In this document: piece after piece, positions 1 through 64,000 of the stretch
How the letters are laid out: each line of letters starts with the position of its first letter
How positions within the stretch are numbered: the stretch's first letter is position 1
Source of the DNA: Polyangiales bacterium
GTDB lineage: Bacteria > Myxococcota_A > Polyangia > Polyangiales > Polyangiaceae
Assembly: GCA_038231275.1 (NCBI GenBank)
Contig: JBBRLQ010000038.1
Location: forward strand, 1 to 64,000
Direction: 5' to 3'
Length of the DNA stretch: 64,000 nucleotides
Program-made: the position numbers and the translations under genes
The notes under the pieces: generated by a model
Database searches by the model: none
Told to the model about the DNA's origin: nothing
What the model saw: the letters and a program-made list of their open reading frames with translations, nothing else

Positions 1-639
1 GCGCGCGCGACCTTCGGCGCCGAGCGCATGCTCGAGGAACTCGCCGACCTCACGCCCGCGCTCGCCTACGAGCGCGACGACGACGACGTCCGCGGCCGCC
101 CCGCGCGCGATGGCGCCGAGGAGCGTGCTCTTGCCAACGCCGGAGCCCGCGAAGAGTCCGACGCGCTGCCCTTCGCCGAGGGTGAGGAGGCCGTCGAGGA
201 CGCGGACGCCGGTGGACATCGGCGACGTGACCGGCCTTCGTGACAAGGCGCTCGGCGGATCGCGATCGACGGGGACCGAGACGCCGCGCGGGGCCTCGCC
301 GCCGTCGAGCGGGCGTCCGAGGCCGTCGACGACGCGGCCGAGGAGGTCTCGGCCGGCGAGGACGGTGAACGGACCGCCGGTCGACTCGACCTCGTCGTCG
401 GGACCGACGCCGGCGAGCGTGCCGAGCGGCATCGCGACCGCCTCGCCGCCCGTGAAGCCCACGACCTCGCAGGCGAGCGGTCCGGCGCCGGGCGCGCGAC
501 GCTTCACGTGCACGACGTCGCCCATGCGCACGCCCGGCATCGAGAAGCGGAGCGCGAGACCGGTGACGCCGAGGACCCGCCCCGAGGGACGTAGGGCGCT
601 GGTCGCCGCGAGCTTGGCCTTGAGCGCTCCGATGTCCAT
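1..639 (-). CDS. FliI/YscN (SctN) family export ATPase, N-terminal part; runs off the window
   Basis: Not in the ORF track. Hand translation: MDIGALKAKLAATSALRPSGRVLGVTGL...TGVRVLDGLLTLGEGQRVGLFAGSGVGKSTLL...ALVGERGREVGEF. Walker A and the GERGRE motif are typical of FliI/YscN. Confidence 0.9.
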   Translation of the reverse strand, partial: MDIGALKAKLAATSALRPSGRVLGVTGLALRFSMPGVRMGDVVHVKRRAPGAGPLACEVVGFTGGEAVAMPLGTLAGVGPDDEVESTGGPFTVLAGRDLLGRVVDGLGRPLDGGEAPRGVSVPVDRDPPSALSRRPVTSPMSTGVRVLDGLLTLGEGQRVGLFAGSGVGKSTLLGAIARGAAADVVVVALVGERGREVGEFLEHALGAEGRAR

Positions 640-708
640 GAAGACCCACGATAGCGCGATCGCAGCGTTCCCAGGCGACGCTCGGCGAGCGATACTCCGA
701 GGGGCGCG

Positions 709-3384
709 ATGTCGAGCACGAACCTGGCCCCCGAGCGCTCCACGTTCCTGGGCCGGGCGCGCGAGGTCGACGAACTCACGCGCGCGATCGCTGGGGGTGC
801 GCGACTCGTCACGCTCACGGGTCCGCCCGGGGTGGGAAAATCGCGGCTGGCGCGGCACGTCGCGCGCGCGGCACGGGATGCGTACGCGGGCGGCGTGTAC
901 GCGTGCGATCTCGCACGCGCGGAGAGCGCCGAGGAGTTGGTCGCCCGCGCACGCGAAGCGTTGGGCATCGGAGGCGACGGGAGCTCCATCGAAGGTGCCC
1001 TCGCGGTCCGCGGGCGCACGTTGCTCGTTCTCGACGACGCCGATCGTCTCGTCTCCGCGGTCGCGACGGCGGTTGGACGGTGGCTCGACGCGGCGCCGGG
1101 GGTCGTGCTCCTCGTGACGTCGCGGGAGCGCCTGCGCGTCGAGGGGGAGTCGTGCGTCGAGCTCGGGCCGCTCGCCGCCGACGACGGGCTCGCCCTCCTC
1201 GTCGCGCGCGCGACCGCGGCGCGCGCGGACTTCGCGGCGGCCGCGGACGAAGAGCCGGTCCTGCGGGAGATCGTGGCACGCCTCGACGGCTCTCCGCTTG
1301 CGCTCGAGCTCGCGGCGGCTCGCCTCGCGGTCATGTCGCCGCGCGCGCTCCTCGACCTCTGGGGAGAGCGCTTCGAGCTGCTCCGCACGGGCCGTCGCGA
1401 CGCGGTGGCTCGCCAATCCACGCTCACGAGCGCGATCGACGCGTCGTGGGAGCTCCTGAGCGACGACGAGAAGAGCGCGCTCGCGCAAGCCTCGGTGTTC
1501 GCGGGCGGCTTTGCGCTGCGCGAGGGGCTCCGCGTGATCTCGCTCGCGACGGGCGGCGCGGTCGTGGACGTGCTCTCTTCGCTGGTCGACAAATCGCTCC
1601 TCTCGGTGGCGACCGCCGCGAGCGCGCGGGACGAGCGCAGGTTCGTCCTCGGCGAGACGATCCGCGACTATGCCGCGAAGAAGCTGGCGGCGACGGGCGC
1701 GCGCGACGCGGCAATCGCGCGCCACGCGGTCGCCTATGCCGAGCTCGCGGCCCGCGCCCCTCGTGACGCGCCCGCCGCCGAGCGCGAGAATCTGCTCGCT
1801 GCGCACGAGCACCTCCCCGCATCGGAGCCCGCTGCCGCAGCGGCCGTCGTCCTCGCGCTCGCGCCGCTGCTCCTCCAGCGCGGTCCATTGCCCCTCCTCG
1901 TCGCGCGGGTCGACGCGACGCTCGGGGCCGCGTCCTCGGAGGCGCGCGCCGCGCTTTTTCTCGCGCGCGGGCGGGCGCGCCGGTTGCTCGGAGACGGCGA
2001 CGGCGCGTTGGCGGACGCCGAGGCCTCCCTCGCCTTGGCGGAGCCGGCGGGGGGCGCGCCGCTCGCCGCGGCCCTCGTCGCTGTCGGCGTCGCGCGCCAT
2101 GGGCGTGGCGAGGATCGCGAAGCGCTCACCGCCTTCGAACGTGGGCTCTCCATCGCGCGAGAGGCGAGCGATCGCGACACGGCCGCGGAGGCCGAGCGGC
2201 GCCTCGCGATCCTGCGCGCGGACCGCGACGACGTCCTCGCGGCACGACGCTCCCTCGACGCGTCGGTGGAGCTGACCGACAACCTCGGCGTGCTCTTCAC
2301 GCAGACGGGCCCAATCGACGCGGCGCGCGCGGCGTGCGAGCGCGCGATCGCGGCGCAGCAGGCGGCCAAGAACCGGCGCTCGGAAGGGGTCATCACCGTC
2401 CGCCTCGCGTCGCTCCTCCTCCACGCGGGTGACGCCGCGGGGGCTCTTGCGCGGGCGCAGCAAGCGCACGCCATCCATCGGGAGGTCGCCGATCGCGTCT
2501 TCGAGGCGACGAGCGTCTGGGTCATCGGCCTCGCCGAGCACGAGCTGGGGCGCCTCGATGCCGCGCGCGAGACGCTCACGCGCGCGCTCGAGGCCGCCAT
2601 CGACGCGCGCGCTCGCCTCGTCCAAGGCTACGCCGAGCGCGCCCTCGCGGAGATCGCGTGGGACGCGGGCGACGAGCCGGCCGCGAGGGCCCACGCGCTG
2701 CGGGCGGCCGACGTGCTCCTCCGCGCGGACGACGGCGCCAACGCGGGACTCGCGCGCGCGGAGGTCGCCGCCGCCGACGCGCGCCGCGGCCTCGTGGACG
2801 ACGCCGAGCGCGCGTTCGCTGAGGCGCGCACCCTCGCTGCCGCCAGCGCGCGCCACCTCGCGGCGATCGGCGTGTGGGAAGGCTTCCTCGATCTTCGGCG
2901 CGCCGAGACGACAATTGCCGCGAGCGCCGCGCGCATCGCTCGAGAGCTGGCGACGGCGCGCCTCGCCACGCCGGAAGACTCGCGCGACGTCCGCCTCGCC
3001 GCGCGACTGTTGCGACGCGCGCTCGGAGGCGGCTCGGCGCCGGCGCCCGACGACGCGCTCACGATGTCGGTCGCGCACCTCGGGATGTGGTTCAAGCTCG
3101 CGGGCGGCGAAGCGGTCGATCTCGTCCGGCGCCGCGCGATGCGTCAACTCTTCTGGGCGCTCGTCGAGAAGCGCGTGGCGGCCGCCGGCGCGCCGATGAG
3201 CCTCGACGACATGCTCGCCGCAGCGTGGCCCGGCGAGCGCATTTTGCACAAGGCCGGCACCGCGCGCATCTACACGGCCATCCGCACGCTCCGCGACCTC
3301 GGCCTGCGCGACGTCCTCGTCACCGCAGGCGACGGGTACATGATCGCGCCGAACGTGCGCGTGGAGATCGTGCGCCAAGGCTGA
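709..3384 (+). CDS. STAND/NB-ARC-like ATPase with TPR repeats and a C-terminal winged-helix-like domain
   Basis: FLGRARE, Walker A GPPGVGKS, LLVLDD, LDGSPLALELAAARL, helical TPR-like repeats, C-terminal AAWPGE...LRDLGL...GDGY. Confidence 0.85.
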   Translation: MSSTNLAPERSTFLGRAREVDELTRAIAGGARLVTLTGPPGVGKSRLARHVARAARDAYAGGVYACDLARAESAEELVARAREALGIGGDGSSIEGALAVRGRTLLVLDDADRLVSAVATAVGRWLDAAPGVVLLVTSRERLRVEGESCVELGPLAADDGLALLVARATAARADFAAAADEEPVLREIVARLDGSPLALELAAARLAVMSPRALLDLWGERFELLRTGRRDAVARQSTLTSAIDASWELLSDDEKSALAQASVFAGGFALREGLRVISLATGGAVVDVLSSLVDKSLLSVATAASARDERRFVLGETIRDYAAKKLAATGARDAAIARHAVAYAELAARAPRDAPAAERENLLAAHEHLPASEPAAAAAVVLALAPLLLQRGPLPLLVARVDATLGAASSEARAALFLARGRARRLLGDGDGALADAEASLALAEPAGGAPLAAALVAVGVARHGRGEDREALTAFERGLSIAREASDRDTAAEAERRLAILRADRDDVLAARRSLDASVELTDNLGVLFTQTGPIDAARAACERAIAAQQAAKNRRSEGVITVRLASLLLHAGDAAGALARAQQAHAIHREVADRVFEATSVWVIGLAEHELGRLDAARETLTRALEAAIDARARLVQGYAERALAEIAWDAGDEPAARAHALRAADVLLRADDGANAGLARAEVAAADARRGLVDDAERAFAEARTLAAASARHLAAIGVWEGFLDLRRAETTIAASAARIARELATARLATPEDSRDVRLAARLLRRALGGGSAPAPDDALTMSVAHLGMWFKLAGGEAVDLVRRRAMRQLFWALVEKRVAAAGAPMSLDDMLAAAWPGERILHKAGTARIYTAIRTLRDLGLRDVLVTAGDGYMIAPNVRVEIVRQG

Positions 3385-3441
3385 CGGTAGCTCGAGGGGA
3401 TCGGCCCGATGATGGTGCCGACCTGGTAGTCTCCAAAAGGG

Positions 3442-6400
3442 ATGCCGCTCGAGAAGGGCCACCTCATCGGAGGCAAGTACCGCATCGATCGCCTCCTCGG
3501 CAGCGGCGGCGGCGGTGTCGTCTATGTGGCGTTCAACGTCGCCTTGGAGAAGCGGGTCGCGCTCAAGATCCTCTCGGACGGCACCGCCACGGAGATCGCG
3601 GCGCGGCGGCTGGTGCTCGAAGGCATCGCGGCATCGCGCGTGAGGCACCCGGCCATCGTCGAGGTCTTCGACGCCGGAGAGCACGAGGGCTCTCCATGGC
3701 TCGCGATGGAGCTGCTGGAAGGGGAGCCGCTCGCCGCGCGCATGCGCCGCGCCCCGCGCATGACCGCCGCCGAGGTCACGCGCCTCGGCATCGCGCTCGC
3801 CGAAGGCCTCGCCGCCGCGCACGACGCCGGCGTCGTCCACCGCGATCTCAAGCCCGACAACGTCTTCTTGTGCCGCGTGGCCGACGGCGCGATGCGGCCG
3901 AAGATCCTCGATTTTGGCCTCGCGCGGCTGCGGAGCGACGCGCTCGAGAGGCTCACGCAGGATGGGGCGGTGCTCGGGACGTTGCGGTACATGTCGCCGG
4001 AGCAGGCCGCGGGCGCCGCCGACGTGGATGGCCGCGCGGATCTGTACGCGCTGGGCGTCGTACTGTTCGAGGCCTTGACCTCCGAGCACCCGCACGAGGG
4101 CGACACGATGGCCGCGCGCTTCGCACGGCTTCAGGTCGCGCCGGCGCGGGATCCTCGCGCGCTCGCCCCCGACGCGCCCGAGGCCCTCGTCCGCGTGATC
4201 GAGGACTGCCTCGCGACGAGCCCGCGTGCGCGGCCGGCCGACGCGCACGAGGTCTCGGCTAGGCTCGGCGGCGCCCCGCACGCCCCGCGCGTCGACGACG
4301 CGACGGGCGCAACCGAGGACAGCGGCGGCGTCCTGCCCTCTCCGACCACGCCGTTCGTCGGGCGCCTCGAGGATCTCGCCGCACTGGAGGAGCGCTTCGC
4401 CGCGGGCGCTCGGCTCGTCACGCTCCTCGGCCCTGGAGGGACGGGAAAGACCCGACTCGCGCTGCGCTTCGCGGAGCGGCACTCCCGAGAGGCACGTCCT
4501 CGCGGCGGGGTGTGGTTCTGCGATCTTAGCGCGGCGCGATCACGCTCGGAGCTCGTCGCGCTCGTGGCGGCGACGCTGCGCGTGCCGCTCTCGCTCGGCG
4601 GGAGCGATCCCGTGGACCAGATCGCCGGCGCGCTCGTGTCGCGCGGCCACCTCCTCGTCGTCCTCGACAACTTCGAGCACCTGCAGCCTCACGCGCTCGA
4701 GACCGTCGGCGCGTGGCTCGCCGCCGCGCCAGAGGCGCGCTTCCTCGCGACCTCGCGCGAGCCCTTGCGCGTGACCGCCGAGGAGCGAGCTCCCCTCGAG
4801 CCGCTCTCGATGGCCGAGGCCCGCGAGCTCTTCACGTCGCGCGCGCGGGTGGCCCGTGCGGGATTTTCGCTATGTGACGCCGACGCCGCGACGCTCGACG
4901 AGATCCTCGCGCGCCTCGACGGAATGCCGCTTGCCATCGAGCTCGCGGCCGCGCGCCTGTCGGTCCTCTCGTTGCCGCAGCTGGCCGCTCGCCTCTCCGA
5001 GCGATGGAAGCTCTTGGCCGGTGGCCCGCCGGGGCAGCCAGAGCGCCAGCGCACGATGCGGGCGACGATCGACTGGTCGTGGGACCTGCTGGCTGCGTGG
5101 GAGAAGAGTGCGCTCGCGCAGGGCGCTGTATTTCGGGGCGGGTTCGATCTCGAGGCGTTCGAGGGCGTCGTCGATCTCGCGGAGCACGACGCGGCGCCGT
5201 GGCACGTCGACGTCCTCCAGGCACTCCGCGATCAATCGCTCGTGTGGGCCCGCGAGCTGCCTGCGCCGCTCGCGGGTTTGCGCTTCGGCCTGTACGAGGC
5301 GATCCGCGAATACGCGATAGAGAAGCTTTCGCCTGCGCCAATGGAGGCCACGCGCGCGCGGCACACCGCACATTTCCTCGGCCATGGAGAGCGCCTCGCA
5401 GCCCTCGCTCACGGCGAGAGAGCCGCGGACGCGCGCCGTCGGCTCCTGCTCGACGACGCCAACCTCCGCGCGGTCGCAGAGCGTGGGCTCGCCGCCGATA
5501 TCCCCGGCGACGCCGCGTGCGCGCTCTTTGCGCTGGAGCCCGTCCTCGCGGGACGCGCCCCCGCCGATCTGCTCGCGCTCGTCGAGCGCCTCGTCGCGCA
5601 CCCCGGCGCAGCGCGCCTCTCACCGGCCATCGAGGCGCGCGTCCTCGTCCTCCGCGCCGGCCTGCGCGTCCTCCGTGGCGACCTCGACCTCGTCGGCGCC
5701 GATCTCGACCGCGCGGCGTCGCTCGGCGGTCCTCTGGAGCTCGCCGTTCGCGTCGCGCTCGGCCGCGCGGCGCTCCTCGACGCGCAGGGAAACTTCGACG
5801 AGGCCGCGCGTGTCGCGACCGACGCCGTCGCCGCCGCCCGCGCGTTCGACGATCGGCGACCGCTCGCCGAGGCCCTCGATCAGCTCAGCTCGATCAAAAA
5901 CCACCAGTCGCGCCTCGACGAGGCGCGCGCGCGCAGCGAGGAGTCGCTCGCCATCGCCGAGGAAATCGGCGCGCGGCCGCTCGTCGGGATCAGCTGCGGC
6001 TCGCTCGGCAAGCACGCCGTCCACCAGCAGCGCCGCGGCGACGCCGTCGGCTACTACACGCGCGCCCTCGCCATCGCGCGCGAGCTCGACGATCGCTTCG
6101 CCGAGGCCCGTCACTCGAACAACCTCGCCATCATCTACCACGAGGATCGCCGCCACGCGCTCGCGCGCGAGCACTACGAGCGCTCGCTGCTCCTCTTGAC
6201 GGAGCTAGGGCGGCGCGCGTTCCAGGCGATCGCGCTGGGCAACCTCGGCATTCTCGAGGAGGAGCACGATCTGTCGCGCGCGCACGCGCGCTTCGGCGAC
6301 GCACGCCGAATCCTCGAGGAGGTGGGCGATCCGCGGCTCTGGGGGTGGTGCACCGCGTGGTGCGCGGCGATCGACGCGCAGCGCGGCGATCTCTCGCTCG

Positions 6401-6615
6401 CGCGCGAGGGCTTCGCCAAGGCGCGCGCGCTCCTCGAGCCGCTCACGGAGCGCGCGATCCTGGGGGTCGTTCAGGTGCTCGAGGGACACCTCGACGTGGC
6501 GAGCGGAGAGACCGATGCCGCGTTCGCGCGCCTCGCGGCGGCGGGAGAGGCGCTCTCGGAGAAATCCGAGGACGTCCGCTTCGCGATGCGCTCGCTCGAG
6601 CGACGCCTCCTCTGA
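3442..6615 (+). CDS. Ser/Thr kinase-STAND ATPase-TPR fusion
   Basis: Kinase motifs GSGGGG, VALK, HRDLKPDN, DFG, GTLRYMSPE; then GPGGTGKT, LDNFEH, LDGMPLAIELAAARL; TPRs. Confidence 0.9.
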   Translation: MPLEKGHLIGGKYRIDRLLGSGGGGVVYVAFNVALEKRVALKILSDGTATEIAARRLVLEGIAASRVRHPAIVEVFDAGEHEGSPWLAMELLEGEPLAARMRRAPRMTAAEVTRLGIALAEGLAAAHDAGVVHRDLKPDNVFLCRVADGAMRPKILDFGLARLRSDALERLTQDGAVLGTLRYMSPEQAAGAADVDGRADLYALGVVLFEALTSEHPHEGDTMAARFARLQVAPARDPRALAPDAPEALVRVIEDCLATSPRARPADAHEVSARLGGAPHAPRVDDATGATEDSGGVLPSPTTPFVGRLEDLAALEERFAAGARLVTLLGPGGTGKTRLALRFAERHSREARPRGGVWFCDLSAARSRSELVALVAATLRVPLSLGGSDPVDQIAGALVSRGHLLVVLDNFEHLQPHALETVGAWLAAAPEARFLATSREPLRVTAEERAPLEPLSMAEARELFTSRARVARAGFSLCDADAATLDEILARLDGMPLAIELAAARLSVLSLPQLAARLSERWKLLAGGPPGQPERQRTMRATIDWSWDLLAAWEKSALAQGAVFRGGFDLEAFEGVVDLAEHDAAPWHVDVLQALRDQSLVWARELPAPLAGLRFGLYEAIREYAIEKLSPAPMEATRARHTAHFLGHGERLAALAHGERAADARRRLLLDDANLRAVAERGLAADIPGDAACALFALEPVLAGRAPADLLALVERLVAHPGAARLSPAIEARVLVLRAGLRVLRGDLDLVGADLDRAASLGGPLELAVRVALGRAALLDAQGNFDEAARVATDAVAAARAFDDRRPLAEALDQLSSIKNHQSRLDEARARSEESLAIAEEIGARPLVGISCGSLGKHAVHQQRRGDAVGYYTRALAIARELDDRFAEARHSNNLAIIYHEDRRHALAREHYERSLLLLTELGRRAFQAIALGNLGILEEEHDLSRAHARFGDARRILEEVGDPRLWGWCTAWCAAIDAQRGDLSLAREGFAKARALLEPLTERAILGVVQVLEGHLDVASGETDAAFARLAAAGEALSEKSEDVRFAMRSLERRLL

Positions 6616-6636
6616 TTGCGCCTCGTGCGCGGGTGC

Positions 6637-7758
6637 TTACTTGCCGCCGCCGGCCGCGCGCTTGTTCGTGTCGCTCGAGTCGCGACGGATTTCGCGGTCC
6701 AGCTCTTCGAGGAGCTGGCGGGCCCGCTCCGTGAGGACGGTCGGCACGTCCACCTGCACGACGACGGCGAGCGAGCCGCGCCCACGGCCGTCCAAGCGCG
6801 GGACGCCTTGACCCTTCACCGTGACGACGGATCCGGGCTGCGTTCCCGGGGGGAGCGAGACCTTCACCTTCTTTTCGTCGTCCTCGAGCGACGCCACCTC
6901 GATCTCGGCGCCGAGGGCGGCGTCGGAGAACGTAACGTTGACCCGCGTGACGAGGTCGACGCCGTCGCGCTCGAAGCGGGGGTTCTCTTCGATGTCGAGC
7001 TCGACGAACAAGTCCCCAGGCTCGGTGCCGTGAGGCCCCGGCATCCCCTGCCCTTGCACGCGCAAGCGTTGACCGGCGTCGATGCCGGCGGGGAACGTGA
7101 CCGAGACGCGCCGCGCCTTCTGGACGACGCCGTGACCCTGGCACGACTTGCACGCGCTCTTGATGACCTGCCCTTGCCCTTGGCAGCGCGCGCACGGCGT
7201 CGTGAACATGACGAAACCGCGCGCGTTCGAGACGTGGCCGGCGCCGCGGCACTGCGGGCACGTCTCTGGTCGCGTGCCGGCGCTCGCGCCCGTTCCGCCG
7301 CAGTCTCCGCAGCGCGCGGGCGCGTGCACGGCGACCTCTTTCTTGCAGCCGAACGCTGCGTCACGAAGAGAGATGCGCGCCTGGACGCGCAGGTCAGCGC
7401 CGCGCCGCTGGCGCTGACCGCCGGCGCCGCCGAACCCGAAGCCGCCGCCCGAGAACATCTCGGTGAAGAGATCCTGCATGTGGGCGAACACGTCGCCCGC
7501 GCCCCCGCCGTCGAAACCGGGGCCGCCTCCTTCGAGGCCGGCGTGGCCGAAGCGATCGTAGACCTGTCGCTTCTGCTCGTCCTGCAGGACGGTGTAGGCC
7601 TCGTTCACGACCTTGAATTGGACCTCGGCCTGCGGGTTCCCCTGGTTGCGATCGGGGTGGTGCTTCAGCGCCTCCCGTTTGTAGGCGCGGCGGATGTCAT
7701 CCATCGACGCTTCGCGTGCAACACCAAGGACCTCATAATAATCAGGCTTTTGCGACAT
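6637..7758 (-). CDS. dnaJ: Chaperone DnaJ
   Basis: J-domain with HPD, G/F-rich linker, four CxxCxGxG repeats, C-terminal substrate-binding domain. Confidence 0.96.
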   Translation of the reverse strand: MSQKPDYYEVLGVAREASMDDIRRAYKREALKHHPDRNQGNPQAEVQFKVVNEAYTVLQDEQKRQVYDRFGHAGLEGGGPGFDGGGAGDVFAHMQDLFTEMFSGGGFGFGGAGGQRQRRGADLRVQARISLRDAAFGCKKEVAVHAPARCGDCGGTGASAGTRPETCPQCRGAGHVSNARGFVMFTTPCARCQGQGQVIKSACKSCQGHGVVQKARRVSVTFPAGIDAGQRLRVQGQGMPGPHGTEPGDLFVELDIEENPRFERDGVDLVTRVNVTFSDAALGAEIEVASLEDDEKKVKVSLPPGTQPGSVVTVKGQGVPRLDGRGRGSLAVVVQVDVPTVLTERARQLLEELDREIRRDSSDTNKRAAGGGK

Positions 7759-7797
7759 CGTTCTCTCTGCCGAGCGCGACGAGGGACTTGCCGGTGC

Positions 7798-7825
7798 AAA
7801 GTAAGTCCTCGTCAGGACATGTCAA
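7798..7825 (-). promoter_or_regulatory. Putative sigma70-type promoter of dnaJ
   Basis: Minus strand TTGACA (7825-7820), 16-nt spacer, TACTTT (7803-7798), about 40 nt upstream of the ATG. Confidence 0.55.
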
Positions 7826-7847
7826 TCAAGGACGAGCTAGACCGGAA

Positions 7848-7873
7848 GTCGTTTGGCCGCGTGGCAAAACGAC
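7848..7873. terminator. Hairpin after the 7889 gene, possible terminator
   Basis: GTCGTTTGGCC-gcgt-GGCAAAACGAC, near-perfect inverted repeat just downstream of a stop codon; no clear U-tract. Confidence 0.35.
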
Positions 7874-7888
7874 GGGGGCGACCGGAGG

Positions 7889-9652
7889 TCAATCCGCGAG
7901 CGGCTCCGGGCGACGGCGGCCTCGGTCGGCGGCGTCCAACTCGCGGGAGAGCTGCTCGATCAAGGCGGCCTGACGTCCGAGCTCTGTCTGCGCGCGGGTC
8001 AGCGCATCACCGGATTCGGCCCGGACGCGCGCTTCGTGCTCCTGGGCGAGCGCTTGGCGCAGCGCGTCGAGCTCGCTGCGGAGGCGGGTCGTGTCGGCCT
8101 CGCTGGCCGGGGCGGAGGCCGGGGCGGAGGCCGGCGCCGGAGGGGAGGCGTGCCGCGCCGCCGCCATCGCGAGCCTCTGCTCCAGCTCGGTGACCTTCCA
8201 TTCTTGCGCCTGCACCTCCCCCTTCTGGCGGGCAAGGTCGAGCGCGAGATCGTCGAGCTTGGAGCGGAGCGCCTGGTTCTCTCGTCCGAGCTCCGCTCCG
8301 TCGGACGTGGCGACCCCGCCGTGGGCGCCTGCGCGCGCTTCCTCCAGCGCCGCGACCAGCTCGCGCACGAGGCGCTCACGACGCGCGATCTCGTGCTGAA
8401 GGTGTTTGATGCTCTGCCCGCGCTCGCGGAGGAGCGCCTCGAGCTGTCCGAGCTCTCCCCCGTGCAGCTCTCCCGCGTGGACGAGATCCGACTCGAGCTG
8501 CGCGATGACGTCGGCCGCTCGCTCGGCGTCCTCCGCGCGTTCGGCGAGGCGCGCGATGGCCTCGGCGTCGATCGCGGGAACTGCGGCGGCGGCGCGCACG
8601 GCGTCGAGCTCGTTCGCGAGCGCGGCGACCTGGTTCTCGAGCTCGTGGAGGCTCGCGCGCGACGCCGTCAGCTCCACCTCGGAGAGCGCGCGCATGCGCT
8701 TGTAATCTCCGGTCTGCTCTTCGAGGTCGATCGCGCGTGCGCGGAGGCGGCCGGTCTCGTCCTCGAGCGCGACGACCTCTTGCGTGAGGCGCTCGGCGCG
8801 CACGAAATGCTCCCCTGCGCGCGCTTCGATCGCCGCGAGGTGTTCTTGCAGCTCGGCGATGCGCTTCCCTCTCGAGGCCTCCGCGTCCGTCGCGGCGCGT
8901 TGCGACAGCGCGTGCGCCTCTTCGAGCTGCGACGTGAGCAGCTCCACGCGTAGCCGTGCTTCCGCCAACGCGGCGCGGAGGGGCGCGTCGTCCTGCGGCA
9001 GCGCCGCGACGGGCGCCGCGGGGAGCTCGATGAGCGCGTACGGGGCGAGCGACACGTCGCGCTGGCTCGCGAGCGCGAGGAACACGTGCGGGGTCTTGTC
9101 CTCGGGGCCGAGGCGCGTGTCGACCGACACCTCTGGCTCCTCGTTCGTCCCGAGCTCCGCGAGGGTCACGCCGGTGAACGGGACCTGGCCGATCATCTTC
9201 ACGTGCTCGAACTGCATCGAGACCATGTCGTAGAGATCGGTGTAGTCGATGGTGTCGGGGCCGGGGCCGACCAGATCGGGGTTGCGCGCGGCGACGAGGA
9301 TGGCCCCGTCCTGCCCGACGAGGCGCCGCAGACGCGCGAGGAGCCCCGGGGGATCGCCGACGGTCGCAAGATCAGGCACGATGGCGAGATCGAACGCGCC
9401 GTCCCTCACCTCGAAATCGGCGGGGAGCTCGCGTACGGTGACGCCGCGCGCGATGCCGGCGTTCTCCCTCGCGCGCTCGCGGGAGGGATCGTAGACGTGC
9501 ACCGTTCGCGCACCGGCCTCCACGAGGGACGCGCCGATCTCCACCGACGAGTCGCCGACCACCACCACACGCCGGCCGGACGCGAGCGGCTCCGCGTAGA
9601 CGCTGAGCGCGTGGGCCGGGTGGAGGTGCTGCGGGGGGCGCGTGGGAGGCAT
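7889..9652 (-). CDS. Hypothetical protein: degenerate methyltransferase-like N-domain plus long coiled coil
   Basis: RRVVVVGDSS...GAFDLAIV...RRLVGQDGAILV resembles a class I MTase fold; about 350 aa of E/A/R/L-rich heptads follow. Confidence 0.7.
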   Translation of the reverse strand: MPPTRPPQHLHPAHALSVYAEPLASGRRVVVVGDSSVEIGASLVEAGARTVHVYDPSRERARENAGIARGVTVRELPADFEVRDGAFDLAIVPDLATVGDPPGLLARLRRLVGQDGAILVAARNPDLVGPGPDTIDYTDLYDMVSMQFEHVKMIGQVPFTGVTLAELGTNEEPEVSVDTRLGPEDKTPHVFLALASQRDVSLAPYALIELPAAPVAALPQDDAPLRAALAEARLRVELLTSQLEEAHALSQRAATDAEASRGKRIAELQEHLAAIEARAGEHFVRAERLTQEVVALEDETGRLRARAIDLEEQTGDYKRMRALSEVELTASRASLHELENQVAALANELDAVRAAAAVPAIDAEAIARLAERAEDAERAADVIAQLESDLVHAGELHGGELGQLEALLRERGQSIKHLQHEIARRERLVRELVAALEEARAGAHGGVATSDGAELGRENQALRSKLDDLALDLARQKGEVQAQEWKVTELEQRLAMAAARHASPPAPASAPASAPASEADTTRLRSELDALRQALAQEHEARVRAESGDALTRAQTELGRQAALIEQLSRELDAADRGRRRPEPLAD

Positions 9653-9724
9653 GCGCCCATCTCTCTAGCCGCAAATCGCCCGAATTTCACCCCTCGCGGC
9701 ACGAAAAGCGCGGCGACTCGAGGC

Positions 9725-11512
9725 TCACGCCGCGACGGGGACCTTGTCGGTCGGATCGTTGAAACGCCGCTCCGCGCCCTGCCAGCCACCGAGGATCACC
9801 CGACGATTGGTGACCTCCCCCGCGAGGCGCCGAACCAGCGCGACGGCCCCGTCACGGCCAGGTAGCGAGGGGGACAGGCGAATGACTTTCTCGTCGGGGC
9901 GCCGTCCAGTGACCGGGCGCGCGAACGGCGCGACTTGCGGCAACCGCCCGGCCGCGTCGCTTCCGTCGTGTACGCGCACGAGCACCTCGGCGCGCGGCGC
10001 GAAGCCGGTGGCGGTGCGTGTCCACGCGATCGCGAGCTCGATGCCGACGAGGCCCGGCAACGACGCCTTCGGCAAAACGAGGAGGCGCAGCTCGTCGTGC
10101 ATCTCTCCGCCGATCGGCACGCGCGCCCACGGCGCCACGTCGAGGGACGGATCGCGCGACAGCGAGGCGAACGCGCGCGCGAGCAGCGGCGCCGGCGCAC
10201 GCGCGAGATCGGGAGGTAGCTGCACGAGCCGACCCGTCACGAAGAGCGGGACGAGGACGAGCGCGTCGATCGCGACGAGGTACGGCGCCTCTGGGCTCAG
10301 CGCGCGCGACGCGACGCACAGACCGCAGACGAGGAGCAGCGCCAGGAGAGCGGCGACCTTGCCGGCGCGTGTCCCGACATCGAGCCACTGGCCCGCTGTG
10401 TCCGGCTCGCGCAGCGCTTGCTTCGCGGGCAGCGCGATCCAGCGTCCAGGCCCACGCGGCGCGCGGCGCACGCGCGGCGTTCGAGATAGCGCGAGCGCCA
10501 TCGCCACCACGAGGACGAGCGCGCCGCGGGTCGTCCACCCCACGCATTCGAGCGCCACTCCGCCCGCCGCCACGACACCCGCGATCGCGCCAAGCATCGT
10601 CGGTGACAGAGGCATCAGCGGACGTGGCGTCGCCCCCGCACGCACGCACGCGCTCGCGAACGCCCGCATTTTTGCGCGCACGAGGCCCCCGAAGAGAAGC
10701 GCGACCGCCAAGAGTCCCGCCGCGAGCGCCGCTTCGTTCACGCGATTCGGCTCGGGCGGTGGCGGCGGCGGCGGCGGCCGGAGCTCCGGCGTGTGCACGC
10801 CGGGGAACGCCTTCGGATCGAGGCGCGCCGCCCACAGCGGAGACTCGCCACGCGCGACGTGCGGCCGCACCAGCTCGAGCTCGTCGGAATCGGCGGCGCG
10901 CCTCAGGCTCGCGACCACGCCGTCCTCGCCCCCTTCGCCGCTCCCTTCTTGCTCGGCCTGCGGCCTCGGCCCCGTCTTGAGCGCGCGCGGCTCGGTCGGC
11001 GCCGGCGGCACGTGCACGAGCACGCGCGCGTCGTCGTACCCCTCGGTCGCGAGCGGCGAGCGCCACGAGAGGCGCCACATCGCGCCGTCCTTCACCAGCT
11101 CCTTCGCGGCGATAAGGTCCACGTCGTAGTGGAGTCGAAACGTGTAGCTTCCACGCTTCAAGCCCTTCGTCTCGTCGACGGTCAAGCGCAGCGCGCCCTC
11201 GCCCTTCGCCTCGACGTGCGCCGGAAACTCGCGGCCGTCGTCGGCCGTGACGGTCGCGTCGGGCGCGAGGACCGCGTTCTTCTCGAATCCGGTCAGATCG
11301 ATCTGCCGCAGCGGCCCCATCACCACGCGGTACCGGAGCGCGTGCTCGACGCGCGCGAGGCCGGCGCCATCAATCGCCACCCGGACGTCGTCGCCGATCG
11401 CATGCCACTCCGTCCACTTCGCCACGCCCCCCGCTGCCCGCGCACCGCCCGCCGCCAGCAATGCAGACAAGAGGAGGGACGCGCCGAGAAGGGCACGGAG
11501 ACGCAAGGCCAT
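9725..11512 (-). CDS. Hypothetical membrane protein with an exported N-terminal domain
   Basis: Signal peptide (..AARA), soluble beta-rich domain, poly-Pro linker, about 5 hydrophobic helices, C-terminal soluble domain. Confidence 0.75.
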   Translation of the reverse strand: MALRLRALLGASLLLSALLAAGGARAAGGVAKWTEWHAIGDDVRVAIDGAGLARVEHALRYRVVMGPLRQIDLTGFEKNAVLAPDATVTADDGREFPAHVEAKGEGALRLTVDETKGLKRGSYTFRLHYDVDLIAAKELVKDGAMWRLSWRSPLATEGYDDARVLVHVPPAPTEPRALKTGPRPQAEQEGSGEGGEDGVVASLRRAADSDELELVRPHVARGESPLWAARLDPKAFPGVHTPELRPPPPPPPPEPNRVNEAALAAGLLAVALLFGGLVRAKMRAFASACVRAGATPRPLMPLSPTMLGAIAGVVAAGGVALECVGWTTRGALVLVVAMALALSRTPRVRRAPRGPGRWIALPAKQALREPDTAGQWLDVGTRAGKVAALLALLLVCGLCVASRALSPEAPYLVAIDALVLVPLFVTGRLVQLPPDLARAPAPLLARAFASLSRDPSLDVAPWARVPIGGEMHDELRLLVLPKASLPGLVGIELAIAWTRTATGFAPRAEVLVRVHDGSDAAGRLPQVAPFARPVTGRRPDEKVIRLSPSLPGRDGAVALVRRLAGEVTNRRVILGGWQGAERRFNDPTDKVPVAA

Positions 11513-11629
11513 GTCCTACATGTACTTACCTTGCGCAATCCGGCAAAAAAACGGGCAAAGAGGCGTCCGAGGACACCCTCGGGGCGGCTGGGACAGTCTC
11601 GGCGATCCCCAACTCCTCGACGTTGTTAT

Positions 11630-11645
11630 CGGCACGCGCGCTGCA
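11630..11645 (+). promoter_or_regulatory. Sigma54 (-24/-12) promoter motif
   Basis: CGGCAC-GCGCG-CTGCA, 13 nt before the ATG at 11659. Confidence 0.55.
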
Positions 11646-11658
11646 CAACGAAACGGCG

Positions 11659-12252
11659 ATGCCCCATACTGAGGTCATGCACGACGTCGCCAACGCTTCG
11701 CTCGGCCCGCACACGTGGTGCGAGTTCGTCGCGCTTCCCGACGACGATCGCCGCGAGCTCCTCGATGGAGAGCTCGTGGAGACCGAGATGCCGAACGAAG
11801 CGCACGAGTACCTCGTCGCGATGCTGTGCCACTTCCTCGTGACGTGGGCGCGGGATCACGGCGCCCGCGCCTTCGCGTCAGGCTACAAGCTCAAGATCAG
11901 CGAGCGGCGAGGCATCATGCCGGACGTTCAGCTATTCCGCGCCGACAACCCACGCCGTGCCGAGAACGCGAAGGGCACGGAGGTGGGTCGCCCCGATCTC
12001 GCCGTCGAGATCATCAGTCCCAAGCGCGCAAGCTACGATCGCGTCGTCAAGCTCGGCTACTACGCCTCCGCGGGCGTGCCGGAGTACTGGATCGTCGACC
12101 CCGAGGCGCGGACCCTCGAGCGCCTCGTCCTCCGAGACGGCGAGTACGCGATCGCGGACTCGCTCGCCGAGCACGGCATCTTCCTCCCCGCGACGTTCGA
12201 AGGTCTCACGATCCCGCTCGCCGACCTCTGGTTGCCAGCGGCCGACGAGTAG
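11659..12252 (+). CDS. Uma2 family (PD-(D/E)XK-like) endonuclease
   Basis: RRELLDGELV, MPDV, PDLAVEIISP, KLGYYASAGVPEYWIVDP. Confidence 0.9.
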   Translation: MPHTEVMHDVANASLGPHTWCEFVALPDDDRRELLDGELVETEMPNEAHEYLVAMLCHFLVTWARDHGARAFASGYKLKISERRGIMPDVQLFRADNPRRAENAKGTEVGRPDLAVEIISPKRASYDRVVKLGYYASAGVPEYWIVDPEARTLERLVLRDGEYAIADSLAEHGIFLPATFEGLTIPLADLWLPAADE

Positions 12253-12261
12253 AACAGAAGA

Positions 12262-14247
12262 CTAAAACCGCTTCATCGCGAGCTTCACGATGTCCTCGAC
12301 CGCCGCGCGCGGCACCTTGCCGGTCACGACGAACGAGCCGGCGACGCCCTTCGCCTCTGCGCGCGTCGTGAAGAGGATCGGCGTCGCGCCTTGCGCCTGC
12401 GTGTTCGCGAGGCCTTCGAAGAGCGGGCCGTGCGGGACCTTCGTTCCGCCGACGACGTAGCGGAACGGCGACGGCGCGAGGAGGCCACGCGCGGAGACGA
12501 AGCCGCCGGAGCTGACCTTCGTGTCCTTGAGCGCGTCGAGCTCGGCGCGCTTCGCGAGCGTGCCGCCGTCCGGCGCGCCGGGGAGGACGGCCTTTGCCTT
12601 GGCGATCGCGAGATCGAGATCCGCGGCCAGGACGATCCACGTCTTGCCGGCGTCGGGTACCGCGAGGACGTGGATCGCGCGCGGCTTGGCCGGCCCCGCC
12701 TTCACCGGCACGGGGGCCGGTGCGGCCTTCGGTTTGCCGCCCGGCGGAACCGGCGCCGGCGACGTCTCGGCGGCGTCATTCACGGTGATTTCCATGTGCA
12801 GCGTGTCCGCCGGTAGGCCCGCGGTCTTGGGCGCCGGCGTGATCTTCGCCGACGGCGGCGGCGCGCCGTGCAGCTCGCCCTTCGCCCACTTCACGAGGCC
12901 CGGCCGCGCGAGCGCGTTCGACAGATCTTTCGCGACCTGCGACACCTTCGCGATCGGCTCGGCGGTCTGCACCACAGACCACCCCCCGAGCGCCGACATG
13001 AACGCGGTCTCCGCGTCTTTGCGGCCCGCGTCCTTCGCGCGATCGAGCTCGCCCCGCGCCTTGTCGATGCGCGCCATGTCCAGGCCCTTGGCGTACACGA
13101 TGGGTGCAGTATGCAAGTCGAGGTAGCGGAGCACCGGATCGACGAGCGCCTTTCGATCGGCCTCGGGGAGGCTCTGCTTCTCCAGCGCGGCGAGGAGGAC
13201 GCCTTGCGCCAGCTCCCTCGCGTGCGCGATGTCACGCGCCTCGATGCCGCGCGTGTAGTACGCGACGTCCGCGTCGATGGGGACGTGCCAGAACGCGGGC
13301 GGCGGCGTGTCGGCGCGCTCGGGGTGCGCGAGGGCGAGGCGTGACAGCACCGCGGACGTGCCGCCGAACGACGCGCTCATCGTCGCGTCGGCGCCGGAGT
13401 CGGCGAGCGTCACGTCGAAGGTGAGCGCCTCCAGGTCGTTCGTGAAATCCGCGACGTCGCCCACCGCGGCGTCCACCGCCTGGCTGACGACCTGCGAGCC
13501 GCTGCGCATGTCGAGCACGCGCCCGAGGAGCATCGGCAGCATGCCGCGGAACTGCTTCACGATCGGGCGCACCGGCGCCATCTTGAGCTCGACGTGCAGA
13601 TCGGAGGGGAACGCGTCGCGCGGCGCCGAACGCGCGAGCCAAGGCTCCAGCGTCTCCGACCCCGCGCTGCTGTCCGCGCAGATGATGCGCGTCGACGCGG
13701 CGCCGAACGACGGCGTCAAGTCGCACACGTGCTCGTCGCCGCCGCCGAGGCCGCCGATGCGCAGCGCGCCGTTGCTGCCGGACGACAGCTTGTACTTGTC
13801 GCCGAGGAGGCCGCGCACCTCGTCGAGCGATCTCACGGCGGCGCTCACGGCCACCTGCGGATCGGGCGAGCGCGCGTCGCCGCCAAGCAGGATCGCGACG
13901 TCGATTGGCTGCGAGAGGTCGAGGATCTTCCCGACCGCCGCGCCGCTCACGAGCTCGGCCAGCACCTCGGCGCCGGGCATCGGCAGCTGCGTCCAGCCAC
14001 CCACGGTCTTCAGCGCCGCCTCCGGCTTGTTGAGGCGCGCAAAGACCACCATCGCCTCGGGCCGCGGAACGGCCGAGAGATCCGTGGGCGGCGCCGCCGG
14101 CTCCGAAACCACCGGCTTCGACGTAGTCGCTGCCGGCGCAGCGGGTGGCGGCGGGCTGCCGCACGCGGCGACGACGACCACCGCGAGGGCGAGAGCGTAG
14201 GGGGACGAGCGAAAGATGGACGAGGCGGACGAGGCGGCCATGCGCAT
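12262..14247 (-). CDS. Hypothetical lipoprotein
   Basis: Hydrophobic stretch with lipobox VVAAC, then a Pro-rich linker; start chosen from the adjacent TATGCT box. Confidence 0.75.
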   Translation of the reverse strand: MRMAASSASSIFRSSPYALALAVVVVAACGSPPPPAAPAATTSKPVVSEPAAPPTDLSAVPRPEAMVVFARLNKPEAALKTVGGWTQLPMPGAEVLAELVSGAAVGKILDLSQPIDVAILLGGDARSPDPQVAVSAAVRSLDEVRGLLGDKYKLSSGSNGALRIGGLGGGDEHVCDLTPSFGAASTRIICADSSAGSETLEPWLARSAPRDAFPSDLHVELKMAPVRPIVKQFRGMLPMLLGRVLDMRSGSQVVSQAVDAAVGDVADFTNDLEALTFDVTLADSGADATMSASFGGTSAVLSRLALAHPERADTPPPAFWHVPIDADVAYYTRGIEARDIAHARELAQGVLLAALEKQSLPEADRKALVDPVLRYLDLHTAPIVYAKGLDMARIDKARGELDRAKDAGRKDAETAFMSALGGWSVVQTAEPIAKVSQVAKDLSNALARPGLVKWAKGELHGAPPPSAKITPAPKTAGLPADTLHMEITVNDAAETSPAPVPPGGKPKAAPAPVPVKAGPAKPRAIHVLAVPDAGKTWIVLAADLDLAIAKAKAVLPGAPDGGTLAKRAELDALKDTKVSSGGFVSARGLLAPSPFRYVVGGTKVPHGPLFEGLANTQAQGATPILFTTRAEAKGVAGSFVVTGKVPRAAVEDIVKLAMKRF

Positions 14248-14336
14248 CGGCCGAGCATACGCGACGGAAAGTCGCAAGCTAGCCCCTACCTGCTTCTTGT
14301 GGTGTCGTGGACGACTCGAAAGACGCCGGAAAAGAG

Positions 14337-16406
14337 ATGTCTTCGTTTCCGCTGAACCCTGCACAAAAAGAGGCCGTGGAGCACCACGTCGGGCCGCTCC
14401 TGGTCCTCGCCGGCGCCGGCTCCGGCAAGACGCGCGTGATCACGCAACGCATCGCTCGCCTCGTCGAGCGCGGCGTGCCCCCGCGGGCCATCGTCGCCCT
14501 GACGTTCACGAACAAGGCGGCCGGCGAGATGGCCGAGCGAATCGGCGAGCAGATGAAGGCGCTGGGCAACCCGCTCGCGGCCAAGCAGCTCACGATCTGC
14601 ACGTTCCACTCGTTCGGCCTCCAGGTGCTCACGCGCGATCGCGCGGCGGTCGGCGGCACGTTCACGATCTTCGATCAGGGCGACTGCCTCGCCGCGGTCA
14701 AAGACATCATGAGCCGCATGGACGCGGCGGGCCGCAAGTTCGACGCGAGCGCCATCCTCGCGCGAATCTCCAACGCGAAGAACGCCTTCCAGAGCCCGGA
14801 GACCTTCGAGGCGCGCGAGGGCGACTCCTACGACGAGGTCACCAAGCTCGTCTACCCGCGCTACGAGGCCGCGCTCAAGAATTTCCGAGCGTTCGACTTC
14901 GACGATCTCGTGTGCGGCGTCGCCCGCCTGTGGCAAGAGCGCCCCGACATCCTCGCCAAGTGGCGCGAGCGGTTCCGTTACCTCTTGGTCGACGAGTACC
15001 AAGACACGAACCGCTCGCAGCTCCAGGTGCTGCGCATGCTCGCCGAGCCGCACCACAACATCTGCGTCGTCGGCGACGACGACCAGTCCATTTACGCATG
15101 GCGCGGCGCTGACGTGCGCAACATCCTCGACTTCGAGGAGCACTTCGCGGGCGCCAAGGTCATCAAGCTCGAGCAAAACTACCGCTCTCGAAAGCCCGTC
15201 CTCGACGTCGCGAACGCGGTCATCTCGAAGCGCCCCGGCGTGAAGCACCGCAAGGTCCTCTTCACCGCGCGCGAGGGCGGCCAGAAGGTCCTCATCGGCG
15301 TGGCGTCGACGCCGGAGGCCGAGGCCGCGTACATCGGCCGCGAGATCTTCCGCATCATTCGCGAGGAGGGGCGGCGGCCGAAGGACTTCGCGATCCTCTA
15401 CCGCTCCAACGGGCAGTCCACCGCGCTGGAAGCGGCGCTGCGTGAACAAGGCGTCGCGCACAAGGTCGTGGGCGGCCAGCAGTTCTTCGAGCGCAAGGAG
15501 GTGAAGGATCTCCTCGCGTACCTGAAGTTGGCGCTGAACCGCGCCGACGAGATCGCGCTCCGGCGCATCGTGAACTATCCGCCGCGCGGCATCGGAGAGA
15601 CGAGCATCGAGCGCCTCACGCTGCACGCGACGGCGAAGAGCTGGAGCCTGTGGCAGGCGGTGGAGCGGGTGGACGCGCTCGACGACATCGCGCCGAGCGC
15701 GCGCGAAGGGTGCAAGCAGCTCGAGAAGGCGATCGGCGATCTGCGGCGAATGCTCCTCGTCGAGCGCATGCCGGCGAGCACCGCGGCGCGCGCCTTCGCC
15801 GAGAAAATTGGATTCAAGGCGGAGCTCGACACGACCTCCGGCTCTCCGCTCGCAGCGGCACGAAGGTGGGGGAACGTCGAGGCCCTCCTCCGCACCTTCG
15901 CCAAGCGCGAGGCGCGCGAGACCGCGAAGGGCAAGGACGCGACGCACGAACAGGCGCTCGCCGCGTTCCTCCATGCGCTCACGTTGAGCTTCGACGACGC
16001 CGAAGAGGCGCAGAGCGACGTCGTCATCCTCTCGACGCTCCACGGCAGCAAAGGCCTCGAGTTCGACGTCGTGTACTTCGTCGGGTGTGAAGAGGGCCTC
16101 ATCCCGCACGCGCGGACGCTCGACACGAAGGCCACCGACGCGACGCCCGACGCGAGCGACGTCGAGGAAGAGCGGCGCCTCTTCTACGTCGGCGTCACGC
16201 GCGCGCGTGAGCGCCTGACCATCCTGAGGTGCAAAGCCCGCGTGCTGCGAGGCAAGCCGATGCCGCGCACGCCGAGCCGCTTCCTCCTCGACATCCCCGA
16301 GGAGCTCTACGAAGGCTTCGAGGTCTCCGACGTGAGCCCCATGACCGCCGACGCGACGAACGAGAGCGCTGAGGCGCTGCTTGCGGCGCTCGACGCGCTG
16401 GGCTGA
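14337..16406 (+). CDS. UvrD/Rep/PcrA superfamily 1 DNA helicase (Rep-like)
   Basis: AGAGSGKT, TFTNKAA, VDEYQD, QNYRS, TLHGSKGLEF, EEERRLFYVGVTRAR. Confidence 0.95.
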   Translation: MSSFPLNPAQKEAVEHHVGPLLVLAGAGSGKTRVITQRIARLVERGVPPRAIVALTFTNKAAGEMAERIGEQMKALGNPLAAKQLTICTFHSFGLQVLTRDRAAVGGTFTIFDQGDCLAAVKDIMSRMDAAGRKFDASAILARISNAKNAFQSPETFEAREGDSYDEVTKLVYPRYEAALKNFRAFDFDDLVCGVARLWQERPDILAKWRERFRYLLVDEYQDTNRSQLQVLRMLAEPHHNICVVGDDDQSIYAWRGADVRNILDFEEHFAGAKVIKLEQNYRSRKPVLDVANAVISKRPGVKHRKVLFTAREGGQKVLIGVASTPEAEAAYIGREIFRIIREEGRRPKDFAILYRSNGQSTALEAALREQGVAHKVVGGQQFFERKEVKDLLAYLKLALNRADEIALRRIVNYPPRGIGETSIERLTLHATAKSWSLWQAVERVDALDDIAPSAREGCKQLEKAIGDLRRMLLVERMPASTAARAFAEKIGFKAELDTTSGSPLAAARRWGNVEALLRTFAKREARETAKGKDATHEQALAAFLHALTLSFDDAEEAQSDVVILSTLHGSKGLEFDVVYFVGCEEGLIPHARTLDTKATDATPDASDVEEERRLFYVGVTRARERLTILRCKARVLRGKPMPRTPSRFLLDIPEELYEGFEVSDVSPMTADATNESAEALLAALDALG

Positions 16407-16416
16407 AGCGAGCCCG

Positions 16417-17601
16417 TCAGATGGCGGCGAGCGCCTGCGCGAGATCAGCGGCCAGATCCGCGGTGTCCTCGACTCCTGCAGCGTAGCGGACGAGCCCTTC
16501 TTCGATACCGACCGCCGCGCGCTCGTCCGGCGTGAGCTCGTAGTAGCTCATGAGCGCGGGCGGCTCGACCAGGGACTCGACGCCACCGAAGCTCGGCGCG
16601 ATCCGCGGGATACGAAGGGCGTCGACGAGGGCGCGCGCCGCGGGAAGTCCCCCCTTGCACACGAACGAGACGACGCCGCCGAAGCCCTTCATCTGCTTCG
16701 CGGCGATCCCGTGGTCGGCGTGCGACGCGAGGCCCGGGTAGAAGACGCGCTCGATCTTCGGGTTCGCCTCGAGGAGGCGCGCCAGGGCGAGACCCGTCGC
16801 GTTGCTCCGCTCGACGCGGAGGCCGAGCGTCTTCATCCCGCGGGACACCAGCCACGCCGCGTGCGGATCGCACACGCCCCCCAGGACGGCGCGCAGCTCG
16901 CGGACCTTCGAGACGAGACCCTCGCTCCCCGAGACGAAGCCAGCGAGGACATCGTTGTGACCGGCCACGTATTTCGTCGCGCTCTGGACGACCAAATCGA
17001 TCCCGAGGGCGGCGGGGCGGCAGTTGATCGGCGAGGCGAAGGTCGCGTCGATCATCGTCTTGACGGTGCGGTGCCCTTTCACGATCTTCGCGAGGGCCTC
17101 GAGATCGACGCACGAGAGGTGCGGATTCGTCGGCGATTCGCCGAGGACGAGACGCGTCTCGGGGCGAATGGCGGCGGCCAGCGCGTCGAGATTGCGGGCG
17201 TCGACGATCGTGTGCGTGACGCCGAAGCGCGCGAGCACTTGCGTGACGAGCTGCCGCGTCTGCCTGTAACCGTCCTGGAAGAGGACGACGTGCTGCCCGG
17301 CTTTCGTCAGCGCGAGGACCGTCGTGCTGATCGCGGCCATGCCGCTCGCGAACACCGCGCTGTCCTCCGCCCCTTCGAGCGACGCCATCGCGCGCTCGGC
17401 GGCGCGGCACGTCGGGTTGCCGTACCGTCCGTACTCCTGGCGATCTTCACGCGGATGGTTTCCGGTGACGAACTGCTCGAGCTCGCGCGTGTCGGCGAAC
17501 GAGTACGTCGACGTCTGGACCACCGGCGTGGCGATCGCGTCGTACGGCTCGGCCCGCGCTTCACCGGCGTGAACGGCCTCGGTCGACGACGCCGTCTTCA
17601 C
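16417..17601 (-). CDS. Cys/Met metabolism PLP enzyme (cystathionine gamma-synthase/lyase family)
   Basis: YGRYGNPT, FASGMAAI, ESPTNP, SATKYVAGHND, SFGGVESL; GTG start overlaps the upstream stop (GTGA). Confidence 0.9.
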   Translation of the reverse strand: MKTASSTEAVHAGEARAEPYDAIATPVVQTSTYSFADTRELEQFVTGNHPREDRQEYGRYGNPTCRAAERAMASLEGAEDSAVFASGMAAISTTVLALTKAGQHVVLFQDGYRQTRQLVTQVLARFGVTHTIVDARNLDALAAAIRPETRLVLGESPTNPHLSCVDLEALAKIVKGHRTVKTMIDATFASPINCRPAALGIDLVVQSATKYVAGHNDVLAGFVSGSEGLVSKVRELRAVLGGVCDPHAAWLVSRGMKTLGLRVERSNATGLALARLLEANPKIERVFYPGLASHADHGIAAKQMKGFGGVVSFVCKGGLPAARALVDALRIPRIAPSFGGVESLVEPPALMSYYELTPDERAAVGIEEGLVRYAAGVEDTADLAADLAQALAAI

Positions 17602-18305
17602 GCGACCTCGGGGGCGATGCTCGGCAGCACGGCATCGGCGAGCTTGCGCCGCGATTTGAGAAAAAAGTGATCGGAGCCCTCGAACACCTTCAGGCTCGCG
17701 CCGAGATCCTTGGCGAGCACCTCGGCCTCTGCGACATCGCAGAACTCGTCCTGGTCGCCGAGGAAGATGGCGATGCGCCCTTGGAACGTGGCCGCGTCCT
17801 CGCGGACGAAATCGAAGATGCGAACGGCGGGGGCCACCAGCGTGACGCGCTCGACGCCGCCCTCGGTCGCCGCGGCGCGGAGGCCTACCCATGTGCCGAA
17901 CGAGTACCCGCACACGGTCACCTTCGCGCGCGGACATCGTCGGCGAAGGTCTCGGATCGCCGCGCGTGCGTCGGCCATCTCGCCAACGCCGTCGCCGTAC
18001 TTTCCCTCGCTCGCGCCGACGCCGCGGTAGTTGAACCGGAGCGTCGCGACGCGATCGCCGCCCTTCTCGGCGACGACCTTCGCGATCGCGAGGACGACGG
18101 CGCTGTGCATCGTGCCGCCGTAGAGCGGGTGCGGGTGGCAGAGAACGATCGCGCGCTCGGCGTCGGCGTTCCCGCGGACGCGCGCCTCGAGCGACGGCTC
18201 GCCCGGGAGTCCCGCGAGCGTCACGAGCTCCTCTCCTGCGACGGTCGCAGGCGGCGACACCTCGGGGCGCGCGGGCGGCGGGGGAAGATCGTGGGTTTTC
18301 GCCAT
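17598..18305 (-). CDS. Alpha/beta hydrolase
   Basis: HPHPLYGGTM, RFNYRGVGASEG, nucleophile elbow GYSFG, DHFF. Confidence 0.9.
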   Translation of the reverse strand: MAKTHDLPPPPARPEVSPPATVAGEELVTLAGLPGEPSLEARVRGNADAERAIVLCHPHPLYGGTMHSAVVLAIAKVVAEKGGDRVATLRFNYRGVGASEGKYGDGVGEMADARAAIRDLRRRCPRAKVTVCGYSFGTWVGLRAAATEGGVERVTLVAPAVRIFDFVREDAATFQGRIAIFLGDQDEFCDVAEAEVLAKDLGASLKVFEGSDHFFLKSRRKLADAVLPSIAPEVA

Positions 18306-18343
18306 CGGGGAGGACCGAGGCCGGTGATAGCCTCGCCGGCACG

Positions 18344-19855
18344 GTGACGCAAACCCTCGAAGACACCTACAACGACGTCCCCTACGAGGGACAGAGCTTC
18401 CCGCAATCGCACCCCGATCGCCTGGCAACGCTCGCACGCCTGCGCGGAATCGACGCCGCACCCATCACGAGCGCGCGCGTCCTCGAGATCGGCTGCGGCC
18501 CCGCCGGCAACCTCGCGCCGATGGCAGAGTCACTCCCTGGCGCGCGCTTCGTCGGCATCGACATCGCAAAGAAGCACGTCGAGCTGGGGGCGGAGCGCAT
18601 CGCGGCCGCGGGGATCGGCAACGTCGAGCTTCGTCAGGCCGATCTCACCGAGGTCGGCGATTCCCTTGGCACCTTCGATTACGTCATCGCGCATGGGGTC
18701 TACTCGTGGGTTCCTCCGCACGTGGCCGATCATCTCCTCGCGCTCGTCGCGCGGAGCTTGTCGCCGAACGGTGTCGCGTACGTCAGCTACAACACGCTGC
18801 CCGGCTGGTATGGCCGCGGCGTAATCCGCGATCTGATGCGCTTTCACGCCGACGCCACAAGCGCGATGGCCACCCGCGTCGAGCGCGGCCGCGAAGCGCT
18901 GACCTGGCTGAAAGAGACGCTGCCCGACGGTGGTCGCTACGCTCAACCGCTCGTCCAAGACATCGCCAACATCACGAAGGACACCGACTGGTACCTCGCG
19001 CACGAGCTCATGTGCGAGGACAACCACCCCGCCTATTTCGCCGAGCTCGTCACGCGCGCCGCGAAGCATGGGCTCCGGTACGTCGACGACGCGAGCCCCG
19101 AGATCACTGCCGAGCACGGCGCGACGCCGCTCGCTGCCAAGGCCCGCGACCAAGGTGCCGGCGATCCGATCCGCGCCGAGCAGTACTTCGATTTCCTCCA
19201 CGGGCGAACGTTCCGACGCGCGATCCTGTGCCGCGCGTCCGTCGACGTCGCGCGGAGCACGTCCGCCCTGATCGTTGACGAGCTGCGCGTGAGCTCGCGC
19301 CTCGAGCCGACGAAGCCGGATCCCGACATCAAGCGCCGTGCACAGGTCGCGTTCTCCGGAGTGAACGGGGAGATCGTATGCGACCATCCCCTGACCAAGG
19401 CCGCCCTCGTGCACCTCGCCGAAGTCGCTCCCGGGTCGCTGCCATTTCCCGAGCTGATCGCCGCCGCGCGCACGCGCCTTGGCGACGCGAAGGCATCCGA
19501 TCGCGATGTCGATCTGCTGCGGCGGTTCCTCCTCCGTTCGTTTCTGACGACGGGGAGCAATACGATCGAGCTTCGCACGTTCCAGGCGCAGATGGTGTCG
19601 CGCGCTGGCGAGCGGCCGGCGGTCACCGCGTGGGCGCGCGAGGAGAGCAAGCGGCACATTCGCGTGACGTCGATGCGGCACGAAGGGATCGTCCTCGACG
19701 ACACCCTCCGTATGCTGATCCCATTGCTCGACGGGACACGGACGGAAGCGGAGCTCCTCGAAGGTTGGACGCGCGCGAGGGGGCGTTCGTTCCTGCCGAA
19801 CGCGATGAGCGCGGCGCTCGGCGCGCTCGCCAAGAGCGCTCTCCTCGTTCGGTAA
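18344..19855 (+). CDS. Class I SAM methyltransferase with methyltransferase regulatory domain (PKMT-like)
   Basis: YNDVPY, VLEIGCG, FDYVIAHGVYSWVP, YVSYNTLPGW, EQYFDFLHGRTFRRAILC, LLDGTRT. Confidence 0.88.
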   Translation: MTQTLEDTYNDVPYEGQSFPQSHPDRLATLARLRGIDAAPITSARVLEIGCGPAGNLAPMAESLPGARFVGIDIAKKHVELGAERIAAAGIGNVELRQADLTEVGDSLGTFDYVIAHGVYSWVPPHVADHLLALVARSLSPNGVAYVSYNTLPGWYGRGVIRDLMRFHADATSAMATRVERGREALTWLKETLPDGGRYAQPLVQDIANITKDTDWYLAHELMCEDNHPAYFAELVTRAAKHGLRYVDDASPEITAEHGATPLAAKARDQGAGDPIRAEQYFDFLHGRTFRRAILCRASVDVARSTSALIVDELRVSSRLEPTKPDPDIKRRAQVAFSGVNGEIVCDHPLTKAALVHLAEVAPGSLPFPELIAAARTRLGDAKASDRDVDLLRRFLLRSFLTTGSNTIELRTFQAQMVSRAGERPAVTAWAREESKRHIRVTSMRHEGIVLDDTLRMLIPLLDGTRTEAELLEGWTRARGRSFLPNAMSAALGALAKSALLVR

Positions 19856-19920
19856 CTACGCTCCATCCTTCAAGTGGGTCGCGCCAGCCGTTTCCCCGCC
19901 ACGGTCAAACGACTTCTGCT

Positions 19921-20415
19921 CTAGGCGCCGCGGCTGACGGGAACGAGCGCCGTCGGAACGGCTGCCAGCCCGAGCGCCAAGCCCATCGCGGCGATCCCGC
20001 CCACGCCGACGAGCACGCACCCGAGGGCACCGGCGAGCGCGGCGACGAAGGACGCGACGAGGACGAACTCGAGCTTCTTGGCAGCGCGCGTGCGGGCGAC
20101 GGCTCCGAGGGCGAGGCCGGCGGCGATCCCGGCCGCGACGCACGCCGCAGGGACGGGGCACGCGATCGGGACGAGGCACGCGAACACGCCGCCTGCGAAG
20201 CCCGCCTTGGCCGCCGTCCCGAGCACGCCGCCGCGCCAGGTGAAGTAGACGAGGAGCGCCGACAACGCCGCGGCCATCGCGACCACCGCGTCTCGGCGGA
20301 CGCAGGAGCTGCACGACACATAGGCGAGGAGCGCCGGGGGAAGCGCCCACGGCAACGCCCCGCGCAGACGCCCGAGCTCGTAGGCGCGACGGACGCGCGC
20401 GAGGGGATCACTCAT
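19921..20415 (-). CDS. Cys-containing integral membrane protein, candidate anti-sigma factor
   Basis: MSDPLARVRRAYELGRL followed by about 5 TM helices with 6 Cys; overlaps the ECF gene by 8 bp. Confidence 0.75.
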   Translation of the reverse strand: MSDPLARVRRAYELGRLRGALPWALPPALLAYVSCSSCVRRDAVVAMAAALSALLVYFTWRGGVLGTAAKAGFAGGVFACLVPIACPVPAACVAAGIAAGLALGAVARTRAAKKLEFVLVASFVAALAGALGCVLVGVGGIAAMGLALGLAAVPTALVPVSRGA

Positions 20416-20938
20416 GACGGCGTCTCCATTCCGCGCGCATGCGCTCCAGCGCCCGCGACAGGCGCTTGCGAAAATTCGTCCCGGGCTCGCGCTCGCCGGC
20501 GAGCGCCTCCAAGATGGTCTCGGCGTCGGCGGGCCGAAGCGCGCCGAGCACGTCGCCCGCGGCCTCGACCAGCTCGCGCTCCATCGCCGTTTCTTCCGGC
20601 GTTGGCCCCGCGAACACGGTCTCGGCGGCGCCCGGCTCGAGCGACGACTCTCGCGATCGCGACCTCCGCCGACGCGTGGACCTGCACTCCCACGCTGCCA
20701 CGCCGAGCGTCCACGCCACCGCGTCGCGCGACGGATCAAGCTCCCCGATGCGCGCGAAGACGCGGACGAGCGCCTCTTGCGCGGTGTCGGCGGCGTCGGG
20801 CGCGCCGCCCAGCAGGCGCGCGCAGAAGCGATGCACGAGAGGCGAGACGCGCTCGAACGCCGGACGGAGCGCGGCCCTGTCGCCGTCGGCGAGACGGACG
20901 AGCAGATCGTGCACCGCGCGGCGTTCGCGGGCGTCCAC
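20408..20938 (-). CDS. ECF-type RNA polymerase sigma factor
   Basis: LADGDRAAL, DAADTAQEALVRVF, AWTLGVA (region 2); FRKRLSRALERMR (end of region 4). Confidence 0.85.
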   Translation of the reverse strand: MDARERRAVHDLLVRLADGDRAALRPAFERVSPLVHRFCARLLGGAPDAADTAQEALVRVFARIGELDPSRDAVAWTLGVAAWECRSTRRRRSRSRESSLEPGAAETVFAGPTPEETAMERELVEAAGDVLGALRPADAETILEALAGEREPGTNFRKRLSRALERMRAEWRRRHE

Positions 20939-20941
20939 GGA

Positions 20942-21061
20942 TCAGTGGCTACAGATCGGGCAGCCGCACGCGTCGTTCGGCGTGAGACCGCCGCTCGCGT
21001 AAGCGACGACGGGGACGAGCGCCAGCACCGAGACGACCGCGATGAGAACGTACTTTTTCAT
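20942..21061 (-). CDS. 39-aa secreted Cys-rich peptide MKKYVLIAVVSVLALVPVVAYASGGLTPNDACGCPICSH
   Basis: Not in the ORF track. GGAGG Shine-Dalgarno 7 nt before ATG, classic Sec signal with AYA cleavage site, stop 3 bp before the ECF start. Confidence 0.8.
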   Translation of the reverse strand: MKKYVLIAVVSVLALVPVVAYASGGLTPNDACGCPICSH

Positions 21062-21274
21062 TTTCGAGCCTCCACTCCATCTAGGCGCGGCCACGCCGAG
21101 CGTGACACCGAAGCTTGCCAGATGCCCTCGCGATCCATCGTCGGGAGGCGCGGGCCGAATCGCGGCGAGTCGCGATTTCGGACGACCCGGGTCGCGCCAG
21201 ATCCGCGCGCCTACGGAGTGACATTTTGCTTATTTTTCCGACCGTTGCGCGCTCCCGCCGACGTTTGCCCACAT

Positions 21275-21290
21275 TGGCACCCCCGTTGCA
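21275..21290 (+). promoter_or_regulatory. Sigma54 promoter motif
   Basis: TGGCAC-CCCCG-TTGCA, consensus match, 13 nt before the ATG at 21304. Confidence 0.75.
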
Positions 21291-21303
21291 AAAGTCCTTG
21301 GTC

Positions 21304-21999
21304 ATGAGGCACCTGTCGAACGCGTTTCTCCTCCTCCTTCCGCTCCTCACGCTCCACTGCGGCGGCGCGCCGGACAACCAAGAGCAGGCGCAGGTCTCCG
21401 CCGACGAGGCGGCCGTCACCGCGCAGCAACCCAACAACTTCCGCGAGCTCAAGACGAGCGAAGGAAGGTCGCAGGGCCTCTACGCCGGCGGCCATCCGCA
21501 CAAGGAGGGCGTCGCATACCTCGCCGACAAGGGCGTCCACACGGACCTGAGCCTGCAGACCGCCGAGGAGCTCGCGTTCTGGGATCACGAGGTCGACTGG
21601 GGGGCGTTCTTCCACTTCGAGAGCTCCGAGCACAAGTCCGTCACCGATCGCGGCATGGAGTACATCCGCAAGAGCTGGCTCGCGAGCCAGGTGAAGGACA
21701 TGGCCTACGTCGACGACGTGCTCGCCATCATGGCCGACCACTCGAAGCGTCCGCTCTACCTCCACTGCGAGTACGGCGCGGATCGCACCGGCGCTGTCAT
21801 CGCCATGCACCGCGTCGTCAACGAGGGCTGGGACGGCGCCGAGGCGTTCCACGAGTGGCGCGACAACACCGGACGCTGCGGCAAGTACCGCGCGCCCGAG
21901 GAGACGTTCAACGACAAGCTCGCCGAGATGTTCAAGAAGACCGGCGACCGTCGCTACGACTTCGCGATCAAGACGGCGCCCGCCTGCAGCAACCAGTAA
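21304..21999 (+). CDS. Exported Cys-dependent (PTP/dual-specificity-like) phosphatase, probable lipoprotein
   Basis: Signal peptide ending LTLHC; catalytic loop HCEYGADRTG (CX5R). Confidence 0.85.
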   Translation: MRHLSNAFLLLLPLLTLHCGGAPDNQEQAQVSADEAAVTAQQPNNFRELKTSEGRSQGLYAGGHPHKEGVAYLADKGVHTDLSLQTAEELAFWDHEVDWGAFFHFESSEHKSVTDRGMEYIRKSWLASQVKDMAYVDDVLAIMADHSKRPLYLHCEYGADRTGAVIAMHRVVNEGWDGAEAFHEWRDNTGRCGKYRAPEETFNDKLAEMFKKTGDRRYDFAIKTAPACSNQ

Positions 22000-22011
22000 C
22001 GCGCGCGAACC

Positions 22012-23727
22012 TCAGACGAGCGCCTTCTTCACGCGCTCGGCGATGACGCGCGCGGCGTCGGCCACCGGGACGAACTCGACCTTCTTCGGGTCGGGCTCGG
22101 TGCGCGGCTTCAGCTCAACGTTGCCGCCCGCGAGGCCCTTGCCGCCGATGGTCACGCGGAGCGGGAGGCCGATGAGATCGGCGTCCTTGAACTTTACGCC
22201 GGGGCGCTCGTCGCGATCGTCCCAGAGCACCTCGACACCTTGCGCCCAGAGCTCGTCGTAGAGCTTTTTCGCGGCGTCCTTGACGGCGTCGTCCTTGCCG
22301 AGGGTGACGAGCGCGACGTGGTACGGCGCGAGGCTCATCGGCCAGCGGATGCCGTCGGCGTCGTTGTGCTGCTCGATCGTCGCCGCGACGAGGCGCGAGA
22401 CGCCGATGCCGTAGCAGCCCATCACGATCGGCTTCTGCTCCTGCCCCTCGCCCGAGTAGAGCGCGCGCATCTTCTCGGAGTAGTGCGTCCCTAGGATGAA
22501 GATGTGCCCGGCCTCGATGCCGCGGTAGCTCTGGAGCTTGCCCTTCTCGCAGTTGGGGCAAATGTCGCCCGTGGCGGCGAGGCGGATGTCCGTGACCTCG
22601 CCCTCGAAATCGCGCGGGCGGTTCACGCCGGTGAAATGCGTGTCGGTCTTGTTGGCGCCGGTGACGCCGTTGACGACGACGGACGCCGCGCGATCGACCA
22701 GGATTTTGCCCTTGAAGCCGACGGGGCCCGCGAAGCCGACGTCCGCGCCGGTCGCCTTCTTCACCTCGGCCTCGCCCGCGAGGAACACTTCGCCGATTCC
22801 CAGCGCGCGTGCCAGGCGGATTTCGTTCACGTCGTGGTCGCCGCGCACCACCGCCATGACGACGTCTTCGCCTGCGACGTAGAGCAGGCTCTTCAGCATC
22901 TTGTCCTTCGTGACCTTGAGGAAGGCGGTGACCTCGTCGATGGTGCCGTGCTTGGGCGTATGCACCTCGGCGCGCGCCTCCGCCGTGCCGCCGGTCGCCG
23001 CGGGAGGGGCCTTGACGGTCGCGACCTCGACGTTCGCCGCGTAGTCGCAGCTGTCGCACGCGACGATCGCGTCCTCGCCGCTGTCGGCCAAGACCTGGAA
23101 CTCCGCGCTCGTCGAGCCGCCCATCGCGCCGGAGTCGGCGGCGACGAGGCGGTAGGTGAGGCCCATGCGATCGAAGATGCGGCAGTACGCGACGCGCATC
23201 TTCTCGTAGCTCGCCTTCGCGCCGACCTCGTCGACGTCGAACGAGTACGCGTCCTTCATCACGAACTCGCGGCAGCGCAGGAGCCCCCCGCGCGGGCGCG
23301 GCTCGTCGCGGTACTTCGACTGAACCTGGTAGAGGTTCTTCGGCATGTCGCGGTAGCTCTTGATCTCGCGCCGCGCGATGTCGGTGACGATCTCTTCGTG
23401 GGTCGGGCCGAGGTGGAACTCGGTGCCCTTGCGATCCTTCAGGCGGAAGAGCGTGTCGCCGAAGCGGTCCCAGCGTCCGGTCTCCTTGAAGTACTCGGCG
23501 GGGAGGAGCGCGGGCATCAGGATCTCGAGGGCGCCGGCGTGGTCCATCTCATGACGCACGATCGACTCGACCTTGCGAAGGACGCGGAGGCCGAGCGGGA
23601 GAAAATCGTACATGCCGGCGCCGACGCGGCGGATGAAGCCGGCGCGCGTCAGCATCACGTGGCTGACGTTCGCCGCGTCCTGGGGGGCCTCTTTTACCGT
23701 GGGGATCAGCGCGCGCGTGAAGAGCAT
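22012..23727 (-). CDS. proS: Proline--tRNA ligase
   Basis: LGPTHEE, RDEPRPRGGLLRCREFVMKDAYSF, editing insertion, MGCYGIGVSR, anticodon domain DDRDERPGVKFKDADLIG. Confidence 0.97.
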   Translation of the reverse strand: MLFTRALIPTVKEAPQDAANVSHVMLTRAGFIRRVGAGMYDFLPLGLRVLRKVESIVRHEMDHAGALEILMPALLPAEYFKETGRWDRFGDTLFRLKDRKGTEFHLGPTHEEIVTDIARREIKSYRDMPKNLYQVQSKYRDEPRPRGGLLRCREFVMKDAYSFDVDEVGAKASYEKMRVAYCRIFDRMGLTYRLVAADSGAMGGSTSAEFQVLADSGEDAIVACDSCDYAANVEVATVKAPPAATGGTAEARAEVHTPKHGTIDEVTAFLKVTKDKMLKSLLYVAGEDVVMAVVRGDHDVNEIRLARALGIGEVFLAGEAEVKKATGADVGFAGPVGFKGKILVDRAASVVVNGVTGANKTDTHFTGVNRPRDFEGEVTDIRLAATGDICPNCEKGKLQSYRGIEAGHIFILGTHYSEKMRALYSGEGQEQKPIVMGCYGIGVSRLVAATIEQHNDADGIRWPMSLAPYHVALVTLGKDDAVKDAAKKLYDELWAQGVEVLWDDRDERPGVKFKDADLIGLPLRVTIGGKGLAGGNVELKPRTEPDPKKVEFVPVADAARVIAERVKKALV

Positions 23728-23793
23728 GCGCCCGATTACCACAGCCCGAGCCGGCCGGCGACCTCGGGTCGACGACGCCTGCCTCGACTGCGC

Positions 23794-26457
23794 TTAGTTG
23801 ACGGTGAGCGTGACAGGGACGCGCAGCTCCGGGACCAACGCGAGAACGTCGCGGATCACCACCGTCGCCGTGTGCGGTCCCGCGGCGAGCCCGTCGAGGG
23901 TCGCCGTCAGCGTGTGGGTCGTCTGCATCAGCCCCGAGACGCGCCCACTCGCGATCGAGACCGCCAGCCACGGCGCGCCTTCGACCGACACCGTGTAGTC
24001 GAGGATGCTGCCGGCTACCTCTCCGTTCTTCACGGCGAGGGTCGCGGTCACCGGCGCGCTGGCGGCGGCGGCGGCCATCGCGACGGCGGGGACGTCGCTC
24101 ACGATCTTGGGCTCGAGCGGCAGCTCCCATGCGCTGCGGCCGTGCGTTCCGACGAAGAGCTTGCTGTCGCGCTCGTGGAAAACGAGGGCGTAGGCCGCCA
24201 CGTTCGGAAGGCCGCTTCCGAGGATTTGCCACGACGCGCCGCCGTCCAACGTGGCGAGGACGCCGAGGTCGGTGCCCGCGTAGATGATGCTCGGGTTCTG
24301 CGGATGGACCACGAGCGTGTTGACCGGAAGGTCCAACGGCTCGGCGGCTGCGTCGAACCGTGTCCACGTGGCGCCCGCGTCGTTCGAGCGGAAGACGTGA
24401 CCGCGCGCGCTCGGCGTCGCGTCACCGAAGCCGGAGAACGAGACGTAGACGATCTTCGGATCGTCGGCCTGGACCGCGATCTGCGTGATCCAGCGCCGCG
24501 GCAGCGGATCGTGCGTCACGTCCGCCCACGTCGCGCCGCCGTCAGGGCTCGTGAACACGTGGCCGCCGGAGCTGCCCGCATAGAGGCGCTGCGAGCCGCG
24601 CGCGACGCCGAGCGCCGTGAGGAACGAGCCGCTGTTGCAGGTGTCGGCGTCGCTGTCGACCGCGAGCTTGGGGCTGATGGCCTCCCACGAGCCGTCCTTG
24701 CCGCCGTTCACCGAGCGGTACACGCGCGCGGTCGCCGAGTACACGGTCGTCGGCGTAGCGGAATCTTGCTCGAGGATCGTCACGAAGCTCTCGTCGCCGT
24801 CTTGCCCCTGATCGAACGGCAGCTCGACACGCGCCTTGACGCCGTCCTCACCGGTGCGCACGAACGAGCCGTATTGCGCGGAGGTGAGCACGAAGCGCTT
24901 CGCGCGCTCTGGGTCCTTCAGGTTGACGAGGCACGCCGCGCCGTCGCCGGGGCCGACCTGGTTCCACACGGTGGAGCCCGGAAAGCCGGAGATTTGTGCG
25001 GTCCCGTTGTCTTGCATTCCACCGAGCATCACGGTGCTGTCGTTCGGGTCGACGCACAGGTGATAGAACTGGTTGGTCGCGAGGCCTTCGTTGCGACGAT
25101 TCCAGTGGAGGCCCTGATCGTCGGTCTGCGCGACGCCGCCGTCGGACGCGACGAAGAAGACGCGCGGGTTGGTCGGATCGAACGCGATGGCGTGCACGTC
25201 GGGGTGCACGAGCGCCGTGGTCCATACGAGCTGGGGCTTCTGGCAGTTGCCGCCGGGGATCGTGAGGGCCGCGACCTTTGGCGTGGCCGTCGACGCGGCC
25301 GAGAGCTTTTGGACCGAGCAAAGGCTCCCCCCGAGGTACACGGCGTCGTCGTCCGTCGGATCGACTTCGACGACGTTGTCGTACCAGCATTGGCCCTTGC
25401 AGTAGGTCGGCGCGTTGGGGACGGCCGCCCAGGTGACGCCGCCGTCGACCGAGCGGAGCACGCCGGCCTCGCCTCCCGCGTATACGACCAGCGGGTTGGT
25501 CTTGCCGCGCGCCAGCTCGATGCGCATGCCGAGGTCCGCAGGCAGTACGACGGGCGCCTGGCTCGCGTCCGCCTCGTCGAACGTCACGATGCCTTTTTCG
25601 AGGAGGGACACGAGCATGCGCGTGGCGCCGGGCGTCGGATCGAGCTCGACGTCGACCGCCGCGCCCTTGACGAGGTTCGCCCACGTGAGTCCGCCGTCGG
25701 TGGACTTGAAGAGCCCCGCCGCCGCCGTGGACGCCGAGCCGCACCCTCCGCTGCCGCTCTTCCCGGTCGTGGTCGTCACGTAGACCGCGCCGCGTCCGAG
25801 GAGGACCTTCGAGATCGCCGCGCCCGCGAGCTCCGACGCGCCGAGCGTCGCCCACGTCTTGCCGCCATCGAGGCTCTTCAGAAGGCCACGGCCGAAGTAC
25901 GCGTCGCCGGAGAGCGAGCTCTCGCCGGTGCCCGCATACACGGTGTCGGGAGCCGCCGGATCGATCGCGAGGGCGCCGACGGCCATCGAGGCCATCGCGT
26001 CGGTGAGCGGCCTCCAGCTTCCGCCGCCGTCGTCGGAGCGCCACACGCCACCCATCGCGGTCCCGAGGTAGACGATGCTTGGCTGCGTCGGGTGAATCGC
26101 GAGCGCCGTCGCACGTCCGGATCCGGGGCCCGCGTTCGGCAGCTGGCCGCCGGTCATGTCGAGCGGCGCGGGGCCGACGAGCTTCCACCTTCCATCCGGG
26201 GCGATGTGTTGCTGCGAGACCAACGAGAGCCACTGGTCGGCCGCAGCTCCGAGCGCCCCCGGAGGCACCGCCGCCGATGGAAACGCGCGCTGCGCCATGA
26301 AGTACGCGCCGGGCGCCGAAGGGTCGTCCTTCTCCTTCGCGGCGCGACCGCTCGCGGCGACGTCCTCCTCAGTCGAGTCGGTGTCGGCGCCATGGGAGCC
26401 GCACGCCGCGATGGACGAAGCACAGACGAGCAAGAGCGCCGCGCGAAGCTTTGCCAT
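23794..26457 (-). CDS. Exported BNR/Asp-box beta-propeller protein (glycosyl hydrolase/VPS10-like) with a C-terminal Ig/BACON-like domain
   Basis: Lipobox IAAC; many SxDGGxxW repeats; HPDVHAI; GTHGRSAW. Confidence 0.85.
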   Translation of the reverse strand: MAKLRAALLLVCASSIAACGSHGADTDSTEEDVAASGRAAKEKDDPSAPGAYFMAQRAFPSAAVPPGALGAAADQWLSLVSQQHIAPDGRWKLVGPAPLDMTGGQLPNAGPGSGRATALAIHPTQPSIVYLGTAMGGVWRSDDGGGSWRPLTDAMASMAVGALAIDPAAPDTVYAGTGESSLSGDAYFGRGLLKSLDGGKTWATLGASELAGAAISKVLLGRGAVYVTTTTGKSGSGGCGSASTAAAGLFKSTDGGLTWANLVKGAAVDVELDPTPGATRMLVSLLEKGIVTFDEADASQAPVVLPADLGMRIELARGKTNPLVVYAGGEAGVLRSVDGGVTWAAVPNAPTYCKGQCWYDNVVEVDPTDDDAVYLGGSLCSVQKLSAASTATPKVAALTIPGGNCQKPQLVWTTALVHPDVHAIAFDPTNPRVFFVASDGGVAQTDDQGLHWNRRNEGLATNQFYHLCVDPNDSTVMLGGMQDNGTAQISGFPGSTVWNQVGPGDGAACLVNLKDPERAKRFVLTSAQYGSFVRTGEDGVKARVELPFDQGQDGDESFVTILEQDSATPTTVYSATARVYRSVNGGKDGSWEAISPKLAVDSDADTCNSGSFLTALGVARGSQRLYAGSSGGHVFTSPDGGATWADVTHDPLPRRWITQIAVQADDPKIVYVSFSGFGDATPSARGHVFRSNDAGATWTRFDAAAEPLDLPVNTLVVHPQNPSIIYAGTDLGVLATLDGGASWQILGSGLPNVAAYALVFHERDSKLFVGTHGRSAWELPLEPKIVSDVPAVAMAAAAASAPVTATLAVKNGEVAGSILDYTVSVEGAPWLAVSIASGRVSGLMQTTHTLTATLDGLAAGPHTATVVIRDVLALVPELRVPVTLTVN

Positions 26458-26474
26458 AAGGGTGCATACGCCTC

Positions 26475-26490
26475 AGCAAGACGAATGCCA
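26475..26490 (-). promoter_or_regulatory. Sigma54 promoter motif
   Basis: Minus strand TGGCAT-TCGTC-TTGCT, 17 nt before the ATG at 26457; AT-richer tract upstream. Confidence 0.7.
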
Positions 26491-26585
26491 CCCTGGATCA
26501 CCTGTAAGTAGGCGTAGGTTTATGTAAGGATGTGAACTTGGCGATGTTCAATGGATCCGCCGGGATCCGACCTGGGCCGGCAAGG

Positions 26586-28370
26586 TCAGTCGCCGAACAT
26601 CTCTCGCGCGACGAGGCCCACGGGAATCGTCCCGTGGGAGAGGACGTCGGCGTGGAAGGCACGAAGCGTGTACTTTGCACCCTCCCGCTGCTTGTAGCGA
26701 TCGCGCATGCGGAAGATGGCCTCGCGCCCGACGATGTACGAGAGCGGCTGCGTCGGCGTCATCGTGTAGCGCTTCACCTCGCCGACAGCGACGACGCGCT
26801 CGAGGTGCACGCGGTCGGTCAGCATCTTCACCGCGTCCTCGAACGTCATGCCCTTCGTGTGGAGACCGACGTCGATGACGACGCGCGCGGCGCGCACGAG
26901 CGTCCATTCGAGCTGCATGAGGCGCTCTTCGTCGGTGTAGTAGCCGAGCTCGTTCATGAGCTCTTCGGAGTAGAGGCCCCACCCTTCGGAGAACGTCGGC
27001 GCGTCCCACAGCTTGCGGATCGTCGACGGGTGGCGGCGACCGAACGACGTCTGGAGATGATGGCCGGGGTACGCCTCGTGCACGGTGGTGTCGACCTGAT
27101 CGCCGTGATCGTTCTCGCGCAGCATCTCCTCTTGCTTGGCCTTGGAGAGCGACGCGTCGACCGGCGTGACGAAGAAGAAGCCCTTCGTGGTGGGATCGAA
27201 CGGCGGCGACTGATCGTACGCGGCGGTGGTGGTGCTGCGGAGGAAGACCGGCGTCTCGATGACCTCGCAGTCATCGCCGGGCGGGAACGGCACCGCGTCC
27301 TTCTCGACGAGGAACGCCCGGGCGCGCGCGAGCTCATGCCTGTACGACGCGAGGAGGTTCGCGGCGGTGGGGTGGTTGCCCTTCACGCGGAGGACGACGT
27401 CGGCCCAGCTCTTGGCCTTCGGATCGATGCGCTTCGCGGTCTCGCCGAGCTGCGTCTCGGTGCGGGCGAGGATTTTTTCGCCGAGGGCGAGGACGGCGTC
27501 GGTGTCCTCGTCGAGGAAGTGGCTGCGGTGGAGGAGAAAGTCGAACGTGGCGCGCCCCGCCGCGAAATTCCCGGTGGAGCGCGGCAGGATCTCCTTCTCG
27601 AGGAACGTCGTGTAGTCGGCGTAGGCCTTCTGCGCGGTCGCGATCGCGGCGTCGACGCGCTTCTTCTCGGCAGGGAGGCCGGCCATGAGCGGCGCGCGCT
27701 GCTCCTCGAAGAACGCCTTCGCACCTTGGGCCATGTCGATGCCCACCTGCGTCCAGACCTTGGGAGGGTTCTTCAGGTTTGCTTTGGCGGCGGCGATCGT
27801 CGCGGGCAATTTTTCCATTCGCTCGAGAGCGTGGGTCGCGCGCTCCGACGCGGGCGCATAGTCACGCGCCGTCATGATGAAGAGCGCGGACATCGGGTTC
27901 GCGTAGTACGCGGGGTTTCGCTCGTGCGGGCGCATCTCGGCCCACGTTCGCTCTTCGACTTCGAGCGTCGCTTCGAGGAGATCGAGATCGGTCCGCGCGG
28001 GGCGCGAGAGGTTGGGGTTCTGCTTCAGCTTGCGGACGCCCTCCAAAACGATCGCGCGCGCCTTTCGCGCCGTCTCGATGCCGGCTGCCGTGCGATCGTC
28101 GAGCACGCCGTCGCGCGCGTGCAGGCCGAGGGTCGTCGCGGTCTCCGGCTCCGTCGTCAGCAGCACGTCGAGGTACGCGCGCGCGAGCTCCTCGACGAGC
28201 GCGTCCTCCCGAGGCGGGGCGGCGGGGATCGCGACCGGAGCGACCGTGGCCGCGGTGCTCGACGGCGGCATCGCGCTCGTCGGAGGAGGGAGCTGCGGCG
28301 GCGGCGGCGACGCGCAGGAGGCGAAGACGAGGACGAGGACCAGGGGAGCGAGGATCGTGGGCGCGCGCAC
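26586..28370 (-). CDS. DUF885 family lipoprotein (metallopeptidase-like)
   Basis: Lipobox FASC; HEAYPGHH, FSEGWGLYSE, RAARVVIDVGLH, PTQPLSY. Confidence 0.9.
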   Translation of the reverse strand: MRAPTILAPLVLVLVFASCASPPPPQLPPPTSAMPPSSTAATVAPVAIPAAPPREDALVEELARAYLDVLLTTEPETATTLGLHARDGVLDDRTAAGIETARKARAIVLEGVRKLKQNPNLSRPARTDLDLLEATLEVEERTWAEMRPHERNPAYYANPMSALFIMTARDYAPASERATHALERMEKLPATIAAAKANLKNPPKVWTQVGIDMAQGAKAFFEEQRAPLMAGLPAEKKRVDAAIATAQKAYADYTTFLEKEILPRSTGNFAAGRATFDFLLHRSHFLDEDTDAVLALGEKILARTETQLGETAKRIDPKAKSWADVVLRVKGNHPTAANLLASYRHELARARAFLVEKDAVPFPPGDDCEVIETPVFLRSTTTAAYDQSPPFDPTTKGFFFVTPVDASLSKAKQEEMLRENDHGDQVDTTVHEAYPGHHLQTSFGRRHPSTIRKLWDAPTFSEGWGLYSEELMNELGYYTDEERLMQLEWTLVRAARVVIDVGLHTKGMTFEDAVKMLTDRVHLERVVAVGEVKRYTMTPTQPLSYIVGREAIFRMRDRYKQREGAKYTLRAFHADVLSHGTIPVGLVAREMFGD

Positions 28371-28384
28371 GCCTCACCATAAAT

Positions 28385-29500
28385 TCAGGTCAGCGCCGCG
28401 TCCACCGTCGCGCGGAAATACCGTGCGGCGAGGTCGACCGTGCGCGCCGAGCTCTCCGGGGTCGGGCCGAGCGGAGGGGCCACCTCGACGACGTCCCCAC
28501 CGACGAGGCCCACGTCGCGCCCGAGGCGCGCGATGAGCTCCATCACGAAGTCCGGCGAGAGGCCGTCCGGCTCCGGAGTTCCGGTCGCGTCGGCCCACGC
28601 GCTGTCGGTGCCGTCGATGTCGTTCGAAAAGTAGACGCCGGAGACGCCGGTGCTCTTCACGTGCGCGACGATCGCGTCGAGCGAGGCGCGCGGATCCTTG
28701 CGGCAGTCCTCCGCCCAGAACTGCCGGACGCCGAGGCGCGACTCCCAGTACGCCCGCTCGTGGCGCGTGGCGCGGATGCCGACCTGCACCATGCGACCGC
28801 CGCGGCCGATGAGATCGTTGGCGTGGAACGACCACGTCGCGAAGCAGTAGCGGACGCCGAGGCGCTCTTCGAGGAGATCGGTGTGCGCGTCGGGCTGGAC
28901 AATTCCGAACCGCTCGCCCCGCTTCGCGAACGCGCGCGCGAGGGCCGCCGAGACGGGCCACGCGACCGAGTGATCGCCGCCGAGGATGAACGGCTTCACC
29001 TTCGGATTGAGCTGAAAAATCAGGTCGAGCGCGCGCTCGGCGATCGACAGCGGCGACACCGGGAGGCGCGCGGCGACGTCCTTGGGGACGCCCGGGTAGA
29101 TGGCGTTGCGCGTCGCGGTCTTCTGCGACTCGGCGAGCATGTCGTCGTGGAGGAGCTGCGGGACGACGAACACGTCGCCGAGATCGACGAGGCCGAGCGC
29201 GCGCGCGTGGGCGGGCCACTCGGGATCGGCGGCGACGAGCGCGGTGCGGATCGCCTGCGGCCCGAGGTTCGCGCCGCGACGGAAGCCGGCGCCGACGTCG
29301 GAGGGAACCGCGAGGACGACGCCGCGCGCGGTCGGGATGCTGGCGAGCGCTGCGGCGAATTTCGCGGCGACGTCTTCCTCGCTCGACGCGCCGTAGATTT
29401 TTCGCTGGAGCGCGAGCTGCTCCGCGCGCCCGGTGGAGACCAGGTAGAGGCCGCCGCCGGCCGGCTTGAGGAGGAGGCCGAGCTCTTCCAGGGGCTGCAT
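28385..29500 (-). CDS. Ureohydrolase (agmatinase/arginase family)
   Basis: GANLGPQAIR, LGGDHS, DAHTD, DIDGTD, DVVEVAP metal-binding motifs. Confidence 0.9.
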   Translation of the reverse strand: MQPLEELGLLLKPAGGGLYLVSTGRAEQLALQRKIYGASSEEDVAAKFAAALASIPTARGVVLAVPSDVGAGFRRGANLGPQAIRTALVAADPEWPAHARALGLVDLGDVFVVPQLLHDDMLAESQKTATRNAIYPGVPKDVAARLPVSPLSIAERALDLIFQLNPKVKPFILGGDHSVAWPVSAALARAFAKRGERFGIVQPDAHTDLLEERLGVRYCFATWSFHANDLIGRGGRMVQVGIRATRHERAYWESRLGVRQFWAEDCRKDPRASLDAIVAHVKSTGVSGVYFSNDIDGTDSAWADATGTPEPDGLSPDFVMELIARLGRDVGLVGGDVVEVAPPLGPTPESSARTVDLAARYFRATVDAALT

Positions 29501-29519
29501 GCCACCTACCTTACTCGAC

Positions 29520-30767
29520 TCACCGCTTGCCGACACGGCGCGCGGCATCCACCACGCCCTGCTCGAACGACGTCACGGTGACCTCGAGCGCCTCGAGCGG
29601 CGTCGGCCTCCTCGTGAGCGACGCCTCGGCCTCGCGCGCGAGCTGCTCGAGCTCTGGATCGCGCGGAAGTCCACGCGCCTGGAGCGCCTTCAGTTGGGCC
29701 ACGCGCGCAGAGAGGCGGCCGCGCAGCTCGTCCTTCTTGGCGCCGAGCCGCTCGGCCTCGGCGAGGACGGCGCGATCGGTCGCGAGGTACTGCGCGCACG
29801 CTTGCTCCCAGCGCGTGAGCCCCACGGCGGCGCTCGGCCAGCGGTGCGCGGCCGCCGTCTGCTCCAGCTTCTCGCGCCACGAGTCGAGGCCGTCGATGAG
29901 ATCGCCGGAGACCAGCTCGGGGAGACGCGCGCCCGCGAACTCGCCGAGGACCGCGGCGCGAACCGCGCGCGCCCGCACATGCGTCTCGCCGAGCTCGCGC
30001 CGGAGGGCCGCCGCCGTGGCGAGCGACGCCGTAACGCGATCCTTTTGCCCCGCGAGCGCCGTGAGCGCGCTCCTGAGCGCGGCGATTCTGCGCGTGAGCG
30101 TCCCTTCGATGCTGCCGGTCGCGCCGAGCGGATCGCGCGCGATCAGGGCGCGCGCGGCCTCGAGTGCACTGGTCACGGCAGCGATCTCTCGCTCCGCCTC
30201 CTTCGCCTCCCCGACGCTCTCCGCCAGCGGGCGCAGCGCCGCGAGCTCGCCTTCCATCCTCTCGAGCGCCGGCTCCAGCGTGGCCCAGGCCCGCTGGACG
30301 GCGAGCACCGCGTCGCGCGCCAGCTCGAACGCCTGCTGCATGGCGCGCAGCAGCTGCTCCGGCGAAACAAGCACCTCTTGCGCCCCGAGATCCAGCAGGC
30401 TCCGCTCCGCGAGGGGCTTCTGCGTCGCGCCCATGTGGATCGACGGCCCGTCGAGGAGCTCGCGGATCTGGCGCAGCTTCTCGTCGTTCCCGAAAAATCC
30501 CAACGTGGAGATCGACGCGCGCAGCCCCTTCGCGCGGACGAACACTTCCTCGAGTCGCTGGCGGGCCTCGAAGAGATCCGCCAGGGCGTCGAGCGCCGGC
30601 GACACGCGCTGGTGGCTGATCCCGTCGAGCGGCGCGCGCTTTCCCGCCGTCCCCGCGAGCATCTGGTAGGTCGGCTCCCCCTCCAGCGCGAGGAGGCTGT
30701 CGTCGACGCGCTTCAGCCACTCGCTCCACGCGGCGAGGCGGGCGTCCACCTCGAGGGCCGTGCTCAC
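29520..30767 (-). CDS. All-helical/coiled-coil hypothetical protein, last gene of the PknG cluster
   Basis: GTG start overlaps the upstream TGA; A/E/L/R-rich helical sequence. Confidence 0.75.
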   Translation of the reverse strand: MSTALEVDARLAAWSEWLKRVDDSLLALEGEPTYQMLAGTAGKRAPLDGISHQRVSPALDALADLFEARQRLEEVFVRAKGLRASISTLGFFGNDEKLRQIRELLDGPSIHMGATQKPLAERSLLDLGAQEVLVSPEQLLRAMQQAFELARDAVLAVQRAWATLEPALERMEGELAALRPLAESVGEAKEAEREIAAVTSALEAARALIARDPLGATGSIEGTLTRRIAALRSALTALAGQKDRVTASLATAAALRRELGETHVRARAVRAAVLGEFAGARLPELVSGDLIDGLDSWREKLEQTAAAHRWPSAAVGLTRWEQACAQYLATDRAVLAEAERLGAKKDELRGRLSARVAQLKALQARGLPRDPELEQLAREAEASLTRRPTPLEALEVTVTSFEQGVVDAARRVGKR

Positions 30768-32113
30768 GCGTCGTACTCCTTGAGGCGCGCGCGTAGGCCG
30801 AGCCACGTGAGCAGGGCGATGAGGATCGCGAACGCCGGGTCCATCAGCTCGGCGCGCCGCAGCATCCCGTCGCCGTCCTCGATCACGCGATCGAACTCGG
30901 TCCGGTTGATGTGCACGACCCCGGCGAGCGCCTGATCGAACCGATCGAAGGCGGCGTTCGACTCGTGCTGCCCGGAGCCGATGCACAGCTGCACGGCCTG
31001 GTCGTGCTTCCCCGACTGCTCGAGCTTGCGGATCCGCTGGTCGATGTTCCAATAGCCCCGAAACGCGCGCGTCATCTCCAGCGCGGCGGCCCGCTCGCCG
31101 GGGACCGTGACGTTGTGAAGCTCGTCGGCGAAGAGGCCGCGATCAGGCGTCTCCTTCTCCGGCGTCGAGGTGAGGTCGGTCACGCGGCCTACGAACGACG
31201 CCTCGTGGAATGGCGCGTTGGTTCGATCCAGCAGGTACCGGCTCTCGTCGCCGTTGGCGTCGTAGGCGATCGCGCGAGCGCGCCACAAGAGGTGGATTGA
31301 CTCGAACGCGTCTTCCTTGGCGACCTTCAGGTCCTGTCGCGCGGCGCCGAAGCCGTGCACGAGATCGGCGGTGAAGCCGATGGCGAGGAGCGTGGCGATG
31401 AGGATCGGCGGGTTGATGATGCGCCGCGTGCGGCGGAGCAAGAAGAGCTGCAGCGCGACGAGCACGGCGGCGAGCCCTCCGCCCACGACGACGGCGATAC
31501 CCTCGGCGCCCGAGCTCGCGCGCTTCTGGTCGGAGTAGACGTCGTCCATGTACGTGCGGTTCGCGGAGTCGAGCTGGAGCGCCGCGTTCAGGATCTTCGC
31601 GTGCATCAGCGACGTGGCCGCGCGGTAGGTCTCGATCGCGCCGCGCAGATCGCCGGTGTCGTAGCGGTAGCGGGCCTCGGCGAAGATCTCGAGGTAGCGC
31701 CCGAGCTCCTGGATCATCGTCAAAATGGGCTGTTTTTCCGCGTCGCCGTACGTGATGTTCTGCGCGGCGTCGACGAGTCGCGTCGTGGCCTGGACACGCC
31801 TTTTCTCGAACGACGCCATCGCCTCGGCGCGGTGCTGGGCGTTTCCGATGAGGTAGTTGGCCGCGTTGGAGTCGAGATCGGCGAGGGACGAGTTGATCTC
31901 CTGGGCGGCGATGATCGACGGCGCGCTGTCCCTGCCGATCGTCTTCATCGCGGCGCGGGCGCGGCCGAGGGTGCCTTCTCCGGCGATGAAGAGGAGGGCC
32001 GCGAGCGCCCACACCACGATCTGGTACGCGCGCATCCGTCGCGGCGTGGACCATGCGCCGTCAGGGAGGCCGGTCTTCGCGCCGGCGACCGCGGAGGTGG
32101 ACGTCGTCGTCAC
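30764..32113 (-). CDS. GlnX-like membrane protein (4 TM, two extracytoplasmic helical bundles)
   Basis: STPRRM-TM...APSIIAAQEINSSLADLDSNAANYL...TM-RRTRRIINP-TM...LGLRARLKEY. Layout and terminal motifs resemble actinobacterial GlnX as I recall them. Confidence 0.75.
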   Translation of the reverse strand: MTTTSTSAVAGAKTGLPDGAWSTPRRMRAYQIVVWALAALLFIAGEGTLGRARAAMKTIGRDSAPSIIAAQEINSSLADLDSNAANYLIGNAQHRAEAMASFEKRRVQATTRLVDAAQNITYGDAEKQPILTMIQELGRYLEIFAEARYRYDTGDLRGAIETYRAATSLMHAKILNAALQLDSANRTYMDDVYSDQKRASSGAEGIAVVVGGGLAAVLVALQLFLLRRTRRIINPPILIATLLAIGFTADLVHGFGAARQDLKVAKEDAFESIHLLWRARAIAYDANGDESRYLLDRTNAPFHEASFVGRVTDLTSTPEKETPDRGLFADELHNVTVPGERAAALEMTRAFRGYWNIDQRIRKLEQSGKHDQAVQLCIGSGQHESNAAFDRFDQALAGVVHINRTEFDRVIEDGDGMLRRAELMDPAFAILIALLTWLGLRARLKEYDA

Positions 32114-32826
32114 GGGCGCGCCCTCACGAGGATGCGCGTCCACCTTCCGACGCACACTTCGTCGCCGGCGACGAGCGGAGTGCGCGAGCCGGAGGGGACC
32201 TCGAGCCCGTTCACCTTGGTGCCGTTCGTCGACGCCAGATCGAGCAGGACGAGGGTGCCATCGGCGGCGAGGACGAACTTCGCATGGCGACGCGACGTGC
32301 CGGGATCTTGGACCGGGAGCTCGGGGTGAATGTCGCGCCGCTCGTCGCGCCGGCCGACGAGGAGCTCGGCGCGATCGACGGGCACCACCACCGCGGGCAC
32401 GTCCTTCGGACACGGCGACTCCGGATCGGGCTCGGTGTCGAGCGCCGGATCGATCGAGACGACGAGCTCGAAGTGAATGGCGGCGGCCTGCGCAGAGGCC
32501 GCCGCCGATGCAGCGACAGGAACAGGCGGTGCGGGCGCCGAAGTCGCGCCTCCCGCGGGAGGCGGCCCTGGACGACCCGCGACGAAATCGAAGCGGCACA
32601 CCTCGCAGAAGCGCGCGTCGGGCTCCGCGCGCGGCTCGGCGCACTCTGGGCAGGTGTTGGGCAAGCCCTTGCGAACGGAGGCAGGCAGCGGCGTGATGCG
32701 CTCGGCGAGCTGCGGCGACCCGGCAGCCTTCCCGGCGGCGGGCGCGCCCATCGCGACGCCGCATACCGAGCAGTAATCGGGCTCGTCGGAGGCGTGCCCA
32801 GCGCGGCAGACCAAGCCGCCGCTCAT
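32110..32826 (-). CDS. Double zinc-ribbon plus FHA domain protein
   Basis: CRAGH..CSVC, CPEC..CEVC; FHA motifs VGR, SRRHA, DLASTNGT; overlapping start/stop on both sides. Confidence 0.9.
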   Translation of the reverse strand: MSGGLVCRAGHASDEPDYCSVCGVAMGAPAAGKAAGSPQLAERITPLPASVRKGLPNTCPECAEPRAEPDARFCEVCRFDFVAGRPGPPPAGGATSAPAPPVPVAASAAASAQAAAIHFELVVSIDPALDTEPDPESPCPKDVPAVVVPVDRAELLVGRRDERRDIHPELPVQDPGTSRRHAKFVLAADGTLVLLDLASTNGTKVNGLEVPSGSRTPLVAGDEVCVGRWTRILVRARP

Positions 32827-34109
32827 TTCTTGTGCACGCGCTTGGTGGTCCGCGACTCCAGCTCCAGATCCATCGTGGCCGCCTTGGCCGCGTCCTTCTT
32901 CAGCCGCACCGTGCCTGCCGCAGCGTCGACGACGTCGACCACCTTCTTCAAGCGCTGCGTCATCTCGGTGTTGCCCGAGGCGTGCGCGATCTTCACCGCC
33001 TTGCCGAGGAGCTGCGTCGCGTGCCCTTCGTCGCCGCGCGCGCGAAGCTCGAGCCCTTGCTGAATGGCCTCCGCGAGCTCCCCTTGCCCGGTGTAGTGCG
33101 CGACGTGGTGATCGATGCGCGACGAGAGCGAGTCGTCGGCGGTCCACGACGCGAAGAGGCGCGCCTCCGCCGACTTGTCCTCTTGCTCGACCCAGCCGCT
33201 GCCGCCCCACTGGAGGTAGGCGATCGACGGACGACCCGAGAGCATCTCCTCCCCCTCGTGGCCTTGCTTCACGTCGATCGCGACATGAAAATCGCGCGAC
33301 TCGCCGGCGCCCCACGCGCCTGTGTTGTACTCGCGGATCTGCGCGGACACGGTGCGTGCCTTGTTCGTCATCTCGTCGATCGTCGGATTCACCTGCTTCA
33401 CGAAGACGACAGAAGCCCCCTGCGGCGTCCACAAGCGGAGGCGCACGTCCTTCAGCGATTTGCTGCTCGCCTGGTGCATCGCCGCCTGGAACGCCGCCTC
33501 GATGCCGTGCGGCTCGGGGATGAGCGACGCTTTGCCGAGCAGAGCGCTCGAGATCTCCTGCACCTCGCCGACGCGCCAATCGGTGCCGACGCCCCAGCAG
33601 TCGCACTCGAAGATGCCCTCGCACTTGCCGAGGATGGCCTTCACGTGGCCAGGCTCCTCCGACTCGTTCTTGCCGTCGGTGAGGAAGATGGCCTCGCGGA
33701 TCGCGTCGGGCGCGCGGTTCATGATGGCGAGCGCGGCGGCGAGGCCGGTCGACATCGCGGTGCCTCCGCCGGCGCTGAGCGCATGGATGGCTTGCGCGGC
33801 GGATTGCTTGCTGGCGGCGGAGGCCTTGGTTTCGCGGACCAGCACCTGCGCGGTGGAGTCGAAGACGACGACGAAGAACCAGGTTCGCTCGTCGAGCATC
33901 GAGATCGCTTGGGTGACCGCGCGCTTCACCCCCTCGATGCGGTCGCCGGCCATCGAACCCGATTTGTCGATGATGAAGCCGACGACGAGCTGGCTCGAAA
34001 GCGACGACGCGCCGACGCCGTCTCCCGCGGTCACCGACACGATGGCGTCGACGCGGTTCTGTCCGGGCGGCAAAAAGCGGTTCTGGAACGCCTCGATCTT
34101 GAAGGCCAT
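32823..34109 (-). CDS. von Willebrand factor A domain protein
   Basis: MIDAS DKSGS, GGTAM, FLTDG. Confidence 0.92.
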   Translation of the reverse strand: MAFKIEAFQNRFLPPGQNRVDAIVSVTAGDGVGASSLSSQLVVGFIIDKSGSMAGDRIEGVKRAVTQAISMLDERTWFFVVVFDSTAQVLVRETKASAASKQSAAQAIHALSAGGGTAMSTGLAAALAIMNRAPDAIREAIFLTDGKNESEEPGHVKAILGKCEGIFECDCWGVGTDWRVGEVQEISSALLGKASLIPEPHGIEAAFQAAMHQASSKSLKDVRLRLWTPQGASVVFVKQVNPTIDEMTNKARTVSAQIREYNTGAWGAGESRDFHVAIDVKQGHEGEEMLSGRPSIAYLQWGGSGWVEQEDKSAEARLFASWTADDSLSSRIDHHVAHYTGQGELAEAIQQGLELRARGDEGHATQLLGKAVKIAHASGNTEMTQRLKKVVDVVDAAAGTVRLKKDAAKAATMDLELESRTTKRVHKK

Positions 34110-34130
34110 GGCCCCTACTCTACGCTCGGT

Positions 34131-35828
34131 CTAGCGACTTTCCGAGTGTCGGTAGACAGCGACGGAGACGTTGTCGCCCCCTCCACGATAAAGCGCGTTC
34201 GCGACGAGGCGCCGCGCGATGGCGACGCAGCCGGCGTCTTGCCCCGCGGAGGCGACCAGATCGGCGATCGTGCGCGCGTCCGGGAAATAGTTCCAGAGGC
34301 CGTCGGTGCAGAGGAGCACGTGGCCGGCACCGGGGAGATCGCGGGCGCGCACGTCCGGCTGCACGGTGGCGAACTGCTCGTCGGTGTCCCCGCCCTCGAG
34401 GGGACCGAGGCAGCGCGTGAGGGCGTGCGCGAGGGGCTGCTGCATCGCGGCCTCCTCGCTCATCTCGCCGCGCGCGACGATCTCTTGCGCCCACGAGTGG
34501 TCGCGCGTCAGGAGCTCGCTGCCGTTTTTTCCGATCCAGTACGCGCGGCTGTCGCCCACCCAGCCGACGGTGAGGCGACGACGGTACACGAGGCCGGCGA
34601 CGATCGTGGTGCCCGGCGGCTCCTTGGTGCCGTGCTCGATCTGCGCGGAGCAGACGGCGAGGTGCGCGGCGCGGATCGCCGCGTGCATCGCGCTCGTCGC
34701 GGCTTCGTGCGCGATGTCACCGGACCGGGCAAAATGGGCGAGCGCGTCGCAGGCGGTCTTCGAGGCGAGGCCCGACGCCTGCTCCGCGTGCGTCGAGCAC
34801 GAGACGCCATCGCACACGACGAGGACCGTCCACGGCTCGCCTTTGGTCTCGCCGCTCGCGACGGCGACCGCGTCCTCGTTGTGATCGCGCTTCAGTCCGC
34901 CGTCACACAACGACGCGATGTGAAGCGGTCCCGCCGGGGCGCGCGTCAGCTCGTCCTCGACGGCGTCGAGGGCCGCGCGGATGACGTCGGCGTCGCGGAG
35001 CTCGTGCGGCGCGTCGAGACCGGGGCCCGCGAAGAGACGGAACAGCGCCGGTGTGCCTCCGAGCGCGGGCGCCGGGAGGAGCGACCGACCAAACGCCGCG
35101 ATCGGGCAGCACGCATCGGCGCGACCGCCGTCGAGACGCGCCGCGCGAACGCGCGAGAGCGCGAGGCGACCGCTCGCGAGATGAAAATCCGTCTGGCGCG
35201 GCGTCCACCGCAGGCCCGCGCGCTCGAGCGAGATCGTCAGCGCGAGCACCTCACGCGCGAGGCCGAGCCCCGCGGCCATCGTAAGCTCGGGCGCGGCGTC
35301 GGCGAGCACGATTGCGCCGGGCGGCGTCGCGGAAAGGATGAGGTAAGCCCCCCTGCGCGCGTCCTCGCCGGTGTCGAGGAGCTTGGGCGCGGCGGGGTGC
35401 CCGGCGAGCGCACGCGTCGCTTCCGCCTCGTCGGCGAGGATCGCCGCGTCGCAGACCGCGAGGATCACTTCGTCGCCGTTCGTCGCGGTCGCCGTCACGT
35501 CGTCGGACGCGCGCGCGCCGGTCACGACGCAGCCGCCGACCGTCGCGCCGGGCGGGAGGATCGAGATCGTCATCCGTGAATCGAGCCGGTTGCCGCACGC
35601 GTTGCAGTACCCTTCGCCGTCGTCCGTGTTCGGCCGGTTGCACGACGCGCAGAGGGACGTGGGCGCCATGGTCGGCGCGTCCCGTACCATCTCGGAGAGA
35701 TCGGGCGCGCTCATCGCCGCGGGGCTCACGGATACCCGCGACTCGCTCTCCACGAGGCGGCCGCCATCGAGCTCGCAGAACACGTCGTCCTCCCCGTACG
35801 GAGCGTCGCAAGTGGGGCAGCGCTTCAC
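34131..35828 (-). CDS. PP2C/PPM phosphatase with N-terminal zinc ribbons and a degenerate kinase-like region
   Basis: CPTC..CELD, CASC..CNAC; RDHNEDA, VCDGVS, WVGDSRAY, TRDHS, LCTDGLW, GGGDNVS. Alternative ATG at 35837. Confidence 0.88.
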   Translation of the reverse strand: MKRCPTCDAPYGEDDVFCELDGGRLVESESRVSVSPAAMSAPDLSEMVRDAPTMAPTSLCASCNRPNTDDGEGYCNACGNRLDSRMTISILPPGATVGGCVVTGARASDDVTATATNGDEVILAVCDAAILADEAEATRALAGHPAAPKLLDTGEDARRGAYLILSATPPGAIVLADAAPELTMAAGLGLAREVLALTISLERAGLRWTPRQTDFHLASGRLALSRVRAARLDGGRADACCPIAAFGRSLLPAPALGGTPALFRLFAGPGLDAPHELRDADVIRAALDAVEDELTRAPAGPLHIASLCDGGLKRDHNEDAVAVASGETKGEPWTVLVVCDGVSCSTHAEQASGLASKTACDALAHFARSGDIAHEAATSAMHAAIRAAHLAVCSAQIEHGTKEPPGTTIVAGLVYRRRLTVGWVGDSRAYWIGKNGSELLTRDHSWAQEIVARGEMSEEAAMQQPLAHALTRCLGPLEGGDTDEQFATVQPDVRARDLPGAGHVLLCTDGLWNYFPDARTIADLVASAGQDAGCVAIARRLVANALYRGGGDNVSVAVYRHSESR

Positions 35829-35900
35829 TACCCTCATGGTACCCCAGAGCGCTGCGCCCATGTGTTCGCGTCGCGACGGGGGTGGATCTACGATGACCCA

Positions 35901-36185
35901 ATGGCCGGCGAGCTTCAGCACGTGGATGACGACGGCCCCGCGCGGTGCAGCTTCTGCCCTCGCGAGGCCGCCGGGCCGTGCGCGTCGTGCGCGAGGCCGG
36001 TCTGCGGCGACTGCTGCACGTTGACCGAAGGCGGCGTGCGCGTATGGGCGGTGTGTTTGGAGTGCGACCGCAAGAAGGGACGCTCGCTCGCCGGCGCCTG
36101 GAGCGGCCTCCTCGTCTGGCTCGTCGGAATCCTCGTCGTCCTTGGCGCGGCGACGGCGCTCATGGGCTGGCTCGCCGGCCGCTGA
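35901..36185 (+). CDS. Small B-box-like zinc-finger protein with a C-terminal TM anchor
   Basis: CSFC..CASC..CGDC..CLEC, then a hydrophobic helix; TACGAT 6 nt before ATG. Confidence 0.75.
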   Translation: MAGELQHVDDDGPARCSFCPREAAGPCASCARPVCGDCCTLTEGGVRVWAVCLECDRKKGRSLAGAWSGLLVWLVGILVVLGAATALMGWLAGR

Positions 36186-36192
36186 GCATTTT

Positions 36193-36216
36193 TCCTAGAC
36201 GACCTCCTAGACGACC
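36193..36216. repeat. 12-bp tandem duplication covering the stop codon of the PknG-like gene
   Basis: TCCTAGACGACC at 36193-36204 and 36205-36216. Confidence 0.85.
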
Positions 36217-38417
36217 GTGAGCGGCCTGACCTCGTTCGCGCGATCGACGAACGCGTGGCGCTCTCCGTCAGTCCCCGCGATGCGCGCGCACGTGCGGTAC
36301 TCGTGCTCGGCGGCGAGCTGGAGATCGGCGCGCACGAACGGCACTTTGAGGAGCGCGACGTTGGTGAGGCCCGCCGTCGCGCCCAGGTTCTTGGCGCCTG
36401 CTGCGAGGAGGTCTGCGCGCAGGACGTGGAGATCGAGACCGTCGGTGAGGCCCTCGAGCGACTCGATCGCGAGGCTCGCCTGCACCATCTCGTCGACCGT
36501 CGGCTCCGCGCTCTTCGGGTGGAGCAGCAGGCGCGCGAGCGCCATTTGCGCGTGCGGGTAGCGGCTCGAGGTCGGGGGCACGCGACGGTACGCGGCGGCG
36601 GCGCCCGCGCGATCGCTGGTCTGCTCGAGGCAGCGCGCGAGGCCCAGCGCGGCGCTCACGAACGACGAGTCGGCGCGCGAGACGGCGTCGTAGTACGTGA
36701 TCGCGTCGGAGAACTTGCCGGCCTGCTCGTACGTGCGCGCGAGCGCCTGCCGCGGCGCGAGCTCGCCGGGGAGCTCGTCCAGGATCCCTTGGAACGCCGC
36801 GAGCGTCTCTTGCACCTTTCCCTGCGCGAGCAGCGCGCGTCCGCGGTACCACGCGACGCGCCAGTCGGTGGGGTTCGCCTTCTGCACCTCGGCCAGGAGC
36901 GCCTCGCCGTGCGCGAATTTCCCCAGCGTGACGAGCTCGTCGACGAGGCGCAGCTTCAGCTCGAACGAGTCCGGGTGCTGCTTGAGCGCGCGCTCGAACA
37001 TGAGGCGCCGCCGCTCCGGATCGCCCACTGCCCCCGCCGCGAGGATGACATTCGCCGCCGCGTCCGCCTTGTCGACCTTGAGGTGCGGCACACCGTCGAC
37101 GCGGTTCTGCCTCGCCGAGTCCGACGTCAAGCGATCGCTGTCGGGCTCGAAGAGGGAGCTCTCGACGCGCCCGAGATCGCTGGTCTCACCGAGGATCGTG
37201 TAGAGGACGCCGACGAGCTGCTCGGCCATCTCCCCGGCGTTCTGGAAACGCTCCTCCGCCTTCGGCCTGGTGGCCTTCAAGAGGAAACGGTAGAGCGCTT
37301 CGTTCTGCTTCCAGACGTCGCACTCCTCGGGAGGCGGGAGAGACGTCTCGTACTTTCCCTGAAAATCGAAATTGGCGACGAGCACCGCGAGCGCGCGGCC
37401 GGCGCTGTAGAGATCGCTCACGGGCGTCGGCGCGTCGTGGGCCTCGGGCGCGGTGTAGCCCTTGCTCCCGTAGATGTCGCCGCCCTGTGCGTCGACGGGC
37501 CGCACGGCGCCGAGATCGATCAGCTTGACCGTCTCCTCCTCGACCATGACGTTCTCGGGCTTGAAATCGCAATACACGAGGCCCATGTCGTCGAGGTAGC
37601 CGAGGGCCGGGAGGATCTCCGCGATGTAGGAGATCGCCTCGGCCACCGGGAGTGGTCCGCCGCGCTCCTTGCGGAGGGTCATCAGCGTCTTGCCGTTGAC
37701 GCACTCCATCGCGATGAAGCCCTCTTCGCCGCGCGTGACGAAGTCGTAGATGCCGACGATGTTCGGGTGCTTCACCGCCGCGAGGAACTCGCGCTCCTGC
37801 ACCGCGACCTCGAGCATCCGCGGATCCTTCGAGTTGAGGAGTCCCTTGAGGATGACCCATCGGTTGAGGACGGTGTCGAGCGCGAGGTAGATCCAGCCGA
37901 GGCCGCCGAACGCGATCGTCCCCTTGATCTCGTATTTTTCGGAGACGAGGTCGCCGGGATCGAGCGTCGGTTTGAACGAGTACTCCTGGCCGCACTTCGG
38001 GCAGAAGCCGTTCTCCCGTTTGAGCTGAGCGTCGCATCCCGAGCAGAAGCGCTTTCGCTCCGGGACGACGCCGGGGACGATCGACGCCATCGGATCGAGC
38101 GGGGGGAGCGGAGGACGCGCCAGCGGTCGGGAGCCGACCGCGCGCGTGCCGGTGCGTCCAGAGCGCGTGGAGCCCGAGCGCGTCGAGCGCGTGCTGCGCG
38201 CGCTTCGTCCGCTGCGCGTCGACGGCGTGCGGCCCGAGCCGGTGCGACCAGAGCCGGGCGTCGTGCGACCGCTCGGCGACGGGGCAGGCGTGGCCGGCAT
38301 CGGCGCGGTGTGCGGCGAGGTCTTGCCCGCGGCGGCCCCGGCGGGCGCCATTCCGCACGCGTCGCAGTAGCCGTCCTCGATCGTTCCCTTGCAACCGGGC
38401 TTTGCACAGCTCGCCAT
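36207..38417 (-). CDS. pknG: PknG-like Ser/Thr kinase (rubredoxin-like, kinase, TPR)
   Basis: PERKRFCSGC..GFCPKCGQEYSF, GGLGWIYLA, VILKGLL, LVYCDFKPEN, KLIDLGAV, PGELAP, C-terminal ANEVRP. No TM segment. Confidence 0.88.
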   Translation of the reverse strand: MASCAKPGCKGTIEDGYCDACGMAPAGAAAGKTSPHTAPMPATPAPSPSGRTTPGSGRTGSGRTPSTRSGRSARSTRSTRSGSTRSGRTGTRAVGSRPLARPPLPPLDPMASIVPGVVPERKRFCSGCDAQLKRENGFCPKCGQEYSFKPTLDPGDLVSEKYEIKGTIAFGGLGWIYLALDTVLNRWVILKGLLNSKDPRMLEVAVQEREFLAAVKHPNIVGIYDFVTRGEEGFIAMECVNGKTLMTLRKERGGPLPVAEAISYIAEILPALGYLDDMGLVYCDFKPENVMVEEETVKLIDLGAVRPVDAQGGDIYGSKGYTAPEAHDAPTPVSDLYSAGRALAVLVANFDFQGKYETSLPPPEECDVWKQNEALYRFLLKATRPKAEERFQNAGEMAEQLVGVLYTILGETSDLGRVESSLFEPDSDRLTSDSARQNRVDGVPHLKVDKADAAANVILAAGAVGDPERRRLMFERALKQHPDSFELKLRLVDELVTLGKFAHGEALLAEVQKANPTDWRVAWYRGRALLAQGKVQETLAAFQGILDELPGELAPRQALARTYEQAGKFSDAITYYDAVSRADSSFVSAALGLARCLEQTSDRAGAAAAYRRVPPTSSRYPHAQMALARLLLHPKSAEPTVDEMVQASLAIESLEGLTDGLDLHVLRADLLAAGAKNLGATAGLTNVALLKVPFVRADLQLAAEHEYRTCARIAGTDGERHAFVDRANEVRPLTVV

Positions 38418-38441
38418 TTGAATCCCCGAGCCTAGCAAAGA

Positions 38442-39194
38442 TCAGCCGGCGCCGAGGTGGACCTCTCCGGCGCCCCAGCGGCGCATGATCCCGTCGTCGC
38501 CGCGCACGAGCAGGCGTCCGTCCGTGTCGATGCCGGACGCGATCCCCTCGCCGAGCTCTCCGTGCACGCGCGCGCCGGCGAGCGCATCGGCTGCGACGAG
38601 CCGCGCGTGGACCACGGCGAGGCCGCGCGCGGCGACGAGCGGAAGATCACGCGCGAGCCCCGCGAGGATGTCGGACAGGATCGCGTCGCGATCGAGGCGC
38701 GCGGCGCCGAGCAGCGCCAACGACGTCGCGCGGTCCTCGAGCTCCGGAGGGAACGCGCGCGTGGTCACGTTCATCCCGACCCCGACGACGACCGCTTCGA
38801 CCCGACCGCCCGACAGGATGGACTCGACGAGCACGCCCGCGAGCTTTTTTTTCCCTACGATCACGTCGTTCGGCCACTTCAGCATCGGCGCGGCGGCGGC
38901 GATTGGCCCGAGCGCGTTCGCGGCGGCGTCACGCGCGGCGAGGCCGGCAACGAGGGCGAGCGGCGGCAGGCGTGACGGCGGGCACACTACGCGCACCAGC
39001 ACGGAGAAGAGGAGGCTCTCGCCGCGCGCCGACGTCCACGCGCGCCCCTGACGACCGCGACCCGCCGTCTGCGATTCGGCCACCCACGTGGCCCCGTGCG
39101 GCGCGCCGTCCTTCGCCGCGCGCTTGGCCTCGTCGTTCGTCGAGGTGGTCTCCTCGAGGCGATGGATGGGCGTGCCGAGCGCGCCGAAGCTCAC
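38442..39194 (-). CDS. birA: Biotin--[acetyl-CoA-carboxylase] ligase
   Basis: STND, QTAGRGRQGRAW, LKWPND, KKLAGVL, GVGMNV; no N-terminal HTH. Confidence 0.93.
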   Translation of the reverse strand: MSFGALGTPIHRLEETTSTNDEAKRAAKDGAPHGATWVAESQTAGRGRQGRAWTSARGESLLFSVLVRVVCPPSRLPPLALVAGLAARDAAANALGPIAAAAPMLKWPNDVIVGKKKLAGVLVESILSGGRVEAVVVGVGMNVTTRAFPPELEDRATSLALLGAARLDRDAILSDILAGLARDLPLVAARGLAVVHARLVAADALAGARVHGELGEGIASGIDTDGRLLVRGDDGIMRRWGAGEVHLGAG

Positions 39195-40045
39195 GCGTCG
39201 AAATCCAGACCGATGTCGGCCGCCGGCGCCGAGTGCGTGAGGGCGCCGACGCTGATCGCGAACGCGCCCGCCCTCGCGAGCTCGGCGACGCGCGGGAACG
39301 TGATGCCGCCCGATACCTCGGTGAGCGCGCCGGTCGCCTTCGCGCGGCGCACGGCCTCCGCGACGGTGGCGGTGTCCATGTTGTCGAGGAGGACGATATC
39401 CGCGCGGGCGGCGAGCGCCTCGTCGAGCTGCGCGAGCGTGTCGACCTCGCACTCGATCCGGCTCGTGTGCGACGCGCGCGCGCGGGCTCGCTCGATCGCC
39501 TTGGTCACGCCGCCGCACGCCGCGATGTGGTTGTCCTTGATGAGGACCGCCGAGCCGAGATTGTCGCGATGGTTCATCCCGCCGCCGGTCCGCACCGCGT
39601 AACGCTCGAGCGCACGGAGACCCGGCGTCGTCTTGCGCGTGTCGATGATCCGCGTGGTGCAGCCCGCCGGCACCGCATCGACGTAGGCGCGCGTCATCGT
39701 GGCCACGCCGGTCATGCGCTGCGTGAGGTTGAGCGCGACGCGCTCGCCCATGAGGATGGACCGCGCGCGCCCCGTCACCGTCCAGAGGGTCGTCCCGCGC
39801 GAGGCCCGCCTCCCGTCTGGCGTCACCGTCTCGACGACGAGCGACGGATCGACCTGCGCGAACACCCGCGCGAAGACCAGCGCGCCGCATGCGACGAGGT
39901 CCCCGCGCGCGACCGCTCGAGCGCGCGCCACGGCGGCCGCGTCGATGCACGCCTCGGTCGTCACGTCGCCGCCCGCGAGATCCTCGACGAGCGCGCGGGC
40001 CACGATTTCCTCCACCACGACGCGCGGAAGCTCGGTGCTTTCCAT
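39191..40045 (-). CDS. nadC: Quinolinate phosphoribosyltransferase
   Basis: EDLAGGDVTT, ERVALNL, DTRKTTPGLR, LIKDNH, ECEV, LLDN, SVGALTHS. Confidence 0.96.
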   Translation of the reverse strand: MESTELPRVVVEEIVARALVEDLAGGDVTTEACIDAAAVARARAVARGDLVACGALVFARVFAQVDPSLVVETVTPDGRRASRGTTLWTVTGRARSILMGERVALNLTQRMTGVATMTRAYVDAVPAGCTTRIIDTRKTTPGLRALERYAVRTGGGMNHRDNLGSAVLIKDNHIAACGGVTKAIERARARASHTSRIECEVDTLAQLDEALAARADIVLLDNMDTATVAEAVRRAKATGALTEVSGGITFPRVAELARAGAFAISVGALTHSAPAADIGLDFDA

Positions 40046-40081
40046 GCGCCGTGGTTTACCACGTTCGTGTAGGATTCGCGT

Positions 40082-40615
40082 ATGCCCTCGCGCGCGATCC
40101 TCCTCGCCCTCGCGGCCTCCCTGTCCGCCGCGCTGGTCGGGTGCGCGGGCGGCGAAGGCTCCGGCGCTCACCCGCCGACGAACACCAACGCGGTGCCGCC
40201 TGGACCAGGGCCTGGGCCCGGACCCGGGCCTGGGCCCGGACCCGTAGTCGCCGGCACCGGACCGCTCGCCACGCTCGATCCCAACACTGCGAAGCAAGAG
40301 TCCTGGCAGCTCGAACGCGGCCCCGCGCCGTTCCTCAACTTCGAGGGGCAGCACCTCCGCATCAGCGCGGGGTGCCGCGCGCCGAACGGGCAAATGGATT
40401 GCGAGGCCCTCCGCTTCGCGCGCGGCGGACCGAGCGTCGCCCTCACGCCGCAAGAGAAGATGCACATGGGCGCCCCGGGCGCCGCGGTGTGCATGCACAT
40501 CAAGAATCAGCTCGTCACCGGCCGCGATCCGAAGGGCAACGAGGACGGCTTCTGCGTCTTCGCCGACGGCTCGATGATCGCGACGGGCTCGCTCGAATAC
40601 CACACCCTAAAGTAG
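40082..40615 (+). CDS. Small Cys-containing lipoprotein with a (PG)n linker (DUF333-like C-terminus)
   Basis: Lipobox LVGC; PGPGPGPGPGPGP; AAVC..GNEDGFCVFADGS. Confidence 0.7.
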   Translation: MPSRAILLALAASLSAALVGCAGGEGSGAHPPTNTNAVPPGPGPGPGPGPGPGPVVAGTGPLATLDPNTAKQESWQLERGPAPFLNFEGQHLRISAGCRAPNGQMDCEALRFARGGPSVALTPQEKMHMGAPGAAVCMHIKNQLVTGRDPKGNEDGFCVFADGSMIATGSLEYHTLK

Positions 40616-40624
40616 GCGACGGCG

Positions 40625-42043
40625 ATGAAGGCCCATTCGGTCGTCGCCGAGCTCGTCGAGGCGATGAGCCGGGCGAGCACGCTCGACGAGATCACGCTCG
40701 CCGCCGAGGCCGCGACCGCCAAGCTGACGGGCGGCGCAGAGGCGGAGGCTCAAACCCTCGAGATCGTGAGGGCGCTCTCGAAATTTGCCCGCGATCGGCA
40801 ACGCGTGATCGGCGCCCTCCGCGCCGAGCTCGACGACGCGAGCGAGCGGCGGCGCGAGCACGACGCGCTGCGGGCCACCGAGGCACGGCTCCACGAGACG
40901 CAGCGCCTCGAGGGTCTGGGCGTGCTCGCGGGCGGCATCGCGCACGACTTCAACAACCTCCTCGTGGGCATCCTCGGCAACGCCAGCATGGCGCTCGCCG
41001 TCTTGCCGAGAGGCCCCGCACACGACCTCGTCCTCGACATCCAGTCGGCCGCGCGCATGGCCGCCGATCTGACGCGGCAGCTGCTCGCCTACTCGGGCAA
41101 GGGGCGATTTGTCATCGAGCCGCTCGACCTCTCGCGGCTCGTGAAAGACTCGGCGGACCTCGTCGAGGCGGCGATCTCGAGGAAGGCGATCGTCGCCCAC
41201 TCCCTCGCGCCGAGCCTGCCCGCCGTCGAAGGGGACGCGACGCAGCTCCGGCAAGTCACGATGAACTTGATCGCCAACGCCTCCGACGCCCTCGGGGACC
41301 TGCCCGGGAAGATCGATGTCTCGACGGGCGTGGTCGACCTCGGCGGCGGGCGCGATCCCGACGCGTACCCCGAGGGCGAGGTCCGCGCCGGCCGCTATGC
41401 GTACATCGAGGTGAAGGACACCGGGCACGGCATGGAGCCCGCGCAGATCCCACGGATCTTCGATCCGTTCTACACGACCCGTTTCCAGGGCCGAGGCCTC
41501 GGTCTGGCGGCGGTCCTCGGAATCGTGCGCGGGCACGGCGGCGCCATCCTCGTGAGGTCGACGCCCGGCGTCGGCACGACGTTTCGCCTCTTGCTCCCGA
41601 CGAGCGCGGGCAAGGTCGTGCCCCCGCCCGCATCGGCGCGCACGCCTCCGCCGGTCGCACCGGCCCGCGACGCGACGGTGCTGATCGTGGACGACGAGGC
41701 GGTCGTGCGGCGCGTCACCGAGCGCGTGCTACTGCGCGCGGGATACAAAGTCCTCCTCGCCGAGAACGGCCGCGAGGCGCTGCGCATCGTCGAAGAGCAC
41801 GCCGCCGAGATTTCGATCGTGCTTCTCGACCTCACGATGCCGGAGCTCAGCGGCGAAGAGACGTTCATAGCGATTCATGCCCTCGCGCCGGCCCTCCCGG
41901 TCGTGATGACGAGCGGCTACGCCGCCGACACGAGCACGCACCTGACGAAGGAAGGGCTCGCCGGCTTCCTCGAGAAGCCGTACACCGGCGCCGACCTGCT
42001 GACGGCCCTGGACCGCGCCCTGGCGAAGGCACGCAGGCCCTGA
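40625..42043 (+). CDS. Cytoplasmic hybrid histidine kinase/receiver
   Basis: LAGGIAHDFNN, NLIANA, DTGHGM, FDPFYTT, GRGLGL; receiver LIVDDE, LLDLTMP, FLEKP. Confidence 0.93.
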   Translation: MKAHSVVAELVEAMSRASTLDEITLAAEAATAKLTGGAEAEAQTLEIVRALSKFARDRQRVIGALRAELDDASERRREHDALRATEARLHETQRLEGLGVLAGGIAHDFNNLLVGILGNASMALAVLPRGPAHDLVLDIQSAARMAADLTRQLLAYSGKGRFVIEPLDLSRLVKDSADLVEAAISRKAIVAHSLAPSLPAVEGDATQLRQVTMNLIANASDALGDLPGKIDVSTGVVDLGGGRDPDAYPEGEVRAGRYAYIEVKDTGHGMEPAQIPRIFDPFYTTRFQGRGLGLAAVLGIVRGHGGAILVRSTPGVGTTFRLLLPTSAGKVVPPPASARTPPPVAPARDATVLIVDDEAVVRRVTERVLLRAGYKVLLAENGREALRIVEEHAAEISIVLLDLTMPELSGEETFIAIHALAPALPVVMTSGYAADTSTHLTKEGLAGFLEKPYTGADLLTALDRALAKARRP

Positions 42044-42046
42044 TCT

Positions 42047-42700
42047 TCACCAACGCTCGACGCGCCAACCCCGTCTCTTCGCGACGCGCGCAAGACGGAC
42101 GTCGGGGTTCACGCACACCGGCTCGCGCACGCGCTCGAGGAGCGGCAGATCGGTGAGGGAGTCGGAGTAGAACGTGGCGTCTTCCAGCGCGAAGCCGAGC
42201 CGATCGGCGAGGCGCTGCGCGCGGAGCACTTTGCCCTCGCCATAACAGAGCGGCGGCACGAAGCGACCGGTGAAGAGCCCCTCCGCCGTCACCTCGAGGT
42301 CCGACACGACCAGGTGCTCGATGCCCAGCGCGCGCGCGAGGGGCTGCGCGCCGTAGCGGGTCGCCCCCGTGACGATGGCGATCACGTCGCCTTGCGCACG
42401 GTGGCGCTCCACGGCGATCCGCCCGAGCTCGCAGACGTGCGGCGCCACGTACGACACGAAGCACTCCGCGCACTTCTCCGCGAGGGCGTCCTCGTGGGTC
42501 CCTTTGAACTGGCGGAGCGCCTTCTCGGCCACCGCCGGCGCGTCGACGATCCCGAGCGTGTATTGCGTCACCCAGTACGCCGCGCGTGCGAGATCCTTCC
42601 ACGTCGCCTCGCCGCGCGCGCGCTGGTAGCGCACGAACAGGGTCGCTGTCTCTTTGCGGACGAGCGTGCGGTCCATGTCGAAGAGCGCGGCGCGGGGCAT
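42047..42700 (-). CDS. HAD-IB family hydrolase (SerB-like)
   Basis: FDMDRTL, IVTGA, GK, YSDSLTDLPLL. Confidence 0.9.
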   Translation of the reverse strand: MPRAALFDMDRTLVRKETATLFVRYQRARGEATWKDLARAAYWVTQYTLGIVDAPAVAEKALRQFKGTHEDALAEKCAECFVSYVAPHVCELGRIAVERHRAQGDVIAIVTGATRYGAQPLARALGIEHLVVSDLEVTAEGLFTGRFVPPLCYGEGKVLRAQRLADRLGFALEDATFYSDSLTDLPLLERVREPVCVNPDVRLARVAKRRGWRVERW

Positions 42701-42702
42701 GC

Positions 42703-43410
42703 TCAGTAGATGCCGTAGCCCCGGCCGAGGGCTTCCGAGAAAATGTTGCAGAATGCATGAAACAGCACGCCCGCGCCCACGCCGCCCGTCCGCGCGCGCA
42801 GCCAGCCGAAGAGGAGCGCCGGAAAAAAAACCGCGAGGCGCGCGGGCTCGTGGATCGTCGCGAGGTGGCCGAGCGCGAAGATGACGCTCGACACGACGAG
42901 GCCCGGCCCCACCGACGCGCCGAGGATCCGCAGGCGCGGCGCCCACACTGCGTCGAGGCGCGACTGGAGGTAGCCCCGGTAGAACGACTCTTCGGGGAGC
43001 GCGATCAGCACGAGCTGCCCGAACAGCTCGCCCGCCGCCCACCTCGGCGTGCCGGAAGACTGGAAGTGACCTCCCGCGTGCCACCACCATCGCCACCCGA
43101 CGAAGAACGGCACGAACGTGAGCGCCGACAACGCCAGCGCCCAGCCCAGCGCCGGCAACGCCGCCCGCGCCGCGCCGCGCAGATCGAGCGCTCCGGGGAT
43201 GACGAGCCCACCGAACGCGAGCCCCGCTTCGCGAACGCGCGCGTCGTCGTGCCGCCACACCATCGCCCACGTCGCACCGAGGAAGAGGAAGCCCACCGCC
43301 GTCGCCACGTATTTGTCGGGCAACGTCACGCTCGCGATCGTCACCGCCGCGGTCACCAGCGCCGCGGTGCCCACCGCCTCGACGAGCGCGCGCTTGGCTT
43401 CCGGTGTCAC
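42703..43410 (-). CDS. CPBP (Abi/CAAX) glutamic intramembrane protease, possibly myxosortase-like
   Basis: EESFYRG, FALGH, FHAFCN motifs in a polytopic membrane protein. Confidence 0.88.
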   Translation of the reverse strand: MTPEAKRALVEAVGTAALVTAAVTIASVTLPDKYVATAVGFLFLGATWAMVWRHDDARVREAGLAFGGLVIPGALDLRGAARAALPALGWALALSALTFVPFFVGWRWWWHAGGHFQSSGTPRWAAGELFGQLVLIALPEESFYRGYLQSRLDAVWAPRLRILGASVGPGLVVSSVIFALGHLATIHEPARLAVFFPALLFGWLRARTGGVGAGVLFHAFCNIFSEALGRGYGIY

Positions 43411-43420
43411 GGCGCTCGCG

Positions 43421-45946
43421 CTACTTGCAGCTCACGCGCGCGGCGTACACCTCGACGTGGCGCTCCTCGTTGTCCTGCCAGGCCACGAGCCACTCGCCCT
43501 TTTGCTTGCCGCCGGCGAGCCACGGCCTCGGCTGATCGCCGGAGACCTTGGCGAGGATGCTGATGCCGCTCGTGTCGGGGACGTCGCGCGTGAGGATGCG
43601 CATGCGGATGCGATCCTTCTCGTAATAGGCGACAGCGACCTGGCCGTCGCTCACGGCAAGCGCGGGGCGCCCCCCCTGCGGCGCGAGGCGCTTGTGCCAC
43701 ATGAGGTTGCCCTTCACCGGATCGATGAGCGCCGCGTACGCGCCGCCAGGCCCGGCCTCCGCGTGCCACGCGACGAAGCAGCCCTCGGTTCCGCACGCGA
43801 TCGACGGCGCGTCGCCGGAGACCTTGTCCTCGCTCATCGGCTTCACGTCGCCGATCAGGCGATCGCGCCGCGATACGCCGCCGTTCACGTCGTCGAGCCC
43901 CTTCTTGAGCTCAGGGGCCGAGAGCGGGATGCGGATGCGCTCGATGGTGTGGACCGTGTCGCGCTCGAGCTTGTACGCGACGTAGATGACGTTCGACGCC
44001 ACCGCGATGCTCGGCAGGCGAAGCTGCGGCAGGCGCGATCGGATCGGCGCGAAATCGGTGGCGCGGATCTCGGGGCCGATCGGTTCGAGCTCGGGGCTCA
44101 GATGGCGGAGGAAGAGATCGTCGCCGTCCTTGTCGCGATCGTCCTCCCACGCGACCCAGAAGCCGTCGGGCGCGCGATCGATGACGGGCCACGTCGTCTT
44201 GCTGGGACGCGACGCGCCGACGAGCACGCTCGGGCCGCCGATGCGCCCGTCGGCGTCGAGCCAGCGGACGCGGACGCCGGCTTCGCGACCGCTCTTGTCC
44301 CAATAGAGGAGGAGGGTGCGATCGCCGGCCGCCAAGAGCTGCGGGCGCTCGACGTCGTCGGCCTCGGGCGTGAGGTCACGCGGGCGCGAGAGCGGGCGGC
44401 CGTTCGCGTCGATGACCACGGAGTACGCGTGATCGTGGCCGGCTTGCTCGTGATCGTCGGTCCAGGTGACGATCGGTCCCTTCGAGCTCAGCGCGATCGA
44501 CGGGCGCTGCGCGTTGCGCTCGATGCCGAGACGCGGGCGCGAGAGGGCGGCCACCGAGCACGGGCCCGACGGCTTACTGGCGATGTCGATCTGCGCCGAG
44601 AGCCCCTTCGCCGCGCCGCCCGCGCCGGCCTCCCCTGCCTCCTTCAGCTTTCGCTGCGCGCCGAGCACGTCCTTCTGCGCGAAGAGCGCGAGCCCCTCGG
44701 CGAGCAGCGGCGCCCACTTCGGCTCTTCGCCGACCGGGAGGGGAAAACCCGCGCCGCCCGACGGGATCGTGGTGGCCGACGACATGACGGTCGGCGTGAA
44801 GACTTGGGGCCGCAGGTGCTTCATCCACACGAAGAACGCGGCGCCCATCGCGATGGCGAGCGCGATCGACGACATCGCGTACCGCAGCGGGCTGGGACGG
44901 GCCGGCGGCGGCGGATCGGTCGACATCTCCACCGGCGCGCCGTTCGCGGCGACGAGCGGGACCGGCGGGTTGTTGGAGTGTCGCTGAGGATCGTCGGGGT
45001 TGTACGGCGCGAAGTGTGGCGACGCCTCGTTGCCGCTCACGAGCGAGACGCTGGAGCTCGAGCCGAACGACTGCGCGAGGGCCTCCGCGAGCTCTTTCGC
45101 GCTCTGGTAGCGGCGATCGGGTTCGCGCTCCATCGCCTTCTTGAACCACTCGTCGAAGGCCGGCGGCAGGTCGGGGCGGATCTTCGAGGGGATCGGGATC
45201 GGCGCGGTCGCGATCGCCGCGAACGTCATCGCGACGCCCTGATCGGTGTTCCACACCGGACGCCCGATGAGGCACTCGAACGCGAGGCACCCGAGGGCCC
45301 ATAGGTCCGCGCGGTGATCGACGGAGTGCTGCCCCTTCACCTGCTCGGGCGACATGTACGCGGGAGTTCCGAAGACGGCCCCCTCGCGCGTGAGGCGCTT
45401 CTCTTTCTCGTCCGGCTGCACCGGCGCGTAGAACTTGGCGAGGCCGAAGTCGAGGAGCTTCGCGATCTCCTCGCCGTCCTCGCCCTTCACGAGGAAGATG
45501 TTCTCTGGCTTGAGATCGCGATGGATGACGCCGGCCGCGTGGGCCTTCATGAGGCCCTTCGCGCACTGGGCGATGACGCGCACCGTCGTCCGCGGATCGA
45601 TGAGGCGCACGCGCGCCATGCGATCGTAGAGCGACTCGCCTTCGAGCAGCTCCATCGCGATGAACGGGCGTCCATCCTCGAGCCGGCCGGAGTCGTACAC
45701 GTCGACGATGTGGGGGCTCTTCACGCTCGCGGCCGCGCGTGCTTCGCGGAAGAAGCGCTCGATGACGATCGTGGAGGCGGCGAGCTCGGAGGCGAGCACC
45801 TTCACGGCGATGCGCTTGCCGAGCGACATGTGCTCGGCTTCGTACACGGCCGCCATTCCCCCTCGGCCGATCTCCCGAGTGACACGGTACTTGCCGACCA
45901 GGGTCGTCCCGACGGGGATTTTGGATTCGTTCGGGATCGCGGGCAT
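43421..45946 (-). CDS. Transmembrane Ser/Thr protein kinase with a large extracytoplasmic beta-rich domain
   Basis: GRGGM, IAVK, HRDLKPEN, DFG, GTPAYMSPE; one TM helix; C-terminal propeller-like repeats. Confidence 0.92.
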   Translation of the reverse strand: MPAIPNESKIPVGTTLVGKYRVTREIGRGGMAAVYEAEHMSLGKRIAVKVLASELAASTIVIERFFREARAAASVKSPHIVDVYDSGRLEDGRPFIAMELLEGESLYDRMARVRLIDPRTTVRVIAQCAKGLMKAHAAGVIHRDLKPENIFLVKGEDGEEIAKLLDFGLAKFYAPVQPDEKEKRLTREGAVFGTPAYMSPEQVKGQHSVDHRADLWALGCLAFECLIGRPVWNTDQGVAMTFAAIATAPIPIPSKIRPDLPPAFDEWFKKAMEREPDRRYQSAKELAEALAQSFGSSSSVSLVSGNEASPHFAPYNPDDPQRHSNNPPVPLVAANGAPVEMSTDPPPPARPSPLRYAMSSIALAIAMGAAFFVWMKHLRPQVFTPTVMSSATTIPSGGAGFPLPVGEEPKWAPLLAEGLALFAQKDVLGAQRKLKEAGEAGAGGAAKGLSAQIDIASKPSGPCSVAALSRPRLGIERNAQRPSIALSSKGPIVTWTDDHEQAGHDHAYSVVIDANGRPLSRPRDLTPEADDVERPQLLAAGDRTLLLYWDKSGREAGVRVRWLDADGRIGGPSVLVGASRPSKTTWPVIDRAPDGFWVAWEDDRDKDGDDLFLRHLSPELEPIGPEIRATDFAPIRSRLPQLRLPSIAVASNVIYVAYKLERDTVHTIERIRIPLSAPELKKGLDDVNGGVSRRDRLIGDVKPMSEDKVSGDAPSIACGTEGCFVAWHAEAGPGGAYAALIDPVKGNLMWHKRLAPQGGRPALAVSDGQVAVAYYEKDRIRMRILTRDVPDTSGISILAKVSGDQPRPWLAGGKQKGEWLVAWQDNEERHVEVYAARVSCK

Positions 45947-46075
45947 GAAACGTGACCTGGAACCGCCGCGAGTAGTCTATCTCGCGCGGGCTAGCGTATC
46001 CCAGTTCCCGGATAGACGGCGAACCCTCGCGAGGTTAGCCTGGATTGTCGCCCTTTTTTCCGTGAGGGAGCCGTC

Positions 46076-46741
46076 GTGACCATGGATTCGCAGGCGAAGG
46101 AGAGGCTGGCAGTCATCGGCGAGATCGCCGCGGAGGTCGCCCACGAGCTGCGAAATACGCTTCAGGTGATCGCGGCGAGCGCCTACCTCGCGAAGGAGGA
46201 CCCTGCCGCCAGCCTCGTCCACATCCAGAAGATCGAGAAAAACGCGCGCCTCGCGCACGGGATTGTCGACGACCTGATGGCGCTCGCCCGCGGCGAGCCG
46301 GCCCACGCCGAGCCGGTCTTCTTCGCGGAGATCATGGTCGCGGCCCGCGCGGACATGGCCCCCGGCGCGGCCACGTGGAACGACGAGGTAACGCCCTCGG
46401 ACCTTCGCGTCCGCGCGCACCCCGGCCTTTTGACGCGCCTGTTCCATGTCCTCTACGAGAACGCCATCGGCGCGTGCGTGGGGAGGCCGCCCCGCATCAC
46501 GACGCGCGCGTGGAGCACCGACGGGCGCGTCGCCATCGAGGTCGCCGACGACGGGCCAGGCGTGCCGGAGGAGCTCGCCGCCCGCATCTTCGATCCGCTC
46601 GTGAGCGGCCGCGCGGGCGGCACCGGGCTCGGCCTCGCCCTCGCGAAGCGCATCGCCGCCGCGCACGGCGGAAAGATCGGGCTGGTCGCGTCGTCGAGCG
46701 CGGGCGCCACGTTCCGGCTCGATCTCAGCGGTCCTCGCTGA
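46076..46741 (+). CDS. Minimal histidine kinase (HisKA plus HATPase only)
   Basis: AHELRN, YENA, DDGPGVP, IFDP, GTGLGL. Confidence 0.88.
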   Translation: MTMDSQAKERLAVIGEIAAEVAHELRNTLQVIAASAYLAKEDPAASLVHIQKIEKNARLAHGIVDDLMALARGEPAHAEPVFFAEIMVAARADMAPGAATWNDEVTPSDLRVRAHPGLLTRLFHVLYENAIGACVGRPPRITTRAWSTDGRVAIEVADDGPGVPEELAARIFDPLVSGRAGGTGLGLALAKRIAAAHGGKIGLVASSSAGATFRLDLSGPR

Positions 46742-47078
46742 GCTCCTTCCGCACCCCGCGCCGCGCCTTCGGCCGAAGCGCCTTCGCGCGAACACGAGAG
46801 ATGCGCGCGCGGTAGTGCGCCGCGTTCTCCCGCGCCTCGTTGACCTCACGCCACGTCCCGATCGTCCGCGAGAGGCGGAGCCACTCCTTGGGGCTCATGA
46901 GATCCTCCGTGCCGCGCGTCGCCGTATCGTCGCACTGCGTCGCGTGGCTCAGCTCCCGCTCGACCGATGTAGGTGCGTCGCTCGGAGTGGAGCACCACGA
47001 GGAGATCGGACACGCCGACGTGGAGCGCGACGAAGCGAGCACGCAGAGCGCGATGGCGACCGGAGCGAATCGGCGCAT
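46725..47078 (-). CDS. Hypothetical small exported protein
   Basis: MRRFAPVAIALCVLA signal-like start; fills the gap between neighbouring genes; no recognisable domain. Confidence 0.4.
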   Translation of the reverse strand: MRRFAPVAIALCVLASSRSTSACPISSWCSTPSDAPTSVERELSHATQCDDTATRGTEDLMSPKEWLRLSRTIGTWREVNEARENAAHYRARISRVRAKALRPKARRGVRKELSEDR

Positions 47079-47127
47079 TCGGATTGGACACGCTGGGTTC
47101 GACATCGTTTGGCCTGACGAGAAAAGC

Positions 47128-48033
47128 CTACGGGTCGCAGATATTCCCGGCGCCGCACGAGCCGGAGCAGCACCAGCCGTTGTTGCCACAAGGTTGGCCG
47201 CCGGCGACGCAACAGTGGTCGCTCGCGCATATCGGCGCGGCAAAGGGGAATCGACAGCACGAGCCCCCGGCGGCGCATCCCCCCGCGAGAAACGCTACGC
47301 AGGGCGTACAGACGCTGTCTGTGCACGTGGACGTCGGATCGCACTCGCAGCCGTCACCCGGAGCGCCGTTGCAGTCGGTGAAGCCGTTGGAGCACGTCGA
47401 GATGCAGCCCGCGGCGCCGCAGGTAACCTCGGTGTTGAGCATGCCGAGACCGGGGCAGGCGGCGCCGCATGCCTGGCAATTTTTTGGATCGGAGGACGTG
47501 TCGATGCACCCCCCGTCGCACGGCACGCGCCCGGCCGCGCAACTCGTCGCGCAGCCGCCGTCGGGCTGGCAGAGGAGGCCCACCGCGCACGTCCGCGCGC
47601 ACCCGCCGCAGTTGCCGGGATCGCCACGGTAGGGATCCACCTCGCACCCGTTCGCCGCGTCATCGTCGCAGTCCATGAACGGCGGCTGGCATGCGCCGAC
47701 GCCGCAGTTGGTTCCAAGGCAAGCGGCGTCGGCGTGCAGCCCGACACTGCACGCCTGGCACGACTGAGGGCTGCAGCCAGTCGCGACGCTCTGCGCGGCG
47801 ACGCACACGATGCAGCTCTTCTGCGTGGGACCGCATCCCGGCGGGCCTGCGTCGGGATGCGTCGCGTCGCTCGCGGTGGGGGCGTCGGCGGGCGGGTTCG
47901 ACGCGTCTTGAAGGGCGGCGTCACCGTAGCCGACCGTATCGATTCCGAGGATCGATGCGCATGCGACGGCGAACGCAGCCGCGCCCGCGGCGAGCGCGAG
48001 GGCGGCCGAGCTGCGGAGGCCGAGGCGCGCCAT
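47128..48033 (-). CDS. Cys-rich repeat lipoprotein (Stig1-like, myxobacterial type)
   Basis: Lipobox AVAC; repeats DPGNCGGCARTC and DPKNCQACGAAC, DCDDDAANGCE and DCNGAPGDGCE. Confidence 0.82.
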   Translation of the reverse strand: MARLGLRSSAALALAAGAAAFAVACASILGIDTVGYGDAALQDASNPPADAPTASDATHPDAGPPGCGPTQKSCIVCVAAQSVATGCSPQSCQACSVGLHADAACLGTNCGVGACQPPFMDCDDDAANGCEVDPYRGDPGNCGGCARTCAVGLLCQPDGGCATSCAAGRVPCDGGCIDTSSDPKNCQACGAACPGLGMLNTEVTCGAAGCISTCSNGFTDCNGAPGDGCECDPTSTCTDSVCTPCVAFLAGGCAAGGSCCRFPFAAPICASDHCCVAGGQPCGNNGWCCSGSCGAGNICDP

Positions 48034-48144
48034 TTCACGAGTATATCGCGTCGTAACCTGACAGACGGGTGTCCAGTTCTCGGCCGCCCTACGCGTAGGG
48101 TCTAGCGGCGCGCGCCTGGTCGACGCATATAGGGGGCTCCCTCG

Positions 48145-51100
48145 ATGCTTCCCATTCGCCTTCGCGGCGCCCGCACCCACAACCTGCGCGGCGTCGACCT
48201 CGATCTCGAGCCTGGACAGCTCGTCGCGCTCACGGGCCCCAGCGGCTCTGGGAAATCCTCGCTCGCGCTCGACACGCTCTACGCCGAGGGGCAGCGGCGG
48301 TTCGTCGAGAGCTTCTCGCCGTACGCGCGTCAGTTCTTGGAGCGCCTCGAGCGGCCTCCCGTCACGTCGCTCGAGCCGGTCGCGGCCACGGTCGCCGTCG
48401 ATCGACGCGCGCCCGTGAAATCAAGCCGATCGACGCTCGCGACGCTCGCCGATCTCGAGCCGTACTTGGCGGCGCTCTTCGCGTGCGAGGCCGTGCCGAC
48501 GTGCCCAGACTGCGACGTCCCCGCGGTCGCCACGAGCGCCGCCGCCGCCGCGCGAGGGGCCGTCGCCGCGTGGTCGGGCGCGCGCTGCATCGTCACCTAT
48601 CCCGTGCGCGTCGACGACGCCGAGGCGTTCCTCGAGCTGCGTGAAGGTCTTGCGAGGGACGGCTACCGGCGCCTGGTCCTCGGCGGCGCGCTCCGCGACA
48701 TCGACGAGGTGAGGCCGAGCGAGGCGACCGCGCCGGACGTGCGCCTCGAGGTCGTCGTGGATCGCGTGAACGTCGCGGCGAAGGATACGCGGCGATTGCA
48801 GCAGGCCATCGAGGTGGCGTGGCAGCGCGGCGGCGGGCGCGCAGAGTTGCGCGCGGACGTGGGCGACGCAGTCGATCCTTCGGCGCGCGCGCGTCACACG
48901 CCGATCGCGCGCGGGCTCGTCTGTCCGAAATGTGCGCGCGCGTTCGAGCCGGCACGCCCCGCCCTCTTCTCGTACAACTCGCCCCTCGGAGCGTGCACCG
49001 ACTGCAAGGGCTTCGGCCGGGTCATCCGCGTCGACTGGGACAAGGTGATTCCCGACGGCAACCGCACGCTCGCGCAGGGCGCGATCAAGGCGTGGGGGGG
49101 CGCCAGCGCGGAGTGGGAGCGCGGCGTGCTCGTCAAGTTCTGCAAGCGCGCCAAGATCCCGATGGACGTGCCGTGGGCAGTCCTGAGCGACGCGCAGCGC
49201 GGCCTCGTGCTCGACGGCGAAGGAACGTGGGAGGGCGGAAAGTACCCGGGCGTCCGCGCGTGGTTCAAATGGCTCGAGGGCCGCACCTACAAGATGCACG
49301 TGCGCGTCTTCCTCGCGCGCTACCGCGAGTACGCGCTGTGCGAGGCGTGCAACGGCGGGAGGCTCAACGCGGTGGCGCGCTCGTACCGCGTCGGCGGCCT
49401 CGATCTGCCGGGGTGGCACGCGCTCTCCGTCGCCACGGCGCGCGAACGCGTCCTCGGGCAGAACGTCCGCTCGCCGCAGGGCGTGCGCGTGAAGACCGCA
49501 CTCGCGAACCGCCTCTCCTACCTGGAGCGCGTCGGCCTCGGCTACTTGACGCTCGATCGACAGGCCCGAACCCTTTCGGGCGGCGAGGCGCAGCGCGCCG
49601 GGCTCACGACCGCGCTCGGCGCCGCGCTCACTGGCACGCTGTTCGTCCTCGACGAGCCGACGATCGGCCTGCACGCGTGCGACGTCCCGCCGCTCGCCGG
49701 CGTCATGCGCGAGCTCTCGCGCGCGGGCAACACCGTCCTCTGCATCGAGCACGACGAGCGCGTCGTGCGCGCGTGCGATCGCGCCATCGAGCTCGGACCC
49801 GGCGCCGGCAGCCGCGGCGGCACCGTGCTGTACGACGGCCCCCCCGCGGGAATGCGCGGCCGTGACGATCTCCCGACCGGGCGCGCGTGGGCGAGCGCGC
49901 AGGCCAAGCCGCGCAAGGTCCGCGCGTCGAAAGGGACGCTCACGATCCGCGGCGCGCGCGCCAACAACCTCGACGCGGTCGACGTCGAGATCCCGCTCGG
50001 CGTCGTGTGCGCGATCACCGGTCCGAGCGGCTCCGGTAAATCCACGCTCGCCGAGGAGATCCTCTTCCGCGGCGTCGCGCGGCTCCGCGGGGATTCGAGC
50101 GTCCCGCGCCCCGGCCCCTTCGAATCGCTCGCCGGCGCCGACGGCCTCGCGCGAGCCGTCCTCGTCGATCAGTCGCCGCTCGGACGCACCGCGCGCGGAA
50201 ATCCCGCGACGTACACGAAGGCGTGGGACCGCATCCGCGCGCGCTTCGCGTCGGAGCCCGCATCCATCCGTCGCGGACTCGTGCCGGCGCACTTCTCGTT
50301 CAACGTCGGCGCGCTCGGCGATCGCGCGTCAGGCCGCTGCGAGGCGTGCTCCGGCGAGGGCTACGAGACGATCGAGATGCAATTCCTCGCGGACGTGGCG
50401 CTCCTCTGTCCCGTCTGCCAGGGCAAGCGCTTCAAGCCGGAGGTGCTCGCCGTCACGCACCGCGGCCTCAGCGTCGCCGACGTCCTCGGCCTCACGATCG
50501 ACGACGCGCTCAAGGTGCTCGACCCGCTGGATGATCTCGAGGCCCGCGACTACGTGCTGCGCCGCGCACTCGAGCCGGTGAGCCGCGTCGGGCTCGGGTA
50601 CCTTCCGCTCGGGCAGCCGCTGTCGATGCTGTCGGGCGGCGAGGCGCAGCGCCTCAAGCTCGCGCGCGCGCTCGAGGGCGACGCGAAGGGGACGCTCTTC
50701 GTGATCGACGAGCCGAGCGCCGGCCTGCACGCCGAGGACGCGGCGTACGTCGTGCGCGCGCTCCATCAGCTCGCGGACGAAGGCGCCAGCGTCGTGGTCG
50801 TCGAGCACGATCTCGACGTCATCCGCGAGGTCGATTGGATCATCGATCTCGGGCCGGGCGGCGGTCCGGAGGGCGGCAGAGTCGTCGCCGCCGGCACGCC
50901 CGCGGAGATCGTGCGTGCGAAGACGAAGACCGGCCTCGCGATGCGAGCGCACGCGCGCGGCGGTGAGGACGGCCCTACGAATGCGCCGGAATCGTATGAT
51001 CCCGCGCCGCTCGCGATCGGCGTCGAGCGCGCGCGCGAGCACAACCTGAAGGAAGTCTCGACGCGCATCCCGCACGGAAAGCTCACCGTCGTGACCGGTC

Positions 51101-53526
51101 CGAGCGGATCTGGAAAATCGTCGCTCGCGTTCGACGTCGTCTTCGCCGAAGGGCAACGGCGCTTCATGGAGACGCTGTCTCCCTACGCGCGCCAGTTCCT
51201 GCCGACGCTGCCACGGCCCGACGTGGACGCGGTGACCGGCGTGCCGCCCTCCATCGCGCTCGAGCAGCGCACGACGCGCGGCGGCGCGAACTCCACGGTC
51301 GCCACGGTGACCGAGGTCGCCCACTACTTGCGCCTCCTCTACGCGAAGGTCGGCGACCAGCACTGCCCGAAGTGCGAGGCTCGCGTGAGCGCCAGCGCGC
51401 CCGACGATCTGTTCGCGCGCGTCGCCGCGATGCGCAGCGGCAAGATCACGCTCTACGCGCCGGCGGTCCGCGCGCGCAAGGGCACGTACCTCGATCTGTT
51501 CACGCACGCCGCGCGCGCAGGGGTCGCGACGGCGCGCGTCGACGGCGCGATCGTTGCCATCGATCCTCCGCCGAAGCTGACGAAGGCCAAGGAGCACACG
51601 ATCGATCTCATCGTCTTCTACGGCGCCGCCGCCGACCTCGAGCGCGCGACCTTCGATCGCGCCGTGGCGTGGGGCGAAGGCGCCGTGCGGGTGTGCGCAG
51701 GAGCGCCGACGCCGAAGCCGTCCGCCAAAGAGGAAAATTTGTCGACGTCGCGGGCGTGCGGGCGCTGCGGAACCGGCGTGCCGGAGCTCGATCCGCGGTG
51801 GTTCTCGTTCAACACGAAGCAGGGGCAGTGCGACGCGTGCCTCGGCACGGGCGTCGGAGGGGGGCCCGACGCGGTCGCCGAAGGCGGGCGCGATGTGTGC
51901 GAGACGTGCGACGGCACGCGCCTCTCCGCGGTCCCCCGCCGCGTGCGACTCCACGAGGAGACGTATCCTGCGTTCACGGCGCGCGACGTCCACTCGGCCC
52001 TCGCCGCGGCGCGCGCGTGGAGCTTCTCCGGAAACGCCGCGACGGTCGCGAAGGCGCCGCTCGCCGAGCTCGTTCGCAGGCTCGCGTTCGTCGAGCAGGT
52101 TGGCCTCGGCTACCTCGCGCTCGATCGCCCCGCGTCGACGTTGTCGGGCGGTGAAATGCAACGCCTGCGCCTCTCCGCGCAGCTCGGGAGCGGCCTCACC
52201 GGCGCGCTCTATGTCCTCGACGAGCCCACCATCGGCCTTCATCCACGCGACACGCGCGCGCTCCTGTCGAACTTGCGTCAACTGGTCGACACCGGATCGA
52301 CCGTCCTCGTCGTCGAGCACGACGCGGAGACCATCCGCGCCGCGGATCACCTCATCGACCTCGGCCCCGGCGGCGGTCGCAACGGCGGGCACATCGTCGC
52401 GCAAGGCAGCGCGGCCGAGGTCCTCACGAACCCTCGCTCGCCCACCGCGCAGGCGCTCCGCGAGTCCGCGCGGCTCGTCCGTCCGCGCCGCGGCGTCCCC
52501 GACGCGTGGATCGAGGTCACCGGCGCGCGCGCGAACAACCTCCGCGACGTCACCTTCCGCGTCCCCGTCGGCCGCATGTGCGTCGTCGCCGGCGTGAGCG
52601 GCTCGGGCAAGAGCACGCTCGTCCGTCACGTCTTCTACCCGGCGCTGCGTCGCGCGCTCGGCCTCGTCGCCGACGATCCTGGAGCGTTCGGGTCCATCAA
52701 GGGCCACCGCGCCGTGAAGCGCGCGCTGGCGGTCGATCAGAGCCCCATCGGGCGTACGCCGCGCAGCGTGCCCGCGACGTTCCTCGGCGTGTGGGACGAA
52801 ATCCGCCGCCTCTTCGCGCGCCTCCCCGAGGCCCAGACGCGCGGCTTCTCCGCGGCGCGCTTCTCGTTCAATACGCCGACCGGCGGCCGCTGCCCCGTGT
52901 GCGCCGGTCAAGGTTCAATCGTGAGCGAGATGGCGTTCTTGCCCGACGTCGTCTCCCCTTGCGAGGAGTGCGGCGGCGCGCGCTTCGAGCCGGCCACGCT
53001 CGACGTGCGGTACGCGGGGTTGTCGATCGGCGACGCGCTCCACCTCTCCGCCGAGGATGCCGCCGAGGCGTTCCGCGCGTTCCCGAAGATCGCGCGGCCG
53101 CTCGCGACGCTGAAGGATCTCGGCGTCGGCTACGTGCAGATTGGGCAGGGCTCCAACACGCTGTCGGGCGGAGAAGCGCAGCGCCTCAAGCTGGCAGCCG
53201 AGCTCACTGCGGGCGCCGCGCACGAGCCCACGGTGTACGTCCTCGACGAGCCGACGACCGGTCTCCACGTCTCCGACGTCAAACGCTTGCTCTCGGTGCT
53301 CGAGCAGCTCGTCGCGCGCGGCGACACGCTCGTCATCGTGGAGCACCACCCCGACGTCATCGCGTCCGCCGATTGGGTCGTCGAGCTCGGCCCCGAGGCC
53401 GGCGAGAAGGGAGGCCGCGTCGTCTTCGAAGGCGAGCCGCAGAAGCTCGCGCGCGCGAAGACCGCGACGGGCCGCTACCTCGCGCTCGAATCGACCGAAA
53501 CCGGAGGCGCGGCCGCGTCACCCTGA
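48145..53526 (+). CDS. uvrA: Excinuclease ABC subunit A, double-length form (four ABC domains)
   Basis: Two complete UvrA modules: LYAEGQRRF and VFAEGQRRF; four Walker A motifs (G(P/V)SGSGKS); four LSGGE signatures; CxxC zinc fingers. Confidence 0.95.
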   Translation: MLPIRLRGARTHNLRGVDLDLEPGQLVALTGPSGSGKSSLALDTLYAEGQRRFVESFSPYARQFLERLERPPVTSLEPVAATVAVDRRAPVKSSRSTLATLADLEPYLAALFACEAVPTCPDCDVPAVATSAAAAARGAVAAWSGARCIVTYPVRVDDAEAFLELREGLARDGYRRLVLGGALRDIDEVRPSEATAPDVRLEVVVDRVNVAAKDTRRLQQAIEVAWQRGGGRAELRADVGDAVDPSARARHTPIARGLVCPKCARAFEPARPALFSYNSPLGACTDCKGFGRVIRVDWDKVIPDGNRTLAQGAIKAWGGASAEWERGVLVKFCKRAKIPMDVPWAVLSDAQRGLVLDGEGTWEGGKYPGVRAWFKWLEGRTYKMHVRVFLARYREYALCEACNGGRLNAVARSYRVGGLDLPGWHALSVATARERVLGQNVRSPQGVRVKTALANRLSYLERVGLGYLTLDRQARTLSGGEAQRAGLTTALGAALTGTLFVLDEPTIGLHACDVPPLAGVMRELSRAGNTVLCIEHDERVVRACDRAIELGPGAGSRGGTVLYDGPPAGMRGRDDLPTGRAWASAQAKPRKVRASKGTLTIRGARANNLDAVDVEIPLGVVCAITGPSGSGKSTLAEEILFRGVARLRGDSSVPRPGPFESLAGADGLARAVLVDQSPLGRTARGNPATYTKAWDRIRARFASEPASIRRGLVPAHFSFNVGALGDRASGRCEACSGEGYETIEMQFLADVALLCPVCQGKRFKPEVLAVTHRGLSVADVLGLTIDDALKVLDPLDDLEARDYVLRRALEPVSRVGLGYLPLGQPLSMLSGGEAQRLKLARALEGDAKGTLFVIDEPSAGLHAEDAAYVVRALHQLADEGASVVVVEHDLDVIREVDWIIDLGPGGGPEGGRVVAAGTPAEIVRAKTKTGLAMRAHARGGEDGPTNAPESYDPAPLAIGVERAREHNLKEVSTRIPHGKLTVVTGPSGSGKSSLAFDVVFAEGQRRFMETLSPYARQFLPTLPRPDVDAVTGVPPSIALEQRTTRGGANSTVATVTEVAHYLRLLYAKVGDQHCPKCEARVSASAPDDLFARVAAMRSGKITLYAPAVRARKGTYLDLFTHAARAGVATARVDGAIVAIDPPPKLTKAKEHTIDLIVFYGAAADLERATFDRAVAWGEGAVRVCAGAPTPKPSAKEENLSTSRACGRCGTGVPELDPRWFSFNTKQGQCDACLGTGVGGGPDAVAEGGRDVCETCDGTRLSAVPRRVRLHEETYPAFTARDVHSALAAARAWSFSGNAATVAKAPLAELVRRLAFVEQVGLGYLALDRPASTLSGGEMQRLRLSAQLGSGLTGALYVLDEPTIGLHPRDTRALLSNLRQLVDTGSTVLVVEHDAETIRAADHLIDLGPGGGRNGGHIVAQGSAAEVLTNPRSPTAQALRESARLVRPRRGVPDAWIEVTGARANNLRDVTFRVPVGRMCVVAGVSGSGKSTLVRHVFYPALRRALGLVADDPGAFGSIKGHRAVKRALAVDQSPIGRTPRSVPATFLGVWDEIRRLFARLPEAQTRGFSAARFSFNTPTGGRCPVCAGQGSIVSEMAFLPDVVSPCEECGGARFEPATLDVRYAGLSIGDALHLSAEDAAEAFRAFPKIARPLATLKDLGVGYVQIGQGSNTLSGGEAQRLKLAAELTAGAAHEPTVYVLDEPTTGLHVSDVKRLLSVLEQLVARGDTLVIVEHHPDVIASADWVVELGPEAGEKGGRVVFEGEPQKLARAKTATGRYLALESTETGGAAASP

Positions 53527-53544
53527 GCGGTCGGGCCCGCTCAG
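53523..53544. terminator. Hairpin between convergent genes, including both stop codons
   Basis: CTGAGCGG-tcgggc-CCGCTCAG, perfect 8-bp stem. Confidence 0.45.
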
Positions 53545-54299
53545 CGCGCCTTCTTCGCTTCGGCGCGCCAGGCCTTGTCGAACCGGGGATCCCGTGTCGC
53601 GCATTTTCGCGCCAGGTTCGTCACCGGAGGGATCCCTAACGCCAGCAAGGTCGCCATGAGCACCTCGGTCCCGGGTCCGCTCGAGCCGAGCGATTTCGCG
53701 CGCGCGACCTCCTGCGTCGTCACGCCGACGAGGTGAACGATCGTGCACGCGCCGCCCGGCAAAAGGATCTCCGACTCGTACTCGGGGCTCTGCACGCAAA
53801 TGAGGTGGGAGATCTTCGTGCTCGCCTCGACGTCGCTGAACGCGGGGCACGGGATGCGATCGCCGGGGTGGAAGACCGCCGCGTCGTCGTCGAAGAGCAA
53901 GTAGCGCACGAAGTTGAGAAGCAGCTGCGGCGCCCACGCGGCCTCGGCCGGCGTCGAGATCGCGAGCTCGATCCCAAAGCCGCTCGGCTGCTCGTCGGGC
54001 GCGTCCGGCGGCGCCTCCCCTTCTTCTCTGTCGAACGGCTGAGCGAGGCCGTGCGTGACGTAGTGCCAGCCGCTTCGGCCTTCGCGCGGCGCATACGGGT
54101 GCACGCCGCCGCCCGGCCAGTTCACGACGAGATCGGCCTCACCGGGGCTCAAGATCTGCCCCTTCGGCTCGGTGTCGCCGAAGATTTTCTGGAACGCGTC
54201 CTCGCGGGCCTTCATGTGCGCCGCGTAGAACCGCTCCTCTTCGCCGAGCTCCGGGTGCTCGGCCGACACGTCCGGCAAGCGCGAGAAGTCGAGACGCAT
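53541..54299 (-). CDS. Suppressor-of-fused (SUFU)-like protein
   Basis: WHYVTHGL, SGFGIEL, AWAPQLL, FHPGDRI, HLVGVTTQE. Confidence 0.82.
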   Translation of the reverse strand: MRLDFSRLPDVSAEHPELGEEERFYAAHMKAREDAFQKIFGDTEPKGQILSPGEADLVVNWPGGGVHPYAPREGRSGWHYVTHGLAQPFDREEGEAPPDAPDEQPSGFGIELAISTPAEAAWAPQLLLNFVRYLLFDDDAAVFHPGDRIPCPAFSDVEASTKISHLICVQSPEYESEILLPGGACTIVHLVGVTTQEVARAKSLGSSGPGTEVLMATLLALGIPPVTNLARKCATRDPRFDKAWRAEAKKAR

Positions 54300-54342
54300 G
54301 GGGCGACTGTACTCGAAGCCTCCGCTATCCTCCACGCAAGCT

Positions 54343-55725
54343 ATGACCCACCTCGACGTCGACAATCCCTTCACCCTCGAGACCCTGCGCGTTCCGCTCG
54401 CCGACGACAAAGCCGTCGACGCTACGCTCGAGCGCGCGCGCACCGCAGCGCGACAATTCCGGCACACGCCGCTCGAGGAGCGCGTCGCGATGTGCGAGAA
54501 GGCGGTCGCCTGGATGGAGGCGAACGCCGACGACGTCGGCCGCGACATCACGAAGATGATGGGCAAGCCGCTCGCGCAGGCCAAGGGCGAGGTGAAGGGC
54601 ATGGCGATGCGCGCGCGCCACATGATCGAGATCGCGCGGACGAGCTTGGCCGACATTGCGATCGCGCCGAAGGAGAACTTCGAGCGCCGGATCGTGAAGG
54701 AGCCGCTCGGCGTCGTGTTCGATCTGCCGGCGTGGAACTATCCGCTGCTCACCGCGATCAACGGCATCGTCCCCGCGCTGCTCGCCGGAAATGCCGTGAT
54801 CGTGAAGCACTCGCCACGGAGCCCCCTGTGCGGCGAGCACTTCGAGCGCGCGTTCGTCGCGGCGGGTGCGCCGGCCGGCGTCGTTCAAGCGCTCCACTGC
54901 GATCACCCGACGAGCGAGAAAATCGTCGGCGATCCGCGCGTCGATCTCGTGCTCTTCACCGGCTCGGTCTTCGGCGGCCACCGCATCCAGGAGGCGGCGA
55001 GCAAGCGCTTCGTGCACCTCGGCCTCGAGCTCGGCGGGAACGATCCGGCGTACGTCGCCGCCGACGCCGACATCGCCAAGACCGCCGACAACGTCGTCGA
55101 CGGCGCCTGCTACAACGCCGGCCAGAGCTGCTGCGCCGTCGAACGCGTGTACGTGCACGAGTCGGTCTACGCGAAATTCCTCGAGGCCGCCGAGCCGTAC
55201 GTGCGCGCGTACGTCATGGGCGATCCGATGGCGGACACGACGACCCTCGGCCCGATCGCGCAGCCCTACCATGCGGCGGAGCTCGAGGGGTTCGTGGCCG
55301 ACGCGACGACGAAGGGGGCGCGCCTCGTCGCGGGAGGCGCGAAGGCGAGCGTTTCGGGCAAGGGCCGATTTTTCCAGGCGACCTTGCTGGCCGACGTCCC
55401 GCAGGGGGCCGCGCTCATGCAGAAGGAGTCGTTCGGTCCGATCGTCGCCGTCTCGAAGGTGTCGAGCGACGAAGAAGCGCTGGCGAAGATGAACGACTCC
55501 CAGCTCGGCCTTACGGCGAGCATCTGGACGAGCGATCGCGACCGCGCCGCGAAGATGGCGCGATCACTCGAGTTCGGCACGGTGCTGATGAACCGCTGCG
55601 ACGCGCTCGACCCGGCCCTCCCGTGGACCGGGGTGAAAGACTCGGGCCGCGGCGTGACCCTCAGCCAGCTCGGCTTCGACTTCGTCACGCGCCCGAAGGC
55701 GATCCATTTTCGGCTGTCGCTGTAG
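54343..55725 (+). CDS. Aldehyde dehydrogenase family protein
   Basis: AWNYP, FTGS, LELGG, GQSCCA, ESFGP. Confidence 0.94.
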   Translation: MTHLDVDNPFTLETLRVPLADDKAVDATLERARTAARQFRHTPLEERVAMCEKAVAWMEANADDVGRDITKMMGKPLAQAKGEVKGMAMRARHMIEIARTSLADIAIAPKENFERRIVKEPLGVVFDLPAWNYPLLTAINGIVPALLAGNAVIVKHSPRSPLCGEHFERAFVAAGAPAGVVQALHCDHPTSEKIVGDPRVDLVLFTGSVFGGHRIQEAASKRFVHLGLELGGNDPAYVAADADIAKTADNVVDGACYNAGQSCCAVERVYVHESVYAKFLEAAEPYVRAYVMGDPMADTTTLGPIAQPYHAAELEGFVADATTKGARLVAGGAKASVSGKGRFFQATLLADVPQGAALMQKESFGPIVAVSKVSSDEEALAKMNDSQLGLTASIWTSDRDRAAKMARSLEFGTVLMNRCDALDPALPWTGVKDSGRGVTLSQLGFDFVTRPKAIHFRLSL

Positions 55726-55779
55726 AGCGAAACGCTCGCCCCTTGTGAACGAGGGCCGAACGCATTAGAAAATCGCCCC

Positions 55780-56883
<1,104 letters not shown>

Positions 56884-56916
56884 CGCCGAAACAGTGACGT
56901 GACACACGCTCCGACG

Positions 56917-56961
56917 CTGGAGCTTGGCGCTGCCCGATCTCGTGGAGGCGCCAAGTTCCAG
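56917..56961. repeat. 14-bp-stem inverted repeat (possible terminator or operator)
   Basis: CTGGAGCTTGGCGC-17 nt-GCGCCAAGTTCCAG, with one G-U/mismatch position. Confidence 0.55.
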
Positions 56962-57067
56962 TGACGACGGTGACGGGGTCGAAATCCCGAGCACCTACAT
57001 TGCGTTGCTCCGCGTGCTGAGGACAAATGCGTCCCGTCTCATCCGAGCGACTCGAACGGAGGACGCG

Positions 57068-57805
57068 ATGAACGGTGCCGACGCGGATCGTACGCAAGAG
57101 AGGCCGACGATGGACGACGAGGACGTCGCCGCGGTGCTCCGTACGGGCAAGATGGACGCGCTCGATGCGTACGCCGCGGTGGACGCGATCCCGACGACGC
57201 GCGCGCTGCCGTCGGTCGAGGGCACGCAGGAGATCCGCGCGGTCGACATCCTCGAGGTGATCCCGGCGGCCGCTGCGTCTGCGGACATTCCGGTCGACGT
57301 CGAAGAGCCGGCGCCGCGCGCGACGACGGCGAGCTCGATCGCGCCGTTCGCGATCGAAGTGGCGAGGCGGGCGCCGCTTCCGCCGGTCATGTCGGAGGCG
57401 TCGGAGGCGTCGTTCGTGGCGCGCATCGGTCCTCCGCGACGACTTCGCGCGATCGTCGAGGTCGTGATGGCGGCGTCGCTGCTCATCTTGGCGGCGGCGG
57501 CGCTGCGCGCGCATTTCGCGCCCGAGGAGACCGACGCGACGCCGATCGTGCTCGTGGATGCGAAAGGGACCGCGCGCGCTTCTGCAGCGCCGCCGCCGGC
57601 GACGGTGGACGTGCGGAGCTTGCCGATCGCCGCAGCGCCGACGACGGGGATCCTGACGCGGCCGAGCGGCGCGAAGTTCGTCGTGGACGGCGTGCCGCTG
57701 AGCGGTACGTCCGCGGTGGTCACGTGCGGCGAGCACGTCGTGCGTGTCGGCGGCGGCAAGCCCCGCAAGATCGACGTGCCTTGCGGCGGGACGCTCGCCC
57801 TCTAG
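57068..57805 (+). CDS. Hypothetical single-TM protein with a small C-terminal PEGA-like domain
   Basis: Acidic/Pro N-terminus, TM helix, FVVDGV..CGEHVVRVG..VPCGG; start uncertain. Confidence 0.6.
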   Translation: MNGADADRTQERPTMDDEDVAAVLRTGKMDALDAYAAVDAIPTTRALPSVEGTQEIRAVDILEVIPAAAASADIPVDVEEPAPRATTASSIAPFAIEVARRAPLPPVMSEASEASFVARIGPPRRLRAIVEVVMAASLLILAAAALRAHFAPEETDATPIVLVDAKGTARASAAPPPATVDVRSLPIAAAPTTGILTRPSGAKFVVDGVPLSGTSAVVTCGEHVVRVGGGKPRKIDVPCGGTLAL

Positions 57806-57806
57806 A

Positions 57807-57843
57807 TCAGAAGCTCCAGCCGAAGGTCAGAAGCTCCAGCCGA
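57807..57843. repeat. 17-bp direct repeat duplicating the 3' end of the 57827 gene
   Basis: TCAGAAGCTCCAGCCGA at 57807-57823 and 57827-57843. Confidence 0.85.
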
Positions 57844-58621
57844 CCTGCGCGCGGCCGAGGACGCGCGGGGAGTTCGGGGAGAGGCCGAACGCCGGGCCGG
57901 CTCCGAGCGTGAGGCGCTCGTGGAGGAACGCGAACGTCGCCGTGCCACACGCGAAGTGGCGCATTCCCTCGACCTCCGTAGCGTCGAAGGCGCCTTCGAG
58001 ATCCTGCGCGACGTACTCGGCGCCGAGGCGGAGCGTGTCGACGACGCGGACGTTCGCGCCCGCCGACAGCATGAGATCCACGCCGTCGCGGCGCGCGGCG
58101 AAGACGTGCTCGGCGTGCGCCATGGACGCGAGACGCACGCGCCCGAGATCTTGCGACATGGCCAGCCGACCCCACGCGCCGTTCGACGACGACAGCTCGC
58201 GCATGTACCCGCCGCTGATCACCGCGTGCGTGGACGTCCACGCGCTCGGGAGGACGGAGACGCGCACGCCCGCCATCGCGCCGACCGCCCCCGGGTGCGA
58301 CGGCGACTCGCCAAGGACGCCGGAGGCCGCAACCGACACGTTTGGAAGAACGCCGATCTCGCCGCCCAACTCGGTGGAGAGACCGGGCGCGCCGGTGTTC
58401 GCCGCGAAGGGACGCGTGAAGCTCTCGCCGCCGTTCGCGACCGTCACGCGAGAGAGCGCGAGCACTTGCATCGGCGCGGGCACGCGAGGCTCATCGAGGT
58501 AGAGCCAGGTCCGCTCGACCGGCGGCGCGACGGGGCGCGGCGTCGCAGTGATCTCCTCCTCCTCGGCGCGCGCGAACGGCGCGAACGTCAGCGCAGCGAG
58601 GACTAGGGGGAGAAACCGCAT
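57827..58621 (-). CDS. Putative outer-membrane beta-barrel protein
   Basis: Signal peptide (..FARA), alternating amphipathic beta strands, C-terminal aromatic residue (VGWSF). Confidence 0.7.
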   Translation of the reverse strand: MRFLPLVLAALTFAPFARAEEEEITATPRPVAPPVERTWLYLDEPRVPAPMQVLALSRVTVANGGESFTRPFAANTGAPGLSTELGGEIGVLPNVSVAASGVLGESPSHPGAVGAMAGVRVSVLPSAWTSTHAVISGGYMRELSSSNGAWGRLAMSQDLGRVRLASMAHAEHVFAARRDGVDLMLSAGANVRVVDTLRLGAEYVAQDLEGAFDATEVEGMRHFACGTATFAFLHERLTLGAGPAFGLSPNSPRVLGRAQVGWSF

Positions 58622-58634
58622 CGTTCGCACCGAT

Positions 58635-58650
58635 TGCATACCGCATGCCC
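58635..58650 (-). promoter_or_regulatory. Sigma54-like promoter motif
   Basis: Minus strand GGGCAT-GCGGT-ATGCA, 13 nt before the ATG at 58621. Confidence 0.5.
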
Positions 58651-58777
58651 CTGGCCAATGCACTGCCAGACGCGCGCACACACGACGCGCGGCATGAACG
58701 TGGGGACGGTCACGCTGAACCTCGCGCGGTCCAGGTCGCCGGCGCGGCGCGTGTCGTATTTCACGCGACGAATCTCA

Positions 58778-58793
58778 AGGCACTCACCTTGCA
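58778..58793 (+). promoter_or_regulatory. Sigma54 promoter motif
   Basis: AGGCAC-TCACC-TTGCA, 12 nt before the ATG at 58806. Confidence 0.65.
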
Positions 58794-58805
58794 CCGCGCG
58801 CCCCC

Positions 58806-60290
58806 ATGCGCGCACCGCACGTCCTCGTCGGGGTCTCGAGCCTGGGTCTTTTCGCCGCAGCGTGCGCGTTCGCGGGATGCGGCGGCGGAAGCAGCGGGAG
58901 CGGCGGCGGCGGTGACGACGCGAGCGCGGCCGACGGCACGATCGGCGACGGCGGCGTGCCCGACGACGGATCCGCGAGCGACGGCGCGATCGGCGAAGGC
59001 GCGGCCGACGTCACCCCTCACCCCGCAACGCTGCCCATCAAGCACATCGTCTTTCTCGTCAAAGAGAACCGCACGTTCGACAACTACTTCGGCAAATTCC
59101 CGGGCGCCAACGGCGCGACGAGCGGCAAGCTCTCCGACGGCGGCACGATGCCGCTCGGCAAGATGCCCGACAAGATCACGCCGGACATCTCGCACGCGTG
59201 GGCAGCGGCGGTCACCGCGTACGGCGACGGCGGGATGGATCGCTTCGATCTCCTCAACGGCGCGATCGGCGGCTCCAACAACTACGTGCAGGCGTCCGAA
59301 GCGGACATCCCGAACTACTGGGCGCTCGCCAAGGAGTTCGCCATCTCCGACAATTTCTTCTCGAGCCTCCACGGGCCGAGCTTTCCGAACCACCTCTATA
59401 CGATCGCGGCGCAGAGCGGCGGCGTGGAGGACAACCCCGGAAAGCAGGCCGCTGTCGGCGCTCCGACGATCGGCGCGTGCCCCACGGCGACGTCGTGCCC
59501 AGAGCCTGGCGAGGCGGGCCTCGAGCCCGACAACGTGACGCCGCTCACGCAGAAGAAGGGCGTATGGGGCTGCGATGCCGATCCGAAGGTACGGGTGCCC
59601 GTCCTCGATCAAGAGGGCGACGTCATCGAGATCTATCCGTGCCTCGATTTCCAGACGCTCGGCGACGAGCTCACGAACGCCGGCGTCAGCTGGAAGATGT
59701 ACGCGCCGGGACAAGGAATCGACGACGGCGGCTTCCAGGGCAGTGCGGGCTACATCTGGACGGTGTACGACGCGATTCGCCACATTCGCTCGAGTCCGGA
59801 GTGGAAGCAGCACGTCGTCATGACCGACCAGTTCGTCGTCGACGCGAAGGCCGGAAATCTCCCCGCGGTGAGCTGGATCTCGACCCCGTCGCCGGTGAGC
59901 GAGCACCCGCCGGCGAGCACCTGCGTCGGCGAGAACTGGACGCTGAGCCTCTTGCAGGCGATCGCCGACGGCCCGAACTGGAACGACACAGCGGTCTTCA
60001 TCACGTGGGACGATTTCGGCGGCTTCTACGATCACGTCGCGCCGTCGCAGATCGACAAGTTCGGCCTCGGCTTCCGCGTCCCGCTCATCGTCGTGTCGCC
60101 GTACGCGAAGAAGGGCTTCATCGACCACACGCAGGCGGAGTTCTCGAGCGTGCTGAAGTTCATCGAGACGAACTACACGCTGCCGGCGTTGACGGAGCGC
60201 GACAAGAACACCGTCGACATGACGCAGCTCTTCGACTTCACCCAGCCGCCGCGCCCGCTGCCGACGTTGACGCCGCGGACCTGTCCGTAG
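58806..60290 (+). CDS. Phosphoesterase/phospholipase C (AcpA/PlcH family) lipoprotein
   Basis: Lipobox [51 protein letters not shown]. Confidence 0.92.
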
Positions 60291-60294
60291 CGCC

Positions 60295-60516
60295 TCAGCG
60301 CCCTTGCGCGCCGCTCGTGATGTTCATCTCGCGGCAGCGATCGACGCACGCCGAATCGTCGGTGCACTGGCGCGAGCAGTCGGCGGCGCGGGATTTCTCC
60401 GTGCATTTCGGATCGCGCTCGCATTTGAGCGGGTCCTTCTTCGCGGCGGCCTCCATCGACGCGCACGCCGACGACGCGAGGAGCGACGCGAGGAGAGCGC
60501 TGCGGAGACGGGACAT
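60295..60516 (-). CDS. Small six-Cys lipoprotein (73 aa)
   Basis: MSRLRSALLASLLASSAC lipobox, then KCERDPKC..DCSRQC..ACVDRC; starts 5 bp after the lepB stop. Confidence 0.7.
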   Translation of the reverse strand: MSRLRSALLASLLASSACASMEAAAKKDPLKCERDPKCTEKSRAADCSRQCTDDSACVDRCREMNITSGAQGR

Positions 60517-60521
60517 GAGCC

Positions 60522-62033
60522 TTACTTTGCGCGCGGCGGGGTCGTCTTGTCGAGGGACGGTCGCTCGCGGAGACACTTGTCGAGCGGCGCCTCGAGGCTC
60601 TTCATCGACGCCGGCAAGCGCGGCCGTCCCATCACCGGCGCTCCGAGGCGCGACATGTCGACGCCGCTCTCCGACACGCTGAGCCACACGAAGAGCGCGC
60701 GCCCCTTCACGTTCTCGAACGGCACGCCGCCGCCCTGCCCGCCCCACCACATGCGCGAGTCGTGGCTGTTGTTGCGGTTGTCGCCCATCACGTACACCTC
60801 GCCGGGCTTCACGATGAAGGGGCCCTGGTACTCGGGGAAGCCGCCGGACGCGTGGTCGTAGAGCGTGAGGTACGCCTCGTCCTCGAGGAACTCGACGTAG
60901 AGGTCGCCCTCGTGGCGCGGCAGCGGCGAGTCGAGCTCGTTGTAGGAGTAGACGCCGACGTTGCAGCTCGGCACCTCCCACCCGTTCAAGATGGGGTGGC
61001 CGCTGCGCGCCTCGAGCTTGTCGCCGGGCGTGGCGATGACGCGCTTGATGAAGTCCTGCTCGGGGTGCTCCGGGAACGCGAAGACCATCACGTCGCCGCG
61101 ATCGGGCGGCATCTTGGTCCACACGCGCGTGTGCGTCCACGGGATGGCCGGGCCGTAGCTGAACTTGTTGACGAAGATGTGGTCGCCGACCTGGAGCGTC
61201 GGGATCATCGAGCCGCTCGGGATCTTGAACGCCTCGACGACGAACGTGCGCAGCGCCATCGCCACGGCGATCGCGACCAAGATCGACTCCAGGTACTCGC
61301 GCACCTCGCTCTTGCGCCAGCGGCCGAGCCGCACGTCCACCTCACCGTCGGCCTTCACGAGCGCGTCGACGAAGCGCTCCTCCTCGAAGGGCATCGCCTC
61401 CATCGCCGTCTCGAGGCCCTCGAGATCGACGCGGAGCTTCTCGCGCTCCTTCACCGTGAGGTCGCGGACGATGGCGCGCTCGTTCTTGTGGTAGATGGCC
61501 TCGGCCTCTTCGAGCAGCGACCGCGCACGCTCGAACGGCGCGCGCATCTGCTCCGGCACGTCGGGGCGCGCCGGGGGATGCGCGTACTGCGAGAGCGGAA
61601 GGTGGTGGCGGGCCGTCCACAGCGCCATCTCGAACAGCGTGAACGCGACGATGAGCACCGGCACTGGCTGATCGCCGACGATCGACTGGAGCCACGCGAA
61701 CGAGCCGGTCGGGATGACGCCGTTCGCCGGCGTGGCGAGCTCGCGAAAAATCTCCGCTAGCGCGGCCGGGACGAAGACGAACCACAAGGCCCAGTACAGC
61801 GTCTTGAACACGCGCCGACCGCGCGGGAGCGGCTGCTTCTCGCGCGAGCTGCGCGTCCGGTAGGGACCGCCGGCCCCTTGCTCCGCCTTCGCGTCGCTCG
61901 CCTTGGTCTCTTTGGTCTCTGCCGGCGGCTCGGTGGCGTCGCTCGCTTCCACGACGGCGTCGGCCTTCGCCTCGGTCGCCGCGGCGTCCTCGGACGCGCC
62001 CACGGCGTCGCCTTGCGTCTCGAGTTCTTTCAC
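60522..62033 (-). CDS. lepB: Signal peptidase I with a long N-terminal extension
   Basis: IPSGSMIPTL (catalytic Ser), DFIKRV (catalytic Lys), MGDNRNNSHDSR; GTG overlaps the upstream TGA. Confidence 0.92.
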   Translation of the reverse strand: MKELETQGDAVGASEDAAATEAKADAVVEASDATEPPAETKETKASDAKAEQGAGGPYRTRSSREKQPLPRGRRVFKTLYWALWFVFVPAALAEIFRELATPANGVIPTGSFAWLQSIVGDQPVPVLIVAFTLFEMALWTARHHLPLSQYAHPPARPDVPEQMRAPFERARSLLEEAEAIYHKNERAIVRDLTVKEREKLRVDLEGLETAMEAMPFEEERFVDALVKADGEVDVRLGRWRKSEVREYLESILVAIAVAMALRTFVVEAFKIPSGSMIPTLQVGDHIFVNKFSYGPAIPWTHTRVWTKMPPDRGDVMVFAFPEHPEQDFIKRVIATPGDKLEARSGHPILNGWEVPSCNVGVYSYNELDSPLPRHEGDLYVEFLEDEAYLTLYDHASGGFPEYQGPFIVKPGEVYVMGDNRNNSHDSRMWWGGQGGGVPFENVKGRALFVWLSVSESGVDMSRLGAPVMGRPRLPASMKSLEAPLDKCLRERPSLDKTTPPRAK

Positions 62034-63088
62034 GGAGCGTCGCCGATCTGGATCACGTAGTTGACCACGGCCGCGCGATCGTCGAACGCGTTCATCGGCG
62101 GCGCGACCTGCCCGGCCGAGGGAGTGTTGTCGAGCACCACGTAGTACATCCCGGGCGGAACCGGAAGCGCGCGCTGGTACGGCTGACCCGCGGTGACCAC
62201 GTCTCCCATGATCGGCGCCGCGGAGAGCGGCCCGGCGACCGCATAGTCGTAGAAGAGGCGTAGCGACGCGTCCCCGTCCTCCTTCCTCATGAGGAGCAGA
62301 TCGATCGCCTGCACGCCGTCCATCTGCGCCGTCAGGTAGAGCGCGCGGCCGCTCTCGGTCACCTCGATCGGCCCGATGAAGTCGCGCTCGTTCTGGTGCA
62401 CCTCGGTGCGCAGGTTCTCGTACGTGATGCGGCTCGAGCCGTGGATGTCGAACGGATGGACCGGCTTGTGCCCCTTCTCGACGATGCCGAGGACGACGTC
62501 GGGGTTCTTCATGTCCATGTCGGTGATGACGGTGAACCCTTCCCCGAGCTTTCCGGCCACGAGCTGGCGACCGAAATTCTCCCCGATGGGCGTCAGGGCG
62601 TTCAAGAACGAGGTCACCGGGTTTTCCACCTTGTTGATGCGAAAGTCGCTCGAAACGGCGTTTCGCGGACGGAAGTACGCGTACGCCAAACAGTCGTCGG
62701 AGATCAAAAAGTCCTGGTTGTATTGGACCGAGCCCGACATCGTGAAGGTGAGCTTTTTCGAGATGTTGGTGAAGGCGTACCCGAAGCCGCTGAACTGGAC
62801 GTACAGATCCCCGTTGCTTGCCTCCGACTGCTGGCAGGCCGTCGTGAAGTAGCGGCCGATGACCGGCGCGTCGTTGGCCATGCGTAGCGGCGCGTCGCGC
62901 GTCGTCATCTGCCGGCAGAACTCTTTGAGGCCGCTCGACATGATCGAGCGCCGGAGTGTGCGGTTCGACGGATCGTTGATGGGCCCGCGCAGGGCGCACG
63001 CGGCGCTCCCGGCGCAGTTGCACCCCGGTGCCGCGGCGCCGGCGAGGCCGAGCGCGAACAGAGCGAGGAGAGAAGGAAGCCTTCGCAC
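62030..63088 (-). CDS. Hypothetical exported protein/lipoprotein
   Basis: Signal peptide followed by APGCNC; balanced globular composition. Confidence 0.75.
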   Translation of the reverse strand: MRRLPSLLALFALGLAGAAAPGCNCAGSAACALRGPINDPSNRTLRRSIMSSGLKEFCRQMTTRDAPLRMANDAPVIGRYFTTACQQSEASNGDLYVQFSGFGYAFTNISKKLTFTMSGSVQYNQDFLISDDCLAYAYFRPRNAVSSDFRINKVENPVTSFLNALTPIGENFGRQLVAGKLGEGFTVITDMDMKNPDVVLGIVEKGHKPVHPFDIHGSSRITYENLRTEVHQNERDFIGPIEVTESGRALYLTAQMDGVQAIDLLLMRKEDGDASLRLFYDYAVAGPLSAAPIMGDVVTAGQPYQRALPVPPGMYYVVLDNTPSAGQVAPPMNAFDDRAAVVNYVIQIGDAP

Positions 63089-63187
63089 GAGGGCGTCCAG
63101 GGTACCGCACCTCTACGCGAAATACGCCCTCGGATGTGCCCCACAATCCCCGAGACGACGACCGGGGCGAAATGTACGCTCCTCGGC

Positions 63188-64000
63188 ATGAGCTCGAGGA
63201 AGGTCGCGGTTCTGGGGTCGGGCGCGTGGGGCACAGCGCTGGCGAAGGTGATCGCCGACAAGGGCGATCCGGTCAGCCTCTGGTCTAGGCGTGCCGACCT
63301 CTGCGACCAGATCAACGGGGCGCACGAGAACACGCGCTACCTGCCAGGCGCTGCGCTGCCGACGACGCTGCGGGCGACGCACGATTTGAAGGAAGCGCTG
63401 TCGGGCGCGTCGATGGTCGTGTTCGTGGTGCCGAGCCACGGGACGCGCGAGGTCGCGAAGATGGTCGCGCCACTGGTGCCGACGGACGTGCCGATCGTGA
63501 GCGCGACGAAGGGGATCGAGAACGAGTCGTTGATGTTCATGGATGAGGTGCTCGACGAGGAGCTGCCGAAGGCCGCCGCGAAGAACCTCGCGTACCTCTC
63601 GGGCCCCAGCTTCGCGAAGGAGCTGGCGCAAAAACAGCCGACCGCCGTCGTGATCGCGGCCCGCGACGCGATGGTGTGCGACATCGTGATGCGCCGCTTC
63701 CACACCGCGTACCTGCGCCTCTACAACTCGGACGACGTGCCGGGCGTCGAGTGCGGCGGCGCGATGAAGAACGTCGTGGCGATCGCCGCCGGCGCGATCG
63801 ACGGGCTCGGCCTCGGCCACAACACCCGCGCGGCGCTCATCACGCGCGGCCTCGCGGAGGTCGCCAAGCTCGCGATGGCGCGCGGCGGGACCGCGCTCAC
63901 CGTGGCGGGGCTCGCGGGGATGGGCGATCTCGTCCTCACGTGCACCGGCGAGCTCTCGCGAAATCGGACCGTCGGCTACGAGCTCGGAAAAGGGCGCAAG
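63188..64000 (+). CDS. gpsA: NAD(P)H-dependent glycerol-3-phosphate dehydrogenase, partial (runs off the window)
   Basis: Not in the ORF track. MSSRKVAVLGSGAWGTALA, NTRYLPG, SATKGIE, LSGPSFAKE, GGAMKNVVAIAAG, GLAGMGDLVLTCTGELSRNR. Confidence 0.96.
   Translation, partial: MSSRKVAVLGSGAWGTALAKVIADKGDPVSLWSRRADLCDQINGAHENTRYLPGAALPTTLRATHDLKEALSGASMVVFVVPSHGTREVAKMVAPLVPTDVPIVSATKGIENESLMFMDEVLDEELPKAAAKNLAYLSGPSFAKELAQKQPTAVVIAARDAMVCDIVMRRFHTAYLRLYNSDDVPGVECGGAMKNVVAIAAGAIDGLGLGHNTRAALITRGLAEVAKLAMARGGTALTVAGLAGMGDLVLTCTGELSRNRTVGYELGKGRK

What the first reader, a model, noticed from the sequence alone, without database searches (positions are those of the whole stretch)
19921..21061. Secreted CxCxxC-H micropeptide, ECF sigma and Cys-rich membrane protein form an operon
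Seen: a 39-codon gene missed by the ORF track, with a clear GGAGG RBS (unusual in this window) and a Sec signal. The predicted mature peptide is the 17-mer SGGLTPNDACGCPICSH. It lies 3 bp before an ECF sigma, which overlaps a ~5-TM protein with six Cys (CSSC; CLVPIACPVPAAC; LGC). Known analogies: Caulobacter sigmaF/NrsF (Cys-dependent membrane anti-sigma, heavy-metal stress, controls small secreted Cys peptides) and the copper-responsive CorE ECFs of Myxococcus. No DUF692/MNIO modifying enzyme is present in the window. Inference: a compact, possibly undescribed metal/thiol-stress module in which the peptide is a periplasmic mini-metallothionein or the ligand of the anti-sigma.
Basis: partly seen in the sequence, partly recalled or inferred. 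Interest (0 to 1): 0.8.

Follow-up and report, generated by a model that had tools for sequence, protein, structure and literature searches.

The report
Copper-linked sigma switch with secreted mini-metallothionein
A real, conserved three-gene unit encodes a tiny cysteine-tipped peptide predicted to be exported, a stress sigma factor whose DNA-binding domain is about ten residues short and predicted to lack one helix, and an unnamed membrane protein predicted to hold that sigma factor; together they likely sense and buffer copper outside the cytoplasm.

Summary
Observation confirmed. The 39-codon gene, the ECF sigma and the six-Cys membrane protein are there, and the unit recurs: 88 related loci (mostly Myxococcota, some Acidobacteriota) carry this sigma, and 65 carry an upstream signal-peptide, Cys-rich peptide (usually six Cys; this three-Cys form is a short variant). 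New here: (1) a conserved promoter, GTCACG-N14/15-GCCTA, whose held-out best genome hit is this locus; (2) extra copies of it lie before copper genes (multicopper oxidase, Cus-type efflux, CopZ/CopA, cupredoxin) at 11 of 15 extra sites in relatives; (3) the membrane protein is not NrsF, has six predicted helices with all Cys outside, and is modelled bound to sigma region 2 (0.85 versus best control 0.01); (4) sigma region 4 is 3-11 residues short in 83 of 83 members, losing the first HTH helix, so Pfam misses it. The peptide is likely an output (metal buffer), not the trigger: 23 of 88 loci lack it. Metal binding, expression and induction are untested; this genome's own copper genes lack the promoter. 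This scan likely met the family before on other DNA (e1-3974982). Verdict: new variant of a known kind (works like SigF/NrsF).

The parts
21101..21106 (-). Predicted -35 element GTCACG of the family promoter
   Evidence: Matrix from 66 relatives' sites, window held out: this site is the best in the 9.28-Mb genome, 27.5 bits, next 20.2
21081..21086 (-). Predicted -10 element GCCTAG, 14 nt after the -35 element
   Evidence: in four relatives the ATG follows 7-10 nt after CTA, as for leaderless starts
21069..21073 (-). Shine-Dalgarno GGAGG, 7 nt before the peptide ATG
20942..21061 (-). 39-codon gene: predicted Sec signal (residues 1-22, 21061-20996) plus 17-aa mature peptide ending CxCxxCxH; three-Cys variant of a mostly six-Cys family
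   Evidence: no Pfam or NCBIfam family for it or 23 relatives
20408..20938 (-). ECF sigma factor, 176 aa; intact region 2, shortened region 4
   Evidence: Pfam Sigma70_r2 only; Foldseek best hits SigW, sigmaE
20480..20497 (-). Six-residue loop (148-153) in place of the first helix of the helix-turn-helix
   Evidence: AlphaFold2 model: helix 136-147, coil, helix 154-175; span L134-R157 is 24 aa versus 34 in 59 of 59 canonical ECFs
20414..20479 (-). Recognition helix with invariant R157, K158, R162 and near-invariant R159
   Evidence: spacing matches sigmaE R171...R176 (PMC1540707)
19921..20415 (-). Predicted six-helix membrane anti-sigma factor, 164 aa, unnamed family; six Cys all on the predicted outer face
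   Evidence: complex model
20359..20406 (-). Cytoplasmic helix (residues 4-19, family motif RRAYExGR) predicted to bind sigma region 2
   Evidence: Y12, E13, R16 conserved in 90% or more of 150 rows; interface

Best explanation
This is a conserved three-gene unit that likely works as a self-regulating envelope copper (soft-metal) alarm: a membrane protein predicted to hold the ECF sigma factor would release it when metal binds its outward-facing cysteines, and the freed sigma would likely transcribe its own promoter to make a small peptide, predicted to be exported, that likely soaks up the metal like a miniature metallothionein. Step 1 (shown): gene order, conservation and promoter motif. Step 2 (predicted): the cytoplasmic helix 4-19 and the WRG loop 61-63 of the membrane protein cover residues 16-32 and 54-65 of sigma region 2, next to the acidic region-2.2 motif that contacts RNA polymerase beta-prime, so the sigma cannot join the core enzyme. 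Step 3 (inferred by analogy with NrsF): Cu(I) or another thiophilic ion binds C35/C38, C80/C86/C92 and C133 and frees the sigma. Step 4 (inferred): the sigma reads GTCACG-N14/15-GCCTA with a two-helix region 4 that keeps the base-reading helix but has lost the first HTH helix. Step 5 (inferred): the first and best-translated gene makes a Sec-exported thiol peptide that buffers metal and lets the switch reset; in relatives the same promoter also or instead drives multicopper oxidase, Cus-type efflux, cupredoxin or CopZ/CopA. In this genome the regulon appears to be the operon alone.
For: Pairing: ECF directly upstream of the membrane gene at 52 of 52 loci and 35 of 37 named loci by my adjacency test. 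Promoter: pattern at 38 of 52 and 29 of 35 loci, 0 of 43 other ECF loci; held-out window site ranks first genome-wide. Copper: 25 of 88 loci have a copper-type gene within the fetched flanks versus 1.6% of random 12-kb windows of this genome, a label needing 14 changes on the sigma tree; 15 extra promoter sites above 15 bits in 0.975 Mb (about 1.5 expected from 15 sites in 9.28 Mb), 11 of them directly before copper-type genes (families; eight ATPases carry the CPC/YN/MxxSS Cu(I) signature). Output, not trigger: copper neighbours at 14 of 23 peptide-less versus 11 of 65 peptide-bearing loci. Binding: score 0.85, best of 3 controls 0.01, mark reached by 116 of 157 solved and 2 of 215 mismatched pairs, runs agree in 100% of contacts, partner pLDDT at least 78. 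Topology: mean K+R 5.7, 1.8, 2.4, 1.8 in inner segments versus 0.6, 0.8, 0.0 in outer loops, which hold 5.3 Cys per protein. Peptides: tails are 30% Cys, rich in Gly/Ala/Pro, almost no aromatics; 22 of 66 have an odd Cys count (3, 5, 7, 11), which fits metal ligation better than complete disulfide pairing.
Against: No metal binding, expression or induction data. In the window's own genome the copper clusters (C16 oxidase/Cus/ATPase, C4 CopZ/CopA) have no strong site (best 14.2 and 13.0 bits, neither at a copper gene start), and the window's neighbours are a methyltransferase and a phosphatase. 63 of 88 loci show no copper gene nearby; 3 sit by arsenic operons (L095, L129, L175) and L110 by a non-Cu-type ATPase with a MerT-like first gene. 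The 11 copper-linked sites come from about four lineages; the copper seeds were taken from these loci, and five calls (L110, L126, L176, L196, L209) are doubtful. The motif search was defined on GTCAC and CTA, so those columns are circular. A bare pattern over five whole genomes gave counts like its control. The periplasm oxidises thiols, and a 17-mer with three Cys holds about one ion.
Confidence: 0.62

Rival explanations
1. Same sigma/anti-sigma wiring, but the signal is periplasmic thiol or oxidative stress rather than metal: the membrane Cys switch by disulfide exchange and the peptide is a sacrificial thiol or disulfide-bonded redox buffer.
For: ECF16 members respond to heavy metal or oxidative stress (PMC7826278 supplement passages). 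39 of 66 peptides have six Cys, which could pair as three disulfides. Most loci (63 of 88) have no copper gene nearby.
Against: Extra promoter copies precede copper genes, not thioredoxin, Dsb or Msr genes; no redox family recurs at 3 or more loci among the annotated clusters; odd Cys counts in 22 of 66 peptides.
Confidence: 0.15
2. A broad soft-metal or metalloid sensor (As(III), Hg, Cd, Zn, Ag); copper is only the commonest target. The three-Cys form in this window would suit trigonal As(III) or, with the His, one Zn/Cd ion.
For: Arsenic operons beside L095, L129, L175 (ACR3, ArsC-like, ArsI); MerT-like first gene and non-Cu ATPase at L110; CxCxxCxH gives a Cys3His set.
Against: No promoter site above 14 bits before the arsenic genes; 11 of 15 extra sites precede copper-type genes.
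Confidence: 0.13
3. The peptide is the ligand of the membrane protein (a peptide-sensing feedback loop): exported peptide, bare or metal-loaded, binds the outer Cys loops and sets sigma release.
For: Peptide is the first gene of the operon at 65 of 88 loci; the window's lineage has both a shorter peptide and an outer loop 3 of 14 residues versus a family mean of 26.
Against: 23 of 88 loci keep the sigma without such a peptide; peptide sequences are highly varied (34 Cys spacings among 66) while C92 and C133 of the membrane protein are fixed. Not tested by a complex model.
Confidence: 0.06
4. The sigma is a crippled region-4 mutant; the motif is read by another factor (for example an ECF41-like sigma, -35 TGTCACA), or the peptide is modified in trans by an MNIO into a bufferin-like RiPP.
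For: Region 4 fails Pfam in 46 of 46; ECF41, ECF103, ECF250 and ECF288 use TGTCAC-type -35 boxes; the genome has two MNIO genes; some bufferin precursors lie away from MNIO genes (PMC12452194 passages).
Against: R157, K158, R162 are invariant in 46 rows; the -10 box differs from those groups ('CCTA' has 0 hits in the stored supplement); the motif tracks this sigma (0 sites in 427 kb of other ECF loci); only sigma and membrane genes recur at most loci; no MNIO in any of 88 loci and no strong site at the genome's MNIO loci.
Confidence: 0.04

Closest known systems
SigF-NrsF (ECF16) of Caulobacter with bufferins BufA1/BufA2 (PMC3511200, PMC11626156; passages read)
   Same: ECF followed by a six-helix membrane protein with outward-facing conserved Cys; autoregulated promoter; output includes Sec-exported Cys peptides; copper/heavy-metal link.
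   Different: Membrane protein has no detectable homology to NrsF/DUF1109; promoter GTCACG/GCCTA, not GTAACC/CGAA; sigma region 4 is shortened (ECF16-type sigmas keep the 34-aa span); peptides are 17-60 aa unstructured-looking Cys tails with no MNIO/DUF2063 genes nearby, whereas bufferins need thiooxazole modification.
Bacterial metallothioneins SmtA/BmtA and MymT; exported copper storage protein Csp1 (PMC7558416, passages read)
   Same: Small, Cys-rich (30% in the tails), CxC/CC-spaced, low in aromatics; MymT was likewise a small unannotated ORF for copper resistance.
   Different: Carries a predicted Sec signal (63 of 66 have an AxA-type site); far shorter, three Cys here; no Pfam or NCBIfam metallothionein hit; under ECF control. 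Csp1 is a Tat-exported helical bundle (fold recalled).
CorE/CorE2 of Myxococcus xanthus (ECF238; PMC8999054 and PMC3107203 passages)
   Same: Myxobacterial ECF linked to multicopper oxidase and P1B-ATPase genes.
   Different: CorE senses metal itself through a C-terminal Cys-rich domain and a linker CxC and has no anti-sigma; this sigma has neither feature and has a membrane partner.
CnrH-CnrY-CnrX (ECF291; PMC7826278 passages)
   Same: ECF that drives metal efflux, with copper genes in the neighbourhood.
   Different: CnrY-type single-pass anti-sigma upstream plus a separate periplasmic sensor; here one polytopic protein downstream appears to do both.

Membership tests
ECF (group IV) sigma factors | Sigma region 2 domain, no region 1/3 | tested here: met
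   Pfam PF04542 in 46 of 46; Foldseek and HMM hits to SigW, sigmaE, ShbA, AlgU
ECF (group IV) sigma factors | Canonical region 4 with full helix-turn-helix (Pfam r4/r4_2 hit, required by the 2021 census) | tested here: not met
   0 of 46 hit r4 or r4_2; span 23-31 aa in 83 of 83 versus 34 in 59 of 59; model lacks the helix
ECF16 / SigF-NrsF | Anti-sigma at +1 belongs to DUF1109/NrsF (PF06532) | tested here: not met
   0 of 150 members hit it; HHalign versus 26 NrsF rows 1.9%, reversed control 24%; PF06532 finds three other genes in this genome, not this one
ECF16 / SigF-NrsF | Six membrane helices with conserved periplasm-facing Cys | tested here: met
   Six helices in model; C92 and C133 conserved in 90% or more; charge bias. 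Prediction only.
ECF16 / SigF-NrsF | Promoter GTAACC-N16-CGAA | tested here: not met
   Family motif is GTCACG-N14/15-GCCTA
ECF16 / SigF-NrsF | Cys-dependent release of sigma on metal stress | not testable with these tools
   Needs mutants and fractionation
CorE-like (ECF44/ECF238) | C-terminal Cys-rich domain and linker CxC; no anti-sigma | tested here: not met
   Sigma ends 13 aa after RA motif with no Cys; only C39 and C85
Bufferin/oxazolin RiPPs | Sec signal plus Cys core | tested here: met
   (signal read from sequence)
Bufferin/oxazolin RiPPs | Linked MNIO (DUF692) gene and DUF2282/BUF-type precursor | tested here: not met
   No MNIO in 88 loci; no Pfam/NCBIfam hit for 24 peptides. Modification in trans not excluded
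Metallothioneins | Small, Cys-rich, few aromatics | tested here: met
   Tails 30% Cys, F+Y+W 1.2%
Metallothioneins | Sequence match to a described MT family | tested here: not met
Metallothioneins | Metal-thiolate cluster binding | not testable with these tools
   Needs peptide chemistry; three Cys could only form a cluster as a dimer
Known anti-sigma folds | Structural match to a solved anti-sigma | tested here: inconclusive
   Foldseek: none at E 0.001; VIA wide: best Z 9.4, rmsd 6.0, 138 aligned, a designed cage

The most novel reading that the evidence does not exclude
An ECF sigma group invisible to the standard census, which reads its -35 box with a two-helix region 4 that has lost the first HTH helix, is held by a new family of six-helix cysteine sensor anti-sigmas, and answers copper with unmodified, Sec-exported mini-metallothioneins as short as 17 residues, used interchangeably with efflux and oxidase operons.
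Probability: 0.5. Interest if true: 0.78.

Novelty: new variant of a known kind. Interest (0 to 1): 0.64.

Why it matters
If true, it shows that a sigma factor can keep -35 recognition after losing a helix thought to be a fixed part of region 4, which is directly testable and means ECF censuses that demand a Pfam region-4 hit miss whole groups. It adds an unnamed anti-sigma family with a predicted interface, and a family of exported metallothionein-like peptides that would buffer copper in the periplasm without the modifying enzymes that bufferins need. The parts are small (one promoter, 176-aa sigma, 164-aa sensor), so the module could be rebuilt in a laboratory strain as a copper reporter.

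Tried and rejected
NrsF homology: local, global and C-terminal-half HHalign gave 1.9%, 0.8%, 4.5% and 0.2%, all under the reversed control. Fold searches of the membrane model gave no specific match; this does not show a new fold. Atlas search of the membrane protein gave only unnamed Myxococcota clusters with low recognition, weak evidence. Single-protein locus scans found no close relatives: 0 of 600 candidates in genome contigs and 11 distant ECFs of 26-34% identity in metagenome contigs, not used. No RNA holder was listed for the region, no evidence either way. Sigma-70 promoter and terminator scans found nothing. Genome-wide regulon: exact pattern over five genomes matched its control counts, and the pattern covered only the longer of the two real spacers; my first genome scan also used a wrong spacing. 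No second copy of the peptide in the genome. Rows dropped before counts: six duplicate loci, three NrsF loci, and L027 and L028 (weak membrane hits near E 9e-4 with no ECF); one non-ECF row from the NrsF-linked set; 105 of 124 neighbour ORFs were sent; one search used 150 of 153 full-length proteins. The peptide filter missed an 80-aa Cys-rich peptide at L204 and a two-Cys one at L218 and passed a marginal 25-aa one at L017/L190. Peptide binding to the membrane protein was not modelled (single complex job spent on sigma). The tree is the quick version; the careful search did not finish.

Full report
1. Observation. The region reads, on the minus strand: promoter-like motif (21106-21081), GGAGG (21073-21069), a 39-codon ORF (21061-20942), 3 bp, an ECF sigma (20938-20408) and, overlapping by 8 bp, a 164-aa hydrophobic protein (20415-19921). 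The sigma hits Pfam Sigma70_r2; peptide and membrane protein hit no family above cut-off in Pfam or NCBIfam. GGAGG precedes only 2 of 38 roughly called ORFs in the window. The same-genus genome G236 keeps the peptide with 10 synonymous and 7 non-synonymous codon changes and all three Cys. The window is contig C38 of a 9.28-Mb genome with one copy of each gene.

2. The family. The membrane protein has relatives in 28 of 301 genomes of the order and, by profile, 36 of 401 of the phylum; 188 clusters at 50% identity match it. After dropping six duplicates, three NrsF loci and two weak hits without ECF, 52 of 52 loci have the ECF directly upstream; 42 have a signal-peptide Cys-rich ORF before it and 38 the promoter pattern. 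A sigma-based scan added 37 named loci from Sorangium, Polyangium, Archangium, Sandaracinus, Nannocystaceae, several Acidobacteriota and a few Pseudomonadota assemblies: 35 pass my adjacency test, 23 with peptide and 29 with promoter, against 0 and 0 of 43 other ECF loci from the same scan. That the window's organism is a myxobacterium is my inference from these relatives and the Atlas taxa. Of 66 distinct peptides 39 have six Cys, 8 three, 8 seven, 5 five, 6 other counts; commonest spacings are CCx5CCx5CC and CxCx3CxCx3CxC; tails are 30% Cys; 63 have an AxA-type cleavage site. The window's CxCxxC is therefore a half-size member. None of 24 peptides matches a Pfam or NCBIfam family above cut-off.

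3. The membrane protein. 0 of 150 members hit a shared Pfam family. HHalign against 26 NrsF sequences gives 1.9%, lower than a reversed control (24%), so it is not filed as NrsF. AlphaFold2 gives six helices (pLDDT 88.6) with no specific structural match. Charges place the N-terminus, loops 2 and 4 and the C-terminus inside, and loops 1, 3 and 5, which hold nearly all Cys, outside; C92 and C133 are near-invariant, as is the N-terminal YExGR motif. The complex model of sigma and membrane protein scores 0.85 with best control 0.01 (mark reached by 116 of 157 solved and 2 of 215 mismatched pairs; counts hold only roughly with my alignments; 100% contact agreement; partner pLDDT at least 78). The interface joins the conserved helix 4-19 and loop 61-63 to sigma residues 16-32 and 54-65, beside the region-2.2 acidic motif (D48-D51 here) that PMC8999054 describes as the beta-prime contact (passages). 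This supports, but does not show, an anti-sigma role.

4. The sigma has a shortened region 4. 46 of 46 members hit Sigma70_r2 and none hits r4 or r4_2; 25 of 30 Atlas neighbours likewise carry r2 only. From L134 to R157 the family spans 23-31 residues (83 of 83), canonical ECFs exactly 34 (16 NrsF-linked and 43 others). Alignments to solved ShbA and RpoE put an 8-10 residue insertion at their first HTH helix, and the model shows helix 136-147, a six-residue loop and helix 154-175 (pLDDT about 90 there). R157, K158 and R162 are invariant. In sigmaE the base contacts come from R171, S172, F175 and R176 of the recognition helix, while Y156 and E157 touch the backbone (PMC1540707, passages); the R-x4-R spacing matches, so the base-reading helix is kept and the lost helix carried backbone contacts (inference). 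The 2021 census required Pfam hits to both domains (PMC7826278, passages), so this group would have been filtered out; 'CCTA' does not occur in the stored, cut supplement.

5. Promoter and regulon. A matrix from 66 relatives' sites (consensus GTCACG-N14/15-GCCTA(G/T)), window held out, ranks the window site first in the genome at 27.5 bits, next 20.2. In four loci the ATG follows 7-10 nt after CTA, and in peptide-less loci the motif sits before the sigma or another first gene. Across 88 wider loci (0.975 Mb) there are 15 further sites above 15 bits, against about 1.5 expected and 0 in 427 kb of other ECF loci, 1 in 101 kb of NrsF loci. Eleven lie directly before copper-type genes: multicopper oxidase (L181, L185; L178 after one lipoprotein gene), outer-membrane factor/CusB/CusA (L181; L180 outer-membrane factor only seen; L107 after a small CPMHP protein), cupredoxin with or without Cus genes (L103, L108, L118) and CopZ-CopA (L189, L193). 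The other four precede a second secreted two-Cys peptide, a histidine kinase, an unknown lipoprotein and a locus edge. These eleven come from about four lineages. Copper-type neighbours occur at 25 of 88 loci versus 1.6% of random windows, more often where the peptide is absent (14 of 23 versus 11 of 65; kin are not independent, five calls doubtful).

6. Against. No expression data (one search listed none). The window genome's own copper clusters lack the motif, so here copper is inferred from relatives. Three loci adjoin arsenic operons and one a MerT-like gene. A bare pattern is at chance level genome-wide. Two MNIO genes exist elsewhere in the genome, though none in 88 loci and with no strong site (best 10.5 bits, 3 kb away).

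7. Mechanism and comparison. Best reading (0.62): an autoregulated envelope copper alarm whose minimal output is an exported thiol peptide. The wiring (sigma, anti-sigma, own promoter) I put near 0.85; copper as signal and the peptide as buffer are the weaker steps. It works like SigF-NrsF with bufferins (PMC3511200, PMC11626156; passages) but fails the NrsF, promoter, region-4 and MNIO tests; it is not CorE-like. Described bacterial metallothioneins are discussed as intracellular and Csp1 as Tat-exported (PMC7558416, passages). I also read part 1 of 8 of PMC6851896 and passages of PMC12452194. Nine full-text searches (listings and abstract starts only) showed no paper on this module or on an ECF lacking the first HTH helix; the library lacks most subscription journals, so this is not proof of absence.

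8. Earlier scan notes. A word search returned e1-3974982, a 39-codon Cys-Pro peptide before an ECF and a Cys-rich polytopic protein in another genome, probably this family; sequence look-ups found no overlap, so identity is unconfirmed, and word searches for the region-4 feature returned nothing. Other notes describe exported metallothionein-like peptides under different ECF pairs. These are unchecked leads, not evidence.

9. Verdict. Real feature; new variant of a known kind; interest 0.64.

Noticed in passing
window 21304-21999 (+): Divergent gene for a dual-specificity-phosphatase-like protein (Pfam PTP-NADK, Y_phosphatase2) with a hydrophobic N-terminus and Cys that look like a lipoprotein signal; similar sequence lies at the same place in G236.
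   Followed up: no
window 18344-19855 (+): Convergent SAM methyltransferase with MethyTransf_Reg and PKMT winged-helix domains; not among the recurring neighbours of the module.
   Followed up: partly
G000 C7:122630-123816, C9:76829-78060, C14:219301-220523: Three canonical ECF-NrsF pairs in the same genome; their sigmas rank 3rd, 5th and 8th against the family profile, hinting at an ECF16-like ancestry that was not tested.
   Followed up: partly
G000 C1:498975-500266 and C4:223517-224365: Two MNIO (DUF692) genes; the C1 copy follows a small Cys-containing, signal-bearing ORF, a likely bufferin-type precursor.
   Followed up: no
L111:1524-1931, L121:4497-4910, L181:4163-4588, L185:3409-3834: An unnamed 136-142 aa secreted protein with two Cys replaces the peptide as first gene behind the same promoter.
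   Followed up: partly
L110, first ORF after 4604 (+): First gene is a MerT-like membrane protein (label recalled) with CAACC and a Cys-rich tail, beside ArsR and a non-Cu-type P1B ATPase.
   Followed up: no
L114:6256 (-): A second promoter copy (23.4 bits) precedes another secreted peptide of 44 aa with two Cys and three His.
   Followed up: no
L095, L129, L175: Module sits next to arsenic operons (ArsR, ACR3, ArsC-like, ArsI, methyltransferase) without a family promoter before them.
   Followed up: partly
L106, ORF after 4770 (+): First ORF has a signal-like start but a Cys-free tail; possibly a frameshifted peptide gene or assembly error.
   Followed up: no
L042, L044, L045, L046, L053: Long versions of the peptide with 10-16 Cys, close to classical metallothioneins but with signal peptides.
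   Followed up: no

Follow-up and report, generated by a model that had tools for sequence, protein, structure and literature searches.

A myxobacterial PknG/GlnX-type cluster as a probable copy of a widely distributed six-gene phospho-signalling module

Side by side on one strand of a Polyangiales contig lie genes for a PknG-type kinase, a PP2C phosphatase, a vWA protein, an FHA protein, a GlnX-type membrane protein and a helical protein. To our knowledge, the pairing of such a membrane sensor with the kinase has so far been known only from the tuberculosis/Corynebacterium group. Has an actinobacterial circuit been imported here, or does the cluster belong to an older and wider system? We analysed the whole stretch of 64,000 nucleotides that holds it (the window) together with related loci. 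Our results favour, with moderate confidence, an old six-gene Ser/Thr phospho-signalling module of wide distribution, of which the cluster would be the myxobacterial copy, over an actinobacterial import.

Gene content and layout

Gene calls from third-position GC and start-codon context placed all six genes on the minus strand at 29520-38417 (Table 1), as a first, sequence-only reading had described. Read directly, the vWA/FHA junction is an ATGA overlap, and the FHA/membrane and membrane/helical junctions are GTGA overlaps, so that these last four genes are coupled, again in line with that reading; the PP2C-to-vWA spacing is 21 nt. The 370 nt between the kinase and PP2C genes are occupied by a conserved opposite-strand gene (GC by codon position 0.68/0.60/0.88), whose product has a hydrophobic segment at 61-93 by hydropathy and 246 homologues at E<=0.001, mostly of 94 aa, the named ones being from Labilithrix MAGs. 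This gene is outside the module and divides the kinase from the other five genes, and the kinase is therefore probably separate from their transcript. By hydropathy, the membrane protein has four hydrophobic segments (31-50, 205-227, 236-255, 422-440), whereas the remaining five cluster proteins have none. The neighbours within the window are the housekeeping genes birA, nadC and proS. Downstream of the cluster lies an arginase-family gene, a feature shared with the closest relative (L001) but with none of the other related loci; two further Ser/Thr kinases are encoded within the window.

Table 1. Cluster genes and protein features, with positions in the window
Feature	Extent	Positions	Strand	Basis
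PknG-family Ser/Thr kinase, soluble	736 aa	36207..38417	-	Pfam, PDB match, invariant residues
Kinase N-terminal zinc ribbon	residues 4-22 (Cys 4, 9, 18, 21)	38352..38408	-	DGYCxxCG motif at its end
Kinase rubredoxin-like domain	residues 102-152	37962..38114	-	PF16919, 31.5 bits, cut-off 28.5
Kinase PknG-type TPR domain	residues 447-734	36216..37079	-	PF16918, 176.3 bits, profile positions 49-340 of 340
Small intervening gene, Cys-rich, C-terminal membrane anchor	94 aa	35901..36185	+	translation, codon-position GC, homologues
PP2C phosphatase	568 aa	34131..35837	-	PP2C_2 and PP2C Pfam matches, NF033484
Pseudokinase-like domain in PP2C protein	residues 90-310	34908..35570	-	AlphaFold2 and Foldseek
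vWA protein	428 aa	32823..34109	-	VWA and VWA_3_C Pfam, 4fx5_A match
Zinc-ribbon FHA protein	238 aa	32110..32826	-	FHA 44.1 bits, weak double zinc ribbon
GlnX-family 4-TM protein	449 aa	30764..32113	-	NF058618, hydropathy
Cytoplasmic C-terminal tail of GlnX-family protein, RARLKEYDA	residues 441-449	30767..30793	-	PR-x-x-EY motif
Helical protein, no described family, soluble	415 aa	29520..30767	-	

The kinase consists of an N-terminal zinc ribbon, a Ser/Thr/Arg-rich linker, a rubredoxin-like domain, a kinase domain and PknG_TPR, with Pfam scores of 31.5 bits for PknG_rubred (cut-off 28.5), 101.9 for Pkinase and 176.3 for PknG_TPR. Its top PDB match is M. tuberculosis PknG chain 2pzi_A (372.6 bits), aligned end to end (query residues 94-734 against chain residues 5-679 of a 681-residue construct), TPR domain with TPR part. 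The closest non-PknG kinase in the PDB reached only about 83 bits, which bears out the proposed PknG family membership. In alignment A3 of 22 kinases, C4, C9, C18, C21 and G22 of the zinc ribbon are invariant. So are C125, C139 and C142 of the rubredoxin-like domain in an alignment of 22 kinases, with C128 nearly so. K191, E208, D284, N289 and D301, which by known kinase motifs we take to be the expected catalytic-motif residues, are invariant across 22 module kinases.

In the PP2C protein, two zinc ribbons (such ribbons occur in 42 of 43 PP2Cs examined) are followed by a kinase-fold domain without catalytic motifs and a PP2C domain (NF033484, 138 bits, profile positions 2-231 of 232); bacterial PP2Cs are its best PDB matches. 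The middle domain, modelled by AlphaFold2 at pLDDT 79.5 from a 3-row alignment, gave at least 500 Foldseek matches in the PDB at E<=0.001, each a kinase or kinase-homology domain among the matches listed; PknG 4y0x came first (9e-7) and the Rv3910 kinase-homology domain second. Reading its sequence against known kinase motifs, we take equivalents of the beta-3 Lys, HRD and DFG to be missing. We take this as a pseudokinase domain that the PP2C has gained in this lineage.

In the vWA protein, a vWA domain whose MIDAS motif is complete is followed by a middle domain and, at the C-terminus, a helical domain (VWA_3_C); the protein matches PDB 4fx5_A over its full length (249.2 bits, query 3-425 against chain 31-461). 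D48, S50, S52, T117, D144 and C-terminal Thr positions are conserved among 46 family members. In the FHA protein, a Pro/Ala-rich linker joins two zinc ribbons to an FHA domain (44.1 bits, Pfam); across 57 members, the zinc-ribbon residues C7, H11, C19, C22 and C59, C62, C75, C78 are conserved, as are the phosphothreonine-binding motifs GR, SxRH and NGT. The idea that it is GarA/OdhI-like did not hold, as it scored 25.4 bits with NF041660 against a cut-off of 200; its zinc ribbons sit where GarA has its N-terminal phospho-acceptor segment. A D-G-Y-C-x-x-C-G motif is common to the N-terminal zinc ribbons of kinase, phosphatase and FHA protein. Both the catalytic and the phosphothreonine-binding motifs of the module are intact.

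The membrane protein was confirmed as a member of the GlnX family (NF058618, 288.8 bits, cut-off 250), and missed the actinobacterial GlnX equivalog model (69 bits against 780). Its four TM segments leave two helical domains of about 155-165 aa in the periplasm and only very short stretches in the cytoplasm; 4HB_MCP_1 matched weakly, and homologues of the protein carry Pfam PF28326. Tail residues R443, E446 and Y447 are invariant in alignment A1, and the PR-x-x-EY motif is kept across 69 aligned sequences, among them classical GlnX from Tsukamurella and Nocardia. The helical protein (22 orthologues in alignment A2) matched no Pfam, NCBIfam or PADLOC family, and no PDB fold at E<=0.001. AlphaFold2 predicted an all-helical bundle with two small hairpins (pLDDT 91.4), and its family has 2079 representative proteins at E<=0.001, of which 839 reach E<=1e-30.

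Recurrence and origin of the module

Of 80 related loci, 42 carry all six genes together on one strand by tblastn; a profile of the helical protein raised this number to 45. Where at least 7 kb of sequence flanked the locus on either side (35 loci), all six genes were present in 26 and the GlnX-type gene stood alone in five. Recurrence in 45 of 80 loci puts the grouping far beyond chance. That six genes lie side by side by accident, with no joint function, accords with the richness of myxobacterial genomes in Ser/Thr kinases (two more in the window) and with the opposite-strand gene that parts the kinase from the rest, but not with a one-strand cluster in 45 loci of many phyla, nor with four genes joined by overlapping stop and start codons; we find it barely credible, and the synteny survey refutes it for practical purposes. 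The sequence-only reading had staked itself on a kinase grouping with PknG, a membrane protein similar to GlnX and co-conserved genes, and all three were found.

The module is present in at least eight phyla, with carriers in Cyanobacteria, Acidobacteriota, Armatimonadota, Betaproteobacteria, Clostridia, Thermodesulfobacteriota, Sericytochromatia and Actinomycetota; some of these labels belong to metagenome bins and may be wrong (locus L075 is labelled Actinomycetota, and its PspA-like neighbour is 73% identical to one from Granulicella). The isolate genome of Nonomuraea gerenzanensis has all six genes. One circular order explains all gene orders found, each being a rotation of it, and the vWA-FHA-GlnX adjacency stands in the same order in every complete locus. 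Reduced or altered forms also occur. In the Myxococcota relative L023 the kinase is absent within 6 kb upstream of the PP2C, which, like the solitary GlnX-type genes of five loci and the opposite-strand gene in the window, counts against the module reading. Two Undibacterium loci have lost all but a pair of GlnX-type and PknG-type genes, and one Nitrospirae locus encodes its GlnX-type sensor as a fusion with a SpoIIE/PP2C phosphatase.

The grouping of GlnX-type proteins follows phylum: 9 groups require 8 label changes, the possible minimum. A long branch separates classical GlnX from all 76 module-type proteins. The Nonomuraea copy, at 33% identity to the window in GlnX and 36% in vWA, is less similar than copies of most other phyla (most GlnX 30-46%, vWA 40-50%, with Myxococcota closer). 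The actinobacterial copies of the module are among the most distant.

The cluster had been called actinobacterial-type and tied to glutamate control. In its full form this means a horizontally acquired GlnH-GlnX-PknG-GarA circuit that senses amino acids and controls glutamate/2-oxoglutarate metabolism via the FHA protein. Kinase and membrane protein are indeed true homologues of PknG and GlnX, but the GlnX equivalog score (69 against 780) and the position of classical GlnX as the most distant branch argue against such a circuit, as do the failed OdhI model (25.4 against 200) and the zinc ribbons of the FHA protein. An SBP_bac_3 gene adjoins the GlnX-type gene in one Chromobacterium locus, whereas neither the cluster nor the rest of the window encodes a GlnH-like solute-binding protein. 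The arginase-family gene after the cluster, here and in L001, speaks for the circuit, but is missing in the other related loci. An AU test did not reject a grouping of the window kinase with actinobacterial kinases (p 0.069), while the window proteins have closer counterparts in Armatimonadota, Cyanobacteria and Acidobacteriota than in actinobacteria. We consider this circuit very unlikely, and the label is too narrow and unsupported, given the missing GlnH, the OdhI and equivalog scores, the separate classical GlnX and the less similar Nonomuraea copy. Two origins had been offered, and the "older, wider system" is the fitting one, given the spread over at least eight phyla and the clustering of GlnX-type proteins by phylum.

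A proposed route from signal to output

For the old, widespread module, we infer the steps from signal to output from homology and gene order. The tandem periplasmic helical domains of the GlnX-family protein would read a periplasmic or envelope signal, which would reach the kinase via the sensor's tiny cytoplasmic face. The PR-x-x-EY tail is the best candidate for a peptide entering the kinase TPR groove, as proposed for GlnX and PknG; action of GlnX on the PknG TPR domain is put forward as a proposal in the available parts of PMC6069109 and PMC8546545. A link from sensor to kinase is also suggested by the Undibacterium pairs, the Nitrospirae fusion and the conservation of the tail even in classical GlnX. 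The kinase may then autophosphorylate on its Ser/Thr-rich N-terminal linker and phosphorylate the vWA protein at threonines conserved in that protein's C-terminal helical domain and tail. Phosphothreonine binding by the FHA protein would tighten the vWA-FHA complex, as in archaeal ArnB-ArnA, and the PP2C would reset the switch. Shared zinc ribbons perhaps gather writer, eraser and reader at one hub.

As to the output, TelA is encoded directly upstream of the vWA gene in 16 related loci (three of three tested pass PF05816), and a PspA/IM30-like gene follows the GlnX-type gene in 9 loci, its Pfam score of 32.4 being just below the cut-off of 33.9. With such neighbours in some lineages, our leading guess is a response to membrane or envelope stress rather than control of glutamate metabolism. 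Neither TelA nor PspA was found within the window, and for this lineage the stress reading may therefore not hold.

The link to TerY-P systems made in the sequence-only reading survives in part. In a TerY-P-type stress or anti-phage module, the triad of vWA, PP2C and kinase would guard the cell as a switch that senses metal or infection, a role proposed for Ter-linked triads and demonstrated for certain stand-alone ones; the available part of PMC11090510 calls such triads stress- and defence-linked, and gives their kinase a C-terminal zinc ribbon or OB fold. All three domain types occur here in one cluster, the MIDAS metal site is intact and TelA, a Ter-system protein, adjoins the module in 16 loci. 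However, this kinase is of the PknG type, carrying its zinc ribbons at the N-terminus and a TPR domain at the C-terminus, and PADLOC matched none of the vWA, FHA, GlnX-type and helical proteins, finding the kinase only via its generic kinase domain. Neither nuclease genes nor other effector genes are conserved next to the module, the window neighbours are housekeeping genes, and GlnX-type proteins cluster by phylum and not patchily. Taken together, this makes a TerY-P-type module unlikely.

Comparison with known systems

We found no description of the module in print, although the founding TerY-P paper (Anantharaman et al. 2012) may already mention it. In the available part of PMC8546545, PknG orthologues are "mostly restricted" to Actinobacteria; the module, unlike that picture, extends far outside them. 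It shares with the GlnH-GlnX-PknG-GarA/OdhI cascade of Mycobacterium and Corynebacterium a homologous kinase, with rubredoxin, kinase and PknG_TPR domains aligned end to end, a four-TM sensor with two periplasmic helical domains and a PR-x-x-EY tail, and an FHA protein as the likely reader of the kinase's work. The classical GlnX/PknG operon has no counterparts of the vWA, PP2C and helical proteins. In Tsukamurella, glnH fills the glnX-pknG slot that the helical protein fills in the module's related loci. Unlike OdhI/GarA, the FHA protein here is cluster-encoded, bears zinc ribbons and is missed by the OdhI model.

In the threonine phosphorylation system PpkA-PppA-Fha1 of Pseudomonas type VI secretion, a kinase, a PP2C, an FHA protein and a vWA domain form one switch. 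The vWA domain is there part of the kinase and the system lies inside a secretion-gene cluster, in contrast to this window, which has no secretion genes. PpkA is described as a kinase with a vWA domain in PMC1262709. The DRA0331-DRA0334 operon of Deinococcus radiodurans likewise combines vWA, kinase, FHA and PP2C, and its FHA protein is phosphorylated in vitro by the operon's kinase. According to the available part of that report (bioRxiv 10.64898/2026.01.23.701218), the kinase lacks a TPR domain and bears three TM helices at its C-terminus, the PP2C carries a KI-FHA domain and the gene order is unlike that of the module; a GlnX-type sensor and a helical protein are not reported there.

The vWA family has a solved structure in its homologue 4FX5 (Caci_2163 of Catenulispora acidiphila), a structural-genomics vWA protein for which we found no functional study in the literature. 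As stated in the available part of Hoffmann et al. 2019 (PMC6509490), its tripartite build of vWA, beta-sandwich and four-helix bundle is that of vWA2, the Sulfolobus paralogue of ArnB, and the phosphorylated C-terminus of ArnB is bound by ArnA, a zinc finger plus FHA protein. ArnA and ArnB did not appear in PDB sequence searches with the vWA and FHA proteins, and the likeness to the Sulfolobus acidocaldarius pair (kinases ArnC/ArnD, phosphatase PP2A) runs via 4FX5. Unlike in the module, the archaeal kinases and phosphatase belong to other families, a GlnX-type sensor is not described, and the output is archaellum expression, with no counterpart here. In the archaeal pair, C-terminal phosphorylation of the vWA protein drives FHA binding, and kinase and phosphatase act on the pair. 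Collectively, one sequence match (4FX5) and a published structural comparison suggest that the invariant vWA-FHA pair resembles archaeal ArnB-ArnA.

Cluster layout, host and surroundings

Because the window has a G+C content of about 70%, genes were called by third-position GC and start context, and the resulting features are collected in the table. Reading the junctions directly, we found that the vWA, FHA, membrane and helical genes are joined by ATGA, GTGA and GTGA overlaps, the first of these placing the FHA start across the stop codon of vWA; the PP2C-vWA spacer measures 21 nt. The start codons of the membrane and helical genes agree with the conserved N-terminal motifs of both proteins. 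The 370-nt gap between the kinase and PP2C genes is occupied by a conserved opposite-strand gene, whose 94-aa product showed a weak B-box zinc-finger match (E 0.046). At E<=0.001 it has 246 homologues, and those with a name belong to Labilithrix MAGs. This small gene was absent from the related loci examined. As it is conserved on the opposite strand and ends in a terminator-like hairpin, the kinase is probably transcribed separately from the other five genes.

Positions of the features discussed, in the window and in related loci (L-numbers, from other genomes)
Feature	Sequence	Position	Strand	Remark
Kinase	window	36207-38417	-	736 aa
Small gene in kinase-PP2C gap	window	35901-36185	+	94 aa, Cys-rich, C-terminal TM helix
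PP2C phosphatase	window	34131-35837	-	568 aa
Predicted pseudokinase domain in PP2C	window	34908-35570	-	between zinc ribbons and phosphatase domain
vWA protein	window	32823-34109	-	428 aa
FHA protein	window	32110-32826	-	238 aa
Membrane protein (GlnX-type)	window	30764-32113	-	449 aa
Sensor C-terminal tail	window	30767-30793	-	last nine residues, PR-x-x-EY motif
Helical protein	window	29520-30767	-	415 aa
Arginase-family gene	window	28385-29548	-	agmatinase/formimidoylglutamase-like, under every equivalog cut-off
DUF885 gene	window	26586-28370	-	after cluster, same strand
TelA gene	L017	6447-7658		upstream of vWA
PspA/IM30-like gene	L024	11452-12225		after GlnX-type gene
Sensor-phosphatase fusion	L060	9944-12112		Nitrospirae

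Upstream of the cluster lie birA and nadC, and downstream the arginase-family and DUF885 genes; the arginase-family gene was found again in the closest relative only (L001). Beyond these, the window is unremarkable chromosomal sequence with proS, dnaJ, uvrD and two more Ser/Thr kinases. Four genes, at 48145-53526 (+), 709-3384 (+), 3442-6615 (+) and 43421-45946 (-), encode a UvrA-like protein of 1793 aa in which ABC ATPase and UvrA domains are repeated, an NB-ARC/TPR protein, and the two Ser/Thr kinases, one of which carries AAA and TPR parts. The sequence-only reading spoke of an apparent myxobacterium, and this is reasonable, since the closest related locus is labelled Myxococcales and the named homologues of the small gene come from Labilithrix.

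Families and motifs of the six proteins

The kinase was expected to have the rubredoxin-kinase-TPR architecture of PknG, and this was borne out by the profile searches. Its rubredoxin-like domain, which stands before the kinase domain and carries two CxxCG-type motifs, matched PF16919 (PknG_rubred) with 31.5 bits against a cut-off of 28.5; Pkinase was matched as well, and the C-terminal PknG-type TPR domain matched PF16918 (PknG_TPR) with 176.3 bits (cut-off 27) over profile positions 49-340 of 340. The M. tuberculosis PknG chain 2pzi_A aligned to residues 94-734 with 372.6 bits, compared with about 83 bits for the best non-PknG kinase and about 83 or less for PknB-type kinases. Across 22 aligned module kinases, the rubredoxin cysteines C125, C139 and C142 do not vary, and C128 is almost invariant. 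Equally invariant are the residues expected in the catalytic motifs, assigned from the usual kinase motifs, and an additional zinc ribbon at the N-terminus (C4, C9, C18, C21). A Ser/Thr/Arg-rich linker comes after this ribbon.

The membrane protein had been described as GlnX-like, which holds for the family and fails for the actinobacterial equivalog. It passed NCBIfam model NF058618, entitled "GlnX family signal transduction membrane protein", with 288.8 bits (cut-off 250; residues 22-447 on profile positions 2-412 of 413), but reached only 69 bits against the 780 demanded by NF041460 (protein kinase G-activating protein GlnX), although the match was full length. Hydropathy placed four hydrophobic segments where they are expected for GlnX, with two predicted periplasmic domains of about 155-165 residues each and short cytoplasmic pieces. 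The four-helix-bundle profile 4HB_MCP_1 scored 19.7 bits, below its cut-off of 27. The PR-x-x-EY motif of the cytoplasmic C-terminal tail is kept in 69 aligned rows, including classical GlnX from Tsukamurella and Nocardia (L085, L086). Because the cytoplasmic face is tiny and the motif extends to classical GlnX, this tail would be the best candidate for a peptide gripped by the TPR groove of the kinase.

As homologues of GlnX and PknG, the sensor and the kinase would be coupled. For the actinobacterial proteins, genetics and the requirement for the TPR domain favour a functional link (PMC6069109, PMC8546545), and their interaction is described, in the text drawn on here, as "not demonstrated yet" (PMC9769921). 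The proposed link is also drawn from two Undibacterium loci (L039, L053), where a bare pair of GlnX-type and PknG-type genes stands amid two-component and c-di-GMP genes, and from a Nitrospirae locus that encodes a GlnX-type sensor and a SpoIIE/PP2C phosphatase as one fused protein. Lone GlnX-type genes occur elsewhere: beside a divergent SBP_bac_3 gene in Chromobacterium (L074, 8937-9794 and 9851-11215), and with unrelated transport and KdpD genes as neighbours in Streptomyces and Embleya (L082, L083, L084).

The phosphatase domain of the PP2C matches Stp1-type phosphatases with 138 bits over the full profile. In the window, in L001 and in L023, the protein exceeds its length elsewhere by about 250 residues; PP2Cs of other phyla measure about 290-420 aa, mostly 310-350, and the extra domain is absent from them. 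This region was predicted to adopt a protein-kinase fold (pLDDT 79.5). The PDB returned at least 500 matches (E<=0.001), and all of those listed are kinase or kinase-homology domains. At the top stood PknG (4y0x), then the kinase-homology domain of Rv3910, whose structure 3oun is a complex with an FHA domain. The fold was visible in the structure prediction only, as Pfam gave zinc ribbons alone for the PP2C N-terminal region and BLASTP of that region against the window kinase returned nothing. The modelled domain is best described as a pseudokinase, because, read by eye, its sequence lacks the usual catalytic motifs of kinases. The kinase and the FHA protein carry zinc ribbons at their N-termini, as do 42 of the 43 PP2Cs examined, and by eye these ribbons have a D-G-Y-C-x-x-C-G motif in common, which suggests that the ribbons may serve these three proteins as a shared docking site.

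In a sequence search, the vWA protein proved homologous to PDB 4FX5 over its full length (249.2 bits). Conservation across 46 family members extends to its MIDAS residues and to several threonines of the C-terminal part. Its neighbour consists of two N-terminal zinc ribbons, a Pro/Ala-rich linker and the FHA domain; the zinc-ribbon Cys/His residues and the phosphothreonine-binding motifs GR, SxRH and NGT are conserved in 57 members. The FHA protein reached 25.4 bits against the GarA/OdhI model NF041660, whose cut-off is 200, and differs in build, since GarA/OdhI has a phospho-acceptor segment at the N-terminus where the window protein has its two ribbons. A likeness is offered by Sulfolobus. 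According to Hoffmann et al. (2019, PMC6509490), 4FX5 shares the three-part build of the ArnB paralogue vWA2, and the helix bundle at the C-terminus of ArnB, when phosphorylated, is bound by the zinc-finger FHA protein ArnA. In the window, too, a zinc-ribbon FHA gene with intact phosphothreonine-binding residues adjoins a vWA gene, the likeness in vWA build running through the sequence match to 4FX5. How the module would work beyond family membership, motifs, co-conservation and coupling we infer as follows: because the vWA protein is related to 4FX5 from end to end and has a zinc-ribbon FHA protein beside it, the pair may form an ArnB/ArnA-like phospho-switch that the kinase would write and the PP2C erase.

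Neither Pfam nor NCBIfam nor PADLOC has a family for the helical protein. AlphaFold2 modelled it with confidence (pLDDT 91.4), and a fold comparison with the PDB gave nothing at E<=0.001. The best PDB match, the cytoplasmic domain of EzrA (E 0.34, TM 0.35), is a weak lead only; matches in the protein atlas were unnamed clusters (0.97) and EzrA (0.82). A relationship to TelA was rejected at a profile-profile probability of 0.14. A search of 1.84 billion 50%-identity clusters gave 2079 representatives at E<=0.001. Four homologues of odd length or with split matches were checked for fusions, yielding a partial M48 peptidase hit in one and nothing in the other three. The protein thus represents an undescribed family, which can be used as a marker of the module.

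Conservation, gene order and relation to the actinobacterial system

A scan of one genome per species, with an alignment of 20 GlnX-type proteins as the query, gave 106 pattern-matching stretches, of which 82 encode a relative and 80 loci were kept. By tblastn with the window proteins, all six genes were found in 42 of the 80, always on the same strand, and a helical-protein profile added L015, L076 and L036. The genes, which had been read as one self-contained circuit, are thus co-conserved, standing together on one strand in 45 of 80 loci. Many of the remaining incomplete loci are short contigs; where at least 7 kb was available on each side, 26 of 35 were complete. The nine incomplete well-flanked loci comprise five lone GlnX-type genes, the two Undibacterium pairs, L023, with five genes and the kinase missing, and L041, with four genes and then a transposase. 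In this last locus (Pseudanabaena biceps, 14184-15776), the module ends after the GlnX-type gene. About 3 kb downstream of that gene there is a DDE transposase, on the flank that in other Pseudanabaena loci carries the helical and kinase genes.

Complete modules are labelled Cyanobacteriota, Acidobacteriota, Armatimonadota, Betaproteobacteria, Clostridia, Thermodesulfobacteriota, Sericytochromatia and Actinomycetota, with some labels stemming from bins and possibly wrong, as for L075; the isolate genome of Nonomuraea gerenzanensis has all six genes. L075 is labelled Actinomycetota and may be mis-binned: its PspA-like neighbour is 73% identical to that of Granulicella. Several of its module genes look frameshifted.

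Among the 42 complete loci found by tblastn, the order helical-kinase-PP2C-vWA-FHA-GlnX was the most frequent (25), followed by vWA-FHA-GlnX-helical-kinase-PP2C (15) and PP2C-vWA-FHA-GlnX-helical-kinase (2). These three orders and the window's own are rotations of one circle, kinase-PP2C-vWA-FHA-GlnX-helical, and the vWA-FHA-GlnX block is unbroken in every complete locus. Such rotations could be explained by tandem duplication followed by trimming, or by a circular intermediate.

The sequence-only reading left two origins for the cluster, horizontal sharing with actinobacteria or an older and wider system. A quick maximum-likelihood tree separated all PknG-like kinases from the two other window kinases, its only two outgroup rows (SH-aLRT 100). 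Two classical PknGs, for which a Tsukamurella record supplied the glnX-glnH-pknG operon and a Nocardia record the kinase, grouped with the Nonomuraea module kinase (99) within a clade of Acidobacteriota and Cyanobacteria (98). The window kinase was placed with Armatimonadota in the free tree (86). Forcing it into the actinobacterial clade, which was named after tree inspection, cost 14.4 log-likelihood units and was not rejected (p-AU 0.069); the kinase tree alone is therefore not decisive. In the GlnX tree, a long branch sets classical GlnX off from all 76 module-type proteins, the window protein belongs to a clade of Myxococcota (100), and the phylum labels need the minimum possible number of changes. 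The GlnX-type proteins of L082-L084 join the Nonomuraea copy, a long-branch join that is possibly false. Identities of the window vWA protein are 40-50% to most other phyla and 36% to Nonomuraea, and those of the GlnX-type protein mostly 30-46% and 33%, respectively; Myxococcota are closer for both. Taken together with the multi-phylum loci, the GlnX tree and these identities favour an older, wider system over sharing with actinobacteria. Lisa et al. (2021, PMC8546545) describe PknG orthologues as "mostly restricted" to Actinobacteria and name Ktedonobacter and Calothrix as having homologues; the taxon sampling, as given in the part of that paper drawn on here, listed neither Proteobacteria nor Myxococcota.

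Possible output and comparison with known systems

In 16 loci of the order vWA-FHA-GlnX-helical-kinase-PP2C, labelled Betaproteobacteria, Geobacteraceae, Syntrophobacter, Clostridiaceae and Nitrospiraceae, a TelA gene lies directly upstream of vWA, and the three such neighbours tested against PF05816 all passed. In nine Acidobacteria-type loci, a PspA/IM30-like gene follows the GlnX-type gene, its match of 32.4 bits lying just below the cut-off of 33.9. Neither gene is in the window. Because of these neighbours in related loci, there is a hint that the output of the module is tied to membrane or envelope stress.

PknG is important for metabolism and for mycobacterial survival, and to our knowledge PknG and GlnX have been studied almost exclusively in Actinobacteria. 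The literature we searched, to which the founding TerY-P paper did not belong, held no description of the six-gene module; the existence of NF058618 and Pfam PF28326 shows that the wider GlnX family is already known to database curators. The occurrence of the module in many phyla provides hundreds of natural variants and several harmless, culturable carriers for work on the GlnX-PknG link, for which the PR-x-x-EY tail of the sensor is a specific candidate contact. Bacterial PknG/GlnX and archaeal ArnA/ArnB, phospho-switches studied separately, would also be brought into one scheme. The module should be of solid interest to workers on bacterial Ser/Thr signalling.

A link to the TerY-P triad, likewise proposed from the sequence, was sustained in part. 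The vWA, PP2C and Ser/Thr kinase genes are indeed clustered in the window, but the triad kinase is described with a C-terminal zinc ribbon or OB fold (PMC11090510), whereas the window kinase has N-terminal zinc ribbons and a C-terminal TPR domain. PADLOC defence models gave nothing for the vWA, FHA, GlnX-type and helical proteins, and generic matches only for the kinase and PP2C. The Deinococcus DRA0331-0334 operon resembles the cluster in domain content only. FraH of Anabaena is also a zinc-ribbon, Pro-rich and FHA protein. With the actinobacterial GlnH-GlnX-PknG-GarA cascade the cluster shares two proteins, and by analogy these may work alike. A GlnX-type gene is present with the kinase, but glnH is absent from cluster and window alike, and no solute-binding protein gene (SBP_bac_3) was found in either; the tests for GlnH, GarA/OdhI and the GlnX equivalog were thus all negative for the window cluster.

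A broader, tentative reading, which we consider rather unlikely as a whole, is that the six-gene set represents ancestral PknG/GlnX signalling, a pan-bacterial envelope-sensing phospho-switch. The zinc ribbon would be a docking tag gathering kinase, phosphatase and FHA reader at one hub, and the gene-order rotations would record repeated tandem duplication and trimming, or circular intermediates. The actinobacterial GlnH-GlnX-PknG-GarA system would be a stripped-down offshoot, in which the place of the helical gene went to glnH, and the zinc-ribbon FHA/vWA pair gave way to GarA, a free FHA protein. The core of zinc-ribbon FHA and 4FX5-type vWA proteins would be the bacterial counterpart of archaeal ArnA-ArnB.
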